Shown piece by piece: positions 1 to 64,000 of a stretch of 64,000 nucleotides of DNA (the first letter of the stretch is position 1; each line of letters starts with the position of its first letter). The notes below the pieces were generated by a model. That model made no database searches and was not told the origin of the DNA. It saw only the letters and a list, made by a program, of their open reading frames with translations. Source of the stretch: an uncultured virus (IMG/VR IMGVR_UViG_3300027969_000053) (Duplodnaviria; Heunggongvirae; Uroviricota; Caudoviricetes); the IMG/VR virus record IMGVR_UViG_3300027969_000053. One strand, 5' to 3'. A program made the position numbers and the translations under genes.

Positions 1-1
1 A

Positions 2-604
2 AAGGGTCATCTATCAAAATTAGATATTAAAGTTCTTTTATTGAAGCATAATCCACAAAAATTTGATGAATATGAAGACGAAATTCAGTATTTGATTACT
101 CACGAAAAAAGAAATAAATTTATCAAAAATCTGACTTTGGATCTAAAAGGAAATAGTTTAGTTCTTTTTAATCGTGTGGAAACTCACGGACAACCTCTCT
201 ATGAACTTATAAATAGTTCAGCATCAGATGAAAGAAAAATATTTTTTGTTCATGGTGGAGTGGATGCTGAGGAAAGAGAGCAAGTAAGAGCAATTACTGA
301 AAAAGAAGATAATGCAATTATTGTTGCGTCTTATGGTACATTCTCTACTGGAATTAACATTAAAAACCTACATAATGTTATTTTTGCTTCCCCCTCAAAA
401 TCCAGAGTTAGAAATTTACAATCAATTGGTAGAGTTCTAAGGACAAGTGAAAGTAAAACAAAAGCAGTATTATATGATATAGCGGATGATACTACTTACA
501 AATCAAAGAAAAATTATACATTGAATCATCTTGTAGAAAGAATTCGAATTTATAATGAAGAAAAATTTAATTATGAAATTATTCAAATAGACTTTAAAAA
601 TTAA
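2..604 (+). CDS. uvsW: UvsW RNA-DNA/DNA helicase, C-terminal part (gene starts before the window)
   Basis: Frame is open from base 2; SF2 motifs ASYGTFSTGINIKNLHN and QSIGRVLR; T4-like context. Confidence 0.92.
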   Translation, partial: KGHLSKLDIKVLLLKHNPQKFDEYEDEIQYLITHEKRNKFIKNLTLDLKGNSLVLFNRVETHGQPLYELINSSASDERKIFFVHGGVDAEEREQVRAITEKEDNAIIVASYGTFSTGINIKNLHNVIFASPSKSRVRNLQSIGRVLRTSESKTKAVLYDIADDTTYKSKKNYTLNHLVERIRIYNEEKFNYEIIQIDFKN

Positions 605-605
605 A

Positions 606-1004
606 ATGTACGAAGAAGAATTTTACGCAGCTATAAAAATGGTATCCGGAGAAGAAGTTTTCTCAAAAGTTTGTCCTTGTGAAGAAGAAGATAGAACTAT
701 CTTAATTTTAGACAATCCAGTTGTAATGGAAACTATTACCATGAAACAACTTGGAATGACCGCACTTAAAGTTGTTCCTTGGATGAAACTTACAGATGAC
801 ACAATGTTTATTGTGGATATGGAAAAAATTATCACTATGACGGAAGTAAATGAATCTTCAATTATTAAAGTATATGAAAAATATATTAAAGATGTAAATA
901 AAAAAACTAATAAATCAAAAATAAGTCCTAATATGGGATATATTTCTTCCATTTCTGAAGCTAGAATATCTTTGGAAAAACTTTATAAATCATCTAATAC
1001 TTAA
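606..1004 (+). CDS. conserved cyanomyovirus hypothetical protein (Sm-like fold possible)
   Basis: 132-aa ORF between uvsW and gp55; IKMVSGEEV motif. Confidence 0.7.
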   Translation: MYEEEFYAAIKMVSGEEVFSKVCPCEEEDRTILILDNPVVMETITMKQLGMTALKVVPWMKLTDDTMFIVDMEKIITMTEVNESSIIKVYEKYIKDVNKKTNKSKISPNMGYISSISEARISLEKLYKSSNT

Positions 1005-1066
1005 AGATATAACTTATCTATCAACCCTAACAGAGTGATTCTAACTGTTATCAAAACTAATGTCAA
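1005..1066 (-). promoter_or_regulatory. sigma70-type promoter followed by a ~35-bp conserved element, copy 1
   Basis: Minus strand TTGACA(1066-1061)-17-TAGAAT(1043-1038), then CACTCTGTTAGGGTTGATAGATAAGTTATATCT; near-identical to 38069-38103. Confidence 0.75.
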
Positions 1067-1069
1067 GTC

Positions 1070-1099
1070 TTTACAGATAAAGAAATATTATGGTATAAT
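1070..1099 (+). promoter_or_regulatory. sigma70-type promoter for gp55
   Basis: TTTACA-18-TATAAT with TG extended -10; back-to-back with the minus-strand promoter. Confidence 0.55.
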
Positions 1100-1125
1100 A
1101 GAGATAAATCAAAATTCATAAAATA

Positions 1126-1632
1126 ATGAAAGAAAGAAAAAATCCACATTATGTAAATAATAAAGATTTTCATGATGCCTTAATTGTATACAAAATGAAA
1201 ATTGATATTGCAAAGGAAAAATATTTCCAAAAATATGATAAGTATCCTCCAAACAATGGACCCTGGGAAGGAAAACCAAGAATACCAAATTATTTGGGAG
1301 ATTGCTTTTTGAAAATTGCTACACACCTTTCATATCGTCCGAACTTTGTAAATTATATGTTCCGCGAAGATATGATAAGTGATGGAGTGGAAAATGCAGT
1401 TCAATACATTCATAATTTTGATGTAGAAAGAACTAATCCATTTGCTTACTTTACTCAGATTGTTTATTATGCTTTTCTTCGCAGAATTCAAAGGGAGAAG
1501 AGGCAAATGGAAATTAAAGATAAACTAATTGAACGTAGTGGATTTGAAGAAGTATTTACATCAGATGAAAGTGGTTTTAATTCTGATTACAATACGATTA
1601 AAGATAATGTACATATTAAGATGAATCAATGA
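1126..1632 (+). CDS. gp55: late-transcription sigma factor gp55
   Basis: HYVNNKDF, CFLKIATHLSYRPNFVNY, NPFAYFTQIVYYAFLRRIQREK. Confidence 0.95.
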   Translation: MKERKNPHYVNNKDFHDALIVYKMKIDIAKEKYFQKYDKYPPNNGPWEGKPRIPNYLGDCFLKIATHLSYRPNFVNYMFREDMISDGVENAVQYIHNFDVERTNPFAYFTQIVYYAFLRRIQREKRQMEIKDKLIERSGFEEVFTSDESGFNSDYNTIKDNVHIKMNQ

Positions 1633-1678
1633 AACTTGGATTAAATAGAATCTTTATCCTAAGCATTGTCATTAATTA

Positions 1679-1728
1679 TTTCTAACCGCAAAATATTATA
1701 AATATTTGTGATACTATGCAGTTAGAAA
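1679..1728 (+). promoter_or_regulatory. late promoter TATAAATA inside an inverted repeat upstream of the HNH gene
   Basis: TTTCTAACCGCA(1679-1690) / TGCAGTTAGAAA(1717-1728) flank TATAAATA(1697-1704). Confidence 0.7.
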
Positions 1729-1732
1729 AACA

Positions 1733-2377
1733 ATGAAAACAGGAAAATACGCAAAATATACACCCGAAGAACGCAAAAAAATACAAGCAGAAAATTTGCG
1801 AAAAAATAAAGAAACAGCAAAAGAAAGAGGATACACTAGAAGAAATGCTGCTCGTGAAGAAGCAATTGAAGAAGGCAAAAAAACTTATGAAGGTCCTATT
1901 GCTTGTAAAAAATGTGGTAGTTATGAAAAGTATGTGTCTAGTAGGAATTGTGCTCCTTGTGCTATAAAATCTGGTTTAGAAAAACTTAATAATAAAGAGT
2001 TGATGGAACCTTATAGAACAAAGGAGAAGAAACAAAAATATTGTGAGGACAATAAAGAAAAAGTTAATGGAATAAAAAGAAAATATGCTAAAACTGAAAG
2101 GGGCAAGGCAATAGGTTGTGAAAAGTCAAGGAGGTATAGTGCCAGAAAACAACTTGGCATTCCGGTAGATATTACAGAACAGCAACTTAGGCAAATACAG
2201 GAAGTATATCAACAGGCACAGCACTTGACTTTTACTACTGGTGTGCAGTATGATGTAGACCATATTGTTCCCTTATTTGAAGGTGGATTGCACCATCCGA
2301 ATAATTTACAAGTTATCACACACAAAGAGCATCTTATGAAAACTGCGAAAGAAAATAGTAGGAGGCAACAGAAGTGA
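1733..2377 (+). CDS. free-standing HNH endonuclease
   Basis: C-terminal YDVDHIVPLFEGGLHHPNNLQVITHKEH; CxxC pairs in the N-terminal half. Confidence 0.88.
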   Translation: MKTGKYAKYTPEERKKIQAENLRKNKETAKERGYTRRNAAREEAIEEGKKTYEGPIACKKCGSYEKYVSSRNCAPCAIKSGLEKLNNKELMEPYRTKEKKQKYCEDNKEKVNGIKRKYAKTERGKAIGCEKSRRYSARKQLGIPVDITEQQLRQIQEVYQQAQHLTFTTGVQYDVDHIVPLFEGGLHHPNNLQVITHKEHLMKTAKENSRRQQK

Positions 2378-3417
2378 AGGTGGGTTTGATTTGTGACACC
2401 CACTATGGATTTAAGAAAGCAAATAAATCTTTTCACGATTATTTTGCTAAATTTTATGGTGAAGTATTTTTCCCTATATTAGAAAAAAGAAAAATCAAAA
2501 CAGTAGTTCATTTGGGAGATTCTTTTGATAATCGCAAAGGTGTTGATTATTGGGCATTAGAATGGGCAAAGAAGAATGTTTATGACCGATTTGAAAAATT
2601 GGGAATCACAGTTTATAATATAGTAGGAAACCACGATTCTTATTATAAGAATTCCAATGAAGTAAATGCAGTTGATGGATTGTTAAAACAATATGATAAT
2701 GTGATACCAATTTCAAGACCAACAGAAATTTGTATTGAAGGAATGAATTCTTTGGTTCTTCCTTGGATTTGTTCCGATAATGAAGAAGAAACTTTTAATT
2801 TAATTCAAGAAACCAAAGCAAAAGTTGTTTTTGGGCATTTAGAGTTAAATGGATTTTCTGCTTATCCTGGCCATATTATGACTGATGGATTGTCTGCTGA
2901 AAAATTTGAAAAATTTGATAGAGTATTTACCGGTCATTATCATACTAAATCTGATAATGAAAAAGTATTTTATCTCGGAAATCCTTATCAAATGTTTTGG
3001 AATGATGTGGATGATGCTAGAGGATTTCATATTTTTGATACTGATACTTATGAATTGGAATATTTTAAAAATCCATACAATATATTTGAAAGAATCTACT
3101 ATGAAGATAGTGATATAAAAAAAATTGACAGTCCCATTTTAAAAGATAAAATTGTAAAAGTTATAGTTCGCAAAAAAACAAATCAATTAAATTTTGATAA
3201 ATTTTTAGATAAAATTGTAAAATCTTCACCTTTAGATTTGAAAGTTGTAGAAATTATTGATGTTGATGATGAAGATGTAGATTGCGAAGAAATATCTGCA
3301 GAAGATACATTATCCATTTTGGATAAATATGTAGAAGAAGCGGAATTTGGTTTAGACAAAACTATAATCAAAAAACTACTTCGGGATGTATATAAAGAAG
3401 CATTGGAATCAAACTGA
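2374..3417 (+). CDS. gp47: recombination endonuclease subunit gp47 (Mre11/SbcD-like)
   Basis: Metallophosphoesterase motifs DTHYG, LGDSFD, GNHD, GHYH. Confidence 0.95.
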   Translation: MKVGLICDTHYGFKKANKSFHDYFAKFYGEVFFPILEKRKIKTVVHLGDSFDNRKGVDYWALEWAKKNVYDRFEKLGITVYNIVGNHDSYYKNSNEVNAVDGLLKQYDNVIPISRPTEICIEGMNSLVLPWICSDNEEETFNLIQETKAKVVFGHLELNGFSAYPGHIMTDGLSAEKFEKFDRVFTGHYHTKSDNEKVFYLGNPYQMFWNDVDDARGFHIFDTDTYELEYFKNPYNIFERIYYEDSDIKKIDSPILKDKIVKVIVRKKTNQLNFDKFLDKIVKSSPLDLKVVEIIDVDDEDVDCEEISAEDTLSILDKYVEEAEFGLDKTIIKKLLRDVYKEALESN

Positions 3418-3701
3418 TGTATTTACTTACAATTAAAGGAAAAGAAGACGAAGGGGCATATGCCGTAACCGATGAAGATGGAGAAAAGGCTCTGTATCTT
3501 TTTGAGGATGGTGATGATGCTGAACGTTATTCTGGATTATTGGAAGCAGAAGATTATCCTGAAATGACTATAATTGAAGTTGATGATGATCTTGCAGTAA
3601 AAACCTGCGAGATCTATGGGTACAATTATGTTATAATTAATTCAAATGATTTTGTAATACCACCAAGAGAATATGATACTGTTCAAGCGAATAAAATTTA
3701 A
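3417..3701 (+). CDS. conserved acidic hypothetical protein
   Basis: 94-aa ORF translationally coupled between gp47 and gp46. Confidence 0.7.
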   Translation: MYLLTIKGKEDEGAYAVTDEDGEKALYLFEDGDDAERYSGLLEAEDYPEMTIIEVDDDLAVKTCEIYGYNYVIINSNDFVIPPREYDTVQANKI

Positions 3702-5388
3702 GAATTTTTTGTCTTCTGGAAATACGCCAACAGAAATTAATTTTGCCGAAGTTTCAACAACATTAATTGTTGGAACAAATGGTTCTGGCAAAAGTACAAT
3801 GTTGGATGCCTTGTGTTTTGTTTTATTCAATAAAGCATTTAGAAAGATTGTAAAAAATCAACTCATCAATTCAACCAATGAAAAAGAATGTCTGGTTGAA
3901 ATTGAATTTAATATTTCAGACAAAGAATATAAAGTCATAAGAGGAATTAAACCAAATATTTTTGAAATTTGGATTGATGGTGTTCTACAAAATCAAGTAG
4001 CAGCATCAAACGACCAACAAAAATACCTAGAAGATACAATACTGAAATTAAATTATAAATCATTTACGCAAATTGTAATTCTTGGAAGTGCTTCTTTTGT
4101 GCCTTTTATGCAACTTTCGGCAGCACATCGTCGTGAAGTTGTGGAAGACTTATTGGATATTAAAATATTTTCAACAATGAATTCCATTTTAAAAGAAAAA
4201 ATAAGAAATTCAAATGAAAAAATAAAAGAATTCACTTTGCTTGAAAAATCAATTGACGAAAAGATTTTGATGCAGACTGATTTTATTGAAGAATTGGAAA
4301 AAAGAGGTAAAAAAAATATAGAGCAAAAGCAAAATAAAATTCAAGAACTTTTTGATTTAGAAGTTTCTGTGAGTGATGAAATTGACGCGATACAAAAAAA
4401 AGTTGTTTCATTAAATTCGCAACTTGAAGAGTTTTCGGATGCAGCAACTAAACTCAAAAAACTCACCTCCCTTAAAGGAAAAATACAACAAAAAGTTATT
4501 TCTATTACTGAAGAGCACAAATTTTTTAATGAGAATTCTGTATGTCCAACTTGCAAACAATCAATTGAAGAAGATTTTAGGTTCAATAAAGTAAATGAAA
4601 TAGAAACAAATTCAAAAGATTTGAAAGAAGGATATGTTGAATTGGAAAGGACAATTGAAGATGAAGAAAAAAGAGAAGAACAATTCATTCAAATTTCAAA
4701 AGAAATATCAAGATTGAATAATGAAATTTCCAAAGATAATATTTGTATTTCAAATTACAGAAAAAATATTAAAGAATTGCAGAATGAAATTCAAACCATT
4801 ACAGAGCAATTTGAAAATAAAAACATTGAAACCGAAAAATTAAAATTTTTACATAAAGAAAAAGAAGATAATTTTAAAAAGAAATCAAAATATAAAGAAA
4901 CTGTAAATTATTTTGACTTTGCTCAACTTTTAATGAAAGACGGTGGGGTTAAATCAAAAATTATTCAAAAGTATATTCCATTGATGAATCAACAAATCAA
5001 TAAGTATTTGCAGATGATGGAGTTTTATATTAATTTTACTCTTGATGATGAATTCAAAGAACATATTAAATCTCCAATTCACGAAGATTTCAGTTATGAA
5101 AGTTTTAGTGAAGGCGAAAAAATGAGAATTAACTTGGCAATTCTTTTCACTTGGAGAGAAATTGCTAGAATGAAAAATAGTGTCTCTACAAATCTTTTGA
5201 TTTTAGATGAAGTTTTTGATAGTTCTTTAGATAATACTGGAACTGATTACTTTACAAAAATCATCAAATATGTGATTAAAGATACTAATGTGTTTGTGAT
5301 TTCGCATAAGACAGATGAATTGATTGCTAAGTTTGATAAAATTATTACATTTGAAAAAGTGAAAGGATTTTCTAAGATAAGCACTTGA
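3673..5388 (+). CDS. gp46: recombination ATPase subunit gp46 (Rad50/SbcC-like)
   Basis: Walker A GTNGSGKS, zinc hook CPTC, FSEGEK signature, LILDEVFD. Confidence 0.96.
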   Translation: MILFKRIKFKNFLSSGNTPTEINFAEVSTTLIVGTNGSGKSTMLDALCFVLFNKAFRKIVKNQLINSTNEKECLVEIEFNISDKEYKVIRGIKPNIFEIWIDGVLQNQVAASNDQQKYLEDTILKLNYKSFTQIVILGSASFVPFMQLSAAHRREVVEDLLDIKIFSTMNSILKEKIRNSNEKIKEFTLLEKSIDEKILMQTDFIEELEKRGKKNIEQKQNKIQELFDLEVSVSDEIDAIQKKVVSLNSQLEEFSDAATKLKKLTSLKGKIQQKVISITEEHKFFNENSVCPTCKQSIEEDFRFNKVNEIETNSKDLKEGYVELERTIEDEEKREEQFIQISKEISRLNNEISKDNICISNYRKNIKELQNEIQTITEQFENKNIETEKLKFLHKEKEDNFKKKSKYKETVNYFDFAQLLMKDGGVKSKIIQKYIPLMNQQINKYLQMMEFYINFTLDDEFKEHIKSPIHEDFSYESFSEGEKMRINLAILFTWREIARMKNSVSTNLLILDEVFDSSLDNTGTDYFTKIIKYVIKDTNVFVISHKTDELIAKFDKIITFEKVKGFSKIST

Positions 5389-5437
5389 CTTTTTTTGATT
5401 TTTGTGTTAGTATTTTAAGGTAGTTTGATACTAAATT

Positions 5438-5746
5438 ATGAAATGGAAGTACAATGAAGAACAAATTCTAAAAGATATTGGTGAATATGTTCTCAGTACA
5501 TATGGTAGTCATTACGTCGGCAGTGAAGAAGGATATGAAGATATTCAAACGATTGATTTGGCTGCTTCCAAAGGACTTGCTCAAGACTTCTGTCAAGTGA
5601 ATATTTTGAAGTATGGTTCTAGATATGGGCAAAAGAATGGTCGCAATAAAAGAGATTTGCTTAAAGTCATTCATTATGCTATGCTACTTCTTCACTTTGA
5701 CAGGCACTATAGCCGTGTTGATAATGGACTGGATGAATTTAAATGA
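5438..5746 (+). CDS. conserved phage protein (DUF3310-like)
   Basis: HY...FCQVNILKYGSRYGQKNG...DLLKVIHY pattern. Confidence 0.65.
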   Translation: MKWKYNEEQILKDIGEYVLSTYGSHYVGSEEGYEDIQTIDLAASKGLAQDFCQVNILKYGSRYGQKNGRNKRDLLKVIHYAMLLLHFDRHYSRVDNGLDEFK

Positions 5747-6408
5747 AACTATCTGAAAATACAATTTCAATTCTTAAAAACTTTGCGTCAATTAATCAAT
5801 CTATTCTTGTGAAGAGTGGATCAAAAATTCGCACTATGTCTGTAATAAAAACTATCTTGGCACAGGCAGAAGTAGAAGAAGAATTTCCAAAAGACTTTGC
5901 AATTTATGATTTAAATCAATTTCTAAACGGTCTTAGCCTTCACCAAGACCCAGAACTTGATTTTTCAAATGATAATTATCTTGTAATCCGAGAAGGGAAA
6001 CGTAAGGTAAAGTATTTCTTTGCTGATCCAGAAGTAATTGTTTCTGCGCCAGAAAAAGAAATTGAACTTCCTTCCAAAGATGTTTGTTTTCAACTTGATC
6101 ATTCCCATTTAGATAAATTGAAAAAAGCATCAGCAGTATATCAGTTGAATGATCTATCTGTAATTGGTGATGCTGGTGTAATTCGTTTGGTTGTAAGAGA
6201 TAAGAGAAACGATACTTCTAACGAGTATTCAATTACTGTGGGAGAAACTGATAAGGAATTTGTGTTTAATTTTAAAGTTGAAAATCTTAAAATTATTCCA
6301 ACAAATTATGATGTTGTGATTTCATCTAAACTCATTTCCCAATTTACAAATGAGAAGTATAATTTGAATTATTGGATTCCAATGGAACCCGATTCTGAAT
6401 TTAAATAA
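5743..6408 (+). CDS. gp45: DNA polymerase sliding clamp gp45
   Basis: MKLSENTISILKNFASINQS, FAIYDLNQFL. Confidence 0.95.
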   Translation: MKLSENTISILKNFASINQSILVKSGSKIRTMSVIKTILAQAEVEEEFPKDFAIYDLNQFLNGLSLHQDPELDFSNDNYLVIREGKRKVKYFFADPEVIVSAPEKEIELPSKDVCFQLDHSHLDKLKKASAVYQLNDLSVIGDAGVIRLVVRDKRNDTSNEYSITVGETDKEFVFNFKVENLKIIPTNYDVVISSKLISQFTNEKYNLNYWIPMEPDSEFK

Positions 6409-6425
6409 CTTTATTTTTTTATATT

Positions 6426-6956
6426 ATGAACATTTTTGCCAATGATCAGTGTCCGGTGCTTTCTGCCGTGGCACTTCCTGACAAATACTCAGTGAAAATG
6501 CCCTTGGAGACCTGTCAGATGATTTCTGTCATCTACTCCAAGTGGTACTATGATTGGGGAACCATTCCAAAGAAAGACGGCACCCCCTATAATACAGAGA
6601 AGGGTGCCTTCCGTAATCATCCTTGTACTCAATGGGCAGCAAAATCCCACGAGAACCTTGCTTGGTTGATTCGGCACGGATTTGCCCTTTGTAATGAGTA
6701 TCGGCATCGTTATGAAAAAGACCACGCTTGTATGAAAGGTCTTGAAGTTGCGGAGAATATCTTTGCTACTAAAAGTGGAAAAGAAATCGGTATCTACAAA
6801 AATGTGGTAGAATTCACAAGGGCAATGTCGGATGAGTTCAAGTGCGATACTTCAATTGATACATTTGAGGCATATAGAAGATATGTTGCCTCCAAACCCT
6901 GGGTGAAGGATAATTACCTTCGCATCCCCGAAAGACGACCGCAATGGGTGGTATAA
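6426..6956 (+). CDS. pyrimidine-dimer DNA glycosylase (DenV)-family protein
   Basis: MNIF..., DK..VKMPLETCQM, NHPCTQWA, EYRHRY motifs; visibly higher GC than its neighbours. Confidence 0.7.
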   Translation: MNIFANDQCPVLSAVALPDKYSVKMPLETCQMISVIYSKWYYDWGTIPKKDGTPYNTEKGAFRNHPCTQWAAKSHENLAWLIRHGFALCNEYRHRYEKDHACMKGLEVAENIFATKSGKEIGIYKNVVEFTRAMSDEFKCDTSIDTFEAYRRYVASKPWVKDNYLRIPERRPQWVV

Positions 6957-7048
6957 ATAATGATGCCTGGTTTGTTCGCACTTTTCGGGTGGGGGAGTAG
7001 AAATGCTCTCCCTTATAAATAGTATTGCGAACAAACAACAGAGCAGAA
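6952..7048 (+). ncRNA. candidate small structured RNA cassette with two late promoters, copy 1
   Basis: TATAAATA(6952-6959); GCCTG/CGGGT stem with loop GTTTGTTCGCA; GGGAG/CTCCC hairpin; TATAAATA(7014-7021); TGCGAACAAAC complementary to the loop. Confidence 0.6.
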
Positions 7049-7618
7049 ATGTATTACTACACTTACGCATATTTGCGTGAAGATAAAACTCCTTATTATA
7101 TTGGTAAGGGTAAAGGTAATAGAATTAACTCTAAACAAAGAAGTATAAAACCCCCCAAAGATAAAAGTAGAATAATATACCTCAAACAAAATCTAACTGA
7201 AGCAGAGGCATTTAGACACGAAATCTATATGATTGCTGTGTTCGGTAGAAAGGATTTAGGAACTGGTATTCTTCATAATAGAACTGATGGTGGTGATGGT
7301 GCTTCTGGTACTGTAAGAAGTGTGGAAGTTAAGAAAAAGCAAAGTGAAAGGATGAGTGGAGAAAACAATCCTCACTATGGTAAAAGAGGTAAAGAGGGAC
7401 CTCATTATGGTAAAAAACATACGCAAGAAACAAAAGATAGAATAAGAAAATCTCTACAAGGTAATGTAATTTCCAAAGAAACTAGAATAAAGATTAGTGA
7501 AAAAAATAAACTAAATCAACTTGGAGAAAACAATTCCTTTTATGGGAGAAAACATACAGAAGAAACTAAAAGAAAAATGAGTGAGGCAGCAAAACGAAGA
7601 AAAGAAAAAGGTTCTTGA
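7049..7618 (+). CDS. GIY-YIG homing endonuclease with NUMOD3 repeats
   Basis: YTYAY...YYIGKG.GNR; GENNPHYGK and GRKHTEETKRKMSE repeats; ATG at 7049 downstream of the late promoter. Confidence 0.88.
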   Translation: MYYYTYAYLREDKTPYYIGKGKGNRINSKQRSIKPPKDKSRIIYLKQNLTEAEAFRHEIYMIAVFGRKDLGTGILHNRTDGGDGASGTVRSVEVKKKQSERMSGENNPHYGKRGKEGPHYGKKHTQETKDRIRKSLQGNVISKETRIKISEKNKLNQLGENNSFYGRKHTEETKRKMSEAAKRRKEKGS

Positions 7619-7670
7619 CTTTTGTTGATTGTCGTGCTAAACTAAACACTAAACCTTACTGGATTTAATT

Positions 7671-8108
7671 ATGACTACGATTAAAACTTATGCGATTAAT
7701 GAACTCACCAGAATTGGAATGTATAATTCTGGGGAAGAAATGAATGATGAAATGTGTGAACATATTCTCAAAATAGTGGATGTATTTGACGAAGAGGGGC
7801 ACTCTGGATTTTCGGCAGAATATGCGATTGGTATTCTTCAAAAACTTCTAAGATGGGAACCACTTTCGCCCTTGACTGGTGATGATGATGAGTGGAAGAA
7901 TTTGGAGAATGAAGGATTTCAAAATAAGAGATGCTCTCGTGTCTTCAAGGATGAAAAAGGTGGACAAGCATATGATATTCGTGGCAAAGTCTTCGTAAAT
8001 CCTGATGGTGCTGCTTTTACTAGTCGTGACAGTCGGGTGTATATTGACTTTCCGTATGTTCCTAAAACTGAATATGTAAATGTAGAACACGAAACTACTG
8101 AAGACTGA
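7671..8108 (+). CDS. hypothetical protein
   Basis: 145-aa ORF downstream of a TTGACT-17-TAAACT promoter-like site; GHSGFSA and PLSPLTG motifs. Confidence 0.7.
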   Translation: MTTIKTYAINELTRIGMYNSGEEMNDEMCEHILKIVDVFDEEGHSGFSAEYAIGILQKLLRWEPLSPLTGDDDEWKNLENEGFQNKRCSRVFKDEKGGQAYDIRGKVFVNPDGAAFTSRDSRVYIDFPYVPKTEYVNVEHETTED

Positions 8109-8110
8109 TT

Positions 8111-8347
8111 ATGACTTTTAAATTAACACAAGAACAAATCGATACTATTCGAGAAGTATTTGATAAACAATCACCCGGACAGTATGATTTTGATTGTTGG
8201 GAAGGAATATACAAACAACTCCTACTGGCGGATGAAAAATATATTAAAATAACTGAAGAAGGAAAGGAAGTACTTTCAATTTTTTATCTGAAACCTCAAG
8301 GTAGGGGACCACTTTGTATCGAAATGGTAAAAGTAACCAGAGATTGA
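8111..8347 (+). CDS. hypothetical protein
   Basis: 78-aa ORF in operon arrangement. Confidence 0.55.
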   Translation: MTFKLTQEQIDTIREVFDKQSPGQYDFDCWEGIYKQLLLADEKYIKITEEGKEVLSIFYLKPQGRGPLCIEMVKVTRD

Positions 8348-8389
8348 GATTATTCGCAGATTATTATTACCTTTGAACTTATTTAAATT

Positions 8390-9343
8390 ATGAACACAGA
8401 CAGAACTGACTTCTTGTGGTGCGAAAAATATCGCCCAAAGACGATTGAGGATTGTATCCTTCCAGAAGGTATTAAAAAGACTTTCCAAGACTTTCTAAAT
8501 AGGGGTGAAATTCCAAATATGCTACTTGCCGGTCCTGCCGGATGTGGTAAGACTACAGTAGCAAAAGCACTATGTAATGAATTAGGGGTAGATTTTTATG
8601 TCATTAATGGATCCGACGAAGGTAGATTCCTCGATACTGTCCGAAACAATGCGAAAAACTTTGCTTCGACCGTCTCACTTTCTTCGGATGCTAAACACAA
8701 AGTCATCATCATTGATGAAGCAGACAATTCAAGTAAAGATGTTCAACTCCTTCTACGGGCGTTTACTGAGGAATTTAACAAGAATTGCCGATTTATCTTT
8801 ACCTGTAACTACAAAAACAAAATTATTGAACCCCTTCACTCCCGATGTGCAGTTGTTGAGTTCTCAATCCAAGGCAAAGAAAAAGCGCAGTTGGCAGGAT
8901 CCTTTTTCAAGCGTCTTCAAAACATCTTGGATGAAGAGAGGATCCGATATGATCCGAAAGTCCTTGCAGAACTGATCAATAAGCACTTTCCTGATTGGCG
9001 TAGAGTTCTCAACGAATGCCAAAGGTATTCTGTAAGTGGTGAAATTGATTCTGGTATTCTTGCATCGTTCTCTGACGTAAAAGTAAATGATCTCATTAAA
9101 TGTCTCAAAGAAAAGAACTTTACGGAAGTTCGTAAATGGGTTATATCCAATCTTGATAATGACTCTTCTGTTATTCTTCGTAGGGTGTATGATGCACTTT
9201 ATGAATCTTTGGTTCCTTCTAGTATTCCTGCCGCTGTTCTTACTATTGCGAAGTATTTGTATCAAGGTAGTTTTGTTGCCGACAATGAAATAAATCTTCT
9301 TGCTTGTTTGACTGAAATAATGTGTGAGTGCGAGTTCCTATGA
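8390..9343 (+). CDS. gp44: clamp loader large subunit gp44
   Basis: LWCEKYRP, GPAGCGKTT, IIIDEAD, PLHSRC. Confidence 0.96.
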   Translation: MNTDRTDFLWCEKYRPKTIEDCILPEGIKKTFQDFLNRGEIPNMLLAGPAGCGKTTVAKALCNELGVDFYVINGSDEGRFLDTVRNNAKNFASTVSLSSDAKHKVIIIDEADNSSKDVQLLLRAFTEEFNKNCRFIFTCNYKNKIIEPLHSRCAVVEFSIQGKEKAQLAGSFFKRLQNILDEERIRYDPKVLAELINKHFPDWRRVLNECQRYSVSGEIDSGILASFSDVKVNDLIKCLKEKNFTEVRKWVISNLDNDSSVILRRVYDALYESLVPSSIPAAVLTIAKYLYQGSFVADNEINLLACLTEIMCECEFL

Positions 9344-9612
9344 GTTTCAATCACTTAAAAGACGAACCAGTAAAGACAACTCCTGAAAATGTGAAGGAAG
9401 CAAATGAAGCACTTTATCGTGCCAAGTGGAATCTTCCCCAAGCGGCAAAGCACTGTGGAATGACCAATAAAGAAATGAAATTAACCTTTTGGGAATATTT
9501 GAAGTATCATAAACCAGATTTTGAAATTCAAAAAGAACCAAAAATTCAACTTAATTTTGATGGTTGTTATAATTATAATAGATTGAAAAAAGAAGGATTA
9601 GCTGATGGTTGA
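9340..9612 (+). CDS. hypothetical protein (possible helix-turn-helix)
   Basis: ATG overlaps the gp44 stop; WNLPQAAKHCGMT. Confidence 0.6.
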   Translation: MSFNHLKDEPVKTTPENVKEANEALYRAKWNLPQAAKHCGMTNKEMKLTFWEYLKYHKPDFEIQKEPKIQLNFDGCYNYNRLKKEGLADG

Positions 9613-9988
9613 ACTTAAAGATTGGTTGAAATCAATCAATCAGAATAAAAAAAATATTATGGATGGCGACGCATCAACAGAAAAAGATTATGCTCCATAT
9701 ATTATCAATCGTTGCTTATCCGCACATATTGATTGCTTAATGTATGTAAATGAAATGAATAAATATCACTTTCTTCCAAAGAAGCTTCAATATGATTTTT
9801 TTATAAATATTTTGAGAACCAAAAAGAGATATTCTACTTGGTTAAGTAAAGAAAAAATCAAAGATATTGATTATGTCAAACGTTATTATGGATATAATAA
9901 TGAAAAGGCACTACAAGCTTTGTCTATTCTATCAAAAGAACAATTAACATTTATTAAAGCGAAATTTGAAACTGGAGGAACAAAATGA
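9605..9988 (+). CDS. gp62: clamp loader small subunit gp62
   Basis: YAPYIINRCLS, QYDFFIN, VKRYYGYNNEKA. Confidence 0.92.
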   Translation: MVELKDWLKSINQNKKNIMDGDASTEKDYAPYIINRCLSAHIDCLMYVNEMNKYHFLPKKLQYDFFINILRTKKRYSTWLSKEKIKDIDYVKRYYGYNNEKALQALSILSKEQLTFIKAKFETGGTK

Positions 9989-10422
9989 GTGTAATTCAAG
10001 AACCTGTTGTAAATTGGACACCTGACCAAATGGTTGAGGTAATCCTAAATGAACCTGATGACTTTCTGAAAGTTCGTGAAACTTTGACACGCATCGGAGT
10101 TGCTTCACGCAAGGAAAAGAAAATCTATCAATCTTGCCATATTCTTCACAAGCAAGGCAGATACTATCTTGTGCATTTTAAAGAATTATTTGCACTTGAT
10201 GGAAAACACGCAAATCTTACGGTAAATGATGTCCAACGTCGTAATCGTATTGTACAACTTCTTGCAGATTGGGGACTTATTACTATAATTTCTCCGGAAA
10301 AAATTACTGATATTGCACCTTTGAATCAAATTAAAGTTCTTGCATTTAAAGATAAGGGTGAATGGGAACTTGAAACCAAATATAATATTGGCAAAAAGAC
10401 CAAACCACAGGAAACCGAATGA
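9985..10422 (+). CDS. regA: translational repressor RegA
   Basis: DDFLKVRETLTRIGVAS, QSCHILHKQGRYYLVHFKELFALDG. Confidence 0.96.
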   Translation: MSVIQEPVVNWTPDQMVEVILNEPDDFLKVRETLTRIGVASRKEKKIYQSCHILHKQGRYYLVHFKELFALDGKHANLTVNDVQRRNRIVQLLADWGLITIISPEKITDIAPLNQIKVLAFKDKGEWELETKYNIGKKTKPQETE

Positions 10423-10427
10423 TTTTG

Positions 10428-10453
10428 TAGGGAGTTCAACACTCCCTTTTTTT
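10428..10453 (+). terminator. intrinsic terminator after regA
   Basis: AGGGAGT-TCAAC-ACTCCCT followed by a T-run. Confidence 0.75.
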
Positions 10454-10474
10454 ATGTTCTGTGATATATACTAG

Positions 10475-10528
10475 TGATGTTGCCTTCGGGGACATCATTC
10501 ACTTACAGACGCTTTAAGGAGGTCTATT
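10475..10528 (+). promoter_or_regulatory. structured 5' leader of hsp20
   Basis: C(TTCG)G-capped hairpin at 10475-10497, then an AGAC/GTCT stem enclosing the AAGGAGG Shine-Dalgarno. Confidence 0.5.
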
Positions 10529-11014
10529 ATGTTTGGAACAGATTCATTTACACTTACAGTACCACAAACTGCAAAGTATTTGTTGGAAATTCAAAAGAAT
10601 AGTATTGGGATGGATGAGTGGTTTAAAAAATTTGATAGTGCGTTTGATACGCACACAAATTATCCACCATACAATTTAGTCAAAGAAAGTAGTGTTGAAT
10701 TTAGATTAGAAATCGCACTTGCTGGATACAAAAAAGAAGATATTAGGGTATCTACGGAAGAAAATATACTTACCCTTGATGTAGCAGAAGATAAAAAATC
10801 CAAAGATGCTACCGAATATCTTCATAATGGAATAGCAAAAAGAAGATTGAAAAGAACTTGGACTTTATCTAATGATGTAGTTCTTGGTGATGTTTCTTTT
10901 GTTGATGGATTGCTTACCATCAAACTAAATAGAGTTATTCCAGAGCATCAAAAGAGAAAAGTTTATGAAATCATTTCAGGAGTTCGTGAAGACAATTCGG
11001 GAAATGAAGGGTGA
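10529..11014 (+). CDS. hsp20: small heat-shock protein Hsp20
   Basis: NYPPYNL, EIALAGY, HNGIAKR, DGLLTIKL. Confidence 0.93.
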   Translation: MFGTDSFTLTVPQTAKYLLEIQKNSIGMDEWFKKFDSAFDTHTNYPPYNLVKESSVEFRLEIALAGYKKEDIRVSTEENILTLDVAEDKKSKDATEYLHNGIAKRRLKRTWTLSNDVVLGDVSFVDGLLTIKLNRVIPEHQKRKVYEIISGVREDNSGNEG

Positions 11015-11126
11015 TTTTGGCGCTGATGAAAAGATGAGTGATCAACCAGTTAATTGTTATGGTAAAACCGTGAAATATAAAATGGCGCCAAACAAAAAAG
11101 TATGTGCCTTTAAAAGAAAAAGATAA
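10965..11126 (+). CDS. 53-aa ORF with capsid-targeting-like N-terminus, overlapping the hsp20 3' end
   Basis: MKSFQEFVKTIREMKG...FKRKR; CTAAATA at 10925-10931. Confidence 0.55.
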   Translation: MKSFQEFVKTIREMKGDFGADEKMSDQPVNCYGKTVKYKMAPNKKVCAFKRKR

Positions 11127-11163
11127 ATAATTGTGGGCTACCCCAATTAACTATCGTCGCCGC

Positions 11164-11218
11164 AGAGGGGAAGACTGGCAGAATCAGTCTTGACACCCCT
11201 CTTTTTTCTTGTTATAAT
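11164..11218 (+). promoter_or_regulatory. terminator-like hairpin with embedded sigma70 promoter
   Basis: AGAGGGG-AAGACTG...CAGTCTT-GACA-CCCCTCT plus T-run; TTGACA(11190-11195)-17-TATAAT(11213-11218). Confidence 0.75.
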
Positions 11219-11239
11219 ATATGAACGTATGAGGAATTT

Positions 11240-11635
11240 ATGTCAATTAAATTAGCACTTCTTAAATCAGGAGAAGAAGTGATTGCCGATATTAAAGAGA
11301 TTGTGAATGAAGAAGAAAAGATAGTTTCTCTTCTATTTTCAAATCCATATGTCGTTAAACTGATTACTCCACAAATTTTAGTTGAAGAATTGTCCGAATC
11401 ACCAGAGATGGAATATAAAGTTTCCTTTTCTTCTTGGTTGCCATTATCTCTAGAAAAAGATATTGTGGTTAGGACTGATTGGGTGGTTTCAATTGTAGAA
11501 CCAGTAGAAATGGTAAAAAAATCTTACGAGGAAAAATTTAATGGAAGAGGAAATGACATTGCCGATGGACGAGCAGGTGGAGGAAACGACAATTCAAGTA
11601 TTGATCTTAACGAATCAATTAGTTTTAATCAGTGA
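11240..11635 (+). CDS. conserved hypothetical protein
   Basis: MSIKLALLKSGEEVIAD; GAGGA Shine-Dalgarno; upstream of gp43. Confidence 0.75.
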   Translation: MSIKLALLKSGEEVIADIKEIVNEEEKIVSLLFSNPYVVKLITPQILVEELSESPEMEYKVSFSSWLPLSLEKDIVVRTDWVVSIVEPVEMVKKSYEEKFNGRGNDIADGRAGGGNDNSSIDLNESISFNQ

Positions 11636-11852
11636 AGTAAGAGAAGTTTTAGCTGACATTGGGCAACCTGATTGTTTGCTAATCAAACCTTACCAAATCA
11701 AGAAAGGAATTGCTGAAGACAATTATCTAGTGCCTTGGTTATTTGGTGATTATACGAACGAAAAAGAAATTGCTTTAAGTTCTGATAAAATTTTAACATT
11801 AGTAGATCCAAAAAAAAATTTACTTGAAGAATATTTAAAACTTTCCAAATGA
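11541..11852 (+). CDS. conserved hypothetical protein
   Basis: ADIGQPDCLLIKPY motif; overlaps the previous gene. Confidence 0.7.
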   Translation: MEEEMTLPMDEQVEETTIQVLILTNQLVLISEVREVLADIGQPDCLLIKPYQIKKGIAEDNYLVPWLFGDYTNEKEIALSSDKILTLVDPKKNLLEEYLKLSK

Positions 11853-11858
11853 GGATAA

Positions 11859-14354
11859 ATGCGTTTTTATACATCAGTTTATGAGAAATTTAATAAAATT
11901 TATGTGCGAGGGTATGAAGACGGAAAGTATTTTGAATCAATAGAAGATTTTTATCCTACCTTTTATGTTTCTTCAAAAAAAGAAAGTAAGTATAAAACTT
12001 TGAGTGGAGAATCAGTAGAACCGATTCAACCTGGAAAAATATCAGAGTGTAAAGATTTTCTTCAAAAATATTCAAATGTTGATGGATTTTCTGTTTATGG
12101 AAATGATAATTATAAAGCACAATATATTTCCCAAACATATCCAGAAGACGAAATTGAGTTTAATATTAAGAAAATTCGTCTTGTGACAATTGATATTGAG
12201 GTTGCTTCTGAGAATGGATTTCCAAATGTATTTGATTGTGCGGAAGAACTTCTAGCAATCACATTACAAAACTACGCAACAAAGAAGTTGGTATGTTTTG
12301 CTTCTCGTCCTTATATTAATACCCGTAAGGATGTTGAATATGTTGAGTGTAGAGACGAAATTGATTTAATTCAACATTTTCTCGGATTTTGGGAAAGGGA
12401 AACTCCAGATGTGATTACAGGATGGAACTGTGAATTGTATGATATTCCTTATATTGCTGGAAGAATTGAAAGAATTTTGGGAGAGAAAGAAGCACGTCGT
12501 CTTTCACCTTGGGGAAACATTCACAGAAGAGAACTTGTAATTAAAGGAAGAGAACAAATCTCTTATGAAATTTCTGGAGTTTCTGTGATTGATTATCTTG
12601 ATCTTTATAAAAAGTTTACTTACAAAGCACAAGAATCTTATCGTCTAGACCATATTGCGAATGTGGAATTAGGCCAAAAGAAATTAGATCACTCTGAATT
12701 TGAGACCTTCAAGGATTTTTATACAAAAGATTGGCAGAAGTTTATTGATTATAATATTAGAGACGTAGAACTTGTAGATCAACTAGAAGATAAAATGAAG
12801 TTAATTGAACTTTGTTTTACAATGGCGTATGACGCAAAAGTAAATTTTAATGATGTTTTCTATCAAGTAAGAACTTGGGATGCTATCATTTATAATTACT
12901 TAAAGAAAAGAGATATTGTCATTCCTCCTAAGGACCATTCGGAAAAGAGTGATAAATTTGCTGGTGCATATGTAAAAGATCCAATTCCCGGAAAATATGA
13001 TTGGGTAGTGAATTTTGACCTTAACAGTCTATACCCTCACCTGATTATGCAATATAATATAAGTCCAGAAACTTTAATTGACCAAAGGCATCCTTCTGTA
13101 ACTATTGATAAAATTTTAAATCAAGATATTACTTTTGATAAGTATAGTGATTATGCAGTTTGTGCGAATGGCGCGATGTATCGCAAAGATGTTCGTGGAT
13201 TTCTTCCAGAACTAATGGAAAAAATGTATAACGACCGTGTAATCTTCAAGAAAAAGATGTTGGTTGCAAAGCAGCAATATGAAAAAACCAAGACAAAAGA
13301 ATTGGAAAAAGAAATTGCAAGATGCAACAACATCCAAATGGCGAAAAAGATTTCTCTTAATAGTGCTTACGGTGCTATTGGAAATGCATACTTTCGTTAT
13401 TATAAACTAGCAAATGCCGAAGCAATCACAATGTCTGGGCAAGTTTCCATTCGTTGGATTGAAAGTAAAATGAATTTATACTTGAATAGAATTCTTAAAA
13501 CTAATAATATTGATTATGTGATTGCTTCTGATACAGATTCTATCTATCTTAACTTAGGTCCATTGGTTGATAAAGTGTATAGCGGAAAGGAAAAAGATAC
13601 TAAAAGTATTGTTTCATTTCTAGATAAACTCTGCAAGGTAGAACTTGAAAAATACATTGATAGTTGTTATCAAGAACTGGCAGAATATGTAAATGCATAT
13701 GACCAAAAGATGCAAATGAAACGTGAGAATATCGCAGAACGTGGAATCTGGACTGCCAAAAAACGATACATCTTAAATGTTTGGGATAGTGAAGGTGTTC
13801 GTTATGAAGAACCTAAACTTAAAATAACAGGTATTGAGGCGGTTAAATCTTCAACTCCTGCTCCGTGTCGTCAAATGATTAAAGACGCACTTAAAATAGT
13901 GATGACAAAAACAGAAGATGATCTAATTTCTTTTATAGATAATTTTCGTAAAGATTTCAATCAACTTTCTCCAGAAGAAATTTCATTTCCAAGAACAGTT
14001 TCTGATGTAAATAAATACAAATCTTCTTCAACTCTTTATAGTAAAGGAACGCCAATTAACGCAAGAGGAGCAATTCTTTATAATTATTTAATTAAAGAAA
14101 AAAAGTTAGATAAGAAGTATGCGAAAATTCAAAATGGCGAGAAGATTAAATTTTGTTATTTAAAACTTCCAAATCCAATTCAAGAAAATGTTATTTCTTA
14201 TATTCAAGAATTTCCGAAGGAATTTGGGCTGGACAAATACATTGATTATGACCTACAATTTAGTAAAGCATTTTTGGAGCCAATGAAAGTAATTTTGGAT
14301 TCAATTGGTTGGAGAACAGAAAAAACAGTAACACTTGACTCATTTTTTATATAG
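11859..14354 (+). CDS. gp43: family B DNA polymerase gp43, uninterrupted
   Basis: Exonuclease DIE motif, FDLNSLYPH, KISLNSAYG, SDTDS. Confidence 0.98.
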   Translation: MRFYTSVYEKFNKIYVRGYEDGKYFESIEDFYPTFYVSSKKESKYKTLSGESVEPIQPGKISECKDFLQKYSNVDGFSVYGNDNYKAQYISQTYPEDEIEFNIKKIRLVTIDIEVASENGFPNVFDCAEELLAITLQNYATKKLVCFASRPYINTRKDVEYVECRDEIDLIQHFLGFWERETPDVITGWNCELYDIPYIAGRIERILGEKEARRLSPWGNIHRRELVIKGREQISYEISGVSVIDYLDLYKKFTYKAQESYRLDHIANVELGQKKLDHSEFETFKDFYTKDWQKFIDYNIRDVELVDQLEDKMKLIELCFTMAYDAKVNFNDVFYQVRTWDAIIYNYLKKRDIVIPPKDHSEKSDKFAGAYVKDPIPGKYDWVVNFDLNSLYPHLIMQYNISPETLIDQRHPSVTIDKILNQDITFDKYSDYAVCANGAMYRKDVRGFLPELMEKMYNDRVIFKKKMLVAKQQYEKTKTKELEKEIARCNNIQMAKKISLNSAYGAIGNAYFRYYKLANAEAITMSGQVSIRWIESKMNLYLNRILKTNNIDYVIASDTDSIYLNLGPLVDKVYSGKEKDTKSIVSFLDKLCKVELEKYIDSCYQELAEYVNAYDQKMQMKRENIAERGIWTAKKRYILNVWDSEGVRYEEPKLKITGIEAVKSSTPAPCRQMIKDALKIVMTKTEDDLISFIDNFRKDFNQLSPEEISFPRTVSDVNKYKSSSTLYSKGTPINARGAILYNYLIKEKKLDKKYAKIQNGEKIKFCYLKLPNPIQENVISYIQEFPKEFGLDKYIDYDLQFSKAFLEPMKVILDSIGWRTEKTVTLDSFFI

Positions 14355-14362
14355 GAGGTAAA

Positions 14363-15367
14363 ATGGATTTTTTAAAAGATATAGTAAACGAAATTGGTGG
14401 AGAATACACACAACTTGCATCAGAGATTGACGAAACTGAAACGTATGTGGACACTGGTAGTTACATATTCAATGCTCTTGTTAGCGGGAGCATCTTTGGT
14501 GGGGTATCTGGTAATAAAATTACTGCAATTGCGGGCGAATCAAGCACTGGAAAAACTTTCTTTAGTTTGGCAGTCGTTAAGAATTTTCTTGATAATAATC
14601 CTACTGGATACTGTCTGTATTTTGATACTGAAGCTGCAATCACCAGATCCTTATTAGAGGGGAGAGGCATTGACACAACTCGCTTGGTCGTTGTCAATGT
14701 TGTCACCGTAGAAGAGTTCCGTGGGAAGGCGCTTAAAGCAGTTGATCTTTATATGAAGAAACCCGAAGCAGAACGCAATCCTTGCATGTTTGTGCTAGAT
14801 TCTTTGGGAATGCTTTCTACCAGTAAGGAGATCAACGATGCTCTGAACGACAAGGAGGTGCGAGATATGACCAAATCTCAACTCATCAAAGGTGCATTCC
14901 GTATGCTCACACTGAAACTGGGTCAGGCAAATATTCCAATGATCGTGACGAATCACTTATATTCTGTTGTGGGAGCTTATGTTCCAACACAAGAACAATC
15001 TGGAGGAAGTGGATTGAAGTATGCAGCTTCTTCTATAGTTTATCTTTCCAAAAAGAAAGAAAAAGATGGGACGGAAGTTATTGGTAACATTATTAAATCA
15101 AAATTAGTCAAATCTCGTTTAAGTAAAGAAAATCAAGAAGTAGAAATACGACTTTATTATGATGAAAGAGGTCTTGATAAGTATTATGGTTTATTGGAAC
15201 TTGGAGAGATTGGTGGATTGTGGAAAAATACTGCTGGTAGATATGAAATGGATGGAAAAAAAATATATGGAAAGGAAATATTAAAAAATCCAGAACAATA
15301 TTTTACTCCTCAAGTATTACAAGCACTTGATGAAATTGCTAGGCAAAAATTTTCTTATGGAAAATGA
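14363..15367 (+). CDS. uvsX: RecA-like recombinase UvsX
   Basis: AGESSTGKT, YFDTE, VLDSLG, GGSGLKYAAS. Confidence 0.96.
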   Translation: MDFLKDIVNEIGGEYTQLASEIDETETYVDTGSYIFNALVSGSIFGGVSGNKITAIAGESSTGKTFFSLAVVKNFLDNNPTGYCLYFDTEAAITRSLLEGRGIDTTRLVVVNVVTVEEFRGKALKAVDLYMKKPEAERNPCMFVLDSLGMLSTSKEINDALNDKEVRDMTKSQLIKGAFRMLTLKLGQANIPMIVTNHLYSVVGAYVPTQEQSGGSGLKYAASSIVYLSKKKEKDGTEVIGNIIKSKLVKSRLSKENQEVEIRLYYDERGLDKYYGLLELGEIGGLWKNTAGRYEMDGKKIYGKEILKNPEQYFTPQVLQALDEIARQKFSYGK

Positions 15368-15399
15368 TATAAATAAGTGTGGTTACTAACCATACACAA

Positions 15400-15957
15400 A
15401 TGTTTATAGATACGCACCACATAATACCAAGATCTGAAGGTGGAACTGATGATCCAAAAAATCTTGTTAAACTTCCAAGAAGATTACATCAAGAAGTTCA
15501 TCATCGTAGGTGGTTAGTTGGTGGATCTATTAATGATTTGTATGCTTTCCAAATATTAGGCGGAAATTTATCAGACGATGAATTGAAAAAAATTTATGAA
15601 GATCAAGTTTATAGATGTAAGAGGGATCAAACTAAATTGACTGAATCTAGAATAAATTCTGATAAATGGAAACAATCACATCAAAATGATGAATATAAAC
15701 AAAAGAAAAGAGAACAGAGTATTTTATTAAATAAACTTGGAAAAATTAATTCTAAAGAATCATCAATGCTTATAAGTGAAAAGAAAAAATCGGTGAAAAA
15801 TTACAATTCAAAATTAATTTCAGTTTATGGTAAAATATGGGAGGATGCTTCTAAATGTGTAAGAAGTGGTGGTTCTAATGGATTAAGTTTAAGACAATTG
15901 AGATACCGAGCGAATGAAATTAATTATCCCGATATATTTTATGTGGAGCAAATTTAG
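15400..15957 (+). CDS. free-standing HNH endonuclease
   Basis: HHIIPRSEGGTDDPKNLVKL..RLHQEVH; late promoter TATAAATA at 15368-15375. Confidence 0.85.
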   Translation: MFIDTHHIIPRSEGGTDDPKNLVKLPRRLHQEVHHRRWLVGGSINDLYAFQILGGNLSDDELKKIYEDQVYRCKRDQTKLTESRINSDKWKQSHQNDEYKQKKREQSILLNKLGKINSKESSMLISEKKKSVKNYNSKLISVYGKIWEDASKCVRSGGSNGLSLRQLRYRANEINYPDIFYVEQI

Positions 15958-15959
15958 TT

Positions 15960-16520
15960 ATGGTAATTGATTTAAATTATTTTGTTCAAGTTCATGAAAA
16001 TGCACTGGAAGAAAATGTTTGTGATTTCTTAATTTCATTATTTGATCAAGTTCCAGATAAACACGAGAGAATAGAAAACGAAAGAAAACCAAACTTCACT
16101 CAATTCAATCTTACTGAAAACTGTAAGATCACAGACGAAGTAAATACTGTTCACAATCATTTAATTAAAAAAACTTTTGATTATCGTAATGAATATTATG
16201 ATATGATTGATAAGAGAGTTTTTCCGGAAGAACACGCATTTGAACAATTTCGCATTAAGAGGTACAATAATGATGGCAATGACGAATTTGACACTCACGT
16301 AGATGTTATAGATCACGCAACATCAAGAAGATATTTGGCATTCTTTTGGTATTTGAATGATGTAGAACAGGGAGGAGAAACTAAATTTGCTGATATGATT
16401 ATACAACCAAAGAAAGGGAGTCTTCTTGTATTCCCTCCTCTTTGGATGTTTCCTCACGCAGGATTGCAACCAATAAGCAATCCAAAATATATTTTACACA
16501 CGTATTTGCACTATAAGTAA
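15960..16520 (+). CDS. 2OG-Fe(II) oxygenase
   Basis: HVD, YLNDVEQGGET, FPP.W.FPHAG, distal K. Confidence 0.9.
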   Translation: MVIDLNYFVQVHENALEENVCDFLISLFDQVPDKHERIENERKPNFTQFNLTENCKITDEVNTVHNHLIKKTFDYRNEYYDMIDKRVFPEEHAFEQFRIKRYNNDGNDEFDTHVDVIDHATSRRYLAFFWYLNDVEQGGETKFADMIIQPKKGSLLVFPPLWMFPHAGLQPISNPKYILHTYLHYK

Positions 16521-17152
16521 TGGAAAAAGTCGAAACTACTATTTTAAGAAATTTACTTTTTAATAATGATTATTGTAGAAAAGTATTACCATTTATTAAA
16601 AATGAATATTTTGAAAACCTTCACGAGAAGGTAGTTTTTGAAGAGATTTGTAAGTTTATTGTTGCTTATGATGGTCTTGCGACAAAAGAAGTTCTTTTAA
16701 TTGAAACTGAAAAAAGAACTGATATTACAGAAGATACTTATAAAACAATTTGTGAATATGTTTCTAATTTAGATAATACTCCTGCTGATACGAATTGGGT
16801 TACTGATACTACAGAAAAATGGTGCCGTGATAGAGCAATCTATCTTGCACTTATGGAAAGCATTAAAATTGCTGACGGACAAGATGATAAGAAGAATAGA
16901 GATGCAATTCCAACTATTCTTCAAGAAGCACTTGCTATTTCTTTTGATGACCATATTGGCCACGATTATCTAAACGATTATGAGGACAGATTTAATTCTT
17001 ATCACAGAAAAGAAGATAAAATTTCTTTTGATTTGGAATATTTTAACAAAATTACCAAAGGTGGTATTCCCAATAAAACACTCAATATTGCTTTAGCTGG
17101 TTGCGTTCATCCAGAAACCAGAGTTAAAATCAGATTTAGGAAGATTTCTTGA
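16520..17152 (+). CDS. gp41: replicative helicase gp41 N-terminal fragment fused to a 16-aa split-intein N part
   Basis: gp41 sequence up to NIALAG, then CVHPETRVKIRFRKIS and stop. Confidence 0.93.
   Translation: MEKVETTILRNLLFNNDYCRKVLPFIKNEYFENLHEKVVFEEICKFIVAYDGLATKEVLLIETEKRTDITEDTYKTICEYVSNLDNTPADTNWVTDTTEKWCRDRAIYLALMESIKIADGQDDKKNRDAIPTILQEALAISFDDHIGHDYLNDYEDRFNSYHRKEDKISFDLEYFNKITKGGIPNKTLNIALAGCVHPETRVKIRFRKIS
17102..17149 (+). mobile_element. atypically split intein, IntN (16 aa)
   Basis: Starts with Cys1 immediately after LAG of the Walker A loop; block A-like CVHPETRV. Confidence 0.88.
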
Positions 17153-17804
17153 TTTTGGAGTTTGGTGCTGGTTCTCCAGTTCCAAACTTCCAACCTTCAT
17201 TTAGTTTTATATCAACTTCTTCTGGTGATACTCTTTTCCATCCCTTTGTTCCCGGTAAATGCATTACCTTTTTGCCTTTATGTGCCTTTCCCCCTAATGA
17301 TGCTCGTGTTTTTCTTCCTTCATTAGATGCCCAATAATTGAATTCTGTGGATGCTCTTTGTTTTCCTCCAATTGATGCTCTTTCCTTTCTGCCTTCTTCT
17401 GTACTCCAATAATAGAAATTTTTAGTATTATTGATTAGATATTCTTGTTTTTGTATTTCTATTCCTTTTAGTCTCCAATCTTTTCTTTCTTCTACTGGGA
17501 TTGAGAAGAACCCAATTTGATTATCTCTACAAAATTCTCCTATTATTTTTCTGTGTTGGGGTGTTATATTTGCCCCCAACATTTTCATAGACCTTAAATC
17601 ATTTGGATTTTTATAAATTTTCCAAAGTAAATAATGTGCTATGATATGTTCTCTTACACTTAAATAAGTGAGATTTTCTTCACTATTATCTCCCCCCATA
17701 TGTTTTGGAGTAATATGGTGTTCGTGTATCCCAGAATATTTTTTATAATTGTCTTTTCTTGACCTATTGCTTTCGCATAGATTATAATAGATTTGACTAA
17801 ACAT
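17136..17804 (-). CDS. HNH endonuclease inserted antisense between the gp41 halves
   Basis: HEHHITPKHMGGDNSEENLTYLSVREHIIAH; minus-strand TATAAATA at 17833-17826. Confidence 0.88.
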   Translation of the reverse strand: MFSQIYYNLCESNRSRKDNYKKYSGIHEHHITPKHMGGDNSEENLTYLSVREHIIAHYLLWKIYKNPNDLRSMKMLGANITPQHRKIIGEFCRDNQIGFFSIPVEERKDWRLKGIEIQKQEYLINNTKNFYYWSTEEGRKERASIGGKQRASTEFNYWASNEGRKTRASLGGKAHKGKKVMHLPGTKGWKRVSPEEVDIKLNEGWKFGTGEPAPNSKIKKSS

Positions 17805-17837
17805 TTCCCCTGTCCCTGCTACTACTATTTATACAAA

Positions 17838-18215
17838 ATGTGGATTGAAAAAGAAACATCAATTGCTGAAATCAAAACATTACTTGATAATGGATATGAA
17901 GTGGAGGTCGATTCTCCCGATGGATATGTTCCTGTTAATTTTTTTATTAATAAAGGAATGTACGAAGAATATGAATTGCACTTGTATGATACTACTACTA
18001 AAGTAAAATGTAACGAAAGTCATTTATTTGAAACTAATCAGGGGTGGATTTCTGCTAAATCATTAGAGTATTCTAATTCGTATTGGGAGTTTATTACTAA
18101 AGACGGACTTAGAATTGGTAAGGTTATTAAGACCAATAATCAAATACCTATTGTAGATATTAATGTAAATCATCCAAATCATAGGTATTATACTAATGGG
18201 GTTTCCTCCCATAAT
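17838..18215 (+). mobile_element. atypically split intein, IntC (126 aa)
   Basis: Block B-like CNESH, block F IVDINV, terminal SHN, +1 Thr. Confidence 0.88.
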
Positions 18216-19010
18216 ACTGGTGTCGGAAAATCTTTGTTTATGTGTCATTTTGCTGCATCAGTTCTTCTTCAAGGAAAAAATGTTTTATACATTACACTTG
18301 AAATGGCAGAGGAAAAGATTGCTGAAAGAATTGACGCAAATCTTCTAAACATTAATATTAAAGACATTGAAACATTACCTAAAATGATGTTTGACTCAAA
18401 AATAAATAGTATTGCGAAGAAGACTCAAGGAACTTTAATTATTAAAGAGTATCCAACTGCTTCCGCACACGCAGGACATTTCAGAGCACTTCTAAATGAA
18501 CTCTCTCTTAAGAAATCATTCAGACCTGATATTATTTTTATTGACTACCTTAATATTTGTGGTTCCTCAAGATATAAGAGTAATTTTTCAGTTAATTCTT
18601 ATTCATATATTAAAGCAATTGCAGAAGAACTTCGTGGTCTTGCAGTTGAAGCAAATGTTCCAATTGTTTCCGCTACTCAAACTACTCGTAGTGGTTTTTC
18701 TAGCTCTGATCCTGATCTTACTGATACTTCTGAATCCTTTGGTCTCCCTGCTACTGCTGATCTTATGTTTGCCCTTATTAGCACAGAAGAGTTGGAACAA
18801 CTCGGGCAGATTATGGTAAAACAATTGAAGAATAGATACAATGACCCAACAATGAATAAAAGATTTGTAGTTGGTATTGACCGTGCGAAGATGAGATTAT
18901 TTGATGTAGAGCAAAGTGCTCAAACCGATATACTTGACTCTGGACAAGAAGAAGAGTATACTTATGAAGAAGATAAACCCAAAAAACAATTCTCTGGATT
19001 TAAATTTTAA
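17838..19010 (+). CDS. gp41: split-intein C part fused to the gp41 helicase C-terminal fragment
   Basis: MWIEKE...YYTNGVSSHN, then TGVGKSLFMCH, ITLEM, IFIDYL, SATQTTR. Confidence 0.93.
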   Translation: MWIEKETSIAEIKTLLDNGYEVEVDSPDGYVPVNFFINKGMYEEYELHLYDTTTKVKCNESHLFETNQGWISAKSLEYSNSYWEFITKDGLRIGKVIKTNNQIPIVDINVNHPNHRYYTNGVSSHNTGVGKSLFMCHFAASVLLQGKNVLYITLEMAEEKIAERIDANLLNINIKDIETLPKMMFDSKINSIAKKTQGTLIIKEYPTASAHAGHFRALLNELSLKKSFRPDIIFIDYLNICGSSRYKSNFSVNSYSYIKAIAEELRGLAVEANVPIVSATQTTRSGFSSSDPDLTDTSESFGLPATADLMFALISTEELEQLGQIMVKQLKNRYNDPTMNKRFVVGIDRAKMRLFDVEQSAQTDILDSGQEEEYTYEEDKPKKQFSGFKF

Positions 19011-19420
19011 TGACTAAAAAAATTGACTTTTCTAAATATCAAAACTTTGTAGATGCTGTAACTAGTGATGCATCTAAAGACTTTCTTGCTCTTTCTGACC
19101 GTATGGTAGAACTTGATGAGAAAGGTGCTAATATTGAAAGACTTTTGACTGCTGGTGTTGGTATTAATGCCGAAGGTGGTGAATTTCTTGAGATTGTGAA
19201 GAAAATGCTATTTCAGGGAAAACCTTGGAATGACGAAACCCGTACTCACCTGATTAAAGAACTTGGAGATACGATGTGGTATGTTGCCCAAGCCTGTATT
19301 GCTCTTGAAGTTTCTTTTGATGAAGTAATTCAAACCAATATTGACAAGCTAATGAAGCGTTATCCAGAAGGTTATTTTGATGCTTACTACAGCGAAAATC
19401 GTGAAGTGGGAGACATTTGA
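19010..19420 (+). CDS. mazG: MazG-like pyrophosphohydrolase
   Basis: EGGEFLEIVKK, KELGDTMWY, NIDKLMKRYP. Confidence 0.92.
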   Translation: MTKKIDFSKYQNFVDAVTSDASKDFLALSDRMVELDEKGANIERLLTAGVGINAEGGEFLEIVKKMLFQGKPWNDETRTHLIKELGDTMWYVAQACIALEVSFDEVIQTNIDKLMKRYPEGYFDAYYSENREVGDI

Positions 19421-19596
19421 TGGCAAAAACTGTAACTATTAAAATGGATGTTCGTTCTGCTGCGGCAGTTCGTCAAATTCTTTTTGAACACCAAAAAACA
19501 TATACTTATGATGAGTATACTATTCCTCCTAGGATTGCTGATATTCGTAGTGTAATTACGGACATTGATAAAAAAATTGAAGAACAAGTAAAATAA
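19420..19596 (+). CDS. small hypothetical protein (58 aa, not in the ORF track)
   Basis: ATG overlaps the mazG stop; MAKTVTIKMDVRSAAAVRQILF... Confidence 0.65.
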   Translation: MAKTVTIKMDVRSAAAVRQILFEHQKTYTYDEYTIPPRIADIRSVITDIDKKIEEQVK

Positions 19597-19602
19597 TAAT
19601 TT

Positions 19603-19641
19603 AATCCCCCCTCTTTCTAAATATAAGAAAGAGGGGGGATT
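19603..19641 (+). promoter_or_regulatory. perfect 16-bp inverted repeat spanning a late-promoter core and the RBS
   Basis: AATCCCCCCTCTTTCT-AAATATA-AGAAAGAGGGGGGATT; CTAAATA across the loop; ATG at 19646. Confidence 0.7.
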
Positions 19642-19645
19642 TCTT

Positions 19646-21148
19646 ATGGCAGTTGGAGCTTCTATGAATGAAACATTTTTTGCAATATATTATGTAATTG
19701 CAAAAAAATCTAAAGCAAATAATAAAAGGGATTTTATTTTAAATACTATTGAAATTAATCCTTCTTTTTGGAAAAATTCTTATCTTTTGCCCGGTACATT
19801 ATCCGGAGCTTTAAAAAAACTTGGAATAGATGATGAATTAAGTTCTTTGAATAGTGATATTAGAAGACTTGGTAGGGAAAGGCCCGAAGAAATTTATGAT
19901 TTTTTTGAAAGAAGAAAATGGGACGATTTGTTGAAACAGCAAACAATTAATTTTTCAAAAAATCCTAAAACTGCTTTCATACGAAATAATAATCTTTCAT
20001 TATTGAGAGGTAGTGAATTTTTAGAAAAATCAAATTTAAAAGAATTTTTAAAAAAATTTAGAAAAATTTATTTTGGAGTTTCTGGATTATATAAAGATGA
20101 AAGATGGAATCCAAGTGATATTTGGTTTTATAATCAAAATAGTTTAAAGGAAATACAGGATTACATATCTCAAACATCTATTATAAAAAATGATATAAAA
20201 AATAAAGAAATTATAAAAAATTTAGCATTAGAAGACATCAATGGTCTTAATCAATTAATATTTAAATTATATAAAGATAAAAATTTAGCCCCAATTTCAT
20301 TAAAAAAAGCTTCTCTTGGGGTTGCCGGAAGTTCTTCTTTAAATATTAGTTTGATAAATTCTCCCGAAAAACCATATAGATATAAACCATCACTGGAGAA
20401 AATTACAAACATTAAAAATTCAATAAACTCTAACTCATATGAAATCAATGGCGAACTTTCATTTCAAATAGAAGTAGAACATATTGTTTTAACTGAAACT
20501 GGAAAAAAAGTACCCAAAAAAATAATAGATAAAGTTTTTTATAATGATGCTGGTAATGGATTTAAATCTCAAACCAAAGGTGCCCCAGCTGCTGCAGGAC
20601 AAGTTGGAAAAAAAATAATAGAAAAAAATGTATATACTTCAAATGCATTAAAAAAAATATTAAATATTCGCAAATCAACTATTAAAAATAATTTTAACAA
20701 AAAGGATATAATTAGTAATATTCCTTTAAGTGGAAGAGCACAAAGTCCTACAACTAATTCATCTGTTGAATATTTACAAAAATTAGCAGAAGATGCAGAC
20801 CATTCTTTAATTAATAAAACACCTAATATAAAGTCTTACTTTCCCAACACGTCTGCTCAAGATAAACTTGAAATTAATTTTGCAATTGATAATGCAGGCA
20901 CAAAAAAAGAACAAGATGAAATTAGAATCAATCTTTGGGAATCTTGTACTAGTAGAGGAATTGTAGATAGAAAAGAATATGAAAAAATGGTTACTAGAAT
21001 TGGAGCAAGATTGCATAAAAAATCAAGAAAAAAAGGACAACAAAATATGACTATCCAAGAGGCAGAAAATTTAGCTAAAGATTTGATGAGGGCAAGAAAT
21101 GTCAATCCAACAAGAATACCATCTTCATTTCATATAAAATTATATTGA
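19646..21148 (+). CDS. basic protein with PD-(D/E)XK-like nuclease motifs
   Basis: N-terminal NE, WNPSDIW, PISLKK; very AT-rich. Confidence 0.55.
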   Translation: MAVGASMNETFFAIYYVIAKKSKANNKRDFILNTIEINPSFWKNSYLLPGTLSGALKKLGIDDELSSLNSDIRRLGRERPEEIYDFFERRKWDDLLKQQTINFSKNPKTAFIRNNNLSLLRGSEFLEKSNLKEFLKKFRKIYFGVSGLYKDERWNPSDIWFYNQNSLKEIQDYISQTSIIKNDIKNKEIIKNLALEDINGLNQLIFKLYKDKNLAPISLKKASLGVAGSSSLNISLINSPEKPYRYKPSLEKITNIKNSINSNSYEINGELSFQIEVEHIVLTETGKKVPKKIIDKVFYNDAGNGFKSQTKGAPAAAGQVGKKIIEKNVYTSNALKKILNIRKSTIKNNFNKKDIISNIPLSGRAQSPTTNSSVEYLQKLAEDADHSLINKTPNIKSYFPNTSAQDKLEINFAIDNAGTKKEQDEIRINLWESCTSRGIVDRKEYEKMVTRIGARLHKKSRKKGQQNMTIQEAENLAKDLMRARNVNPTRIPSSFHIKLY

Positions 21149-21172
21149 ATAAATAACTAAAAACCAATATAA

Positions 21173-22366
21173 ATGAAGACTTTTGCCCAGTTTATAATAG
21201 AAGCACGAACTACTGCCGCATCCACGGAAGCAAAGAATCGTGGTCTTAAAAGTGATGCCCATGGAGATTATTACGATAATCAAGGAAATCTTGTAGCAAA
21301 AACTGTGGGAGGAAAGTTACAATATTTTGGTCAAGGTGGTGCCGGGGCACAACAGCAGCAACAAACACAACAAAGGACTTCACAAACATCATCACAACAA
21401 ACTGCGCCACAGCAGACTCAAACTGCACCACAGGAAGAGCAACAAGAACCAAATGGTGCAGTAATTGTATTGGGAAGATTCAATCCGCCATCCAAAAATC
21501 ACGAAGCACTTTTGAGATCGGGATATTCGCAAGCAAATAGAAGAAAATTTGAATATCGCATATACCCAAGTCGTATTCAGGATGATGCTACAAATCCATT
21601 GAATGTAAGACTTAAAGTTTCTTATATGCAATCAATGTATCCACAATATGCAGAATATATTGTGGATAGTGATAAGATGAAAACAATATTTGATGTTCTT
21701 GAATCTTTATATGGTGATGGATATACTGATGTAGTTATCGTTGTTGGTCAAGATAGACTTGGAGAATTTCAAAGTTTAGCACACAAAGGCGAAGGAGAAG
21801 CATATCAATTCAATACCATTCAGGTAATTTCTGCTGGTGTGAAAGATCCAGATAGTGATGTTGGAGGTGCTGGTTCTTCTGCGATGATGAGAACCGCTGC
21901 TGCTATGGGAGATTTTGAAAAGTTTTCAAGTGGCCTTCCCGCTACTATGAAGGTTAGTGAAAGAAAAGAAATGTTTAATACTATAAAAAGGTCTATGAAG
22001 GTAAATGAAAATACTGAATTATGGAAAATAGCGCCTGAACTTGATTATAATGGAATGAGATGGAACTATAAGAAAAATGGATTATTTGAGGTGGGAGCAT
22101 TCGTTGAAAATTTAAATACTGGATTAGTTGGAAGAATACTTCGCAAGGGGTCAAATCATCTTATCTGTGTGACAGAAGATGGAGTAATGTTTAAGAGTTG
22201 GTTAAGAGATTTGAGAGAAGTTCAAGAGATTGGAACTTGTGATTATAGAGCACACGCGCAATCAATGACGCCCGGACAACCAGTAGTTCCTTATACGGAT
22301 ACTGAAATTAAAATAACAGTACCAAAGAAAAAGATAAATACTAAAAGAAATAGTGGGTCTAAGTAA
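21173..22366 (+). CDS. cytidylyltransferase-like protein with capsid-targeting-like N-terminus
   Basis: GRFNPPSKNHEAL, VVGQDR, SSAMMR; begins MKTFAQFIIEA. Confidence 0.75.
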   Translation: MKTFAQFIIEARTTAASTEAKNRGLKSDAHGDYYDNQGNLVAKTVGGKLQYFGQGGAGAQQQQQTQQRTSQTSSQQTAPQQTQTAPQEEQQEPNGAVIVLGRFNPPSKNHEALLRSGYSQANRRKFEYRIYPSRIQDDATNPLNVRLKVSYMQSMYPQYAEYIVDSDKMKTIFDVLESLYGDGYTDVVIVVGQDRLGEFQSLAHKGEGEAYQFNTIQVISAGVKDPDSDVGGAGSSAMMRTAAAMGDFEKFSSGLPATMKVSERKEMFNTIKRSMKVNENTELWKIAPELDYNGMRWNYKKNGLFEVGAFVENLNTGLVGRILRKGSNHLICVTEDGVMFKSWLRDLREVQEIGTCDYRAHAQSMTPGQPVVPYTDTEIKITVPKKKINTKRNSGSK

Positions 22367-22370
22367 AAAA

Positions 22371-24293
22371 ATGAAGACTTGGAAAGAAATTATTACCGAA
22401 GCGAAAACAAAAAGAGAGCAACAACTTGCAGCTGCGACTGCACAACTTGCTGATAAAGACCCATCAATGCCAAAATCTCTTCAAAGTAAAGAAAAGAAAG
22501 CAAAAGACAAAAGAGACTATCAATCGGCTCATACCCAACTGTTGAGAGATATTCACCAGTTCAAAAAAGAAAAATATGAAGCACAAAAACAAGCACAAAT
22601 TGATAAATTAAAGAAACAGGGAGTAGAGAAACACGCAGCAGCAGCAAAAGCATCTATTTCTGGCATTAAAACCCAACAGATTAGTAGTCAAGATAAAGAA
22701 GGAACTGCATATTCCAAAGCAATGGGAAATGTAGGTTCTGCTGCTGCTGGCGTTGCTGGTGCAGCAGTTAATCTTACAAAGTTGACTTTTGCAAAAAGAA
22801 AAGCAAATGCAGCAGCAAATGCAGCAAAAAAAGCACAACCAGAAAAGAAAGAACCAGGGGCACCTGGAAGACCACCACAAGCAAATAAAACTGCACCAGC
22901 AACTCCTGGGACTGGATCTTCAAGTTCAGCACCTACGCCAAAAGCAACTGCACCAGCAACTAGACCCGCTGGACCCAAAGGACCTTCTGGACCATCGGGA
23001 CCAGCAGCAATGAGACCAAAAGGACCTTCTGGACCAAAAGGACCATCGGGACCAGCAGCAATGAGACCAAAAGGACCGGGATCTAATGTATCAACCGGAC
23101 AAAAACCAACTGCGCCAGCATCAACAACACCAACAGTTCCAGCGAAACGTGTTGTGCATAAAGCACCAACCGCATTTGGATTTCCTGTTGGTCGTTTAGC
23201 TACAGCAACTGCAGTTGCTGGTAAAACTTTATCCGGAAAATTTCATACTATTGGACGAGGAGGAGAAAATCCACTCAGCAAAAGAATTGATAAAGCCAAT
23301 GCGGTAAAAAGACCATATAAAGGAAATACGTCAAATATTAGAGAAAAATATTCCAATTGGAGAGATGAATTGCTCACCGAACAGGGATTGATTATTGAAA
23401 TTGATGATTTTGGATTAAAAGATAACAAAAAAGAAAAAGGAGAGAAAAAGATTATTGACGTGATGAAAGGAAAGAATAAGATTGATATTAATCCAAATGA
23501 AACTTCGGTTAAAGAAGAGGTGTCTGGTGTGGATACTCAACAAAATCCAAATCAAGCAAATGATTTAGAAAAAAAACAAAAAGCAATACAAAGACAAATC
23601 TTATTGAAAAAAATACAGTCATTATCTGTTCCTGGTCCAACTGATATTACTGCATCTTATGACCCAAGAATTGAAGAGGCATATAAAGACGAAGAAGGCG
23701 GAATGTCCCGCAATGAACTTTCTACTGTGGAAAGAGCAATCAAATCTCTTCGTAAAAAAATAAAGTCTAATAATCAACAGTTGCCTGCTTGGGTCCAATC
23801 TAAAATCACAAAAGCAGCAGACTATATTGATACTGCTGCAGATTATATGTCAGGTGAAACTGAACAAGTTAAAGAAGCATATGATGATGACAATGAAACT
23901 TTCCGTCAGCATTCTCGTGAGAGATTTACTGCTGGTCCTGCTGATGATGATGGAGCACAAAGAACTTCTAGAATTCTTCAAAGAATGAAAGAAATGAATA
24001 AAGATGCTGAACCAAAGAAAAAGAAAAAGAAAAAAAAAAATAAACTAAAAGAAGAAGGACCCGTATTATCTGTTGGTAGAGGTGAAAAACTTTCAGTAGA
24101 AAAGGGTGGTGGACTTACTCAAAAAGGCAGAGATAAATATAATCGTGCTACTGGTTCGCATCTTCAAGCACCAGTAACTGGTGATGTAAAACCAGGAAGT
24201 AAAGCAGCAAAACGTAGAAAAAACTTCTGTTCTCGTAGTAGAAGTTGGCATGGTGAAAGAGGATTAGCAGCAAGAAGACGTTGGAAGTGTTAG
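22371..24293 (+). CDS. large low-complexity putative internal virion protein
   Basis: Begins MKTWKEIITEA after ATAAATA(22334-22340); Pro/Gly/Ala tract; PAWVQSKITKAADYID; ends RRRWKC. Confidence 0.7.
   Translation: MKTWKEIITEAKTKREQQLAAATAQLADKDPSMPKSLQSKEKKAKDKRDYQSAHTQLLRDIHQFKKEKYEAQKQAQIDKLKKQGVEKHAAAAKASISGIKTQQISSQDKEGTAYSKAMGNVGSAAAGVAGAAVNLTKLTFAKRKANAAANAAKKAQPEKKEPGAPGRPPQANKTAPATPGTGSSSSAPTPKATAPATRPAGPKGPSGPSGPAAMRPKGPSGPKGPSGPAAMRPKGPGSNVSTGQKPTAPASTTPTVPAKRVVHKAPTAFGFPVGRLATATAVAGKTLSGKFHTIGRGGENPLSKRIDKANAVKRPYKGNTSNIREKYSNWRDELLTEQGLIIEIDDFGLKDNKKEKGEKKIIDVMKGKNKIDINPNETSVKEEVSGVDTQQNPNQANDLEKKQKAIQRQILLKKIQSLSVPGPTDITASYDPRIEEAYKDEEGGMSRNELSTVERAIKSLRKKIKSNNQQLPAWVQSKITKAADYIDTAADYMSGETEQVKEAYDDDNETFRQHSRERFTAGPADDDGAQRTSRILQRMKEMNKDAEPKKKKKKKKNKLKEEGPVLSVGRGEKLSVEKGGGLTQKGRDKYNRATGSHLQAPVTGDVKPGSKAAKRRKNFCSRSRSWHGERGLAARRRWKC
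22970..23078 (+). repeat. in-frame imperfect tandem repeat encoding GPKGPSGP/AAMRPK
   Basis: GGACCATCGGGACCAGCAGCAATGAGACCAAAAGGACC occurs twice about 51 bp apart, with shorter GGACC units. Confidence 0.85.
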
Positions 24294-24294
24294 T

Positions 24295-25311
24295 ATGTCT
24301 CAAGATTTGAATGATTTTTTTAAATTATTAGCAGAAGATAAGAAACAAAAAAAAGAAGAATTTGATAATCTTGTAGGAGATTTGGGATTAAATTCTCTTT
24401 TTGGTGAATTTGCTGCAATTAAAAAAGAACAAAAAGAAAAAAAGATAGAAGAAAAGAAAAAAACAGAATCTATTATTGGTGAACTTACTTTAGATTCTGT
24501 TTTTAAAGAAGTTGTTAATTTAAAAAAAGAAACAAAAAAGAAAAAAGTACAAGAACAAAAAACAATCCAAGCATTTGAAACTTGGTTATATTCTGATTCT
24601 GTATTGGAACAAGATGAAATAATCAATGAAGTTATTGAAGAATCTTTGGAAGAAGTTCTTGAGGTTCTTGAAGATAACAAAGAAGAATTGGAAGAATTTA
24701 ATAAAATTGAAGAACCAACATTAATTGAAAAATCATTAGGTCTTCTTGCCGAACCAAGTGATGTCAAGCAACAAAATGACCCATTAACTCCATTAGATCA
24801 AAAGTTCGCAACACTTGATGATTTACAAAAACATTACAGTACTTTCCTTTCTCGTATTCAACAACAACTTTCCACATTAGGTGGAGGGGGAGAAACCAGA
24901 TTAAGATACTTGGATGATATTGTAGGTATTGCAACGAATTCTGGTGCTTATGATGGAAAGTATTTGCAATGGAACTCTACTACTAATAAAGCAGAATTTA
25001 CTGACCCAAGTGATTCAGAATCTACAACAATAGTTTCAATTACTGGAATTACCACTTACTATCAGGCAACCGATAATGATGATTATATTGGTGTCAATGC
25101 TAGTGTTCCTGTAACAATAGTTCTTCCAACATCTCCAAATACTGGAAAAAAAATCATCGTCAAAGATGAGGGAAATAATATATCTACATATAGTATTAGA
25201 GTTCAATCAGGTATTGGTAAAAGTGTAGAAAACGATACTTCTGTGATTATGTCTATCAATCATCAATCACTAACATATTTTTTTAATGGAAACAATTGGT
25301 TTATTATCTAA
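24295..25311 (+). CDS. putative structural protein (coiled coil plus beta-rich C-terminal domain)
   Basis: LSTLGGGGE..LRYLDD; YIGVNASVPVTIVLP...IIVKDE. Confidence 0.6.
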   Translation: MSQDLNDFFKLLAEDKKQKKEEFDNLVGDLGLNSLFGEFAAIKKEQKEKKIEEKKKTESIIGELTLDSVFKEVVNLKKETKKKKVQEQKTIQAFETWLYSDSVLEQDEIINEVIEESLEEVLEVLEDNKEELEEFNKIEEPTLIEKSLGLLAEPSDVKQQNDPLTPLDQKFATLDDLQKHYSTFLSRIQQQLSTLGGGGETRLRYLDDIVGIATNSGAYDGKYLQWNSTTNKAEFTDPSDSESTTIVSITGITTYYQATDNDDYIGVNASVPVTIVLPTSPNTGKKIIVKDEGNNISTYSIRVQSGIGKSVENDTSVIMSINHQSLTYFFNGNNWFII

Positions 25312-25413
25312 CTAAATATCAATACCTGTGTGGTTCGCATCTATCAGGTGGAAAGGGTGCTTTCGGGCACCTTTTCTTGTATAAATAGTATTGCGAACCA
25401 TAACAGAATAAAA
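25312..25413 (+). ncRNA. candidate small structured RNA cassette with two late promoters, copy 2
   Basis: CTAAATA(25312-25318); ACCTG/CAGGT stem with loop TGTGGTTCGCA; GGTGC-TTTCGG-GCACC hairpin plus T-run; TATAAATA(25380-25387); TGCGAACCATA. Confidence 0.6.
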
Positions 25414-25980
25414 ATGATTTATTACACTTACGCATATTTGCGGGTAGATAGAACACCTTATTACATAGGAAAAGGAAAAGGTAATAGGGCATATAGAAGA
25501 AGATATAAAGGTGAAGTAAGAGCACCAAAGGATAAGTCAAGAATAATTTTCCTAAAACAAAACTTAACCGAAGAAGAAGCATTTAAGCACGAAATCTATA
25601 TGATTGCCGTGTTCGGCAGGATAGATTTAGGAACTGGTATTCTTCACAATAGAACTGATGGTGGTGAAGGTGCTTCTGGTGCTATAAGAAGTGAAGAAAC
25701 AAAATTAAAAATGAGAACTCCTAAAAAAACAACAATAAATATGAAAAAACCAAAAAGTGAGGAGCATAAGAAAAAAATAGGATTGCGTAGAAAAGGAAAA
25801 AAACACACGGAAGAAGCAAGAAAAAAAATGAGTGATGCTCAGGTTAGGAGAATTATCACTGATGAATTTAGAGAAAAAATTCAAAAAAGTAGAATGGGAA
25901 GAAAACATTCCGAAGAAACAAAACAAAAAATGAGAGAAAAAGCATTATTAAGAGAAGAACTAAAACGGAACAATAAATAA
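25414..25980 (+). CDS. GIY-YIG homing endonuclease with NUMOD3 repeats, paralog of 7049..7618
   Basis: [52 protein letters not shown] and GRKHSEE. Confidence 0.88.
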
Positions 25981-25998
25981 GGTATCAATATAATTGTT

Positions 25999-26775
25999 AT
26001 GTCTTATAATCCACTTCCCCAACCAGCACAATCCGTAGTTTTTACTGGGGCAGGAAATACAGTAGTAAGTTTTTCCAATCCATTTCCAGTATCGTTGGGT
26101 TCTTCCAATATTACGATTACTGGTAATGTAAATGTTGGAACCACAGTATCAGTCACAAGTTCTCCACAAAATCCAAATCATGTACATCTTACAGAAGTTG
26201 GAACATCAGGAATTCTAACAACACCATACCTTCCAGTAGGTATATCAACTTTTAATAATATTATAGTTGTCAAACAACCTGAAGGCAGTTTATATTCATT
26301 TAACAATCACGCAACAAATACAAATCGTGGTTGGACTATGGATGATACAATGAGACCCGTAATGAGTATTAGAGTAAATAGTTCTGGAACTACTATATCA
26401 GATTTGGCAGAAATTACAGAATATGAAATTGGAAATAATAACGCCAATCAAAGTACTATCATCTATGAGTGGTATGAGGGTGATATTAATATTGCTGGAG
26501 CAGCAATTCCTGCTTGGAATTCATTAGGAACAAAATTACAATATAGAGTATATCAAGATAAGTATAGTACTAATACGGGAAATACCTTCACACAAAATAG
26601 TTCTGTTATGAGACATAGTGGAGTTATTATTGGAAAAAATACTTCAGGTGATGAAGGACCATCAACTATGCATGGTGGAGCATCTCCAAATATGCTTACA
26701 CTTTGTATGAAAAGAGTTGATAATTCAACAAAATTAGATGTTTGGTTTGCTTTTACTTGTAAGGAATTATCGTAA
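25999..26775 (+). CDS. putative virion structural protein
   Basis: S/T/N/G-rich; ATAAATA at 25973-25979. Confidence 0.6.
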   Translation: MSYNPLPQPAQSVVFTGAGNTVVSFSNPFPVSLGSSNITITGNVNVGTTVSVTSSPQNPNHVHLTEVGTSGILTTPYLPVGISTFNNIIVVKQPEGSLYSFNNHATNTNRGWTMDDTMRPVMSIRVNSSGTTISDLAEITEYEIGNNNANQSTIIYEWYEGDINIAGAAIPAWNSLGTKLQYRVYQDKYSTNTGNTFTQNSSVMRHSGVIIGKNTSGDEGPSTMHGGASPNMLTLCMKRVDNSTKLDVWFAFTCKELS

Positions 26776-26854
26776 ATAGTAATAATTACTTCTATGAATG
26801 TTATTGGGAACTTGTAAGTAATAAATAAGATAGGATACTTCACCGGAGGTTATT

Positions 26855-27040
26855 ATGTCTACAGCACTAATACTTGGATTTTTTAAAGCAAATCCAACAC
26901 TCATTTTAACTATTCTTTTTGCAGTTTCGGAAGCACTTGGAGCAAATCCAAAAGTCAAAGCAAACGGTCTTCTTTCACTTATTCTTTTACAAGTCCAAGG
27001 ACAACTAAAAGGCAAAGGTGCTAAAGATTTGACACCTTAA
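26855..27040 (+). CDS. small membrane protein
   Basis: GGAGG Shine-Dalgarno, ATAAATA upstream, hydrophobic segments. Confidence 0.65.
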   Translation: MSTALILGFFKANPTLILTILFAVSEALGANPKVKANGLLSLILLQVQGQLKGKGAKDLTP

Positions 27041-27063
27041 ATATAAATCAAATATATCACTAA

Positions 27064-27096
27064 ATGGAGACTTAATTTATAGGTCTCCATTTTTTT
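27064..27096 (+). terminator. intrinsic terminator
   Basis: ATGGAGACT...GGTCTCCAT plus T-run, followed by TATAAATA. Confidence 0.7.
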
Positions 27097-27129
27097 ATAA
27101 ATAAAAATAGGAAACTTACGGAAAAGAGA

Positions 27130-28155
27130 ATGGCACTCTGGGGCATTTCAACAACATCGGAAACTGCGGCAAACAATTACGCTATTCCAAAATTCCAATC
27201 TGAGACTGATCGTAACAGAAGTCCTTGGAATACATTTGCAGATGTTCGTGGTTGGGTTCAAAGAAGATACAAGACTAAAGTAAATTCAGGAATTTCTACT
27301 CGTTACTTTGACGAAGTTTTAGTTCCAGTTGTTGGATTGAATAGTACTGCAGCAGTAGGAGGAACTACTGGTATTGGTACTGCCGGTCCAGTCGCAGTTT
27401 TCTTTGAAGATCCTAACCAAGCATCACCAATTTCTGTAGGTGGTGGTGGAACTACTGGTATTGCTACGAATACTACTGGTTATGTTCATTTAGTGTTCAA
27501 TGAACTTGTATTTGCTGGTGCTGGTGCAACAGTTAGAATTCGTACCTTTGATGCAAATAATGCTAACGAATCAACAGCAATTGTTGGAACTGCAGTATCA
27601 AATACTGGAACTCAATATGCTTGGGCGGGACCTGCTGCTAATCACGGTTCGCCAAATGTATATACTGGATTTAATGGTCAAATTACAAACCGAGTAGCAT
27701 TTGCATTCACTACACCAAGTACTGTTTTGACTGCACAAGTTGCAATCTCAACAACATTGACTACAACAGGACAAACTGTTGCTGTTGGTGCAACTAACAT
27801 TTTTGTTGATTCGGTAACAGGTGTTTCTATTGGAAGTTCCCTCACAGTTGCAGGCAAACTTGCAAATGTTCCTATTGTTGCTGTTGGAACTACCACCGTT
27901 CAGATTGGAACTGCAAGCACAATTGCAACAACGATTACTCAAGGACTTGGAGTTACATTCAGCACAAGAACTGTTGCTACTAAATTGTTTATTGATATTC
28001 CAAGTGGATTTGTTGGTGTAATTACTGACGGATCAAATGGTGTTGGTGTAATTAATTCATTCACTTCACAATTTGGAGACCTTCTTCGTAATGTTGGTGG
28101 TGCAGGAACTACTGGATCTGTTGGACTTGGAACTACTACATTAACTGTTAGATAA
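27130..28155 (+). CDS. putative virion fibre/decoration protein
   Basis: MALWG start; G/T/A/V-rich; late promoter directly upstream. Confidence 0.65.
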   Translation: MALWGISTTSETAANNYAIPKFQSETDRNRSPWNTFADVRGWVQRRYKTKVNSGISTRYFDEVLVPVVGLNSTAAVGGTTGIGTAGPVAVFFEDPNQASPISVGGGGTTGIATNTTGYVHLVFNELVFAGAGATVRIRTFDANNANESTAIVGTAVSNTGTQYAWAGPAANHGSPNVYTGFNGQITNRVAFAFTTPSTVLTAQVAISTTLTTTGQTVAVGATNIFVDSVTGVSIGSSLTVAGKLANVPIVAVGTTTVQIGTASTIATTITQGLGVTFSTRTVATKLFIDIPSGFVGVITDGSNGVGVINSFTSQFGDLLRNVGGAGTTGSVGLGTTTLTVR

Positions 28156-28162
28156 AAATTAA

Positions 28163-28534
28163 ATGAAATTTGATGAATTGAACGAAGAAAATTATATAAT
28201 CTTTGCTATCAAACACTACGAAAATCCTCAAGCAATGACGCAAGAGGATTTTTTTGAAGATATGAAAAGATTTAAGTGGATTAAACGACTTCTAAACAAA
28301 TACAAAAACACAGGTGAATTGAATATTCATCTAATTATTAATCATTTTATGGTTCTTTATAATGTATTTGGTGAAGCAGCAACACCTTTATTATTTTATA
28401 AATTGAATAAAGAATTGTGGAGTATATTGAAAACTTTTGTTTTGTACCTTGGAAGACTTCCAGAGTATCCAAAGACATCTATACACGATATACCAATTGA
28501 TATTGAATGTCTTAAAATTTTAAAATCAATCTAA
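28163..28534 (+). CDS. conserved T4-like hypothetical protein
   Basis: FAIKHYENPQ, DMKRFKWIKRLL, NHFMVLYNVFG. Confidence 0.75.
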   Translation: MKFDELNEENYIIFAIKHYENPQAMTQEDFFEDMKRFKWIKRLLNKYKNTGELNIHLIINHFMVLYNVFGEAATPLLFYKLNKELWSILKTFVLYLGRLPEYPKTSIHDIPIDIECLKILKSI

Positions 28535-28755
28535 TGAAAGAAGAAACTCTTTTAAAATTTATTAATATTGTTCGTAATCTTCGTGAGGATGGTGAAATGG
28601 TTATTACTAATAATGCATCAAGTGGAAAAATTGCGGGATTGCCACCGGATAATCCTCCGGTCTTTAAGAATAGAAAAACTGAACCAAAAAGAAAAAATCG
28701 CAATCCATTTTTTAAAAATTTAGATCAAATAGAAAGACGAAACCCACCGCAATAG
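28534..28755 (+). CDS. hypothetical protein
   Basis: Translationally coupled 73-aa ORF; IAGLPPDNPPV. Confidence 0.6.
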   Translation: MKEETLLKFINIVRNLREDGEMVITNNASSGKIAGLPPDNPPVFKNRKTEPKRKNRNPFFKNLDQIERRNPPQ

Positions 28756-28759
28756 AAAA

Positions 28760-29224
28760 ATGTTCAATCAAAACGTTACCTCTGATACAAAGATAGCTGT
28801 TCTAGAAGAAAGATTATCTGTATATGAGCAGATGGTAAGTAGGATTGACATAGCAATTCAAAAAATTAGTGAGACTAATCAAGGAATTAGCAAAATGCTC
28901 ACAATTCACAATGAAAGAATTGAGCAATCAATTAGAACTGATGATATAATTGTAAAAATGATAGAAGATATGAAAATATCGTCAAAAATACAACACGAAG
29001 CAATCAGTGAAGAGATAGGGGAAAGAATAGAAAAATTAGAAAAAAAGGTAGAACACATATCACAAATAAAATGGATGACAGTTGGTTGTGGTGTGATTCT
29101 TGCTATACTTACGACGGCAATTTCATCTCTTGCTTCTGGAATGTGGACTCCTTCTGGAATGCAACAAAATAAAACAAATCAAAGTCAAAGTTTGACCGTA
29201 CCAAATATTCGTGCTAGCATATAA
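28760..29224 (+). CDS. coiled-coil protein with C-terminal transmembrane helix
   Basis: IAVLEER...; WMTVGCGVILAILTTAISSLA. Confidence 0.7.
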   Translation: MFNQNVTSDTKIAVLEERLSVYEQMVSRIDIAIQKISETNQGISKMLTIHNERIEQSIRTDDIIVKMIEDMKISSKIQHEAISEEIGERIEKLEKKVEHISQIKWMTVGCGVILAILTTAISSLASGMWTPSGMQQNKTNQSQSLTVPNIRASI

Positions 29225-29242
29225 GTCCTGAACTTTTTGTGA

Positions 29243-30247
29243 ATGAATTTTATTGATCAAAAATACATTGGTCTGGTTTCTTCAAGACTGGAGAAGTTTA
29301 AACAAGTTAAAACTGGACTGTATAATTTTAGATGTGTATATTGTGGGGATTCACAAAAGAATAAAAGCAAGACAAGAGGATATATTTACGGTTATAAGAA
29401 CGATCATAATTACAAGTGTCACAATTGTGGAGTATCTAAATCTTTTACTAATTTTCTAAAAGATATTGACACCACTCTTTATGATCAATATATTATGGAG
29501 AGATATAAGAATGGTTCTACTGGCAAGGGATCTAATACACCGGAACCAAAATTCACCTTTGAAAAACCAAAATTCACAAAAAAAGCATTTGATTTGCCAT
29601 CCATCGCAGAACTAAATAAAGAACATTCGGCAAGAATTTATTTAGAAAACAGAAAAATTCCTCAAGATTTTTTGAGTCAATTATTTTATTGTGAAAAGTT
29701 CAAACAATGGACGAATGAACAAAAAAAAACTTTTGAATCTACAAAATACGATGAACCTAGAATCATCATTCCACTTATCAACAATGGAGAAATATTTGGA
29801 TTTCAGGGTCGTAGTTTAAGTAAGAAACCAAAAGTAAAATACATCACAATTATTCTAGATGAAGATCAACCAAAAATTTATGGATTAAACAGAATTGATT
29901 GGAACAAAACTGTTTATGTTGTAGAAGGTCCATTTGATAGTATGTTTATTGAAAATTCAATTGCGATGGTTGGTGCGGATATTGATAAAATGTTTTTCAT
30001 AGCAAATTTTGAAACCAATTTTGTTATGGTCTATGATAATGAAAAAAGAAATAAAGAGATGGTTGCACGATTAGAAAAAAGCATTGAGATGAAATTTCCT
30101 GTGGTAATTTGGCCAAAAGATTTAAAGGAAAAAGACATTAATGATATTGTATTATCTGGACAAGACGTGGAATCTATGCTAAAATTAAATACTTACCAAG
30201 GATTAGAAGCAAAACTTAAATTTACCAACTGGAAAAAAGTAGCATGA
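29243..30247 (+). CDS. gp61: DNA primase gp61
   Basis: Zn finger CVYCGD...CHNC, FQGRSL, TOPRIM VEGPFD, KDIND. Confidence 0.96.
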   Translation: MNFIDQKYIGLVSSRLEKFKQVKTGLYNFRCVYCGDSQKNKSKTRGYIYGYKNDHNYKCHNCGVSKSFTNFLKDIDTTLYDQYIMERYKNGSTGKGSNTPEPKFTFEKPKFTKKAFDLPSIAELNKEHSARIYLENRKIPQDFLSQLFYCEKFKQWTNEQKKTFESTKYDEPRIIIPLINNGEIFGFQGRSLSKKPKVKYITIILDEDQPKIYGLNRIDWNKTVYVVEGPFDSMFIENSIAMVGADIDKMFFIANFETNFVMVYDNEKRNKEMVARLEKSIEMKFPVVIWPKDLKEKDINDIVLSGQDVESMLKLNTYQGLEAKLKFTNWKKVA

Positions 30248-31959
30248 GTAACGGCATAAACGTAGTTAAGAGAGATGGGTCTATTGAAAGTTTAGACCTC
30301 AATAAACTTCATTTGATGGTTGAAGAGTCTTGTAAAGACCTTGCTGGAGTGTCTGCATCTCAAGTTGAGATGACTTCTGGAATTCAATTTTATGATGGAA
30401 TTTCAACAAGAGAAGTTCAAGAAATTTTGATCAAATCTGCAGCAGATTTGATTGATTTAGAAAATCCAAATTATCAGTTTGTGGCAGCAAGACTTCTTTT
30501 GTTCTCTGTTCGTAAATCACTTTACGGAAAAATTAAAGATCATCCTACATTCTTTGAACATATTAATAAATGTGTAGATGCAAGTGTTTATGATAAGGAA
30601 ATCTTATCATATTATACGGAAGAAGAACTAAATCGTCTTGGTGATTATATCAAACATAAACGGGATTATCTCTTCACCTATGCCGGTCTTCGTCAAGTTG
30701 TTGATAAATATCTTGTTCAAGATAGAAGCACCGGACAAGTATATGAAACTCCACAGTTCATGTATATGATGATTGCTGCAACAAAATTCTCCCAATATCC
30801 AAAAGAAACTCGTCTTTCATATGTAAAGAGGTACTATGACGCAATATCAAAACACAAAATCAACATCCCAACACCAATTATGGGAGGAGTTAGAACTCCT
30901 TTACGACAATTTGCAAGTTGTGTTCTTGTTGATTCTGATGATACCCTCGATAGCATCGGTCACTCTGATTTGGCTATTTACAAGTACGTTGCTCAAAGGG
31001 CTGGCATCGGTATCAATGCGGGCAGAATACGTGGTATCAATTCTAAAATCAGAGGCGGAGAAGTACAACACACAGGTGTTATTCCCTTCCTTAAAAAGTT
31101 TGAAGCAACTGTCAGAAGTTGCACTCAAAACGGTATCAGAGGTGGTTCAGCAACTGTTCACTTTCCAATCTGGCACCAAGAAATAGAAGACATTATTGTT
31201 CTGAAAAATAATAAGGGAACTGAAGATAATCGTGTTCGTAAGTTAGACTATTCTATTCAAATCAGCAAAATCTTCTATGAACGATTTATCCGCAACGAAG
31301 AAATCACACTCTTCTCTCCCCACGATGTTCCTGGTCTTTATGATGCTTTTGGCACTGATGGATTTGACGACCTTTATGTGGGTTATGAACGAAATGAATC
31401 TATTCCAAGAAAAACTATCGGTGCTCAAGAACTCTTTCTGGACCTTCTAAAAGAACGTGCAGAAACAGGTCGTATTTATATTATGAATATTGACCATTGT
31501 AATTCTCATAGTTCTTTTCTTGATAAGGTTTCAATGAGTAACCTTTGTGTTGCTGGTGATACAAAGATTAAAATCAAATACCCAAAAGCAATATATGATG
31601 ATATTGGAGAGATTTATGATTGGAAAGTTTATGAAGAAGAAATTGAGATTGGAGATCTGGATGAATATATTAGTTCCAGAGAAATTAGAGTTATGTCTTA
31701 TAAAGTAAGTGATAATGATCCTTGTGAGGATGTTCCTCAAATAGAAGTTCTTTCTTATAATACAGAAACTAATCAACAAGAATGGGCACCTATTACAGCA
31801 TTTGCCGAAACATCACCAAAAGCAAAGGTAATGAGAATTACTGATGAAGAAAGTGGTAAGAGTATTGTAGTGACACCAGAGCATAAAGTATTCACAAAAA
31901 ATCGTGGATATGTAATGGCAAAAGACCTAACCGAAACTGATGAGTTGGCAATCAACTAA
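30244..31959 (+). CDS. nrdA: class Ia ribonucleotide reductase alpha, N-terminal fragment fused to a split-intein N part
   Basis: ATP cone, PTPIMGG, QFASC, ERAETGRIY, up to MSNL then intein CVAGDT. Confidence 0.95.
   Translation: MSNGINVVKRDGSIESLDLNKLHLMVEESCKDLAGVSASQVEMTSGIQFYDGISTREVQEILIKSAADLIDLENPNYQFVAARLLLFSVRKSLYGKIKDHPTFFEHINKCVDASVYDKEILSYYTEEELNRLGDYIKHKRDYLFTYAGLRQVVDKYLVQDRSTGQVYETPQFMYMMIAATKFSQYPKETRLSYVKRYYDAISKHKINIPTPIMGGVRTPLRQFASCVLVDSDDTLDSIGHSDLAIYKYVAQRAGIGINAGRIRGINSKIRGGEVQHTGVIPFLKKFEATVRSCTQNGIRGGSATVHFPIWHQEIEDIIVLKNNKGTEDNRVRKLDYSIQISKIFYERFIRNEEITLFSPHDVPGLYDAFGTDGFDDLYVGYERNESIPRKTIGAQELFLDLLKERAETGRIYIMNIDHCNSHSSFLDKVSMSNLCVAGDTKIKIKYPKAIYDDIGEIYDWKVYEEEIEIGDLDEYISSREIRVMSYKVSDNDPCEDVPQIEVLSYNTETNQQEWAPITAFAETSPKAKVMRITDEESGKSIVVTPEHKVFTKNRGYVMAKDLTETDELAIN
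31546..31956 (+). mobile_element. split intein IntN (137 aa)
   Basis: CVAGDTKI (block A), VTPEHKVFT (block B), AKDLTETDEL then stop. Confidence 0.92.
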
Positions 31960-31963
31960 TATG

Positions 31964-32017
31964 ATAGGAAGTGTAATTTCTATATTTTATAAATAGTTAT
32001 GAGATTACACTTCCTAT
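31964..32017 (+). promoter_or_regulatory. 17-bp inverted repeat enclosing late promoter TATAAATA
   Basis: ATAGGAAGTGTAATTTC / GAGATTACACTTCCTAT; TATAAATA at 31988-31995; ATG at 32019. Confidence 0.8.
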
Positions 32018-32018
32018 A

Positions 32019-32693
32019 ATGAAAACATATATTGTTTATAAAATTACCAATAAGAATAACGGAAAATCTTACATAGGAAAAACTGAATACTCATTAGAAC
32101 ATCGTTGGAATCGTCATTTATCATCGGCAAGAAATGGTTCTAAATTTAGATTTCATTCTGCTATTAGAAAATATGGTGAAGATTGTTGGGACTTATCTGT
32201 GATTGAAACCTATCTGACCGAAGATGAAAACTTTATTAACGAAAAAGAAACTCACTTTATTAAACTCTTTGAAAGTGATACTAAAAAAGGTTATAATGCT
32301 ACTTCAGGTGGAACTGGTGGATGGATGCTTCCCAAATGCTCTCCGGAGGTTCAGGAAGAATGGAGAAACAATATTTCTATAAGAACTACTGGTTCCAACA
32401 ATCCAAACCATTCTGGATATACTGATGAGCAACTTATAGAAATAGGTGTAAAGTTTGTTAAAAAATTTGGATTTATTGGTGGTAGAACGAGAATAGTTGA
32501 TTTTGCCAGTAATGAATTGAATATAAAGTTTCCAAAACATTTTTCTAAAAATAGATTTGGAGGAAACCATCAAAACTTTTATAAATCTATTGAAGAACAG
32601 ACTGGATTGGTGTATAATTCATATTATAGAGACGAAACTCAAAGAACACTTGCTAAACAACTTTTAGAACAAAACAGGAGAAAAAAATGCTAA
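32019..32693 (+). CDS. GIY-YIG endonuclease between the nrdA halves
   Basis: YIVYKITNKNNGKSYIGKT, R..H, E..FI, GYN. Confidence 0.9.
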   Translation: MKTYIVYKITNKNNGKSYIGKTEYSLEHRWNRHLSSARNGSKFRFHSAIRKYGEDCWDLSVIETYLTEDENFINEKETHFIKLFESDTKKGYNATSGGTGGWMLPKCSPEVQEEWRNNISIRTTGSNNPNHSGYTDEQLIEIGVKFVKKFGFIGGRTRIVDFASNELNIKFPKHFSKNRFGGNHQNFYKSIEEQTGLVYNSYYRDETQRTLAKQLLEQNRRKKC

Positions 32694-32785
32694 AGATTGA
32701 ATATCTTGAAGAAGAAATTCCAGTTTATGATATTACTGTAGAAGGAACACACAATTTCTTTGCAAATAATATTCTGGTCCATAAT
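32687..32785 (+). mobile_element. split intein IntC (33 aa)
   Basis: Blocks F/G VYDITV...HNFFAN..LVHN; +1 Cys. Confidence 0.92.
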
Positions 32786-33781
32786 TGCCAAGAGATTACA
32801 CTTCCCACCAAACCTCTTCAACATATTGATGATCCAGATGGAGAGATTGCTCTCTGTATTCTTTCTGCAATCAATGTGGGTAAAGTTAAGGATGATAGTG
32901 AATTTGAAGAACTTTGTGATTTGGCTGTTCGTGGGTTGGAAGAACTCATTGATTATCAGCAATATCCAATAGTTGCTGCTGAAAAATCAACAAAAGCACG
33001 TAGATCTCTTGGTGTTGGATTTATTGGTTTGGCACATTATCTTGCTAAACTTGGTTTTGATTATGATTCTCAAGAAGCATGGGATGCAGTTCATAGTCTT
33101 TCTGAATCATTCCAATATTTCTTACTCAAATCTTCTAATCAGATTGCCAAAGAAAAAGGTGCTTGTGAATATTTCAATCGCACAAAGTATTCCCAAGGAA
33201 TTCTTCCAATTGATACATACAAAAAGGATGTTGATGAACTGTCAAATCCAACTCTTCAACACGATTGGGAAACACTTAGAGAAGATATAAAACTGTATGG
33301 TCTTAGACACTCCACACTATCCGCACAGATGCCCTCTGAGAGCAGTTCAGTCGTCTCTAATGCAACTAATGGAATTGAACCCCCTAGAGGTTATTTGTCC
33401 GTCAAACAGTCTAAAAAAGGTCCTCTCAAGCAAATTGTTCCACAGTTTCAAAGTCTTAAAAACAATTATACGCTTCTTTGGGATATGCCTAGCAATCGTG
33501 GTTATATTAATATTGTTGCAGTTATGCAAAAATTCTTTGATCAAGCGATTTCTGGAAACTGGTCATATAATCCGGAGAATTATCCCGATAATGAAGTTCC
33601 TGTTAGCGTAATGGCACAAGATATGCTCACTTGCTTTAAGTATGGGCACAAAACAGCATATTATCAGAATACTTATGATGGTAAGTCCGATGAAATCAAA
33701 GAAGAAAAATCCAACCTTGACAGTTTAGTGCAGGACATACTAAACTCTAATGAAGATGACTGTGAGAGTTGTAAAATTTGA
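32687..33781 (+). CDS. nrdA: split-intein C part (33 aa) fused to the NrdA C-terminal fragment
   Basis: MLKIEY...VYDITVEGTHNFFANNILVHN then CQEITLP; AGGAG Shine-Dalgarno; ends CESCKI. Confidence 0.95.
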   Translation: MLKIEYLEEEIPVYDITVEGTHNFFANNILVHNCQEITLPTKPLQHIDDPDGEIALCILSAINVGKVKDDSEFEELCDLAVRGLEELIDYQQYPIVAAEKSTKARRSLGVGFIGLAHYLAKLGFDYDSQEAWDAVHSLSESFQYFLLKSSNQIAKEKGACEYFNRTKYSQGILPIDTYKKDVDELSNPTLQHDWETLREDIKLYGLRHSTLSAQMPSESSSVVSNATNGIEPPRGYLSVKQSKKGPLKQIVPQFQSLKNNYTLLWDMPSNRGYINIVAVMQKFFDQAISGNWSYNPENYPDNEVPVSVMAQDMLTCFKYGHKTAYYQNTYDGKSDEIKEEKSNLDSLVQDILNSNEDDCESCKI

Positions 33782-34941
33782 TTATGGAAGAAACTAAAAC
33801 AATACAAGGTATGACTGTTCTTAATACCCAACAAGTAGATTTCAAAAAACAACCAATGTTTTTTGGAGCACCTCAAGGAATTCAAAGATACGATTCTTAT
33901 AAGTATCCTGTCTTTGATAAACTCACACAGCAGCAACTTGGTTTCTTCTGGAGACCAGAAGAAATCTCTCTTCAAAAAGATCGTTCTGACTATCTGACAC
34001 TGCGACCTGAACAAAGGCATATGTATACTTCAAATTTGAAGTATCAGATTATGCTTGATAGTGTTCAGGGTCGTGCTCCTGGTATGGCATTTATTCCATA
34101 TTGCTCTCTTCCTGAACTGGAAGCTTGTATGACAGTCTGGGGTTTTATGGAGATGATTCACTCTAGATCTTATACTTATATTATTAAAAATATCTATTCT
34201 GATCCATCAGAAGTATTTGATACTATTTTAAATAATGATAAGATTTTAGAAAGAGCATCTTCTGTTACCGGAACTTATGATGATTTCATCAATTCCGCAC
34301 AACAATATGGATCTTCAAATCTATGGATTCACGCGCAAGAAGGTGCTGGTGGTGCAAGAGAGGAAAGATTAGAACTCAAAAGAAAACTTTATCGTGCGGT
34401 CGCAAATGTCAACATTCTCGAAGGTATCAGATTTTATGTCTCATTCGCTTGCTCGTTTGCGTTTGGTGAACTCAAACTTATGGAAGGATCCGCTAAAATT
34501 ATCTCTCTCATCGCAAGAGACGAAAATCAGCACCTTGTCATTACTCAAAACATCCTCAATAAGTGGCGTGAAGGAGATGATCCTGAAATGCAACAAATTG
34601 CTGGAGAAGAAGAAGGGTGGGTAAGAAATGCGTTTAAGATTTGCGTAAATGAAGAAAAGAGATGGGCAGAATATCTCTTCAAAGATGGTTCTATGATTGG
34701 TTTGAATGATAAACTACTTTGGAACTATGTTGAATGGATTGCGAATCGTCGTATGAAGGCAATTGGTCTTAAACCAGAATATGATATTCCGGCAAAGAAC
34801 AATCCACTTCCTTGGACAGACCACTGGTTAAACAGTAAATCAGTTCAAGTCGCACCCCAAGAAACAGAAATTTCTAGTTATGTGGTAGGTGGTATTAAAC
34901 AAGACATTAAAAACGATACATTCTCTGGATTTCAGTTGTGA
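33778..34941 (+). CDS. nrdB: ribonucleotide reductase beta subunit
   Basis: FFWRPEE, EMIHSRSY, EGIRFYVSF, RDENQH, APQETE. Confidence 0.97.
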   Translation: MIMEETKTIQGMTVLNTQQVDFKKQPMFFGAPQGIQRYDSYKYPVFDKLTQQQLGFFWRPEEISLQKDRSDYLTLRPEQRHMYTSNLKYQIMLDSVQGRAPGMAFIPYCSLPELEACMTVWGFMEMIHSRSYTYIIKNIYSDPSEVFDTILNNDKILERASSVTGTYDDFINSAQQYGSSNLWIHAQEGAGGAREERLELKRKLYRAVANVNILEGIRFYVSFACSFAFGELKLMEGSAKIISLIARDENQHLVITQNILNKWREGDDPEMQQIAGEEEGWVRNAFKICVNEEKRWAEYLFKDGSMIGLNDKLLWNYVEWIANRRMKAIGLKPEYDIPAKNNPLPWTDHWLNSKSVQVAPQETEISSYVVGGIKQDIKNDTFSGFQL

Positions 34942-34945
34942 CGCA

Positions 34946-34969
34946 AGAGGGGTTTTGCCCCTCTTTTTT
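34946..34969 (+). terminator. intrinsic terminator after nrdB, abutting a late promoter
   Basis: AGAGGG/CCCTCT stem plus T-run, then TATAAATA. Confidence 0.75.
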
Positions 34970-34999
34970 ATAAATAACTAAAAAGTATTTCTTATTCAT

Positions 35000-36511
35000 A
35001 TGTCTGGAACTTATAAGTCTAAAGAAATTTACAGTGAAGGAGTATTGAGAGGGTCTCAAAGTCAAATTAAAAAATCTAGTGGAGCATCAGCATTAACACC
35101 AGATGCGGCAGCACAACTTGGACCCAAAGCAGTAGAATTACAAAGAAAAAAAGCAAAACAAGTAGATGTTCCTAATTTTGTGAAGACTGTAAAAAAAGAA
35201 GAATTTGAAGTAAATGAAAAGATTGATGTAGGTGCTGATGCTGGTGCGACAATCAGTGATTTCGTTCATTCAAAGAGTGCTACATTCAAAGGTGATAGTA
35301 AGAAGCAAAGAATTAAGAGAGCACTTGGTGCCTATTACGCAGCACAAAAAGAAGAAACAGAAAACATTTATAATTATGTAATTGGAACTTTGGTTGATAG
35401 CGAATTCGCAGAAGATTATGAGACTGCTGAAAATATGTTTGAACATATGAGTAGTGAATTTGTAGCAGTCATTCTTGAAGAGTATATTGAAGAAAAGGCA
35501 AGAGGAACCAGACCAAAAAGAACAGTTCACGCATATGATGTTGACGAGACTTTGGTTGGACACGGTAAGAAAGGAAAAACAAACGTGAAAGTTCACGTAA
35601 ATGATGCATCCGGTAAAAGAGTTAAGAGTTTAAGCAATCAAGAATTCAATACTCATAAACTTGATAAGGGACATTCTTATGATTTTAGTGAATTCAGAAG
35701 TGCTAAAAAGTTTGGAGAAACTTCAAGCGCAAACAAAAAAGTAATTAAAGATGTAAAAAGAAAGCAGGCAAGAGGACAAAATGTTCATATCATCACTGCT
35801 CGTGCGAAGTTTGATAATCCATCAGAGTTTCAAGGACATTTGAAGAAGAAAGGTGTTGATGTTCCTTTGAATAAAATTCATTATACTGGTGGAATGAAAG
35901 GTAGTGATATTGGAAAGAAAAAAGTAGATGTAGCAAAGGGGGTTGCAAAGCAGAGTGGTGCCAAGAAGATCCACATGTATGATGATGCCGCAAAGGTTCA
36001 TAAGGCATTTGAGGGGGAAAAGAAAAATCAACCAACTTCCACAAAAATTAAAACTCATTTGGCAAAACCAAATGCATCTGGCGAAACACAACTTCGTTCT
36101 TATCAAGGAACAAAAGGTGGAAGAACTAGCGATAATCCTTCATCAACTACTAAACAAACACAACGCAGAAGACAAAGGGCAAGAAGAGGTATGAGTGAAG
36201 AGATGTCTTCTTATCTAAATATAGAAGAAGGAAAAGTCAAAGGAGAAATTATGTCACATTCCTACCAAGAAACCAAAGAAGATTTTGATCTTAGAGATAA
36301 ACTCTTTATCAATTTCTCTGGAACTTCAAAAGCAAAAAATGAATTAAAAGAAGAAACTGAAATGACTCCATACGAACAATGGAAGTCTTTTGTTAAAGAA
36401 AATGAAGTTGAAGAAATTCAAGAGTCTGTTGAAATTGAAACAGAACTAAACGAAGAGTTAGTACCTATGAATTCCTATCAAGCTTGGAAATCATATCTAG
36501 AATCAATTTGA
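35000..36511 (+). CDS. late multi-module protein with an internal HAD-like domain
   Basis: YDVDETL, IITAR, MYDD motifs between Glu-rich linkers. Confidence 0.6.
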   Translation: MSGTYKSKEIYSEGVLRGSQSQIKKSSGASALTPDAAAQLGPKAVELQRKKAKQVDVPNFVKTVKKEEFEVNEKIDVGADAGATISDFVHSKSATFKGDSKKQRIKRALGAYYAAQKEETENIYNYVIGTLVDSEFAEDYETAENMFEHMSSEFVAVILEEYIEEKARGTRPKRTVHAYDVDETLVGHGKKGKTNVKVHVNDASGKRVKSLSNQEFNTHKLDKGHSYDFSEFRSAKKFGETSSANKKVIKDVKRKQARGQNVHIITARAKFDNPSEFQGHLKKKGVDVPLNKIHYTGGMKGSDIGKKKVDVAKGVAKQSGAKKIHMYDDAAKVHKAFEGEKKNQPTSTKIKTHLAKPNASGETQLRSYQGTKGGRTSDNPSSTTKQTQRRRQRARRGMSEEMSSYLNIEEGKVKGEIMSHSYQETKEDFDLRDKLFINFSGTSKAKNELKEETEMTPYEQWKSFVKENEVEEIQESVEIETELNEELVPMNSYQAWKSYLESI

Positions 36512-36518
36512 GATTGAT

Positions 36519-36556
36519 AAAGGTCTTTCTAGTCCTAGAAAGACCTTTTATTTTTT
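36519..36556 (+). terminator. intrinsic terminator
   Basis: AAAGGTCTTTCTAG-TC-CTAGAAAGACCTTT plus T-run. Confidence 0.7.
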
Positions 36557-36607
36557 TATAATAAATAAATAACTAAATAATAATAAGAAAAAGTATTTTT
36601 CAGTCAT

Positions 36608-38014
36608 ATGGAAACTTGGAACACTGTCAAAACTCTTAAAGATATCGCAGGGGCATATCAATCAATCTACGAAGCAAAGAAGCAAGTAGATCAGGATGAA
36701 GATGGTGATAATGATTTTGCCGATAATATGATTGCGAGAATGGTTGCTTCTGGTATGTCTAGAGAAGAAGCAATTAAAAAAGTAAAGAATAAGGAATACA
36801 ATAAAGAAGAGTATTCCTTGGACGAGGAAACCAAAGCAGAAAAAGAAGCAAGAATAGCAGCAAGACGAGCAAGGGTTAAGCAAATGGAAGATGAAGGTGC
36901 AGTAATGACATCTTCTCGTAGAGCAAGTGAAGTAGCAAAGCAAAGAAAAGAAGCCAAGAAAGCGGAGGCACTTGAAAGAGCAGGGTCATCTGTCCTCAAT
37001 CAAATGCGTGGAGCATCTGGAAGGGTCTCCGAGAGGCCTATGGGATCAGAAGCACCAAGGGCAAAGGAGAAGGCACCAGAAGCAACCAGAAGACTAAATC
37101 CGAACCTTAGAAAGGACAATCTTGGATCTGCTGCTGACCGAGTTCTCAAATCAATGAAAAAAGAAGAATTGGAACTTTGGGTAAATGAACTCATTGAAGA
37201 AGGTTATGACCTAAGTGAATATACTTGGGATGAGATGGCAGAGATTTATCTCGATGAAGCAACAAGAATGAGAAAAGAACTTGGAAAGGAAGGTGAGATT
37301 GCGACCCGTAAGGAGCTTGCATCACGTTCTAATGCCTACCAACGTTCTGGTAGTGTAGATAAGACCATTGCGGCGGCAGAGAGACGTGCAGACCGTCCTT
37401 ACATCAAACCAGTGCGTGATGAAAGTAAATCTGATTATAATAAGAGACTGCAGAAAAGTTCGGACACTATGTCAAAACTTGCAGCATCAAGAAGAGGTTC
37501 AGTAAGAGACAAACCCCGTGCTGGTCTAAGAGGTTATGATGCTGCTATAAAAGGTATTGTTAGTGATAAAGAACTACAAAATTCAAGACGTTCTGCTATG
37601 GCTGCAGGAACTCTAACTCCCAGAGAGAAAAAAATGCTCAACAGAGAAGCATATGAAACCTATGAGTTTGTAGCATCATACCTTTTAGAGAATAACTTTG
37701 CTGAATCCGTTGAAGATGCAAATGCAATTATCAACAATATGAGTGAGGGTTGGTTTGAAAGTATTATGGAAGAAAAGAAACCACTTCCTGTTGCTAAAAT
37801 GAAGAGAAAAGAAACAGAACTTCTTGGAAGTGATGAAGAACATTTTGCAACATTGAACACACCTATGGGTTCTCCTGAAAGAAAAAAAGCAATGAAAAAC
37901 CTTGACAGATTTGATAATATAAATACGGCAAGAAGAAGTGTAGCAACTAGAGGTGGCAAGAGACCATTACCAATGCCCGAAGTTGGTAGATATAGATCAA
38001 AAGACGAAGATTAA
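36608..38014 (+). CDS. late charged low-complexity putative internal virion protein
   Basis: ATAAATA/CTAAATA upstream; basic modules alternating with acidic linkers (ELIEEGYDLSEYTWDEMAE). Confidence 0.65.
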   Translation: METWNTVKTLKDIAGAYQSIYEAKKQVDQDEDGDNDFADNMIARMVASGMSREEAIKKVKNKEYNKEEYSLDEETKAEKEARIAARRARVKQMEDEGAVMTSSRRASEVAKQRKEAKKAEALERAGSSVLNQMRGASGRVSERPMGSEAPRAKEKAPEATRRLNPNLRKDNLGSAADRVLKSMKKEELELWVNELIEEGYDLSEYTWDEMAEIYLDEATRMRKELGKEGEIATRKELASRSNAYQRSGSVDKTIAAAERRADRPYIKPVRDESKSDYNKRLQKSSDTMSKLAASRRGSVRDKPRAGLRGYDAAIKGIVSDKELQNSRRSAMAAGTLTPREKKMLNREAYETYEFVASYLLENNFAESVEDANAIINNMSEGWFESIMEEKKPLPVAKMKRKETELLGSDEEHFATLNTPMGSPERKKAMKNLDRFDNINTARRSVATRGGKRPLPMPEVGRYRSKDED

Positions 38015-38042
38015 TATAATATTACAATTCATTAAGCACCTC

Positions 38043-38103
38043 TTGACAGGTGCTTTTTTTATGACTATAATCACTCTGTTAGGGTTGAAGATAAGTTGTA
38101 TCT
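38043..38103 (+). promoter_or_regulatory. sigma70-type promoter followed by a ~35-bp conserved element, copy 2
   Basis: TTGACA(38043-38048)-17-TATAAT(38066-38071), then CACTCTGTTAGGGTTGAAGATAAGTTGTATCT; the -35 box lies in the AAGCACCT/AGGTGCTT hairpin. Confidence 0.78.
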
Positions 38104-38132
38104 ATATAACTTGAAGAATATTAAGAACCCGA

Positions 38133-38718
38133 ATGAGTTATGATAATCCTTGGTTATATCAAGGAAAGATTTTTGAGACAGAAGATATTGGAGAGCACTT
38201 TGGATTTATCACAATGTTCTACTAGACTATAAATTCTATCAATTTCTGTTGAAAAATATTTACCTTCTATATTTGTATTATAATAGTCTTCACTTATAAG
38301 TACATTACGATTGAATTGTTCATAAGTTTCATAATAACTCATAGATTTCTTATGAGGACATAGATACAATATTTCCTTTATGAACTTATCTTCACCAAGA
38401 TTTTTTATATCTACTTTAAGTTCATCGCAAGAGCTTAAATATTTTCTCCAATCACTTTCTTTCTTTTTTCTCCTTCCGGTTTTTCTATCTTTTTGACGAG
38501 TCCAAAAATGTTTCTTGCCAACATACTTTTTATTATTCGTGAGATTGGTAATTAAATATACAAACCCTTCCATTTCTTTTGGAATTTCAATTAAATCTTC
38601 TTCGTTATACTTCCACTCCATAAAAATATTTTCTTCCTTTAAAATTATTTATAGAAAATACTTCTGGTCTCTTAGAACACCAAAAGGATATGTTACTAAA
38701 TTAGTTGAGCCGTTCTAG
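38133..38718 (+). pseudogene. relic of a GIY-YIG gene disrupted by an inverted homolog
   Basis: MSYDNPWLYQGKIFETEDIGEHFGFI (38133-38210) and RKYFWSLRTPKG (38653-38688) flank the minus-strand gene. Confidence 0.7.
38154..38621 (-). CDS. short GIY-YIG endonuclease (DenA/Seg-like)
   Basis: GFVYLITNLTNNKKYVGKKHFW, ESDWRKY, YYNTNI; minus-strand TATAAATA at 38653-38646. Confidence 0.85.
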   Translation of the reverse strand: MEWKYNEEDLIEIPKEMEGFVYLITNLTNNKKYVGKKHFWTRQKDRKTGRRKKKESDWRKYLSSCDELKVDIKNLGEDKFIKEILYLCPHKKSMSYYETYEQFNRNVLISEDYYNTNIEGKYFSTEIDRIYSLVEHCDKSKVLSNIFCLKNLSLI

Positions 38719-38765
38719 AGTCGGTCCGACACATAAATACAATTATTAAAACTTCAGAGAATCAG

Positions 38766-39275
38766 ATGATCGGACCCAAAAAGAAACCACAAGATTTCGG
38801 ATTTAAGAAAGGAGATACTCATCTCATTGTTAATGATATTACAGAAAAAGTAAAAGCATATAATTTTGATGGAAAACTTCTTTGGGAACTTCCTGCATTA
38901 GCAAGAGGACAGGGGAGTGATTATGAGTTTAAATTTTCAAATACAGATACTCCTCCTGGTCTTTACAAAATTGGAACTATCTACAAGGATTATGAGAAAG
39001 ATTCCACGCCAGAATATTCTAGGGATGTGATGGCATTTGGGTGGTATAGTTTTGATTTGGTTGAACTTGAGAATCAGGAGGCAAAGAATGGCCGTGCTGG
39101 AATCATGATTCATGGTGGTGGTTCTGCCTGCGGGTGGCCAGGCGCCTGGGCAGCAATGCAGAAACTCTTCTCAACACATGGTTGTGTAAGAATGCATAAT
39201 CAACACCTTAAAGATAATCTTCTTCCTTTGACGAAAAAGGGGACAGTCTTTGTTTCTGTATTTCAAGAGGGATGA
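38766..39275 (+). CDS. L,D-transpeptidase (YkuD)-like protein
   Basis: DTPPGLY, IMIHGG...THGCVRM. Confidence 0.8.
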   Translation: MIGPKKKPQDFGFKKGDTHLIVNDITEKVKAYNFDGKLLWELPALARGQGSDYEFKFSNTDTPPGLYKIGTIYKDYEKDSTPEYSRDVMAFGWYSFDLVELENQEAKNGRAGIMIHGGGSACGWPGAWAAMQKLFSTHGCVRMHNQHLKDNLLPLTKKGTVFVSVFQEG

Positions 39276-39754
39276 TTACTTCAATTCCACAACCAGGTAT
39301 TAAATTAATCAAAGAATTTGAAGGATGTCATCTTAAAGCATATCCGGATCCTCTGTCAGGTAAACTTCCAATCACTATAGGATGGGGGTCTACTCGCAGG
39401 AAGAATGGATCTCCATTTAAACTTGACGACACCATTACTCAAAAGGAAGCAGATGAATTATTGATTGCTCAATGCGAGAGTCAGTTCTTACCAGCACTTT
39501 CTAAAATCCCATATTGGAGAGAAATGAATGACAATCAACGCGGAGCACTACTATCCTTTGCTTACAATCTCGGTGCTGGATTTTACGGTGGAAGTGGGTT
39601 TAATAGCATCACTCTCAACCTTCGTGAGAAAAATTGGACGGCAATCCCAAAAACATTAGAACTCTATAGAAATCCTGGAAGTAATGTTGAGACGGGATTG
39701 CTCCGTAGAAGGATTGCTGAAGGGAAATTATGGAAAAAAATAATCATTCCTTAG
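39272..39754 (+). CDS. GH24 lysozyme/endolysin
   Basis: IKEFEGCHLKAYPD, TIGWGST, ALLSFAYNLG, GLLRRRIAE. Confidence 0.92.
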   Translation: MITSIPQPGIKLIKEFEGCHLKAYPDPLSGKLPITIGWGSTRRKNGSPFKLDDTITQKEADELLIAQCESQFLPALSKIPYWREMNDNQRGALLSFAYNLGAGFYGGSGFNSITLNLREKNWTAIPKTLELYRNPGSNVETGLLRRRIAEGKLWKKIIIP

Positions 39755-39854
39755 TCTCCAGATATGCCATTCGTAGTATGTAGTAAATACACCACATAGT
39801 AAAAATTAAACCTGCTCCAAGAATTATACATACTCCCCAGGGAAACTCATTCAT
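39744..39854 (-). CDS. 36-aa single-transmembrane peptide
   Basis: MNEFPWGVCIILGAGLIFTMWCIYYILRMAYLETKE; starts 1 nt after the stop of the upstream minus-strand gene. Confidence 0.6.
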   Translation of the reverse strand: MNEFPWGVCIILGAGLIFTMWCIYYILRMAYLETKE

Positions 39855-39855
39855 T

Positions 39856-40047
39856 TCATCTTCCTTCTTCTTTGTGTATCCAAACTTTTAAATTTTTAAC
39901 GTATTTTCTTAATATCTGTGCTTGCTCTTCGTGCCAGTAATCTCCTGTTTCTAGGTGAATACGTGTATGATTATCTATTGCTTGTAGCATTTGGTGAATG
40001 GGTTTGTTCCATTTTTCTCTATGTGGAGTATCAAACTCTCTTGCCAT
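39856..40047 (-). CDS. small hypothetical protein
   Basis: GAGG Shine-Dalgarno; MAREFDTPHREKWN..AIDNH. Confidence 0.7.
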   Translation of the reverse strand: MAREFDTPHREKWNKPIHQMLQAIDNHTRIHLETGDYWHEEQAQILRKYVKNLKVWIHKEEGR

Positions 40048-40053
40048 AATACC

Positions 40054-40167
40054 TCATTTCTTTTTGCCTCCATTTTTAGCTTTTTTAATAGTTGCATTAC
40101 CTTGATTTTGTTTGGATTGCTTTCCACCAGCAGAACCTTTTTTACCTTTATTTGCAGACTTACTCAT
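40054..40167 (-). CDS. 37-aa Lys/Gly-rich basic peptide
   Basis: MSKSANKGKKGSAGGKQSKQNQGNATIKKAKNGGKKK; minus-strand TATAAATA at 40196-40189. Confidence 0.6.
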   Translation of the reverse strand: MSKSANKGKKGSAGGKQSKQNQGNATIKKAKNGGKKK

Positions 40168-40256
40168 GAGGGCATTTCTATTTGTAAATATTTATACTTT
40201 TTATGGAAGAATTCCAAAAGATTGACAAATCCTAAATATTCTGATATTATGTTGAA

Positions 40257-40377
40257 ACCCAAACACATTGGGTCATATCATGAGATTTTGATGTGAAACT
40301 TAGAGCCGTGGGCAATGCCTCCCGAGAGGGTTGGAACTTCTCCTTTGCCTATACGGATGTCGAATTCTATTAAACTA
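40257..40377 (+). ncRNA. candidate structured 5' leader RNA upstream of the rlpA-like gene
   Basis: Follows TTGACA(40222)-17-TATTAT; two hairpins, then nested CCGT/ACGG and GGCAA/TTGCC stems with CCC-GAGA-GGG. Confidence 0.5.
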
Positions 40378-40749
40378 ATGCTTTTCAAAAAAACAATTCA
40401 AACCCTTTCGGTCGTTGCTCTGAGTCTTGGTGCTCTTGCCCCAATTCCCTCTCAAGCGGCGACCTGTTCTTATGCTTCACATTATGGGATTGGTGACGGT
40501 TACGATGGTCAAAGAACTGCTAATGGCGAACGGTTCAATGCTTATGGTAACTCAGCCGCACATCGTGATCTTCCATTTGGCACTAGATTGAGAGTAACTA
40601 ATGAATCAAATGGAAAATCTGTTGTTATACGAATCAATGATCGTGGTCCATATGTAAGTGGTAGGAGTCTTGATCTTTCTTATGGTGCTTTCTCAACGAT
40701 TGCATCACCAAGTAGGGGAGAGATTAGGGTTTGTTATTCTAGATTGTAA
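40378..40749 (+). CDS. RlpA-like lytic transglycosylase (double-psi beta-barrel) with signal peptide
   Basis: ASHYG, RTANGERF, AAHRDLPFGT, RINDRGPY, LDLSYGAF. Confidence 0.9.
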   Translation: MLFKKTIQTLSVVALSLGALAPIPSQAATCSYASHYGIGDGYDGQRTANGERFNAYGNSAAHRDLPFGTRLRVTNESNGKSVVIRINDRGPYVSGRSLDLSYGAFSTIASPSRGEIRVCYSRL

Positions 40750-40783
40750 TTGATAAATAGGGGAGAGTTCATTCTCTCCCTTT

Positions 40784-41212
40784 ATGTTTAATTTTAATTT
40801 TGGAAATAAAAAACCAGATATTAAACAATATGCAATCATAGGAATTATCTTAAGTTCTGTGATTGCAACTCTTACACAATGTACTGGAATTCAAGAAACA
40901 TCCTTATGGGATGTATTTGATGAGGTGCAACGTAAGTTTTTCCCTCAAACAATCTTGAATGATTTCATCATCAAAGATCCCGAAAAATTGGATCGTAGGG
41001 TGAAGAGAGATGTTGATTTGGCAATTGCTGAGTATGAAAGATTGACAGGAGATGATGGAAAGATTAGGATGCCTAAACCACGATATTCAGAGAAACCACC
41101 AGACGGGTCTTATGTCCAATCAGTTTTGGGTGGTGAAATGAGATTGTGTGCTCCTTGGGTAAACGATTGCCCCTTTACAGACCAGAATAATGCGGATGTA
41201 ACTCAGCGGTAG
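40784..41212 (+). CDS. hypothetical membrane-anchored protein
   Basis: ATAAATA upstream; N-terminal hydrophobic helix; stop lies inside tRNA-Gly. Confidence 0.65.
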   Translation: MFNFNFGNKKPDIKQYAIIGIILSSVIATLTQCTGIQETSLWDVFDEVQRKFFPQTILNDFIIKDPEKLDRRVKRDVDLAIAEYERLTGDDGKIRMPKPRYSEKPPDGSYVQSVLGGEMRLCAPWVNDCPFTDQNNADVTQR

Positions 41213-41263
41213 AGTTCCTGCTTGCCAAGTAGATTGTCGTCGGTTCGAATCCGATCATCCGCT
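41192..41263 (+). tRNA. tRNA-Gly(GCC)
   Basis: GCGGATG/CATCCGC acceptor, loop TTGCCAA, GGTTCGAATCC T-arm, discriminator T, CCA not encoded. Confidence 0.9.
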
Positions 41264-41319
41264 TTCCCAGAAACACTGGGATATAAATAAACTTCGTAGT
41301 TATAAAACTTAACAAATTT

Positions 41320-42207
41320 ATGAAATTTAAATCAATTTTTGCTGGTGCCGTTATTGCCTCTGGAATGGTTGCACCTGCTCTTGCGACTCCAAACGGGCAG
41401 TTCTCTGATGTTTCTCCAACAAATTGGGCATATCAGGCAATTACCAATCTAAATGCTCGTTATGGTTGCCTTGCTGGTTATCCAAATGGTACTCTAAAAC
41501 CATCCCAGTCTGCTACTCGTGCTGAACTAGTTGCTCTGACAAATGCTTGTCTGGATCGTATTTCTGAGTTTTCTAGTGCTGAAGATGCCCGCACTGCTTC
41601 TGCTCTTCGTGCTCAATTCTCCAAAGAACTTGCAGTTACTAATGCTCGTCTGAGTGTATTGGAAGTTGCTTCTGCTCGTAAGGCACAAGGAGTTGGTCAA
41701 TATGTTGGTGTTGGCGTTCTTCTAAATCAACAAGGTGTAAGTGGTAATGGTTATGGTGCTAATCGTACCGTTTCTGGTGCTACCGTTCAGGCACGTTTCC
41801 CTGTTGCTACTGCTTGGGGTAATGAAGTCTCCGTTCGTCCTTATGCTAACTTTGTTGGCAGTCCTTCCGGTCAGATTGGATCTGCTGGTGGTGCTCTTGC
41901 CACTTATGATTATTCCATTTCAAGCAAAACTCTTGCTGATGGAACTAAAGTAAGTCGTGCAAATGTTTATGGTGGTGTTGGTTATCAAGTTCCTTTCGTA
42001 AATAACACTACTTCAAACTATCAGTCTGCTGTTGGTTCACAAGGTCAAGTTGTTCTTGCTCTTGGTGTTGAAGGTCGTATTACCAATTCTTTGGTTGGTT
42101 TTGCCGATGTTAAGTTCCCTACCACCAATGCTGCAAATAGTTATGGAGTTACTGGAGGTTCTTATAGTCCAGTGTTCACAACTGGTCTTGGTATCAAATT
42201 TAACTGA
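41320..42207 (+). CDS. SLH-domain outer-membrane beta-barrel protein (cyanobacterial porin-like)
   Basis: Signal peptide; FSDVSPTNWAYQAI..YGCLAGYPNGT..TRAE; terminal strand GLGIKF. Confidence 0.82.
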   Translation: MKFKSIFAGAVIASGMVAPALATPNGQFSDVSPTNWAYQAITNLNARYGCLAGYPNGTLKPSQSATRAELVALTNACLDRISEFSSAEDARTASALRAQFSKELAVTNARLSVLEVASARKAQGVGQYVGVGVLLNQQGVSGNGYGANRTVSGATVQARFPVATAWGNEVSVRPYANFVGSPSGQIGSAGGALATYDYSISSKTLADGTKVSRANVYGGVGYQVPFVNNTTSNYQSAVGSQGQVVLALGVEGRITNSLVGFADVKFPTTNAANSYGVTGGSYSPVFTTGLGIKFN

Positions 42208-42230
42208 TAGACTACTCATAAGTTGAGTTG

Positions 42231-42260
42231 GACTACCTCTTTATGGGGTAGTCTTTTTTT
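42231..42260 (+). terminator. intrinsic terminator abutting a late promoter
   Basis: GACTACCTC/GGGGTAGTC plus T-run, then TATAAATA. Confidence 0.75.
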
Positions 42261-42284
42261 TATAAATAATAAAAAAAGTCTATA

Positions 42285-42719
42285 ATGGAAACTTTATTTA
42301 AATCTTTGAGTGATGCTCAAGCATCACTTTTTGTTTTATTTCAAAAGACGTGGATTTACCATTGGAATGTTGTTGGACCAGACTTTCAACAACTTCATAC
42401 ACTCTTTGGTGGGCAGTATGAGACTATGTTTGAAGAGATTGATACCCTCACCGAACATATGAGGTATTTGGGAATGAAACCAGTCAGCACTCTCACAAGA
42501 GCAGTTGAAGTATCTCAAATTTCAGAAGCAGATAGTTCAATTGGTGCTATGGAAATGGTTTCCCAACTACGTGATGATAATAAGAAACTCATTGAAATGC
42601 TTACTGTAATATCAGAAGAAGCAGATGACCAAAAGCAATACGCAACATCAAATTTAGTTCAAAGTTTATGTGAAACTCACGGTAAATTTGTTTGGCAATT
42701 AAGAAGTATTTTAGAATAA
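42285..42719 (+). CDS. dps: Dps-family ferritin-like protein
   Basis: HWNVVGPDFQQLHTLF, IDTLTEH, HGKFVWQL. Confidence 0.88.
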   Translation: METLFKSLSDAQASLFVLFQKTWIYHWNVVGPDFQQLHTLFGGQYETMFEEIDTLTEHMRYLGMKPVSTLTRAVEVSQISEADSSIGAMEMVSQLRDDNKKLIEMLTVISEEADDQKQYATSNLVQSLCETHGKFVWQLRSILE

Positions 42720-42750
42720 AGACTTGAATTTTTTGAATAGGTATGGTAAG

Positions 42751-43005
42751 ATGTTAAAGGTTAGATGTAAAAATTGTAATGCTGTGTTGGAGTCTCATCC
42801 GACACAGACCAGATGTTGTGGTTGTGATAATTTCACAACTTTAAGAGGAGAAAATATCTCTGGATTAGATTTAACACGAATAGAATTAATTTCAAATTTT
42901 CGTGGTGAATCTAATTCAACAACACTTCTTACACAAGAAGATATTGCTTATCACGAAGCAAGACGAAACCGCAAAATTAGAAAAATGGAGTTTGAAATTA
43001 GATGA
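42751..43005 (+). CDS. small Cys-rich hypothetical protein
   Basis: CKNC...CCGC. Confidence 0.65.
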   Translation: MLKVRCKNCNAVLESHPTQTRCCGCDNFTTLRGENISGLDLTRIELISNFRGESNSTTLLTQEDIAYHEARRNRKIRKMEFEIR

Positions 43006-43160
43006 GTTGGGAATCCCCAAAACTTTCAAAAAGAGATATTGAACTACTTACAGTCACTCTTGATGATTATATTTTTTATGCCAAAAACGATGGTGGCCCT
43101 GATACGGGAGAAGTTGAAAGATTTCTTCATAGATTAGAAGATCATTTAAATAAGTTTTGA
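43002..43160 (+). CDS. small hypothetical protein (52 aa)
   Basis: ATGA overlap with the upstream gene; MSWESPKLSKRD... Confidence 0.55.
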   Translation: MSWESPKLSKRDIELLTVTLDDYIFYAKNDGGPDTGEVERFLHRLEDHLNKF

Positions 43161-43221
43161 TTTCAACATAGTTATAGATTTTAACATTTATAACTATTAG
43201 TATCCTCTTGATACAAAATAA

Positions 43222-43371
43222 ATGGATCAACACACCTATGATAATTGGATTAAGATCAAAGAAACTTTTGAAAAATCCGGCAATACCAATAATATGTTTT
43301 ATAGACGTGCTTGTGAAATTATAAAATCAAAAAAAGACCCATTAGCAAAATATCTTGGTGATGAAAAATGA
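43222..43371 (+). CDS. small hypothetical protein (49 aa)
   Basis: MDQHTYDNWIKIKETFEKSGNTNNMFYRRAC... Confidence 0.65.
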   Translation: MDQHTYDNWIKIKETFEKSGNTNNMFYRRACEIIKSKKDPLAKYLGDEK

Positions 43372-43511
43372 ATTATGATGATATTGAAAAATTGATTGAT
43401 AAAAAAATTCAACAGCACGAATTTAGAATTGGTATTATTAGTGGAATTTTGGGATCCCTATTTGTATTTGGAATTATTCACGCAATTTGGTTAATCAAAG
43501 AAAGCATATAA
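43368..43511 (+). CDS. small membrane protein (47 aa)
   Basis: ATGA overlap; single hydrophobic helix. Confidence 0.55.
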   Translation: MNYDDIEKLIDKKIQQHEFRIGIISGILGSLFVFGIIHAIWLIKESI

Positions 43512-43565
43512 ATTCTCTTGACAGATCAACAGATTTTTGGTATGATTAATTCACACAACTTAAAT

Positions 43566-43754
43566 ATGATTATGGAAACTTTTACAATTGAAGAATTTCA
43601 AGAAGATTTTGATAATCTTTTAGGAAGAGTTGAGACTGGTGAATCTTTTGTAATTACTAGTGAATATGGAAATGCTGTTCTTATTCCATATGCTGAATAC
43701 AAAGAAGTAAATGAATTTGTAAAATGTTTATGTGATCACGACGACGGTTGTTGA
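43566..43754 (+). CDS. Phd/YefM-like antitoxin-fold protein
   Basis: FTIEEFQEDFDNLLGRVETGESFVITSEYGNAVLIP; own promoter TTGACA(43518)-17-TATGAT. Confidence 0.65.
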   Translation: MIMETFTIEEFQEDFDNLLGRVETGESFVITSEYGNAVLIPYAEYKEVNEFVKCLCDHDDGC

Positions 43755-43770
43755 TTCTTTCTGATGATAC

Positions 43771-43842
43771 GGTTCTGTCGCCTATTGGTTAAGGCCGACA
43801 CCTTATAAGTGTCTGAACGGAGTTCAATTCTCTGCAGAACCA
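43771..43842 (+). tRNA. tRNA-Ile(UAU)
   Basis: GGTTCTG/CAGAACC acceptor; GCCT/AGGC D-stem; GACAC-CTTATAA-GTGTC anticodon arm; CGGAG-TTCAATT-CTCTG T-arm. Confidence 0.85.
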
Positions 43843-43874
43843 CTATTAATAATATTAAAATTATCTTATTTTTT

Positions 43875-44345
43875 ATGGGGAAAAAACCTACGTGGAACGA
43901 CAACGAATTGATTGATGCAGTATCTAAATGTAAAAGTTTTAGTCAAGTTGCATTTTATTTAAATATGTCCAAATCTACCAATTCATTGTTAAAAAAAAGA
44001 GCAAATGAATTGGGATTAGATTATACGCATTTTAAAATTTCAGGATATGATGCAAAACCTATTGCTGAAATATTAATTTATGCAAATGAAGACATAAAGG
44101 GAACTCATAAGTTAAAAATAAGATTAATTAAAGAAAAATATTTTGATCATAAATGTTATAATTGTGGTATAACAGAATGGAATGGTAAACCAACTCCTAT
44201 AGAACTGGAACATATTAACGGAGACAGGTGTAATAATAGATTGGAAAATCTAACCATATTATGTCCAAATTGCCACGCACAAACCCCAACTTATAGGGGA
44301 AAAAATATTAAGTTAAAAAGAATAGCAACATATTTACCAGATTAA
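43875..44345 (+). CDS. HNH endonuclease in the tRNA region
   Basis: CYNC, IELEHINGDRCNNRLENLTILCPNCHAQT. Confidence 0.9.
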   Translation: MGKKPTWNDNELIDAVSKCKSFSQVAFYLNMSKSTNSLLKKRANELGLDYTHFKISGYDAKPIAEILIYANEDIKGTHKLKIRLIKEKYFDHKCYNCGITEWNGKPTPIELEHINGDRCNNRLENLTILCPNCHAQTPTYRGKNIKLKRIATYLPD

Positions 44346-44379
44346 GGCCTTTGGCAGGGTTCGATACCCTGGGCGACTA
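44343..44379 (+). pseudogene. orphan 3' half of a tRNA
   Basis: TAA-GGCCT-TTGG-CAGGG TTCGATA CCCTG-GGCGACT-A; no clear 5' half nearby. Confidence 0.65.
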
Positions 44380-44441
44380 TTACTAAATATAACGAGAGAG
44401 TTTATTACTCTCTTTTTTAATATAATATTGTAAAATTTTTT

Positions 44442-44942
44442 ATGAAAATTGGTTTTAATTGTAGTTCATTTGATTTGTTTCACGCTGGGCACGTTACTAT
44501 GCTTAAAATGGAAAAAGAATTATGCGATTACTTAAAAGTTGCACTTCAAGTTGATCCGACCGTAGATCGTCCTGGCATTAAAAATAAACCAGTACAATCT
44601 GCTTACGAACGTTATGTTCAACTTCAAGGATGCAAGTATGTTGATGAAATCCTTGTTTATGAAACAGAAGAAGATCTTCTTAATTTAATTCAATCCCAAA
44701 CAATTCATATAAGATTTTTGAGTGAAGAATATAAAGATAGAGATTTTACTGGTAAGCAATATTGTATTGATAATGGTATAGAATTATTCTTTCATTTAAG
44801 AAGGCACAAATATTCTTCAACTGAAATTAGAACTAGAGTTCATCATCTTGAAGAACAAAAAAGAATAAAAAAATTAGAAGAAAATGTAATAGAACAATAT
44901 TCCCCAGAAATTTTAGAAAAATATTCTTTTAAAGATAATTAA
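44442..44942 (+). CDS. cytidylyltransferase (TagD-like)
   Basis: SSFDLFHAGH, CKYVDE, YSSTEIR. Confidence 0.88.
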   Translation: MKIGFNCSSFDLFHAGHVTMLKMEKELCDYLKVALQVDPTVDRPGIKNKPVQSAYERYVQLQGCKYVDEILVYETEEDLLNLIQSQTIHIRFLSEEYKDRDFTGKQYCIDNGIELFFHLRRHKYSSTEIRTRVHHLEEQKRIKKLEENVIEQYSPEILEKYSFKDN

Positions 44943-44944
44943 CT

Positions 44945-45865
44945 ATGACAATTTTAGTGACTGGTGGGTGTGGATTTATTGGCAGTAATTTTATTCACCA
45001 TTTAAAAAAGAGAACAAGTGAAAAAATCATTTGTATTGATAAAATGACTTATGCTGCTGATTATGGAAATATTTCAAATTTAGATATTGAATTATATCCA
45101 CTTGATATTAATAATTCGGATTATGTATTTAAAGAAAATAAAATTAAAACCGTCTATCATTTTGCTGCGGAAAGTCACGTAGATAATTCAATTAAAAGTT
45201 GCTCCGAATTTATCAATACTAATATTAATGGAACAGTCAATCTTTTGAATCTTTCTATGAAATATAATGTTGAGAAGTTTATTCATATTTCTACGGATGA
45301 AGTTTATGGTTCAATTGAACACGGTAAATTTACGGAGACAACAACATATAATCCAAGAAATCCATATTCAGCATCAAAAGCTGCAAGTGATCATTTTGTG
45401 ATGGCTTACCATAATACTTACGGTCTTCCTGCTATCATTACAAATTGTTCAAATAACTATGGACCAAGACAGCACGAAGAAAAATTAATTCCAAAGACAA
45501 TTAAAAATTTAATGATGGGGAATAAAGTTCCTATCTATGGTGATGGGCAACAAATTCGTGATTGGTTATATGTTCAAGACCATTGTGAGGCAATTTTAGT
45601 TGTGGCAGAAAAAGGAAAGTTTGGTGAAAAATATAATATTGGTGGAGAATGTGAAGTCAAAAATCTTGATTTGATAAAAAATATTCTTAATATTATGAAA
45701 AAAGACGAAGATATGATAGAATATGTGAAGGACCGTCCAGGGCACGACCGTAGATATTCAACTGATATTACTAAAATACAAACTGAACTTGGTTGGTCTC
45801 CTAGATTTAATTTAGAACAAGGATTGGAAAAAACCATTGAATGGTATAAAAGTCATTTACAATAA
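44945..45865 (+). CDS. rfbB: dTDP-glucose 4,6-dehydratase
   Basis: GGCGFIG, AAESHVDNS, STDEVYG, YSASK, DRPGHDRRY. Confidence 0.93.
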   Translation: MTILVTGGCGFIGSNFIHHLKKRTSEKIICIDKMTYAADYGNISNLDIELYPLDINNSDYVFKENKIKTVYHFAAESHVDNSIKSCSEFINTNINGTVNLLNLSMKYNVEKFIHISTDEVYGSIEHGKFTETTTYNPRNPYSASKAASDHFVMAYHNTYGLPAIITNCSNNYGPRQHEEKLIPKTIKNLMMGNKVPIYGDGQQIRDWLYVQDHCEAILVVAEKGKFGEKYNIGGECEVKNLDLIKNILNIMKKDEDMIEYVKDRPGHDRRYSTDITKIQTELGWSPRFNLEQGLEKTIEWYKSHLQ

Positions 45866-45913
45866 AGGCATTTTAAACTAAAATACATAGTACATACACT
45901 AATAAGTTAATTT

Positions 45914-46960
45914 ATGAGTCAATATAAAAAAACTGCACTTGTTCTTGGTGCGGGTGGCTTTATTGGAAGTCATATGGTAAAACGATTGAGATCCGAAGGA
46001 TATTGGGTCACCGGAGTAGATGTTAAACTCCCAGAATATTCTAAAAGTGAAGCAAATGAATTCATCCTTGGAGATTTGACAAATCAATTATTTACTGATA
46101 AAGTAATAATGTTTAAAGGATATCAACAAAACTTTTATAAATTTGTCCCATCCAAATACATATCAGCATTTGATGAAATATATCAATTTGCCGCTGATAT
46201 GGGAGGTGCTGGATATATTTTTACTGGAGAAAACGATGCTGATGTGATGAACAATTCTTGTTCTATCAATTTGAATATTCTTCGCTCGGTTAAAAATTTA
46301 AATGACAATCTTGGCGTGAATAAAACAAAAATATTTTATTCGTCATCAGCGTGTATGTATCCAGAGCACAATCAATTAGATCCTAATAATCCAAACTGCC
46401 GTGAAGAATCTGCTTATCCCGCTAGCCCAGACTCTGAATATGGATGGGAAAAACTTTTTTCAGAACGTCTTTACTTTGCGTACAATAGGAATTATAATAT
46501 ACCTGTGCGTGTATGTCGCTACCATAACATCTTTGGCCCCGAAGGGACCTGGAAAGGCGGAAAAGAAAAATCCCCAGCAGCAATTTGTCGCAAAGTAGCA
46601 GAACTTCCTGATCTTGGTGGATCCATTGAAGTTTGGGGTGATGGGGAGCAAACTCGTTCGTTCCTTTATATCAATGAATGTATTGAAGCGACACGAAGAT
46701 TGATGGAATCTGATTTTATGGGACCAGTCAATATTGGATCTGAAGAGATGGTAACAATCAATCAACTTGTGGATATTACTGCTAAAGTTTCCAGCAAAAC
46801 AGTACAGAAAAGATATAAATTGGATGCTCCCCTTGGTGTCCGTGGTCGTAATTCTAATAATGACTTAATTCGTAAAGAACTCGGTTGGGATTATAGTATG
46901 ACTTTAGAAGAGGGTATTACAAAAACTTACAAATGGATTGAGGAACAATTAAATGGTTGA
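45914..46960 (+). CDS. GDP-mannose 3,5-epimerase-like SDR
   Basis: AADMGGAGYI, SSSACMYP, YGWEK, GGKEKSPAA, GVRGRNS. Confidence 0.85.
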   Translation: MSQYKKTALVLGAGGFIGSHMVKRLRSEGYWVTGVDVKLPEYSKSEANEFILGDLTNQLFTDKVIMFKGYQQNFYKFVPSKYISAFDEIYQFAADMGGAGYIFTGENDADVMNNSCSINLNILRSVKNLNDNLGVNKTKIFYSSSACMYPEHNQLDPNNPNCREESAYPASPDSEYGWEKLFSERLYFAYNRNYNIPVRVCRYHNIFGPEGTWKGGKEKSPAAICRKVAELPDLGGSIEVWGDGEQTRSFLYINECIEATRRLMESDFMGPVNIGSEEMVTINQLVDITAKVSSKTVQKRYKLDAPLGVRGRNSNNDLIRKELGWDYSMTLEEGITKTYKWIEEQLNG

Positions 46961-47606
46961 AAATTTTTCTTGGAGTGATAATAGAAGAGAAGATTGGAGA
47001 GATTATGTCCGTTCTTTGGAAAATGATAATATAAGTGAAATTCTTGGAGCAATTCCATCAGGATGGAATGTACCACCAAAAAGTCATAATGAATTTGTGA
47101 TTTGGTTGATGAATAGAATTGATCCAAAATTAACTGTAGAACTTGGAGTTGATTGGGGATATTCATCTTTTATGCTTGCTTTGAATACAAAAAATGAGGT
47201 TGTTGGTATTGATTGTTTTGATATTTCAAAACATAGTTTAAGAAAAGATGATGACTATCAATTTGTTATGGACATAAAAGAAAAACTAAAACTTGATAAC
47301 TTAGAAATTATTAAAGGATATTTTGACGATGTAGCAAAAACTTGGAATAAAGAAATCAATCTTCTTCATATTGATGGTCTTCACGATTATAATAATTGTA
47401 AAAATGATTGCGATACCTGGGCGCCATTTTTGGAAGAAAGAGGTGTAGTATTATTCCACGATACTATTTCAAATCCAGATGGAGTTGGACTTTTCTTTTC
47501 TCAACTTGAACTTCCAAAAGTGAATTTTACCAATTCTTGTGGATTGGGTGTTGCTTCAAATGATGTTAAATTGATTGAAGAAATTAAACAAGTTTTTAAA
47601 CTATGA
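46953..47606 (+). CDS. class I SAM-dependent methyltransferase
   Basis: VELGVDWGYS, LLHIDGLHDY, VLFHD. Confidence 0.85.
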   Translation: MVENFSWSDNRREDWRDYVRSLENDNISEILGAIPSGWNVPPKSHNEFVIWLMNRIDPKLTVELGVDWGYSSFMLALNTKNEVVGIDCFDISKHSLRKDDDYQFVMDIKEKLKLDNLEIIKGYFDDVAKTWNKEINLLHIDGLHDYNNCKNDCDTWAPFLEERGVVLFHDTISNPDGVGLFFSQLELPKVNFTNSCGLGVASNDVKLIEEIKQVFKL

Positions 47607-48139
47607 TTAAACTTATAATCCTTGATGTGGATGGTGTTCTTACTGATGGCACCAAATATTATGATCATGATGGGAAAGTAGTTCTTAAACTTTTCTGTGA
47701 TAAGGATTGGACTGCAATTAAAAGGTTTCGTGCTATTGGAATTCCAGTTGTTTTTATAACTGGCGATCCTTATAATGAGATCATTCTTAAGAATAGAAAT
47801 CTCCCTGTTGTAGTGAATCGTGGCGAAGGATTTCATAAAGACAAAGTAAATTATCTTGCAGAAGTTCTTGATGATTACAATTGTCTTGTAGAAGAAGTTG
47901 TTTATCTTGGAGATGATCTTTTTGATTATGGTATAATGAGAGAGGTTGGATATCCTTATTGTGTGTTAAATTCACCAAGAACTCTTCAAGACATTTCTGT
48001 AGTTCTTCACTGTAATGGTGGAGAAAATGCAGTGATGTGTTTGTTTGAATATCTGGAGGATAGAGAATTGATTCCGGTTGTTCCTTATGATGAGGTAATG
48101 TCTAAAATTTATGAACTTGACTTGAAGGAAAACTTTTAA
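47603..48139 (+). CDS. KdsC-like HAD phosphatase
   Basis: LDVDGVLTDG, YLGDDLFD, GGENAV. Confidence 0.85.
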   Translation: MIKLIILDVDGVLTDGTKYYDHDGKVVLKLFCDKDWTAIKRFRAIGIPVVFITGDPYNEIILKNRNLPVVVNRGEGFHKDKVNYLAEVLDDYNCLVEEVVYLGDDLFDYGIMREVGYPYCVLNSPRTLQDISVVLHCNGGENAVMCLFEYLEDRELIPVVPYDEVMSKIYELDLKENF

Positions 48140-48810
48140 TGAAAGACATTTCTCTTTATGGGCATCTGACTATTGATACGATTCTTGACGGTAATTCTGA
48201 AAAGAAAAGTTTAGGATCAATGGCAAATGTTTGGAGATCTTTACTTGAGATTGATTCAACATTAAATATTGGACTTTCTCCAATTGATGTTGGTCAAGCA
48301 CTTGTTTATATTGATAAACTTTCAGCACAAAGGTATTCAAAAGCAAATTTAAATCTAGTTCAACACAAAGTAAAAATCTTCGAATCAAAAGTTCACCATC
48401 TAATTTATCTCAATGAAATGTCTATTCATGATTTTATTCCAAAACTGAATGGTATTATCACTGCAGATATATGTTCTGGAAAATCATTGAATAAAGATTT
48501 ACTTAAGGGTGTAGATTATCTTTTTATTTCTGATGAAGATATTGATGGCAATCTTTCAGATTACGTGAATACAATAAAGGGGTATGTGATACTTCATAGT
48601 TCATCAGGAAGCATTGTATCAAATGGAAAAGATGAGTTTTTCTATAAACTGCCTAAAGATTTAATACTGAAAGGTGTTAATGTTCTTGGTGCTGGTGATA
48701 CATTTGCGTCTTGTTTCTTATATAAATTACTAAGGAATGAAGGAAGCATCCACAACTGGATCGAATTTGCTCATTTAAAGACAACTGAAATTATTAGGAA
48801 TTCGATATGA
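48139..48810 (+). CDS. PfkB/ribokinase-family sugar kinase
   Basis: GHLTID and VLGAGDTFA. Confidence 0.78.
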   Translation: MKDISLYGHLTIDTILDGNSEKKSLGSMANVWRSLLEIDSTLNIGLSPIDVGQALVYIDKLSAQRYSKANLNLVQHKVKIFESKVHHLIYLNEMSIHDFIPKLNGIITADICSGKSLNKDLLKGVDYLFISDEDIDGNLSDYVNTIKGYVILHSSSGSIVSNGKDEFFYKLPKDLILKGVNVLGAGDTFASCFLYKLLRNEGSIHNWIEFAHLKTTEIIRNSI

Positions 48811-49964
48811 AACCAAATATTCTTGTTCCGATGGCGGGACTTGGTAGTAGATTTATTAAAGAAGGATTTAAAGTACCAAAGCAGTTAATTAATATCAAAG
48901 ACAAACATCTAATTGATATTTCGCTTGATTGTTTGAACTATGAAGATTGTAATCTAATCTTCGTGGTTAGGGATGAAACTGTTTATAATTTTCATATTGA
49001 TGAACTCCTAAAGAAAAAGTTTGGTGAAGATATCAAGATTGTTATTATTGATAAACTTACTGATGGATCTGTGAGCAGTTGTCTGTATGCAGAAGAATAT
49101 ATTGATAATGATGCGCCTCTTGTAATTCATACTCTAGATATTGAATTCCGTCCAGTATTTGATCCGCATACTATTAATAACTTGAATGCAGATGGACTCC
49201 TTTTGACATTTAAATCAAATTCTGCAAATTATAGTTATGCTGATGTTAATGAAGATGGATATGTAAAAAGAACTGCTGAAAAGAAAGCAATTAGTTCTAA
49301 TGCCTGTGTTGGTATCTATGGATTCAAAAAAGGATCCGACTTCTGCAAGTATGCAAAGGAAATGATCGAAAGAGATATTAGAACTAATAATGAGTTTTAT
49401 ATTGCACCTTTGTATAATCTTCTTATTGATGATTGTAAGAAAATCGTTACTTCGGATGTAGATAAAATGCATGTATTTGGAACTCCTGATGAGTTTCATT
49501 TCTACAAAGAAAATGTCATTCGTAAGGTTGGTGATAAACCAATTGCTATTTGCTCAGACCATTCTGGATTTGAATCAAAGGAAAAGTTTAAACATATTCT
49601 AGAAAAACACAATCTTGAGTATATTGATTTTGGAACTATCTTGAATAAGGATTGTGATTATAGTGATTATATTGCACAAGCAGTTAAAGCAATTGCTGAG
49701 CGTGATTGTGATTATGGATTTGGTTTCTGTAGAACAGGTCAAGGTGTGAATATTTGTGCTAACAAATACAAAGGTATTCGTTCAGCACTTATCTATGATG
49801 ATTTCTCTATGGAGATGGCAATCCGACATAATTGTGCTAACTTTTTTGCAATTCCTGCAAAAGATTATACTATCGAAAAAATGGATAAGTATTTGGAAAT
49901 CTGTTCTACTCATAACTTTGATGGCGGTCGTCATCAGGTTCGTATTCAGGAATTAGAAAAATGA
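48807..49964 (+). CDS. nucleotidyltransferase fused to a RpiB/LacAB isomerase domain
   Basis: PMAGLGSRF..PKQLI, NEFYIAP, FGTPDE; then SDHSG, CRTGQG, FDGGRH. Confidence 0.85.
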   Translation: MKPNILVPMAGLGSRFIKEGFKVPKQLINIKDKHLIDISLDCLNYEDCNLIFVVRDETVYNFHIDELLKKKFGEDIKIVIIDKLTDGSVSSCLYAEEYIDNDAPLVIHTLDIEFRPVFDPHTINNLNADGLLLTFKSNSANYSYADVNEDGYVKRTAEKKAISSNACVGIYGFKKGSDFCKYAKEMIERDIRTNNEFYIAPLYNLLIDDCKKIVTSDVDKMHVFGTPDEFHFYKENVIRKVGDKPIAICSDHSGFESKEKFKHILEKHNLEYIDFGTILNKDCDYSDYIAQAVKAIAERDCDYGFGFCRTGQGVNICANKYKGIRSALIYDDFSMEMAIRHNCANFFAIPAKDYTIEKMDKYLEICSTHNFDGGRHQVRIQELEK

Positions 49965-50281
49965 TTCAAGCAAATATTGTTGACTTTAAAGCAGGATGGT
50001 TTGTTGGGGACTTTGAACCATCTATTTTTAAGAATCCATTTTTTGAAGTTGCACACCATTCTCACACAAAAGGTCAACAAACTTTTCCTCATTACCATGC
50101 AGTCACTAATGAACTTAACTACATTGTAAAAGGTGAACTAATAGTATCTGGAAAGCATTTGAATGCAGGTAATATGTGGATCTATGAACCAAAGGAAATT
50201 TCTGATGTTGAGTTCTTGAGTGATGTTGATCTTATAGTAGTGAGATGGCCGTCTATTCCTTCGGATAAGTATATGGTATGA
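49961..50281 (+). CDS. cupin-domain protein
   Basis: GWFVGDFEP, HYH...E.NYIVKG. Confidence 0.75.
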   Translation: MIQANIVDFKAGWFVGDFEPSIFKNPFFEVAHHSHTKGQQTFPHYHAVTNELNYIVKGELIVSGKHLNAGNMWIYEPKEISDVEFLSDVDLIVVRWPSIPSDKYMV

Positions 50282-50745
50282 AACTGATAGCACATAGAGG
50301 TAATATTGTAGGACCTAATCCTCTAGAGGAGAATAAACTAGAATACATTGAAGCAGCAATTGCAGGTGGATATGATGTTGAGATTGATGTAAGATGGGAA
50401 GATCATCAGTTTTATTTGGGACATGATGGACCACAATATTATGTCCCTATGACTTGGTTAGTTAAAAGAAAAGATAAACTTTGGATTCATTGTAAAGATT
50501 TTAAATCTTTGAATATTTTTTCTAATAGTCCAATAGATTTTAACTTTTTTTGGCATGAAAACGATAAGTATACTTTGACTAGTAAAGGTTATATTTGGAC
50601 TTATCCTGGGCAATTATTTGAAAATAATTCTGTTATTGTAATGCCAGAAGTATTCGACTTGCAAAATATTCAAGATAATGGTACAATAGCATACAGCAAA
50701 AAATCTTTTGCTGTATGTAGTGACTATGTGGAAAAATTTAAATGA
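50278..50745 (+). CDS. glycerophosphodiester-phosphodiesterase-like protein
   Basis: IAHRGN, EN, VEIDV, LGHD, WIHCK. Confidence 0.78.
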   Translation: MKLIAHRGNIVGPNPLEENKLEYIEAAIAGGYDVEIDVRWEDHQFYLGHDGPQYYVPMTWLVKRKDKLWIHCKDFKSLNIFSNSPIDFNFFWHENDKYTLTSKGYIWTYPGQLFENNSVIVMPEVFDLQNIQDNGTIAYSKKSFAVCSDYVEKFK

Positions 50746-51353
50746 CATCTACGATTTCCCCAGTATTTAAAGAATTAAAACAATATGATAAAATTAATGT
50801 TATAGATGTTGGATCTGCAAGAGCATCTTTTTTGGTAGAATTGGAAAAATCCTTTGATCTAAAAAATGTTTATTCTATAGGAATTGATCCAATTGATTAT
50901 GGAGTAGAATCTCATTATGATAAGTTTTATCGTGTTTGTCTGGATGACGTTAAAACTCCTCAAAAGCAAATATTTTATAACGATGATCAATCCTCTTCGC
51001 TGCTTTCTTCCAAAGGTGAAAAAATGGGCTTGGTTGACATTTTAAATATCAATAGCATTATCGATGTTGATATACCAGAAAATATTATACATTTTATTAA
51101 AATAGATGCAGAAGGAAAGGATTTGTCTATTGTAAAATCTTTATCAAAACAAAATTTAAATAGAACAAAATTTATTGCAATAGAATGTCCAAATAAAATT
51201 CCAAGATATGATGGCGAATATATTAAAAAAGATTGTATTGAATATTTTAATTCTATAAATTTTGAATTTTTTTATGAATACGATACTAATATTGAATCTT
51301 GGAACAAATCAGATTTGAGTGATGTCGTTTTTATAAACAAACGAGAATTATGA
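50742..51353 (+). CDS. FkbM-family methyltransferase
   Basis: VIDVGS, FIKIDAEG. Confidence 0.72.
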   Translation: MTSTISPVFKELKQYDKINVIDVGSARASFLVELEKSFDLKNVYSIGIDPIDYGVESHYDKFYRVCLDDVKTPQKQIFYNDDQSSSLLSSKGEKMGLVDILNINSIIDVDIPENIIHFIKIDAEGKDLSIVKSLSKQNLNRTKFIAIECPNKIPRYDGEYIKKDCIEYFNSINFEFFYEYDTNIESWNKSDLSDVVFINKREL

Positions 51354-52090
51354 AAGTAGCATTATGTTTATCCGGTCAACCAAGAGTAGTTGACATTGGG
51401 TTTCAAAAACTAAGCCAATCAATTCTTCAGCACAATGATGTTGATGTGTTTATTCATACTTGGTTTGATCCTGAAAATCTTAGTACAAATTCTGTCATTC
51501 CTGGCAGAGAATCTCATAGGTTAGATCCTCAAGCAATTGATAAATTGATTCATTATTATCAACCAAAACGCATTATGGTTGAAAAACCAAAAAAGTGGTC
51601 AAAAAGATATGAGTTTCCTGATAAGGTTTTTACACATTCGCATACTTGGGCACTTGAAGTTCCTGTAGGATTGGAAGCGGCAAAAGATTATATTTGTGAT
51701 ACTACAAATAGTATGTTTTATAGTATTATGATGTCAAATCTTTTGAAGGAGCAATATTCAACAGAAATCGGAATTGAATATGATTTAGTAATTCGAAATA
51801 GAATTGACTATTCTCCTCATGTAGTGCTAAAATTGAATGAGATTCCAATAGATGATTGTACACTAATATATCAAGATCTATATCAACCTGATGGTATGAT
51901 TAGTGATTGGTTTGGTATGGGATCAACAAACACTATGAATGTTTTTTGTGGCGTATATAATCAAATAGGTCATCTCATCCGACAATCAAATGAAGTTGAT
52001 GGATATTGGTGCAATGAACTTCTTCTTAAACATCATATCAAAAATAATAAAATTAAAACAAATCCTATAGACTATCAAGTTCACTATTAA
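51350..52090 (+). CDS. glycan-related hypothetical protein
   Basis: [28 protein letters not shown]. Confidence 0.65.
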
Positions 52091-52091
52091 C

Positions 52092-53117
52092 ATGAAGAAA
52101 GCACTTATTACTGGCATTACTGGTCAAGATGGATCATATCTTGCGGATTTACTTTTGAGCAAAGGATATGAAGTTCATGGAATTATTCGTAGAAATTCAA
52201 CATCAGATTGTACTGATAGAATTAATTATCTTTTAGGAAATCCCAAAATCACTTTACATTACGGAGATCTAACTGATTTCTCAAATATTACATCTATCAT
52301 TCAAGAAACTCGTCCTGATGAGATCTATAATCTTGCAGCACAAAGTCATGTAAAAGTATCTTTTTCCAATGCACTTTATACTGCTGATGTAGATGCTTTA
52401 GGTGTTTGTCGTATTCTTGAAGCACTACGAATTCTTGGCATGATTAATACGACCAAGTTTTATCAGGCAAGCACTTCAGAAATGTATGGTCTTGTTCAAG
52501 AAATTCCTCAACGTGAAGGTACAAAATTTCATCCAAGATCTCCTTATGGTGTGGCAAAACTTTATGCTTATTGGATTACTAAAAACTATCGTGAAGCATA
52601 TGGTTTGTTTGGATGTAACGGAATTCTTTTTAATCATGAAAGTCCTCGTCGCGGAGAAACTTTTGTGACTCGTAAGATTACTAAAACTCTTGCAGAGATC
52701 AAGAATGGTAAACGTAGTCTACCATTAGAACTTGGTAATATAGACGCAAAACGTGATTGGGGTCATGCAAAAGATTATGTGGAGGCAATGTGGTTAATAC
52801 TTCAACGTAATAAACCAGATGATTATGTTGTTGCAATGGGTGAACAGCATTCTGTTCGTGAATTTGTTGAGATTGCCTGTGAACATTTTGGATTTGATAT
52901 TGAATGGAAAGGAGAGGGAATAGAGGAGGTGGCAGTCTTTAGAAATACAAATAATGTTCTTATAAAAATTAATTCAGAATTTTATCGTCCTGCTGAAGTT
53001 GATTCTCTTGTTGGTGATTCTAGTTATACTAAAAGCAGAATTGGTTGGATTCCCAGATACTCTTTTTCTGATCTTGTAACGGAAATGTGCGATAGTGATT
53101 TGGAGGCAACAAAGTGA
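52092..53117 (+). CDS. gmd: GDP-mannose 4,6-dehydratase
   Basis: [44 protein letters not shown]. Confidence 0.95.
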
Positions 53118-54043
53118 AGAAAAGGATTGTATTTTGGGTAGAAAATAAACCATATCAAACTTTTTCTTACATCTATGCTGGAATGAAAAAAGCATTTGAA
53201 AGATTGGGTTGTGAAACATATTGGTTTAGTGATTCTAATTATCCTTCAAAATTGGAGTTTGATTACTCGGATTGTATTTTTTTTGTAGATAATCAAGGTC
53301 CACTTGATTGGAATGTTCCTATTATTGATAGTGGAATTTATTTTTCTTATGATAAATTTACAAATCTGGATAAGTATCTTGATAAGGTCAAGTGTCTTGT
53401 GAATTATCGAGTTGCTGAATTCAAAAAACCAATTCCGGATAATGATAGGTATATTGAAGTTGAAAAAGGAGTTACTTTTGATACTCAAGCACCAGAACCT
53501 TATAATGTTGTTTATTTTAGTTGGGCAACTAATTTGCTTCCTGATGAAATTGATTTTGATTGGGCCAATAAACAGAGAAATGATGAATATAATTTTGTTG
53601 GTACTATTCATTCTCCCCGTCCAAATTCCAAACCCCTTCATCAAGATTTTATTGATATTGTAAAAAATAAAAATATTACATTCAATCATTATAATCCTAA
53701 TATTAATCCTGCAACTGATCAGGAACATATTGAGATTCTTCAAAAATCGATGTTTGTTCCAGATTTTAGACCACAAGAACAAAAAGATAATTGGTATGTT
53801 TCATGTCGTGTTTTGAAGGCAATTAGTTATGGTTGTCTTACTGTTTCGGATTCTTCTTATCTTAAACACTTTATTGATGATAGTCTTTTGGTTTCTGAAA
53901 ATGCTCAAGAAATATTTGATCTTGGAATGAGAAATCAGTATAATAAAGATTTAATTGTACATCAAATGGAAATTATAAAAAGAGATCATACTTATTTAAA
54001 TAGGTGCAAAGGTATTCTTCAAATCGTAGAAAATATAAAATGA
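53114..54043 (+). CDS. putative glycosyltransferase (GT-B-like)
   Basis: [17 protein letters not shown]; island context. Confidence 0.6.
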
Positions 54044-54897
54044 AAATTACAATTTTAGGTTCCAGTGGACAGATCGGTGCCTATCTTACCGAGTATCTGC
54101 GTAAAAAAGGACATGTAGTTGAAGAGTTTGATGTAGTTAATGGACCTTCACAGGATATGACCGTAATTCCTAATCAATATCTTGAAATAAAAATTAGAGA
54201 TTCTGATTTTGTATTCTTCCTTGCATTTGATGTGGGTGGATCACGTTATCTTAAAAAGTATCAACATACTTTCCAGTTCATTGATAATAATACTCGTTTG
54301 ATGGCAAATGCTTTTGGATTTCTTCAAAAGTATAATAAGAGGTTCATCTTTGCCTCATCTCAGATGAGTAACATGAGTTATTCTCCTTATGGAGTTCTCA
54401 AGAACGTTGGTGAACTGTATACCAAATCACTTAAAGGACTGATCGTTAAGTTTTGGAATGTTTATGGTATTGAGAAAGATCAAGAAAAAGCACACGTCAT
54501 CACAGACTTTATTCGTAAAGGATTTGAGACTGGTTTGATTGATATGCTTACTGATGGCGAAGAGGAACGTGAGTTTCTTTATGCTGAAGATTGTTGTGAA
54601 GCACTTGAAACCATTATGGAGAATTATACTGACTTTACCTCAGAAGATAATCTTCATATTACTAGTTACCATCCAACTAAGATTATTGATATTGCAAATA
54701 TGATTATTGGGCAATTTAATTTGATTGGTAAGTATGATATAAAACTTCAACCATCTACCGAAAAAGATAGTGTTCAGATGGATAAAAAGAATCGTCCAGA
54801 TTTATATCTTTCTAAGTGGTGGATTCCCAAAACAACAATAGATCAAGGAATTTCAAAAGTTTTTAAAAGTATGGAGAAAAATTATGTTAGCGTGTAA
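54040..54897 (+). CDS. NAD-dependent epimerase/dehydratase
   Basis: GSSGQIG, YGVLK, REFLYAED. Confidence 0.85.
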   Translation: MKITILGSSGQIGAYLTEYLRKKGHVVEEFDVVNGPSQDMTVIPNQYLEIKIRDSDFVFFLAFDVGGSRYLKKYQHTFQFIDNNTRLMANAFGFLQKYNKRFIFASSQMSNMSYSPYGVLKNVGELYTKSLKGLIVKFWNVYGIEKDQEKAHVITDFIRKGFETGLIDMLTDGEEEREFLYAEDCCEALETIMENYTDFTSEDNLHITSYHPTKIIDIANMIIGQFNLIGKYDIKLQPSTEKDSVQMDKKNRPDLYLSKWWIPKTTIDQGISKVFKSMEKNYVSV

Positions 54898-55726
54898 TCA
54901 ACTTGGCAATAATGGAAGACTTGGGAATCAAATGTTCCAATATGCTGCACTAAAAGGTATCGCACATCGTAGAGGATTTGATTATTGTATTCCCCCATTT
55001 GACCAACAAGGAATTGATAATTATGGACTTGGTGATGCCTTTAATATTAAATCTTTTACTGGTATAGCAAATCTTCCATCAGTTGGAGAACCTCATTTTC
55101 ATTACAGTGAAGAATTTCACAATACTTGTCCAGATGATGTTACTCTTGTTGGATATTTCCAAACTGAAAAATATTTCAAAGATATTGAAGACCAAATCCG
55201 CCAAGACTTTATTTTTAGAGATGAATGGATGGAACCCTGTAAGGGGTTTCTTCAAGAGTTTGAGGGACAAGAGATCGCTTTCCTTCATGTTCGCCGTGGA
55301 GATCCAAATCTAGTGGATCGTAGGGGATTTAAATGGGCATACGTGAATTGTTCCGATCAACATCCAGTTCAATCTTTGGAATATTATGAGGAGGCAATCA
55401 AGAGATTGCCAGAAGATATGCCGATACTTGTTTTTTCTGATTCAATTGAATGGTGTAAAGAACAAGAATTCTTTCAACCAGATAGATTTTTATTTTCGGA
55501 ATCAGAAGACAAATATTCAGATGGCGCTTTGGTTCCATATGTTGATTTGTGCTTGATGTCCTTGTGTGATCATGCTATAATTGCTAATAGTAGTATGAGT
55601 TGGTGGGGTGCTTGGTTGATGAAAAATCCAAACAAAAAAGTAATCGCACCAAAAATGTGGTTTGGAACAGCATATTCTCACCACATCACAAAAGACATTT
55701 ACTGCGATAATTGGGAGATTATTTGA
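54884..55726 (+). CDS. GT11 alpha-1,2-fucosyltransferase-like protein
   Basis: GRLGNQMFQYA, GYFQ, HVRRGD, IANSSMSWWGA. Confidence 0.9.
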   Translation: MLACNQLGNNGRLGNQMFQYAALKGIAHRRGFDYCIPPFDQQGIDNYGLGDAFNIKSFTGIANLPSVGEPHFHYSEEFHNTCPDDVTLVGYFQTEKYFKDIEDQIRQDFIFRDEWMEPCKGFLQEFEGQEIAFLHVRRGDPNLVDRRGFKWAYVNCSDQHPVQSLEYYEEAIKRLPEDMPILVFSDSIEWCKEQEFFQPDRFLFSESEDKYSDGALVPYVDLCLMSLCDHAIIANSSMSWWGAWLMKNPNKKVIAPKMWFGTAYSHHITKDIYCDNWEII

Positions 55727-56553
55727 TGATTTATATTTCTGGGTCTAATGGATTGATCGGAACAGAACTGACAAAAAATATTCAAAACTATATTCCAATC
55801 TCTTATAGGAATCAATATCCAGAAATAAATTTTTTATCGAATTCTACATTGATTCATTTATCTTCATCAACCACTCCTAGAAATAGTTTTGGTGAATTGC
55901 AATCATCATTTAATAGTGATGTTTTGATTCCTTTTGAATTGTTTCAAAATTATTTAAAAGTAAATTCAAATGGAAGAATTATTTTTCTTTCTACTGCTGG
56001 GGATTTACATAGTTCTGAATTTGATGTTTGGTCTAATGAAGAATCAGAACCTATTCCAAAGTCAATTTATGGCGCACATAAATTACTTTTAGAACATTGT
56101 ACAAAGTTACTTCATAGTCAATATGATTTTACGAGTATAGTTTTAAGAACTACAAATGTTTATGGTGGAAAGATTGACCCAAAAAGAGTGAATGGATTGA
56201 TTGATAAATTGATTTCAAATAATAATGAAATCGTAATAACATCAAATATTAAAACGACAGTTAATTTTATTCATATTAGTGATTTGATTAGTTTAATTTT
56301 GCAATCATTGGATGCGAATCTTAAAGGATTTAATTTATTTTTGGTTGGCAGTGAAAAATCCATTTCTATTCAGGATTTGATTGAAAAAATATCATCATAT
56401 ATTTCTCCAAATATTGTATTTAAAAATGAGAATTCAAATCCCTCATACATAAACATAGACACCTCAAAGGTGCAAAAATATCTCAATTGGAAATGCAAAT
56501 ATTCAATTGATAGTGGTATAATTAAACAAGTACAATCTTTGAATTCTTTATGA
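55726..56553 (+). CDS. NAD-dependent epimerase/dehydratase
   Basis: GSNGLIG, YGAHK, LRTTNVYG. Confidence 0.8.
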   Translation: MIYISGSNGLIGTELTKNIQNYIPISYRNQYPEINFLSNSTLIHLSSSTTPRNSFGELQSSFNSDVLIPFELFQNYLKVNSNGRIIFLSTAGDLHSSEFDVWSNEESEPIPKSIYGAHKLLLEHCTKLLHSQYDFTSIVLRTTNVYGGKIDPKRVNGLIDKLISNNNEIVITSNIKTTVNFIHISDLISLILQSLDANLKGFNLFLVGSEKSISIQDLIEKISSYISPNIVFKNENSNPSYINIDTSKVQKYLNWKCKYSIDSGIIKQVQSLNSL

Positions 56554-57269
56554 AAATTGCTATTTCATTTTTTGGGACAGGAAGTTATTTGAATTTTCTT
56601 CCTAATTGGTATACGTCCATTCATGATAATTTTCTTCCAGGTGTAGAAAAAAAGTTTATTGTATTTACAGATGGAGAGGGTGATTTTCCAGAAGATGTTA
56701 CTAAAATAGAAATAGAACATTTTGGGTGGCCTGATGTTTTTTACAAAACATTTGAAACAATCTTGAAAGCAAAAGAAATTATTTCTGAATGCGATTGGTT
56801 TATTTCTATTGATGCGGATATGATTGTTAATGGCAAAGTATCTATTGAAGAATTTATTGATGAAACCAAAGATTATATTGGAGTTCATCATCCTTGTGCT
56901 TATTTAAAACTTCCACCACACGACAAATATCCAGGATCTTTTGATGTAAATCCACTATCAAATGCTTACATCACCGAAGATATGGATACTTCTGTTTATT
57001 ATCAAGGATGTTTATGGGGTGGAAAGGTTCCTGAAATTATTGAAATGATGGAACTTTTAGATGAATGGACAAAGAAAGATATTGAAAAGAATTCTACTCC
57101 CGTTTGGTATGAAGAATCTTATTTTAATAAGTTTTTTATTACAAACAAAGAAAGAGTACATACACTTCCTCCGTCATTTGCTTATCCAGAAGACTTTAAA
57201 CAATATTGCGATTTTGAAGAAAAAATCACACATATCTCTAAAAATAATCAACAATATCATAATCAATGA
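56550..57269 (+). CDS. GT6-family glycosyltransferase
   Basis: GTGSY, VFTD, GWP, DAD, YYQGCLWGG, WYEESYFNK. Confidence 0.85.
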   Translation: MKIAISFFGTGSYLNFLPNWYTSIHDNFLPGVEKKFIVFTDGEGDFPEDVTKIEIEHFGWPDVFYKTFETILKAKEIISECDWFISIDADMIVNGKVSIEEFIDETKDYIGVHHPCAYLKLPPHDKYPGSFDVNPLSNAYITEDMDTSVYYQGCLWGGKVPEIIEMMELLDEWTKKDIEKNSTPVWYEESYFNKFFITNKERVHTLPPSFAYPEDFKQYCDFEEKITHISKNNQQYHNQ

Positions 57270-58048
57270 CTATGACTAAAAATTTATCAGTTTATTATCA
57301 TATCTGGAGTCCTGGCGGAACGGATCTTTGGAAATTGATGGTAGACGAACAACTTAAAAGAATTTATCGCAATGGACTTACGGAAAGTGCTTCTATCTAT
57401 TGCGCTATTAATGGACCACAAGCAAACCGAATTGCAGAATATATCTCCATCTATGATTGGTTAAATGTTCTTGATGTTTCAATTGATGAAAGTGAGTATG
57501 AAGGATTCACTTTAAAGAGAGCATACGAAGAGGCACATTTCAATCCAGATTTGAAAGCAGTTGCTTATCTTCATACAAAAGGCATTAGTCATATGTGTGG
57601 AGTTCGGGATCATTACTCTGATCGTAAGTTTAGAGCAGTGAATAGTTGGAGACATCAAATGGAATGGGGCATTCTTGATCGGTGGAAAGAAGCGGTAGAA
57701 AAACTTGACGAATATCAAGTTTCTGGTGTAAATTATTGTTTGGATCCTTGGCCTCATATGAGTGGAAACTTTTGGTGGGCACGGGCGGATTATCTTAAAA
57801 CTTTAATTCATCCCACTAGAGATAGATTTCCAAATGACAATAGAGATTTTGGACCAATTCAAAGAATGAATTTTGAAAAATGGATTGGACTGAATAATCC
57901 AAAATCTTTCAGTTTTTACGATGCTCCATTTAGTTATGATTTTAAAGGAATGACACCAGATGTACAACCAACACCCCCAGGAGAACCGCATTGGTTCTGG
58001 TTGTACCGAGACGACATTGAACCCTATTATAGAAAGGAAGGTAACTGA
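57266..58048 (+). CDS. glycan-related hypothetical protein
   Basis: YLHTKG, HMSGNFWWA, EKWI. Confidence 0.65.
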   Translation: MTMTKNLSVYYHIWSPGGTDLWKLMVDEQLKRIYRNGLTESASIYCAINGPQANRIAEYISIYDWLNVLDVSIDESEYEGFTLKRAYEEAHFNPDLKAVAYLHTKGISHMCGVRDHYSDRKFRAVNSWRHQMEWGILDRWKEAVEKLDEYQVSGVNYCLDPWPHMSGNFWWARADYLKTLIHPTRDRFPNDNRDFGPIQRMNFEKWIGLNNPKSFSFYDAPFSYDFKGMTPDVQPTPPGEPHWFWLYRDDIEPYYRKEGN

Positions 58049-58049
58049 T

Positions 58050-58772
58050 ATGACTTTTGGATGCTTTCATACAGTGTATGAAAATAAAAGAGCAACAGAG
58101 TTTATTTTGCAAGAGTTTAGAAAATATTATCCAGATGCTCCTTATACTTTGATTTGTGATGGTGGAGTAGATTACTCTGATCTTGCTGTAAAGTACAATT
58201 GTAAATATATTCATTCGTATATGCATATTGGCAGAAGAAATTCTGGGGATCCTTCTGGAATTTATGGATTCACAAAGGATGAAAGTCTTCATTGGATTCA
58301 TATGTTTAGGGAGGCAGCAAGACACGTTAAAGAAAATGGTGGAACACATATGATTATGATGGAAGATGATGTTCTCACTCAAGGTGAAGTGAAAATTAAT
58401 CCAATTTGGGAATGTGCTGGATTTGATGTTCCGGGAAATAAAATTTCTCCTGGTCTTTTGAAGTTTATTGAAGAAAAGTATAATGCAAAACCAAATGTTG
58501 ATTGGTATGGTGCTGGTGGCGGAACCATTTATAATATTGAAACATTTTTAGATAACTATCATAAAATCTATGATTTTATTGATTTTGATTTTGAAAATAT
58601 TCTAGAAAATATGGATTATAGATTTGGTTGGTTGGATCTTTATATGCAAATTGCTTATTTTGTAATTGGTAAACATTATTCAATTAATACAAATTTAACT
58701 GAAGTTTGGAAAACACCAAACTTTAGGGATAGTGAATTTACTCTTGTTCATGCTTATAAGGAATTATACTGA
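58050..58772 (+). CDS. putative GT-A glycosyltransferase
   Basis: ICDGG, MMEDD; island context. Confidence 0.55.
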   Translation: MTFGCFHTVYENKRATEFILQEFRKYYPDAPYTLICDGGVDYSDLAVKYNCKYIHSYMHIGRRNSGDPSGIYGFTKDESLHWIHMFREAARHVKENGGTHMIMMEDDVLTQGEVKINPIWECAGFDVPGNKISPGLLKFIEEKYNAKPNVDWYGAGGGTIYNIETFLDNYHKIYDFIDFDFENILENMDYRFGWLDLYMQIAYFVIGKHYSINTNLTEVWKTPNFRDSEFTLVHAYKELY

Positions 58773-59749
58773 TGAAAATTGCATTTATTGGACCTGGAAT
58801 TATGCCCATTCCTCCTGATGGGTGGGGGGCAGTTGAATCTTTAATCTGGGAAATTGCTTGTGAACTTGGGGAAATGGGTCATAGTGGAACAATTATTAAT
58901 GATCCAAATTTGAATGAAATTATTAAAACAGTCCAACAAGATGAGTACGATTTCATTCATTTATTTTATGATGTTTTTCACCCAATTATGGATGAGATTA
59001 AAAGGTTGTGTCCCAAATCTATAACTGCGATTAGTAGTGCTTATCCTTATGTGGATCAATTTCAATTTCATCAAAGAGATGGATATGATAAAACATATAA
59101 GTGGTTGATTGAACAAAAAAATCATTATAATTTTTGTTTGTCTGATAAAGATTTTGAAACATTTAAAAAGGGTGGAGCAGACGAATCAAAACTTTTGAGA
59201 CTTGGACTTGGTGCTCAACATAAGAATTTTAAATTTAATATTGAATGCGAAAAACCAAATAAAACCCTATATATGGCAAAAATTGAAGTTAGAAAACGTC
59301 AATGGGTCTATCAGTCAATTGATAGCATTGAGTTTGTTGGTAGATATTCTCCCACAACTACATTTGATAAACTTCATAAAAGTTATATTGGAGAGTGGAC
59401 AACAGAACAAAAACACGAAAATGTAACCAAGTATGCAAATTTACTTCTTCTTTCTGATGGTGAAAATGGGACTCCGCTCGTAATTAAAGAGGCACTTGTT
59501 TCTGGTATTGGTGTGGTTTGTTCTAAGTATGCTGCTTATGATTTGGATCATAGTCTTCCATTTATTACAGTTGTTCCTGATGATAAATTAAATGACTTGA
59601 ATTATGTGAGTAATGCAATTAAAGAAAATCGTGAAGTATCTGTGAACATGCGACAGCAAATTCATGAATATGGTGTAAATAATTTTTCTTGGGAGAATAT
59701 TGTAAAACCTTATATTCAAACTATTGAAAAATTGGAGAGTGTTCAGTGA
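58772..59749 (+). CDS. GT4-like glycosyltransferase
   Basis: IPPDGWGAVE, LSDGE..PLVIKEAL. Confidence 0.8.
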   Translation: MKIAFIGPGIMPIPPDGWGAVESLIWEIACELGEMGHSGTIINDPNLNEIIKTVQQDEYDFIHLFYDVFHPIMDEIKRLCPKSITAISSAYPYVDQFQFHQRDGYDKTYKWLIEQKNHYNFCLSDKDFETFKKGGADESKLLRLGLGAQHKNFKFNIECEKPNKTLYMAKIEVRKRQWVYQSIDSIEFVGRYSPTTTFDKLHKSYIGEWTTEQKHENVTKYANLLLLSDGENGTPLVIKEALVSGIGVVCSKYAAYDLDHSLPFITVVPDDKLNDLNYVSNAIKENREVSVNMRQQIHEYGVNNFSWENIVKPYIQTIEKLESVQ

Positions 59750-60699
59750 AAATCTGCATCATTGGTCCTGGATTTTCTCAAATTCCACCAGTTGGTTGGG
59801 GTGCTGTTGAAATTGTAATTTGGGATACAGCAAATACGTTGAAAGAATTAGGACATCAAGTAGATATTATTAATACTACTGATCCCCAACAAATTCTTTC
59901 AACAATTAATCAAATTAATCCGGATTTTGTTCACGTTCATTATGATGATTATGTCTTCTTGTATCCATATATTCAATTTCCAAAAGCAATTACAACGCAT
60001 TATGGATATCTAGAAAGACCAGAAATGTATGGTGCTTACTCATATAAAGCAAATGGATTTGCAAATATCAAACCAAATGTTTTTGCTTTGTCTGATGGTA
60101 TTAAAAGTATCTATCAAAATCAAATGAGAATTCCGGAACAAAACTTATATACTGTTCCAAATGGTGTGATTAATGAGAATTTTAAATTTACTAATACACC
60201 AGAATTTCCAAATAGATCAATCTACCTAGCAAAAGTAGATTACAGAAAGAGGCAGTGTTTATTTCAATCAATATCTTCAATTTATTATGCTGGAAATATT
60301 GTAGATGAAAGATTTGATAGAAATAAAAATTATCTTGGGGAATGGTCAAAAGAAGATTTGTATAATAATTTAACTGATTATGCGAATCTTATTTTACTCT
60401 CTGATGGTGAAGCACATCCACTTGTTTGTATGGAAGCACTCTCTGCTGGATTGGGTCTTGTGATTTCTGAATGGGCAACTGCTAATTTGGATTTAAATAA
60501 AGATTTCATTACTGTTATTCCTGAAAGTAAAATTATAGACTTGGAATATGTGTCTTTAAAAATTGAAGAAAATAGAACAATATCTTTACAAAAAAGAAAT
60601 GAAATAGTAGAGTATTCAAAAGAATTTGCTTGGAAAAAACAAATTGAAAACTATTATATTCCTGCTGTAAAACAAGTTATGCAAAAATCTAATGGATAA
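59746..60699 (+). CDS. GT4-like glycosyltransferase, paralog of the upstream gene
   Basis: IPPVGWGAVE, PNGV, LSDGEAHPLVCMEAL. Confidence 0.8.
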   Translation: MKICIIGPGFSQIPPVGWGAVEIVIWDTANTLKELGHQVDIINTTDPQQILSTINQINPDFVHVHYDDYVFLYPYIQFPKAITTHYGYLERPEMYGAYSYKANGFANIKPNVFALSDGIKSIYQNQMRIPEQNLYTVPNGVINENFKFTNTPEFPNRSIYLAKVDYRKRQCLFQSISSIYYAGNIVDERFDRNKNYLGEWSKEDLYNNLTDYANLILLSDGEAHPLVCMEALSAGLGLVISEWATANLDLNKDFITVIPESKIIDLEYVSLKIEENRTISLQKRNEIVEYSKEFAWKKQIENYYIPAVKQVMQKSNG

Positions 60700-61489
60700 A
60701 AACAAATCTACCTACAAACTTCAAGGAATTGGTCCAATTTATTACATTAATCTTGATGGACAACCAGAAAGAAAACAATATGTAGAAGATCAATTTGAGT
60801 ATTGGGAAATTGAAAATTACACTCGTATTTCTGCTTATGATGGTCGTAATGATGATTTAAGTGATATTATATCTGGTCGTTATCCAGATAATATGACTTC
60901 TGGTGAGATTGGGTGTGTCACCTCCCACCTTAAAGCAATCAAGCATTGGTACGAAACAACAGATAGTCCATATGCAATTATTATGGAAGATGATGTTGAT
61001 CTGCAACTTGTAAAGAATTGGGATTTTTCTTGGAAAGATTTTTACTCATTGATTCCCTATGATTGGGATGTAGTTCAACTTGCTATTATTTGTACTGGAC
61101 CTTTACATATCAAACTTCATAAAAGATTTGTAAATAACTTTTCTACTGCCGCTTATATGATTAATCGGCATCACGCAGAAAAACTTTTAAAGTTTCATAT
61201 TCGGGGTGATAAGTATAAACTTGATAATGGATGCAAACCAAGAGCGGTTGCAGATGATCTAGTTTATAATTCTGGAAATACTTATAGTATTCCTTTACTT
61301 CTTTATAAAATTCAATTGGGTTCTTCTATTCACCCAGAGCACGTTGATATTTTTCACAAATCAAGTCACGATGGTCTCTTAGAATTTTGGCAACAGAAAG
61401 GGGCAGGATTGAATATTCGGGAACTGATGGATTATGATCCTTATCTTGGTAGAATTACTGAAAATGTTCCAGAACAAAGTAACACTTGA
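60692..61489 (+). CDS. GT25-family glycosyltransferase
   Basis: YINLD...ERK, GEIGCVTSH, IMEDDV. Confidence 0.85.
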   Translation: MDKNKSTYKLQGIGPIYYINLDGQPERKQYVEDQFEYWEIENYTRISAYDGRNDDLSDIISGRYPDNMTSGEIGCVTSHLKAIKHWYETTDSPYAIIMEDDVDLQLVKNWDFSWKDFYSLIPYDWDVVQLAIICTGPLHIKLHKRFVNNFSTAAYMINRHHAEKLLKFHIRGDKYKLDNGCKPRAVADDLVYNSGNTYSIPLLLYKIQLGSSIHPEHVDIFHKSSHDGLLEFWQQKGAGLNIRELMDYDPYLGRITENVPEQSNT

Positions 61490-61514
61490 CAAGTCTTAAC
61501 ATTTCCTATATAAT
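61486..61514 (+). promoter_or_regulatory. sigma70-type promoter for the hli genes
   Basis: TTGACA-17-TATAAT. Confidence 0.8.
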
Positions 61515-61541
61515 TGTGTAGTAAAACTTCATAAAACAAAA

Positions 61542-61751
61542 ATGACTGTAACAACCAATGAGCGCGGGCAAAATAATATGTGGGCACTTGAGCCAAAAGT
61601 TTATATTTCTGATGAAGATGCAATCAAATATGGAATTAAAACTTATGCCGAACGTGCAGAGCTTGCTAATGGAAAATTTGCGATGCTTGGATTTGTTGCC
61701 GCAATTATATCTTATGCGACAACAGGACACCTCTTTTTTGGTGTAATCTAA
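61542..61751 (+). CDS. hli: high-light-inducible protein
   Basis: AELANGKFAMLGF. Confidence 0.9.
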   Translation: MTVTTNERGQNNMWALEPKVYISDEDAIKYGIKTYAERAELANGKFAMLGFVAAIISYATTGHLFFGVI

Positions 61752-61837
61752 TGGGAGAAGCAATCTTTACCATCGCAAGCATTGCCTTCTTTGTGCTTCT
61801 TTCACATTCTATCAATCAACTTTCAGAAACTTACTAA
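61751..61837 (+). CDS. 28-aa hydrophobic peptide between the hli genes
   Basis: TAATG coupling; MGEAIFTIASIAFFVLLSHSINQLSETY. Confidence 0.5.
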   Translation: MGEAIFTIASIAFFVLLSHSINQLSETY

Positions 61838-61850
61838 CGGAGAAACAAAA

Positions 61851-61970
61851 ATGAAATTCGGATTTACCCCTGAGGCAGAACTTCTTAATTCTCGCCTCGC
61901 AATGCTTGGATTTGTAATCGCAGTTGGCACTTATCTCGCCACTGGGCAAATTCTGCCTGGAGTATGGTGA
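61851..61970 (+). CDS. hli: high-light-inducible protein
   Basis: MKFGFTPEAELLNSRLAMLGF...TGQILPG; GGAG Shine-Dalgarno. Confidence 0.92.
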   Translation: MKFGFTPEAELLNSRLAMLGFVIAVGTYLATGQILPGVW

Positions 61971-62009
61971 GACCCTAACACAAGTAAGCAATTATACTTA
62001 TTCTTTGCT

Positions 62010-62042
62010 ATCCTCACTCTAAATAAGGGTGAGGATTTTTTT
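62010..62042 (+). terminator. intrinsic terminator after hli
   Basis: ATCCTCACTC/GGGTGAGGAT plus T-run. Confidence 0.75.
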
Positions 62043-62130
62043 GTTTGGACGATGTATAATATATTGGAGATTTATTTTTTAGTCATTTTTGTCGTTCTGG
62101 TGCTGAAGGCAGCGACTTTCAAATGACCCC

Positions 62131-62164
62131 TTGACAGGACCCAGGGACCGTGCTATGATAAATA
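62131..62164 (+). promoter_or_regulatory. overlapping sigma70 and late promoters for psbA
   Basis: TTGACA-17-TATGAT overlapping ATAAATA(62158-62164). Confidence 0.75.
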
Positions 62165-62199
62165 AGTCAGGAAACGAAGACAAATCTTTACGTTTCTTA

Positions 62200-62318
62200 A
62201 CCTTCTGTAACCGAGATCATCAGAAGTAAAGCGTCTCTCATATCCGTACTGGAGGGTGGTACGGAAATAACTGTAACATTCAGTTCCCCCTGAATTCTTA
62301 TTTACCCTTTAACGAAAA
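62200..62318 (+). ncRNA. structured psbA leader, probably the PhotoRC-II-type motif
   Basis: CTTCTG/CAGAAG, GAGA/TCTC, TCCGTAC-TGGAGGGTG-GTACGGA, ATTCAG/CTGAAT; family match is from recall, not a search. Confidence 0.6.
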
Positions 62319-63398
62319 ATGACTGCTACAATTGCTACACGTTCTGATAATAATGTCTGGGAACAGTTTTGTTCTTGGATTACTTCTACCGACAACCGTC
62401 TTTATGTTGGTTGGTTCGGTGTTCTACTTATTCCAACAGTTTTAACTGCAACCATCTGCTTTATTCTTGCTTTTATTGCGGCACCTCCAACAGATCTGGA
62501 CGGAATTAGGGAAGCAGTATCTGGTTCTCTAATGTATGGCAATAACATTATTAGTGCTTCAGTAATTCCTAGTTCTAATGCCATAGGATTGCATCTATAC
62601 CCAATTTGGGAAGCACAATCTCTGGAAGAATGGCTATACAATGGAGGCGAATATCAACTTATTGTTTTCCATTTTATGATTGCAATTTATGCTTATATGG
62701 GTCGTGAATGGGAACTTTCATATAGGTTGTCAATGCGCCCTTGGATTTGTGTTGCTTATAGTGCTCCTGTTGCTGCTGCTACTGCTATCTTTCTTGCTTA
62801 TCCAATTTCACAAGGTTCATTTTCTGATGGATTTCCTTTGGGAATTTCGGGCCAATTTAATTTTATGTTAGTCTTTCAGGCAGAGCATAATATTCTTATG
62901 AATCCGTTTCATATGTTAGGTGTTGCTGGTGTTTTTGGTGGCGCTTTAGTTTCTGCCACTCACGGATCACTCGTAACAAGTTCTCTTGTGAGAGAAACTA
63001 CTGAGGAGGAAAGTCAAAATAAAGGATATAAATTTGGTCAAGAACAAGAAACTTATAATTTAGTTGCCGCACACGGGTATCTGGGTCGTCTTCTGTTTCA
63101 ATATGCATCCTTTAATAATAGTCGTTCATTGCACTTTGTGATGGCTGCACTACCTGTTATTGGTATTTGGTTTGCTGCTTGTGGAATTTTTATGTCTGGT
63201 TTTAATCTCAACGGTCTAAATTATGTTCATAGTATCCAAGATAACCAAATGAGAACAATTCCTACTTGGGCGGACGTATTGAACCGGGCAAATTTGGGAA
63301 TTGAAACAATTCACGAAAGAAATAGCCATCAGTTTCCATTAGATTTGGCATTTTCTGCTGGTTCGGAAATTGCACTTATTGCACCTTCAGTTGGTTGA
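62319..63398 (+). CDS. psbA: photosystem II D1 protein, divergent and intronless
   Basis: Colinear with D1 to A344; Y161, D170, E189, H190, H198, H215, H272, H332, E333, H337, D342 present. Confidence 0.97.
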
Positions 63399-63424
63399 TA
63401 AAAAACTGAATATATGATAAATGA

Positions 63425-63451
63425 AGAGACCCATCAAAGGGTCTCTTTTTT
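63425..63451 (+). terminator. intrinsic terminator after psbA
   Basis: AAGAGACCC/GGGTCTCTT plus T-run; CTAAATA follows. Confidence 0.8.
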
Positions 63452-63486
63452 GTCTAAATATTTAAAATTAATCAACTTAAAAATAA

Positions 63487-63939
63487 ATGAAAGAATTAGA
63501 AAGGAAATGTAGAGACTGTGGTTTAATTAAATCAATTGCTGAATATTATAGAACAACTTATAAGAAAAAGGAATGTTATCATACTAATTGCAAATCTTGT
63601 TATATTAAAAGAAATCAGGAAAGATATGACCCAATAAAACAAAGAGATAATAATTTAAAACGTTTATATGGAAAGCAATTTGGAATTGATGAATATAATA
63701 AACTTCTAGAGAAGCAAGATTTTAAATGTGCTATATGCAAAACTACTGAAATTAAGGGTAGAAAAACTGGTAGAGGGGGGCAGATAGAAGTTTTTTATGT
63801 AGACCACGATCATAAGACGGGAAAAGTTCGTGGATTGCTTTGTAATATATGCAATAGAACTATGGGTTATGTTGGTGAAAATTCTGGAGTGTTGGAAGAA
63901 ATGATTAAATACCTACAAAAACACCAACCCACACCTTGA
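63487..63939 (+). CDS. EndoVII-motif homing endonuclease (F-CphI-like)
   Basis: CAIC...VDHDHKTGKVRGLLCNICN; N-terminal CxxC pairs; directly downstream of psbA. Confidence 0.85.
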   Translation: MKELERKCRDCGLIKSIAEYYRTTYKKKECYHTNCKSCYIKRNQERYDPIKQRDNNLKRLYGKQFGIDEYNKLLEKQDFKCAICKTTEIKGRKTGRGGQIEVFYVDHDHKTGKVRGLLCNICNRTMGYVGENSGVLEEMIKYLQKHQPTP

Positions 63940-64000
63940 CACCACCCCCCAAAAACTGCTATAATACTCACAACGTCGCAAACACATTATGAAACAACTC

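Follow-up and report, generated by a model that had tools for sequence, protein, structure and literature searches.

Few known proteins are as conserved as D1, the product of psbA. Any two of the 70 cellular sequences in this comparison share at least 86% identity, and 236 of 344 positions are invariant among them. A psbA gene close to the end of a 64,000-nucleotide stretch of an uncultured virus (the window; IMG/VR record IMGVR_UViG_3300027969_000053) departs from this pattern at many sites. The locus thus raises the question of whether it codes for a working D1 variant that evolved in viruses, or whether its divergence reflects an unsequenced host, the activity of mobile elements, or decay.

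Gene intactness and residue inventory

The gene (62319..63398; all features given here lie on the plus strand) is intact and intron-free. Its stop-free translation is a D1 protein of 359 residues, which matched PF00124 over profile positions 1-258 of 260 in a family profile search (E 2e-88). Residues 1-358 align with residues 1-358 of the solved D1 chain 7yq7_A without gaps (E 8e-192). Due to the gap-free alignment to solved D1 chains, the numbering of the viral protein is that of standard D1, and at an identity of about 75% its fold is already fixed. With a GC3 of 23% in a window of 33% GC, the composition of the gene is phage-like.

A first-pass annotation had described a divergent D1 that keeps every ligand of the Mn cluster, and all 15 residues that it named are indeed present. 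These are the Mn4CaO5 ligands D170, E189, H332, E333, D342 and the carboxyl terminus of A344, which form a complete set, the second-sphere residues D61 and H337, YZ (Y161) and H190, the PD1 ligand H198, and the iron/QB residues H215, H272, H252 and S264. The second-sphere residue E65 is kept as well; like the Mn4CaO5 ligands, D61, H337 and E65 are invariant in alignments A1 and A2. Q165 is invariant in A1, and positions 328 and 331 are variable. A344 is followed by a C-terminal extension of 15 residues that begins with Phe345; in standard D1, CtpA cleaves off such an extension behind A344. Phe345 occurs in 10 of the 29 sequences of the lineage described below and in one of 70 other metagenome proteins, but is absent from the 70 cellular D1s. 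Judged by the family match and the complete residue set, the protein would be a standard water-oxidising D1 ('group 4').

Other divergent D1 forms were considered. Rogue or 'super-rogue' (ChlF) and sentinel D1s (groups 1 and 2) lack several Mn-cluster ligands. They are likewise strongly divergent members of PF00124; the viral protein differs in that not one Mn ligand is lost, and assignment to these forms was rejected. The low-oxygen D1' ('group 3'), exemplified by PsbA2 of Thermosynechococcus, also has an altered residue 172, in the form of M172L. Its other markers are G80A, F158L and T286A. The viral protein contains G80A and T286A, but it keeps F158, an invariant-like position in A2, and carries a Phe instead of a Leu at position 172. 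It does not cluster with cellular D1s either, and membership of group 3 was thus discarded. The idea of a Prochlorococcus host was not retained: positions 205 and 282 contain Val and Gly and not M205 and C282, the divinyl-chlorophyll markers of D1, in a comparison that included no Prochlorococcus D1.

The genomic context is T4-like. The window encodes gp45, gp44/62, RegA, gp43, UvsX, gp41 and ribonucleotide reductase, and the closest DNA polymerase among cultured cyanophages reaches 70.9% identity to the one in the window. Two genes for high-light-inducible proteins (hli) precede psbA at 61542..61751 (phrog_178, E 1e-29) and 61782..61970 (phrog_178, E 7e-18; PF00504, E 1.8e-4). The order GT25-hli-hli-psbA is common to the related loci L002/L250, L006/L245, L251, L235 and L242. 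The hli unit is closed by a terminator-like hairpin (62010..62036; a stem of 11 pairs followed by a T run), and a second one with a 10-pair stem and T run lies 3' of psbA (63423..63448); the former is a consensus match only. Upstream of psbA, a promoter-like site (62131..62159) consisting of TTGACA, a spacer of 17 nt and TATGAT, with TG ahead of the second hexamer, agrees with the consensus in 11 of 12 positions. It is likewise a consensus match only, and promoter-like sites are no more numerous in the region than in shuffled sequences. The psbA leader contains a PhotoRC-II RNA motif (RF01717; 62188..62278), located 41 nt upstream of the start codon. Its score of 60.4 bits (E 3e-9) exceeds the Rfam gathering threshold of 39, and the motif also precedes psbA in the related loci L006, L016, L017, L022 and L025 and in L235, L245, L246, L249 and L251. 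A second PF00124 gene (psbD) was found neither in the window nor in nine related viral records, which are fragments of at most 58% completeness; the nearest viral record (40.5 kb) contains no psbA.

Canonical cyanomyovirus D1s (S-PM2, S-RSM4, S-RIM8, S-CREM1) share the T4-like context, the adjoining hli genes and the PhotoRC-II leader. They also have the same complete ligand set, E130, and a length of 359 residues including the C-terminal extension. In contrast, their sequences are distant from that of the window: all 512 GenBank phage records compared fall into a band of 60-80% identity to the viral protein, the highest value being 76.6%.

In one lake metatranscriptome run, three contigs are identical to codons 22-80, 121-178 and 201-256. 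They are a weak hint of psbA expression; contaminating DNA is possible, and the related locus L247 is of identical sequence over the same stretch. Three further RNA runs (X18, X19, X20) yielded short pieces or pieces matching at 90-95%. In the runs examined, no RNA contig covered the hli and nuclease genes.

Substituted blocks and the viral lineage

The first-pass annotation had listed 17 substitutions at normally near-invariant sites as well as Phe345. All of them are real when compared to the residue that prevails among 70 distinct cellular D1s, 16 of the 17 positions being invariant (70/70) and G80 being present in 69 of the 70. In total, the viral protein alters 36 of the 236 cell-invariant positions (residues 1-344). 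Its identity to any cellular D1 is 73-77%, compared to 86-99.7% among these proteins themselves, in a set that contains few marine and only thinly sampled freshwater picocyanobacteria and no Prochlorococcus D1. For the comparison, partial or intron-split matches (29 loci) and proteins outside 355-362 residues were dropped, and exact duplicates were merged, which reduced 234 sequences to 216. The background metagenome proteins are the best 120 of 8000 word-sharing candidates and form a biased set.

Ordinary viral D1s carry a median of 6.5 changes at cell-invariant positions (range 3-42), compared to the 36 found here. Other viral lineages are equally or more divergent, with up to 42 changes, so that the degree of divergence does not by itself set this lineage apart. 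The concern that the substitutions might simply be common among cyanophage D1s proved justified for eight of them. Among 46 ordinary viral D1s, G80A occurs in seven, H195N in 11, W278L in six, F300L in 12, N303V in three, and A336S and N338Q in six each; P111E is also present in a separate divergent group of viral D1s (L070, L073, L074). The concern did not hold for V58T, P66A, G138S, G164S, M172F, T179Q, M214T and F255L, none of which, nor F211V, was found in any of the 46 sequences.

Many of the lineage-defining substitutions fall into three blocks. The ChlD1/YZ block (codons 157-179; 62787..62855) comprises V157I, I160A, G164S, M172F and T179Q. Each of the changes G164S, M172F and T179Q was found in 18 of the 29 lineage sequences and never among 186 non-lineage sequences. 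The QB-pocket block (codons 211-278; 62949..63152) comprises F211V, M214T, I248L, F255L, I259L, F274V, L275M and W278L. Its six core changes occur all together in 26 of the 29 lineage sequences, whereas the other three contain none of them. Elsewhere, they were found in 0/70 cellular, 0/46 ordinary viral and 1-4/70 other metagenome proteins. The helix-E block (codons 288-294; 63180..63200) comprises L288C, S291F, T292M, M293S and A294G; S291F and A294G are absent from the 186 non-lineage sequences. QB and ChlD1 blocks were seen in none of the 46 canonical viral D1s, and both T179Q and the QB block are missing from all 70 cellular D1s, a set that was not screened for D1' forms. Among the literature matches listed, no photosystem II paper named T179Q, M172F, F255L, M214T or L275M as mutations.

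The helix-E block is always present together with the ChlD1/YZ block. This includes three natural chimeras (P0014, P0177, P0178), which keep the ChlD1 and helix-E blocks and have a canonical QB block. The reverse type, with the QB block only, is represented by P0037 and P0018. The intermediates of this ladder are viral or metagenome sequences themselves. The sequences suggest that the lineage changed stepwise, the QB block first, followed by the ChlD1/YZ and helix-E blocks together. One idea for the latter pair is that size changes in helix C and helix E compensate each other in this lineage.

In the psbA phylogeny, the lineage forms a clade of 24 rows with an SH-aLRT value of 88, and its core of 17 rows reaches 99. 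These values stem from one 'quick' tree in which several forks are below 95, and the branch order is possibly blurred because psbA recombines. No cellular D1 groups with the viral D1 in this tree. Relatives among the metagenome proteins have identities of 94, 91, 84, 82 and 81%. The 90%-identity clusters of the lineage have 25, 85, 27, 41, 1 and 3 members (JGI/IMG, ENA, Logan, NCBI), all from viral or metagenome DNA and none of them an organism-named protein. A lineage-specific DNA signature was found in 15 IMG/VR stretches. The matches listed in a second IMG/VR scan, which used A2 as the lineage alignment, included one lineage locus and three loci at 79-80%; almost all others were ordinary D1s. 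In species genomes, the best of the 597 candidates listed are at most 78% identical to the viral protein, and none is a cellular member of the lineage. Within the lineage, six pairs with unsaturated dS gave dN/dS values of 0.051-0.091. The gene is therefore under purifying selection and not decaying. Tree and dN/dS, both proposed as checks at the outset, thus bear out the notion of a distinct viral D1, that is, of a monophyletic lineage under purifying selection for which no cellular member was found.

Half or more of the sampled words were found in five sequencing runs, four labelled freshwater and one aquatic. One further run, with a word share of 0.45, is labelled marine. The source phage is probably a freshwater phage; its designation as a lake phage is a lead only. 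The literature found on freshwater viral psbA consists of PCR surveys. The excerpt of PMC8891191 describes psbA clusters from lakes and holds no residue-level account.

The mosaic 3' end and its nuclease gene

The psbA gene of the window and that of L247 do not differ in a single base over codons 26-298 (819 bases), but they differ in 34 bases over codons 299-359. If differences were spread uniformly, the log10 P of such clustering would be about -25. They fall into three patches. Patch A (codons 299-314; 63213..63260) contains 20 base and eight residue differences. It begins at the codon-298 site, which is the site of a group I intron in the relative L235, and its peptide is also present in six other proteins from other contigs. 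Patch B (codons 326-336; 63294..63326) extends across H332/E333 and contains 10 base differences; it is mostly silent, with six of seven changed codons being synonymous. It spans the codon-334 site, which is occupied by group I introns in L242 and L249, and lies within a stretch that is homologous to the 60-bp F-CphI substrate in Table S3 of PMC6083498. Patch C (codons 347-354; 63357..63380), with four base and three residue differences, affects the C-terminal extension that is predicted to be cleaved off. The similarity to L247 stops at 63419. None of the loci compared qualified as donor of the patches, the best matches being 87.6-90% identical.

A free-standing endonuclease VII-type gene (63487..63939; PF02945, E 5e-21; phrog_2633, E 1e-31) starts 89 nt past the psbA stop. 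Its product is 41.9% identical to F-CphI of S-PM2 over 97% of the length. Domain, kinship and position argue for a free-standing homing endonuclease of the F-CphI type. Among 24 related loci, only L246 and L235 have this nuclease gene 3' of psbA, and L247 contains a different, unrelated nuclease gene (phrog_655, E 1e-8) at the same place. Similarity to relatives restarts at a promoter-like site (63936..63965) that matches the consensus in 12 of 12 positions; the segment 63935-64000 matches L243, L251, L244/L001 and L175.

Zeng, Bonocora and Shub reportedly described in 2009 a 'collaborative homing' of the S-PM2 psbA intron and the free-standing F-CphI. The window resembles this system in the endonuclease VII-type gene directly 3' of psbA, and its relatives contribute the codon-334 group I introns. 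It differs in that its psbA is intron-free and codons 326-336 are mostly silently recoded relative to L247. Within the lineage, psbA group I introns are found near codons 90, 298 and 334. L249, L251 and L252 contain an insertion at codon 185/187, about 880 nt long, that had no Rfam match at the gathering score. Compared to the published 60-bp F-CphI substrate of S-BM4, about four in ten positions of the window differ (counted by eye), which is uninformative because the base compositions differ and the nuclease of the window is only 42% identical to F-CphI.

Pressure by homing endonucleases had been offered as a cause of the divergence. It agrees with the last 60 codons, where the patches lie at intron sites and next to the nuclease gene, but not with the lineage-defining changes. 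This 3' segment is a mosaic, probably a recent product of gene conversion around two intron sites and an F-CphI-like homing nuclease, and the mostly silent recoding of codons 326-336 likely affects recognition by the nuclease. Such a mosaic would be a clean natural case of homing elements that reshape a gene essential for photosynthesis and leave it intact.

Predicted consequences and competing explanations

Two premises on the location of the substituted residues agree with structural work. T179 forms a hydrogen bond to the water ligand of ChlD1 (PMC7368266), and F255 meets the head and F211 the tail of QB (PMC4030317). In the latter study, the strongest attraction on the QB head comes from F255, and both M214 and F255 contact atrazine in simulation. 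M172, at 3.7-3.8 A distance from ChlD1, lowers the excitation energy of this chlorophyll, and both M172 and T179 stabilise ChlD1+ (PMC7368266 and PMC12107152). The M172L exchange of D1' blue-shifts the ChlD1-PheoD1 charge-transfer state, as stated in the same two papers.

We consider it likely that the window contains a working psbA for a D1 variant that evolved in viruses, in which the QB site and then ChlD1 were retuned and whose 3' end became mosaic only recently. The source would be an uncultured, probably freshwater, T4-like cyanomyovirus, and its D1 would be inserted into host photosystem II during infection, as for other cyanophage D1s. The variant has retained all parts of the water-oxidising apparatus (Mn4CaO5 ligands, YZ-H190, D61/E65 and the A344 processing site) together with H215, H252, S264 and H272, which serve the iron and hydrogen bonding to QB. 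In a first step, the co-inherited block with F211V/I, M214T, I248L, F255L, I259L, F274V, L275M and W278L would have made the QB pocket more aliphatic. In a second step, M172F and T179Q would have replaced the two D1-specific tuners of ChlD1, accompanied by V157I, I160A and G164S beside YZ and by the matching helix-E face with L288C, S291F and A294G. Both neighbourhoods have been conserved in the lineage since. Due to the loss of the Met sulphur contact, the excitation energy and cation stability of ChlD1 may be shifted, and Gln179 may bind the water ligand of ChlD1, or Mg directly. Affinity, exchange and redox tuning of QB as well as inhibitor binding may be altered, and forward electron flow might be rebalanced against charge recombination for the short time that an infected cell survives. 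From the residues concerned, we infer that charge separation, QB binding or turnover may be changed, as the first-pass annotation had suggested. A more far-reaching proposal, which we put forward tentatively and with less than even confidence, is that a photosystem II photochemistry peculiar to phages has evolved. It would be based on a D1 absent from cells and built stepwise under selection, with a retuned ChlD1 and an exchangeable, co-adapted QB module. Such a 'disposable' reaction centre, made for hours of infection, might differ in recombination, the formation of ROS and QB turnover and be intrinsically insensitive to QB inhibitors.

The same substitutions might have the opposite purpose, if the protein assembles but slows or diverts QB reduction, via recombination or cyclic flow, and thereby reshapes the energy metabolism of the host. 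In the QB niche, four aromatic side chains have been exchanged for aliphatic ones (F211V, F255L, F274V, W278L), among them the largest attractive contact of the QB head (F255; PMC4030317), and the two residues by which ChlD1* and ChlD1+ are stabilised have both been replaced. However, the QB/iron ligands and hydrogen-bond partners H215, H252, S264 and H272 and all donor-side residues are under strong purifying selection. A complete working path fits the conserved electron-path residues better, and we regard such a brake as unlikely. Equally improbable is a copy of an ordinary D1 from a host lineage that has not been sequenced yet. According to bioRxiv 10.64898/2026.07.15.738324, cyanophage D1s usually fall inside host diversity; moreover, the species-genome matches are those listed only (604 stretches), and freshwater picocyanobacteria are thinly represented. 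Nevertheless, the viral protein is about equidistant from all 70 cellular D1s, which resemble each other far more closely, and the 597 cellular candidates listed do not exceed 78% identity. Furthermore, no cluster member bears the name of an organism, the intermediates are viral or metagenomic, and the codon composition is phage-like.

An origin of the whole divergence in introns and homing nucleases, as a by-product of target escape and co-conversion that has no photosynthetic meaning, has a slightly lower probability still. The psbA genes of the lineage are full of mobile elements, the site 3' of psbA is taken by either of two different nuclease genes, and the differences from L247 are confined to patches at intron and nuclease sites. 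Yet silent changes suffice for escape, as in patch B, whereas the lineage-defining replacements line cofactors (codons 157-179 and 211-278) far from the known insertion sites. They are also conserved, at the low dN/dS values given above, among relatives with near-saturated synonymous sites. Least credible of all is neutral decay, which is already largely refuted, or a chimera made by the assembler. The window stems from a single metagenome contig, and strain-switching by the assembler could in principle yield a 3' mosaic. The open frame, the purifying selection and the conserved leader motif speak against this explanation, as do the occurrence of the patch-A peptide in proteins from other contigs, the three exact contigs in an independent RNA run, and the presence of the lineage in many data sets.

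If the preferred reading of a working, virus-evolved D1 is correct, a lineage with 36 fixed positions changed would be a natural experiment on the retuning of both the primary donor of photosystem II and its QB site. The altered positions include both D1-specific ChlD1 tuners identified by calculation; their new states are under purifying selection, and water oxidation would be left untouched. The intermediates and natural chimeras, which offer the ChlD1 block without the QB block and the reverse, would be ready constructs for spectroscopy and could also serve the engineering of herbicide or photodamage tolerance. The lineage may further have a bearing on the share of lake primary production that passes through virus-designed reaction centres.

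Resistance to herbicides has been mapped to D1 positions 211, 219, 251, 255, 264 and 275. Positions 211, 255 and 275 are changed in the viral protein, too, whereas S264 and V219 are not. The resistance residues at the three changed positions are Ser, Tyr and Phe; the viral protein contains Val, Leu and Met instead. Herbicide mutations are single, selected exchanges. In contrast, at least six changes form a fixed and ancient block in the viral protein and are inherited together.

Divergence of the viral D1 and its lineage

The psbA gene (62319-63398, plus strand) is an uninterrupted open reading frame of 359 aa whose product, P0001, matches PF00124 (E 2e-88). Residues 1-358 align position for position with residues 1-358 of solved D1 proteins (7yq7_A at E 8e-192), and standard D1 numbering is therefore valid. 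The first-pass annotation had named 15 residues as kept and 17 substitutions plus Phe345 as deviating from canonical D1. All 15 residues are present in P0001, and the 17 substitutions and Phe345 are all real when the most frequent residue among 70 distinct cellular D1s is taken as reference. At 16 of the 17 sites the cellular residue is invariant (70/70); G80 occurs in 69 of 70. Q165 is invariant in the D1 alignment A1, and positions 328 and 331 vary.

The cellular D1s are 85.6-99.7% identical to each other (median 91.4%), and P0001 shares 72.9-76.8% identity with them. In GenBank, every matching phage record (512 of 512) lies between 60 and 80% identity, the best at 76.6%, in a search from which this genome's own records may be absent. 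Within positions 1-344, 236 are invariant in cells; P0001 alters 36 of them, and 46 ordinary viral D1s alter a median of 6.5 (range 3-42). Omitted from the D1 counts were 29 loci whose genes were partial or split by introns, proteins outside 355-362 aa, and duplicates, whose removal reduced 234 sequences to 216.

A search of 5.8 billion proteins yielded relatives that are 94, 91, 84, 82 and 81% identical to P0001, which itself is recorded from one JGI/IMG contig (126,460 bases). The relatives' 90%-identity clusters comprise 25, 85, 27, 41, 1 and 3 members from JGI/IMG, ENA, Logan and NCBI, which bear generic names only, without an organism. A lineage-specific DNA signature matched 15 IMG/VR stretches. 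Among the 597 matches listed from one-genome-per-species collections, no cellular D1 was more than 78% identical. In a tree of 107 sequences (quick search), P0001 lies within a lineage clade of 24 (SH-aLRT 88) and its core of 17 (SH-aLRT 99). The earlier proposal of a distinct viral D1 is thus borne out by clade membership and by the distance to the best cellular match: P0001 is a genuine D1 variant, with good support, from a lineage known only in viruses. Neutral decay, the alternative raised for its divergence, is contradicted by the open reading frame and by dN/dS values of 0.051-0.091 for six lineage pairs with unsaturated synonymous sites; four pairs involving the viral locus L007 were saturated. 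The low dN/dS and the phage-like GC3 (23%, in an AT-rich phage with a window GC of 33%) argue that the gene is maintained.

Recurrent and lineage-specific substitutions

At least three other viral groups (L079/L052/L053, L070/L073/L074 and L008-L013) alter 23-42 cell-invariant positions and keep all ligands. When four divergent groups are counted, this lineage being represented by P0001, P111, H195, T286, S291, T292, M293 and M331 are altered in all four, and A100, W278, A294, F300, A336 and N338 in three. M172, M214, I259 and F211 are each altered in one other group, with different replacement residues. Because the same positions are affected across groups, part of the listed substitutions belongs to a recurrent viral pattern, which may stem from convergence, from shared ancestry or from recombination. 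The objection that the changes are common among cyanophage D1s holds for P111, H195, W278 and others, but not for G138S, G164S, M172F and T179Q, which, like S291F and A294G, occur in 0 of 186 non-lineage sequences. The L079 group carries F158L, M172L, M214Q and T286A, the last of which is a marker of low-oxygen D1'. F158L and M172L are PsbA2 substitutions according to PMC12107152.

Sequences branching below the clade form a graded series, in which three blocks of co-occurring changes (QB, ChlD1/YZ and helix E) appear. The protein P0060 contains A100Q, I160L, S291A and A294S. P111E, F211A, W278L and a changed N303 follow in P0079 and P0085, with V58T in P0079. The full QB block (F211I, M214T, I248L, F255L, I259L, F274V, L275M) is added in P0037, and P66A, V83I, A336S and N338Q in the P0018 group. 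P0021 and L007 display the ChlD1/YZ block (V157I, I160A, G164S, M172F, T179Q, H195S) alongside the helix-E block (L288C/A, S291F, A294G), and the core adds L120M, G122A and G138S/A. The six central QB changes behave as a unit: 26 of the 29 lineage sequences have every one of them and three have none. Outside the lineage they occur in 0/70 cellular and 0/46 ordinary viral D1s; among 70 further metagenome proteins, 1-4 have them. The three exceptions (P0014, P0177, P0178) retain the ChlD1 and helix-E blocks with a canonical QB block and are natural chimeras. The ChlD1/YZ and helix-E blocks always occur together. Their residues change size in pairs (157 larger/288 smaller, 160 smaller/291 larger, 164 larger/294 smaller), which may reflect compensating contacts between helices C and E near YZ.

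Several of these positions have known roles. According to PMC7368266 and PMC12107152, M172, at a distance of 3.7-3.8 Å, lowers the excitation energy of ChlD1 by ~10 meV (73 cm-1), the ChlD1 water ligand accepts a hydrogen bond from T179 (~4 meV), and both residues stabilise ChlD1+ over ChlD2+; in the cellular low-oxygen PsbA2, M172L accompanies a blue-shifted ChlD1-PheoD1 charge-transfer state. In a T179H mutant PSII, ChlD1 is affected (bioRxiv 10.1101/2024.11.21.624785). Of the attractive contacts to the QB head, that of F255 is the largest; F211 touches the QB tail, and a simulation places both M214 and F255 in contact with atrazine (PMC4030317). The variant D1 would thus be expected to have a shifted ChlD1 energy and cation stability, and Gln179 may bind either the Mg of ChlD1 or its water ligand. 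Replacement of four aromatics by aliphatic residues would alter quinone and inhibitor affinity in the QB niche. The reading with the best support is a putative retuning of ChlD1 and QB function. Among the matches listed, no paper naming these substitutions in PSII was found, nor was a residue-level account of the lineage in the literature searched, which included freshwater viral psbA.

A recent 3' mosaic and homing elements

Comparison with the related viral locus L247 (identical to L005) revealed a second, recent layer of change. Codons 26-298 are identical (819 bases, 0 differences), and all 34 base differences lie in codons 299-359 (log10 P ~ -25 under uniform placement), clustered into three patches with identical sequence between them. 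Patch A (codons 299-314) comprises 20 bases and eight residues, N303V among them, patch B (codons 326-336) 10 bases and patch C (codons 347-354) four. In patch B, six of seven changed codons are synonymous; the sole residue change is at 328 (Ile in the window, Leu in L247). The listed N303V belongs to this mosaic, as do the unlisted F302Y, Q304H, G311M and V313T; Leu300 is shared with L247. Six further proteins, encoded on other contigs, contain the patch-A peptide as well; it is therefore a circulating segment, and an assembly artefact is not likely.

Patch A starts at the group I intron site of L235 (codon 298), and patch B covers that of L242 and L249 (~codon 334). Patch B also falls within the region of homology to the F-CphI substrate of 60 bp, which corresponds to codons 325-344 of S-BM4 psbA (PMC6083498, supplementary Table S3). 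Similarity between the window and L247 stops 21 bases past the psbA stop codon. An endonuclease VII-type gene follows in the window (63487-63939; PF02945, E 5e-21; 41.9% identical to F-CphI of S-PM2), and L247 contains at the same place an unrelated homing-endonuclease-like gene (1087-1797; phrog_655, E 1e-8). The suggested homing-endonuclease pressure accordingly accounts for the recent 3' mosaic only, and not for the rest of the divergence.

The phage genome is rich in homing elements. Further free-standing nuclease-like genes lie at 7025-7618, 25330-25980 and 38154-38621 (minus strand); two have NUMOD3 motifs and one, on the minus strand, is of the SegE-type GIY-YIG kind. The ribonucleotide reductase large subunit is encoded by two frames (30244-31959 and 32687-33781) with an intein-splicing match at their facing ends and a GIY-YIG endonuclease frame (32019-32693) between them; this layout (30244-33781) looks like a split-intein "fractured gene". 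A promoter-like site (63936-63965, 12/12) overlaps the last nuclease-gene codons, and similarity to nuclease-less relatives resumes there; it may mark where the nuclease insertion ends on its right side. In L249, L251, L252 and L243, psbA is split between codons 185 and 187 by ~880 nt, which had no Rfam match at gathering score. L251 has two adjoining group I intron matches near the psbA 3' end, and in L247 the nuclease-like frame is followed by a gene (1837-2460) matching phrog_3704, annotated "ferredoxin".

Phage setting and expression signals

The window belongs to a T4-like cyanomyovirus, with genes for the gp45 clamp, gp44/62 loader, RegA, gp43 polymerase, UvsX, gp41, MazG and ribonucleotide reductase; identity of its DNA polymerase to those of cultured phages does not exceed 70.9%. 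The gene order GT25-hli-hli-psbA is also found in relatives. psbA forms its own expression unit, with promoter and terminators assigned by consensus match only: a terminator-like hairpin ends the two-hli unit (62010-62036), a promoter-like site (62131-62159) matches 11/12 consensus positions, and a terminator-like hairpin lies 3' of psbA (63423-63448). The leader contains a PhotoRC-II motif (62188-62278; 60.4 bits, threshold 39).

At least part of the psbA stretch was found in sequencing runs of 17 studies (20 rows), labelled mostly as freshwater or lake metagenome. Four RNA runs were compared with the stretch. In the lake metatranscriptome X10, three contigs (depth 2.8-3.8) are identical to 62383-62556, 62679-62851 and 62921-63085, a weak hint of psbA expression, as the RNA library may hold DNA and L247-type alleles are identical there.

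Directly upstream of hli-psbA lies a sugar/LPS island of ~17 kb (44442-61489) with a cytidylyltransferase, several GDP-mannose-dehydratase/epimerase family genes, a methyltransferase and glycosyltransferases of families 11, 6, 4 and 25. The cyanophage also has genes for an SLH-domain protein (41320-42207) and, next to it, for a ferritin-like protein (42285-42719). Within the replication gene block, a 145-aa frame (7671-8108) matches Tad3 (PF25185, E 1e-41), which inhibits type I Thoeris.
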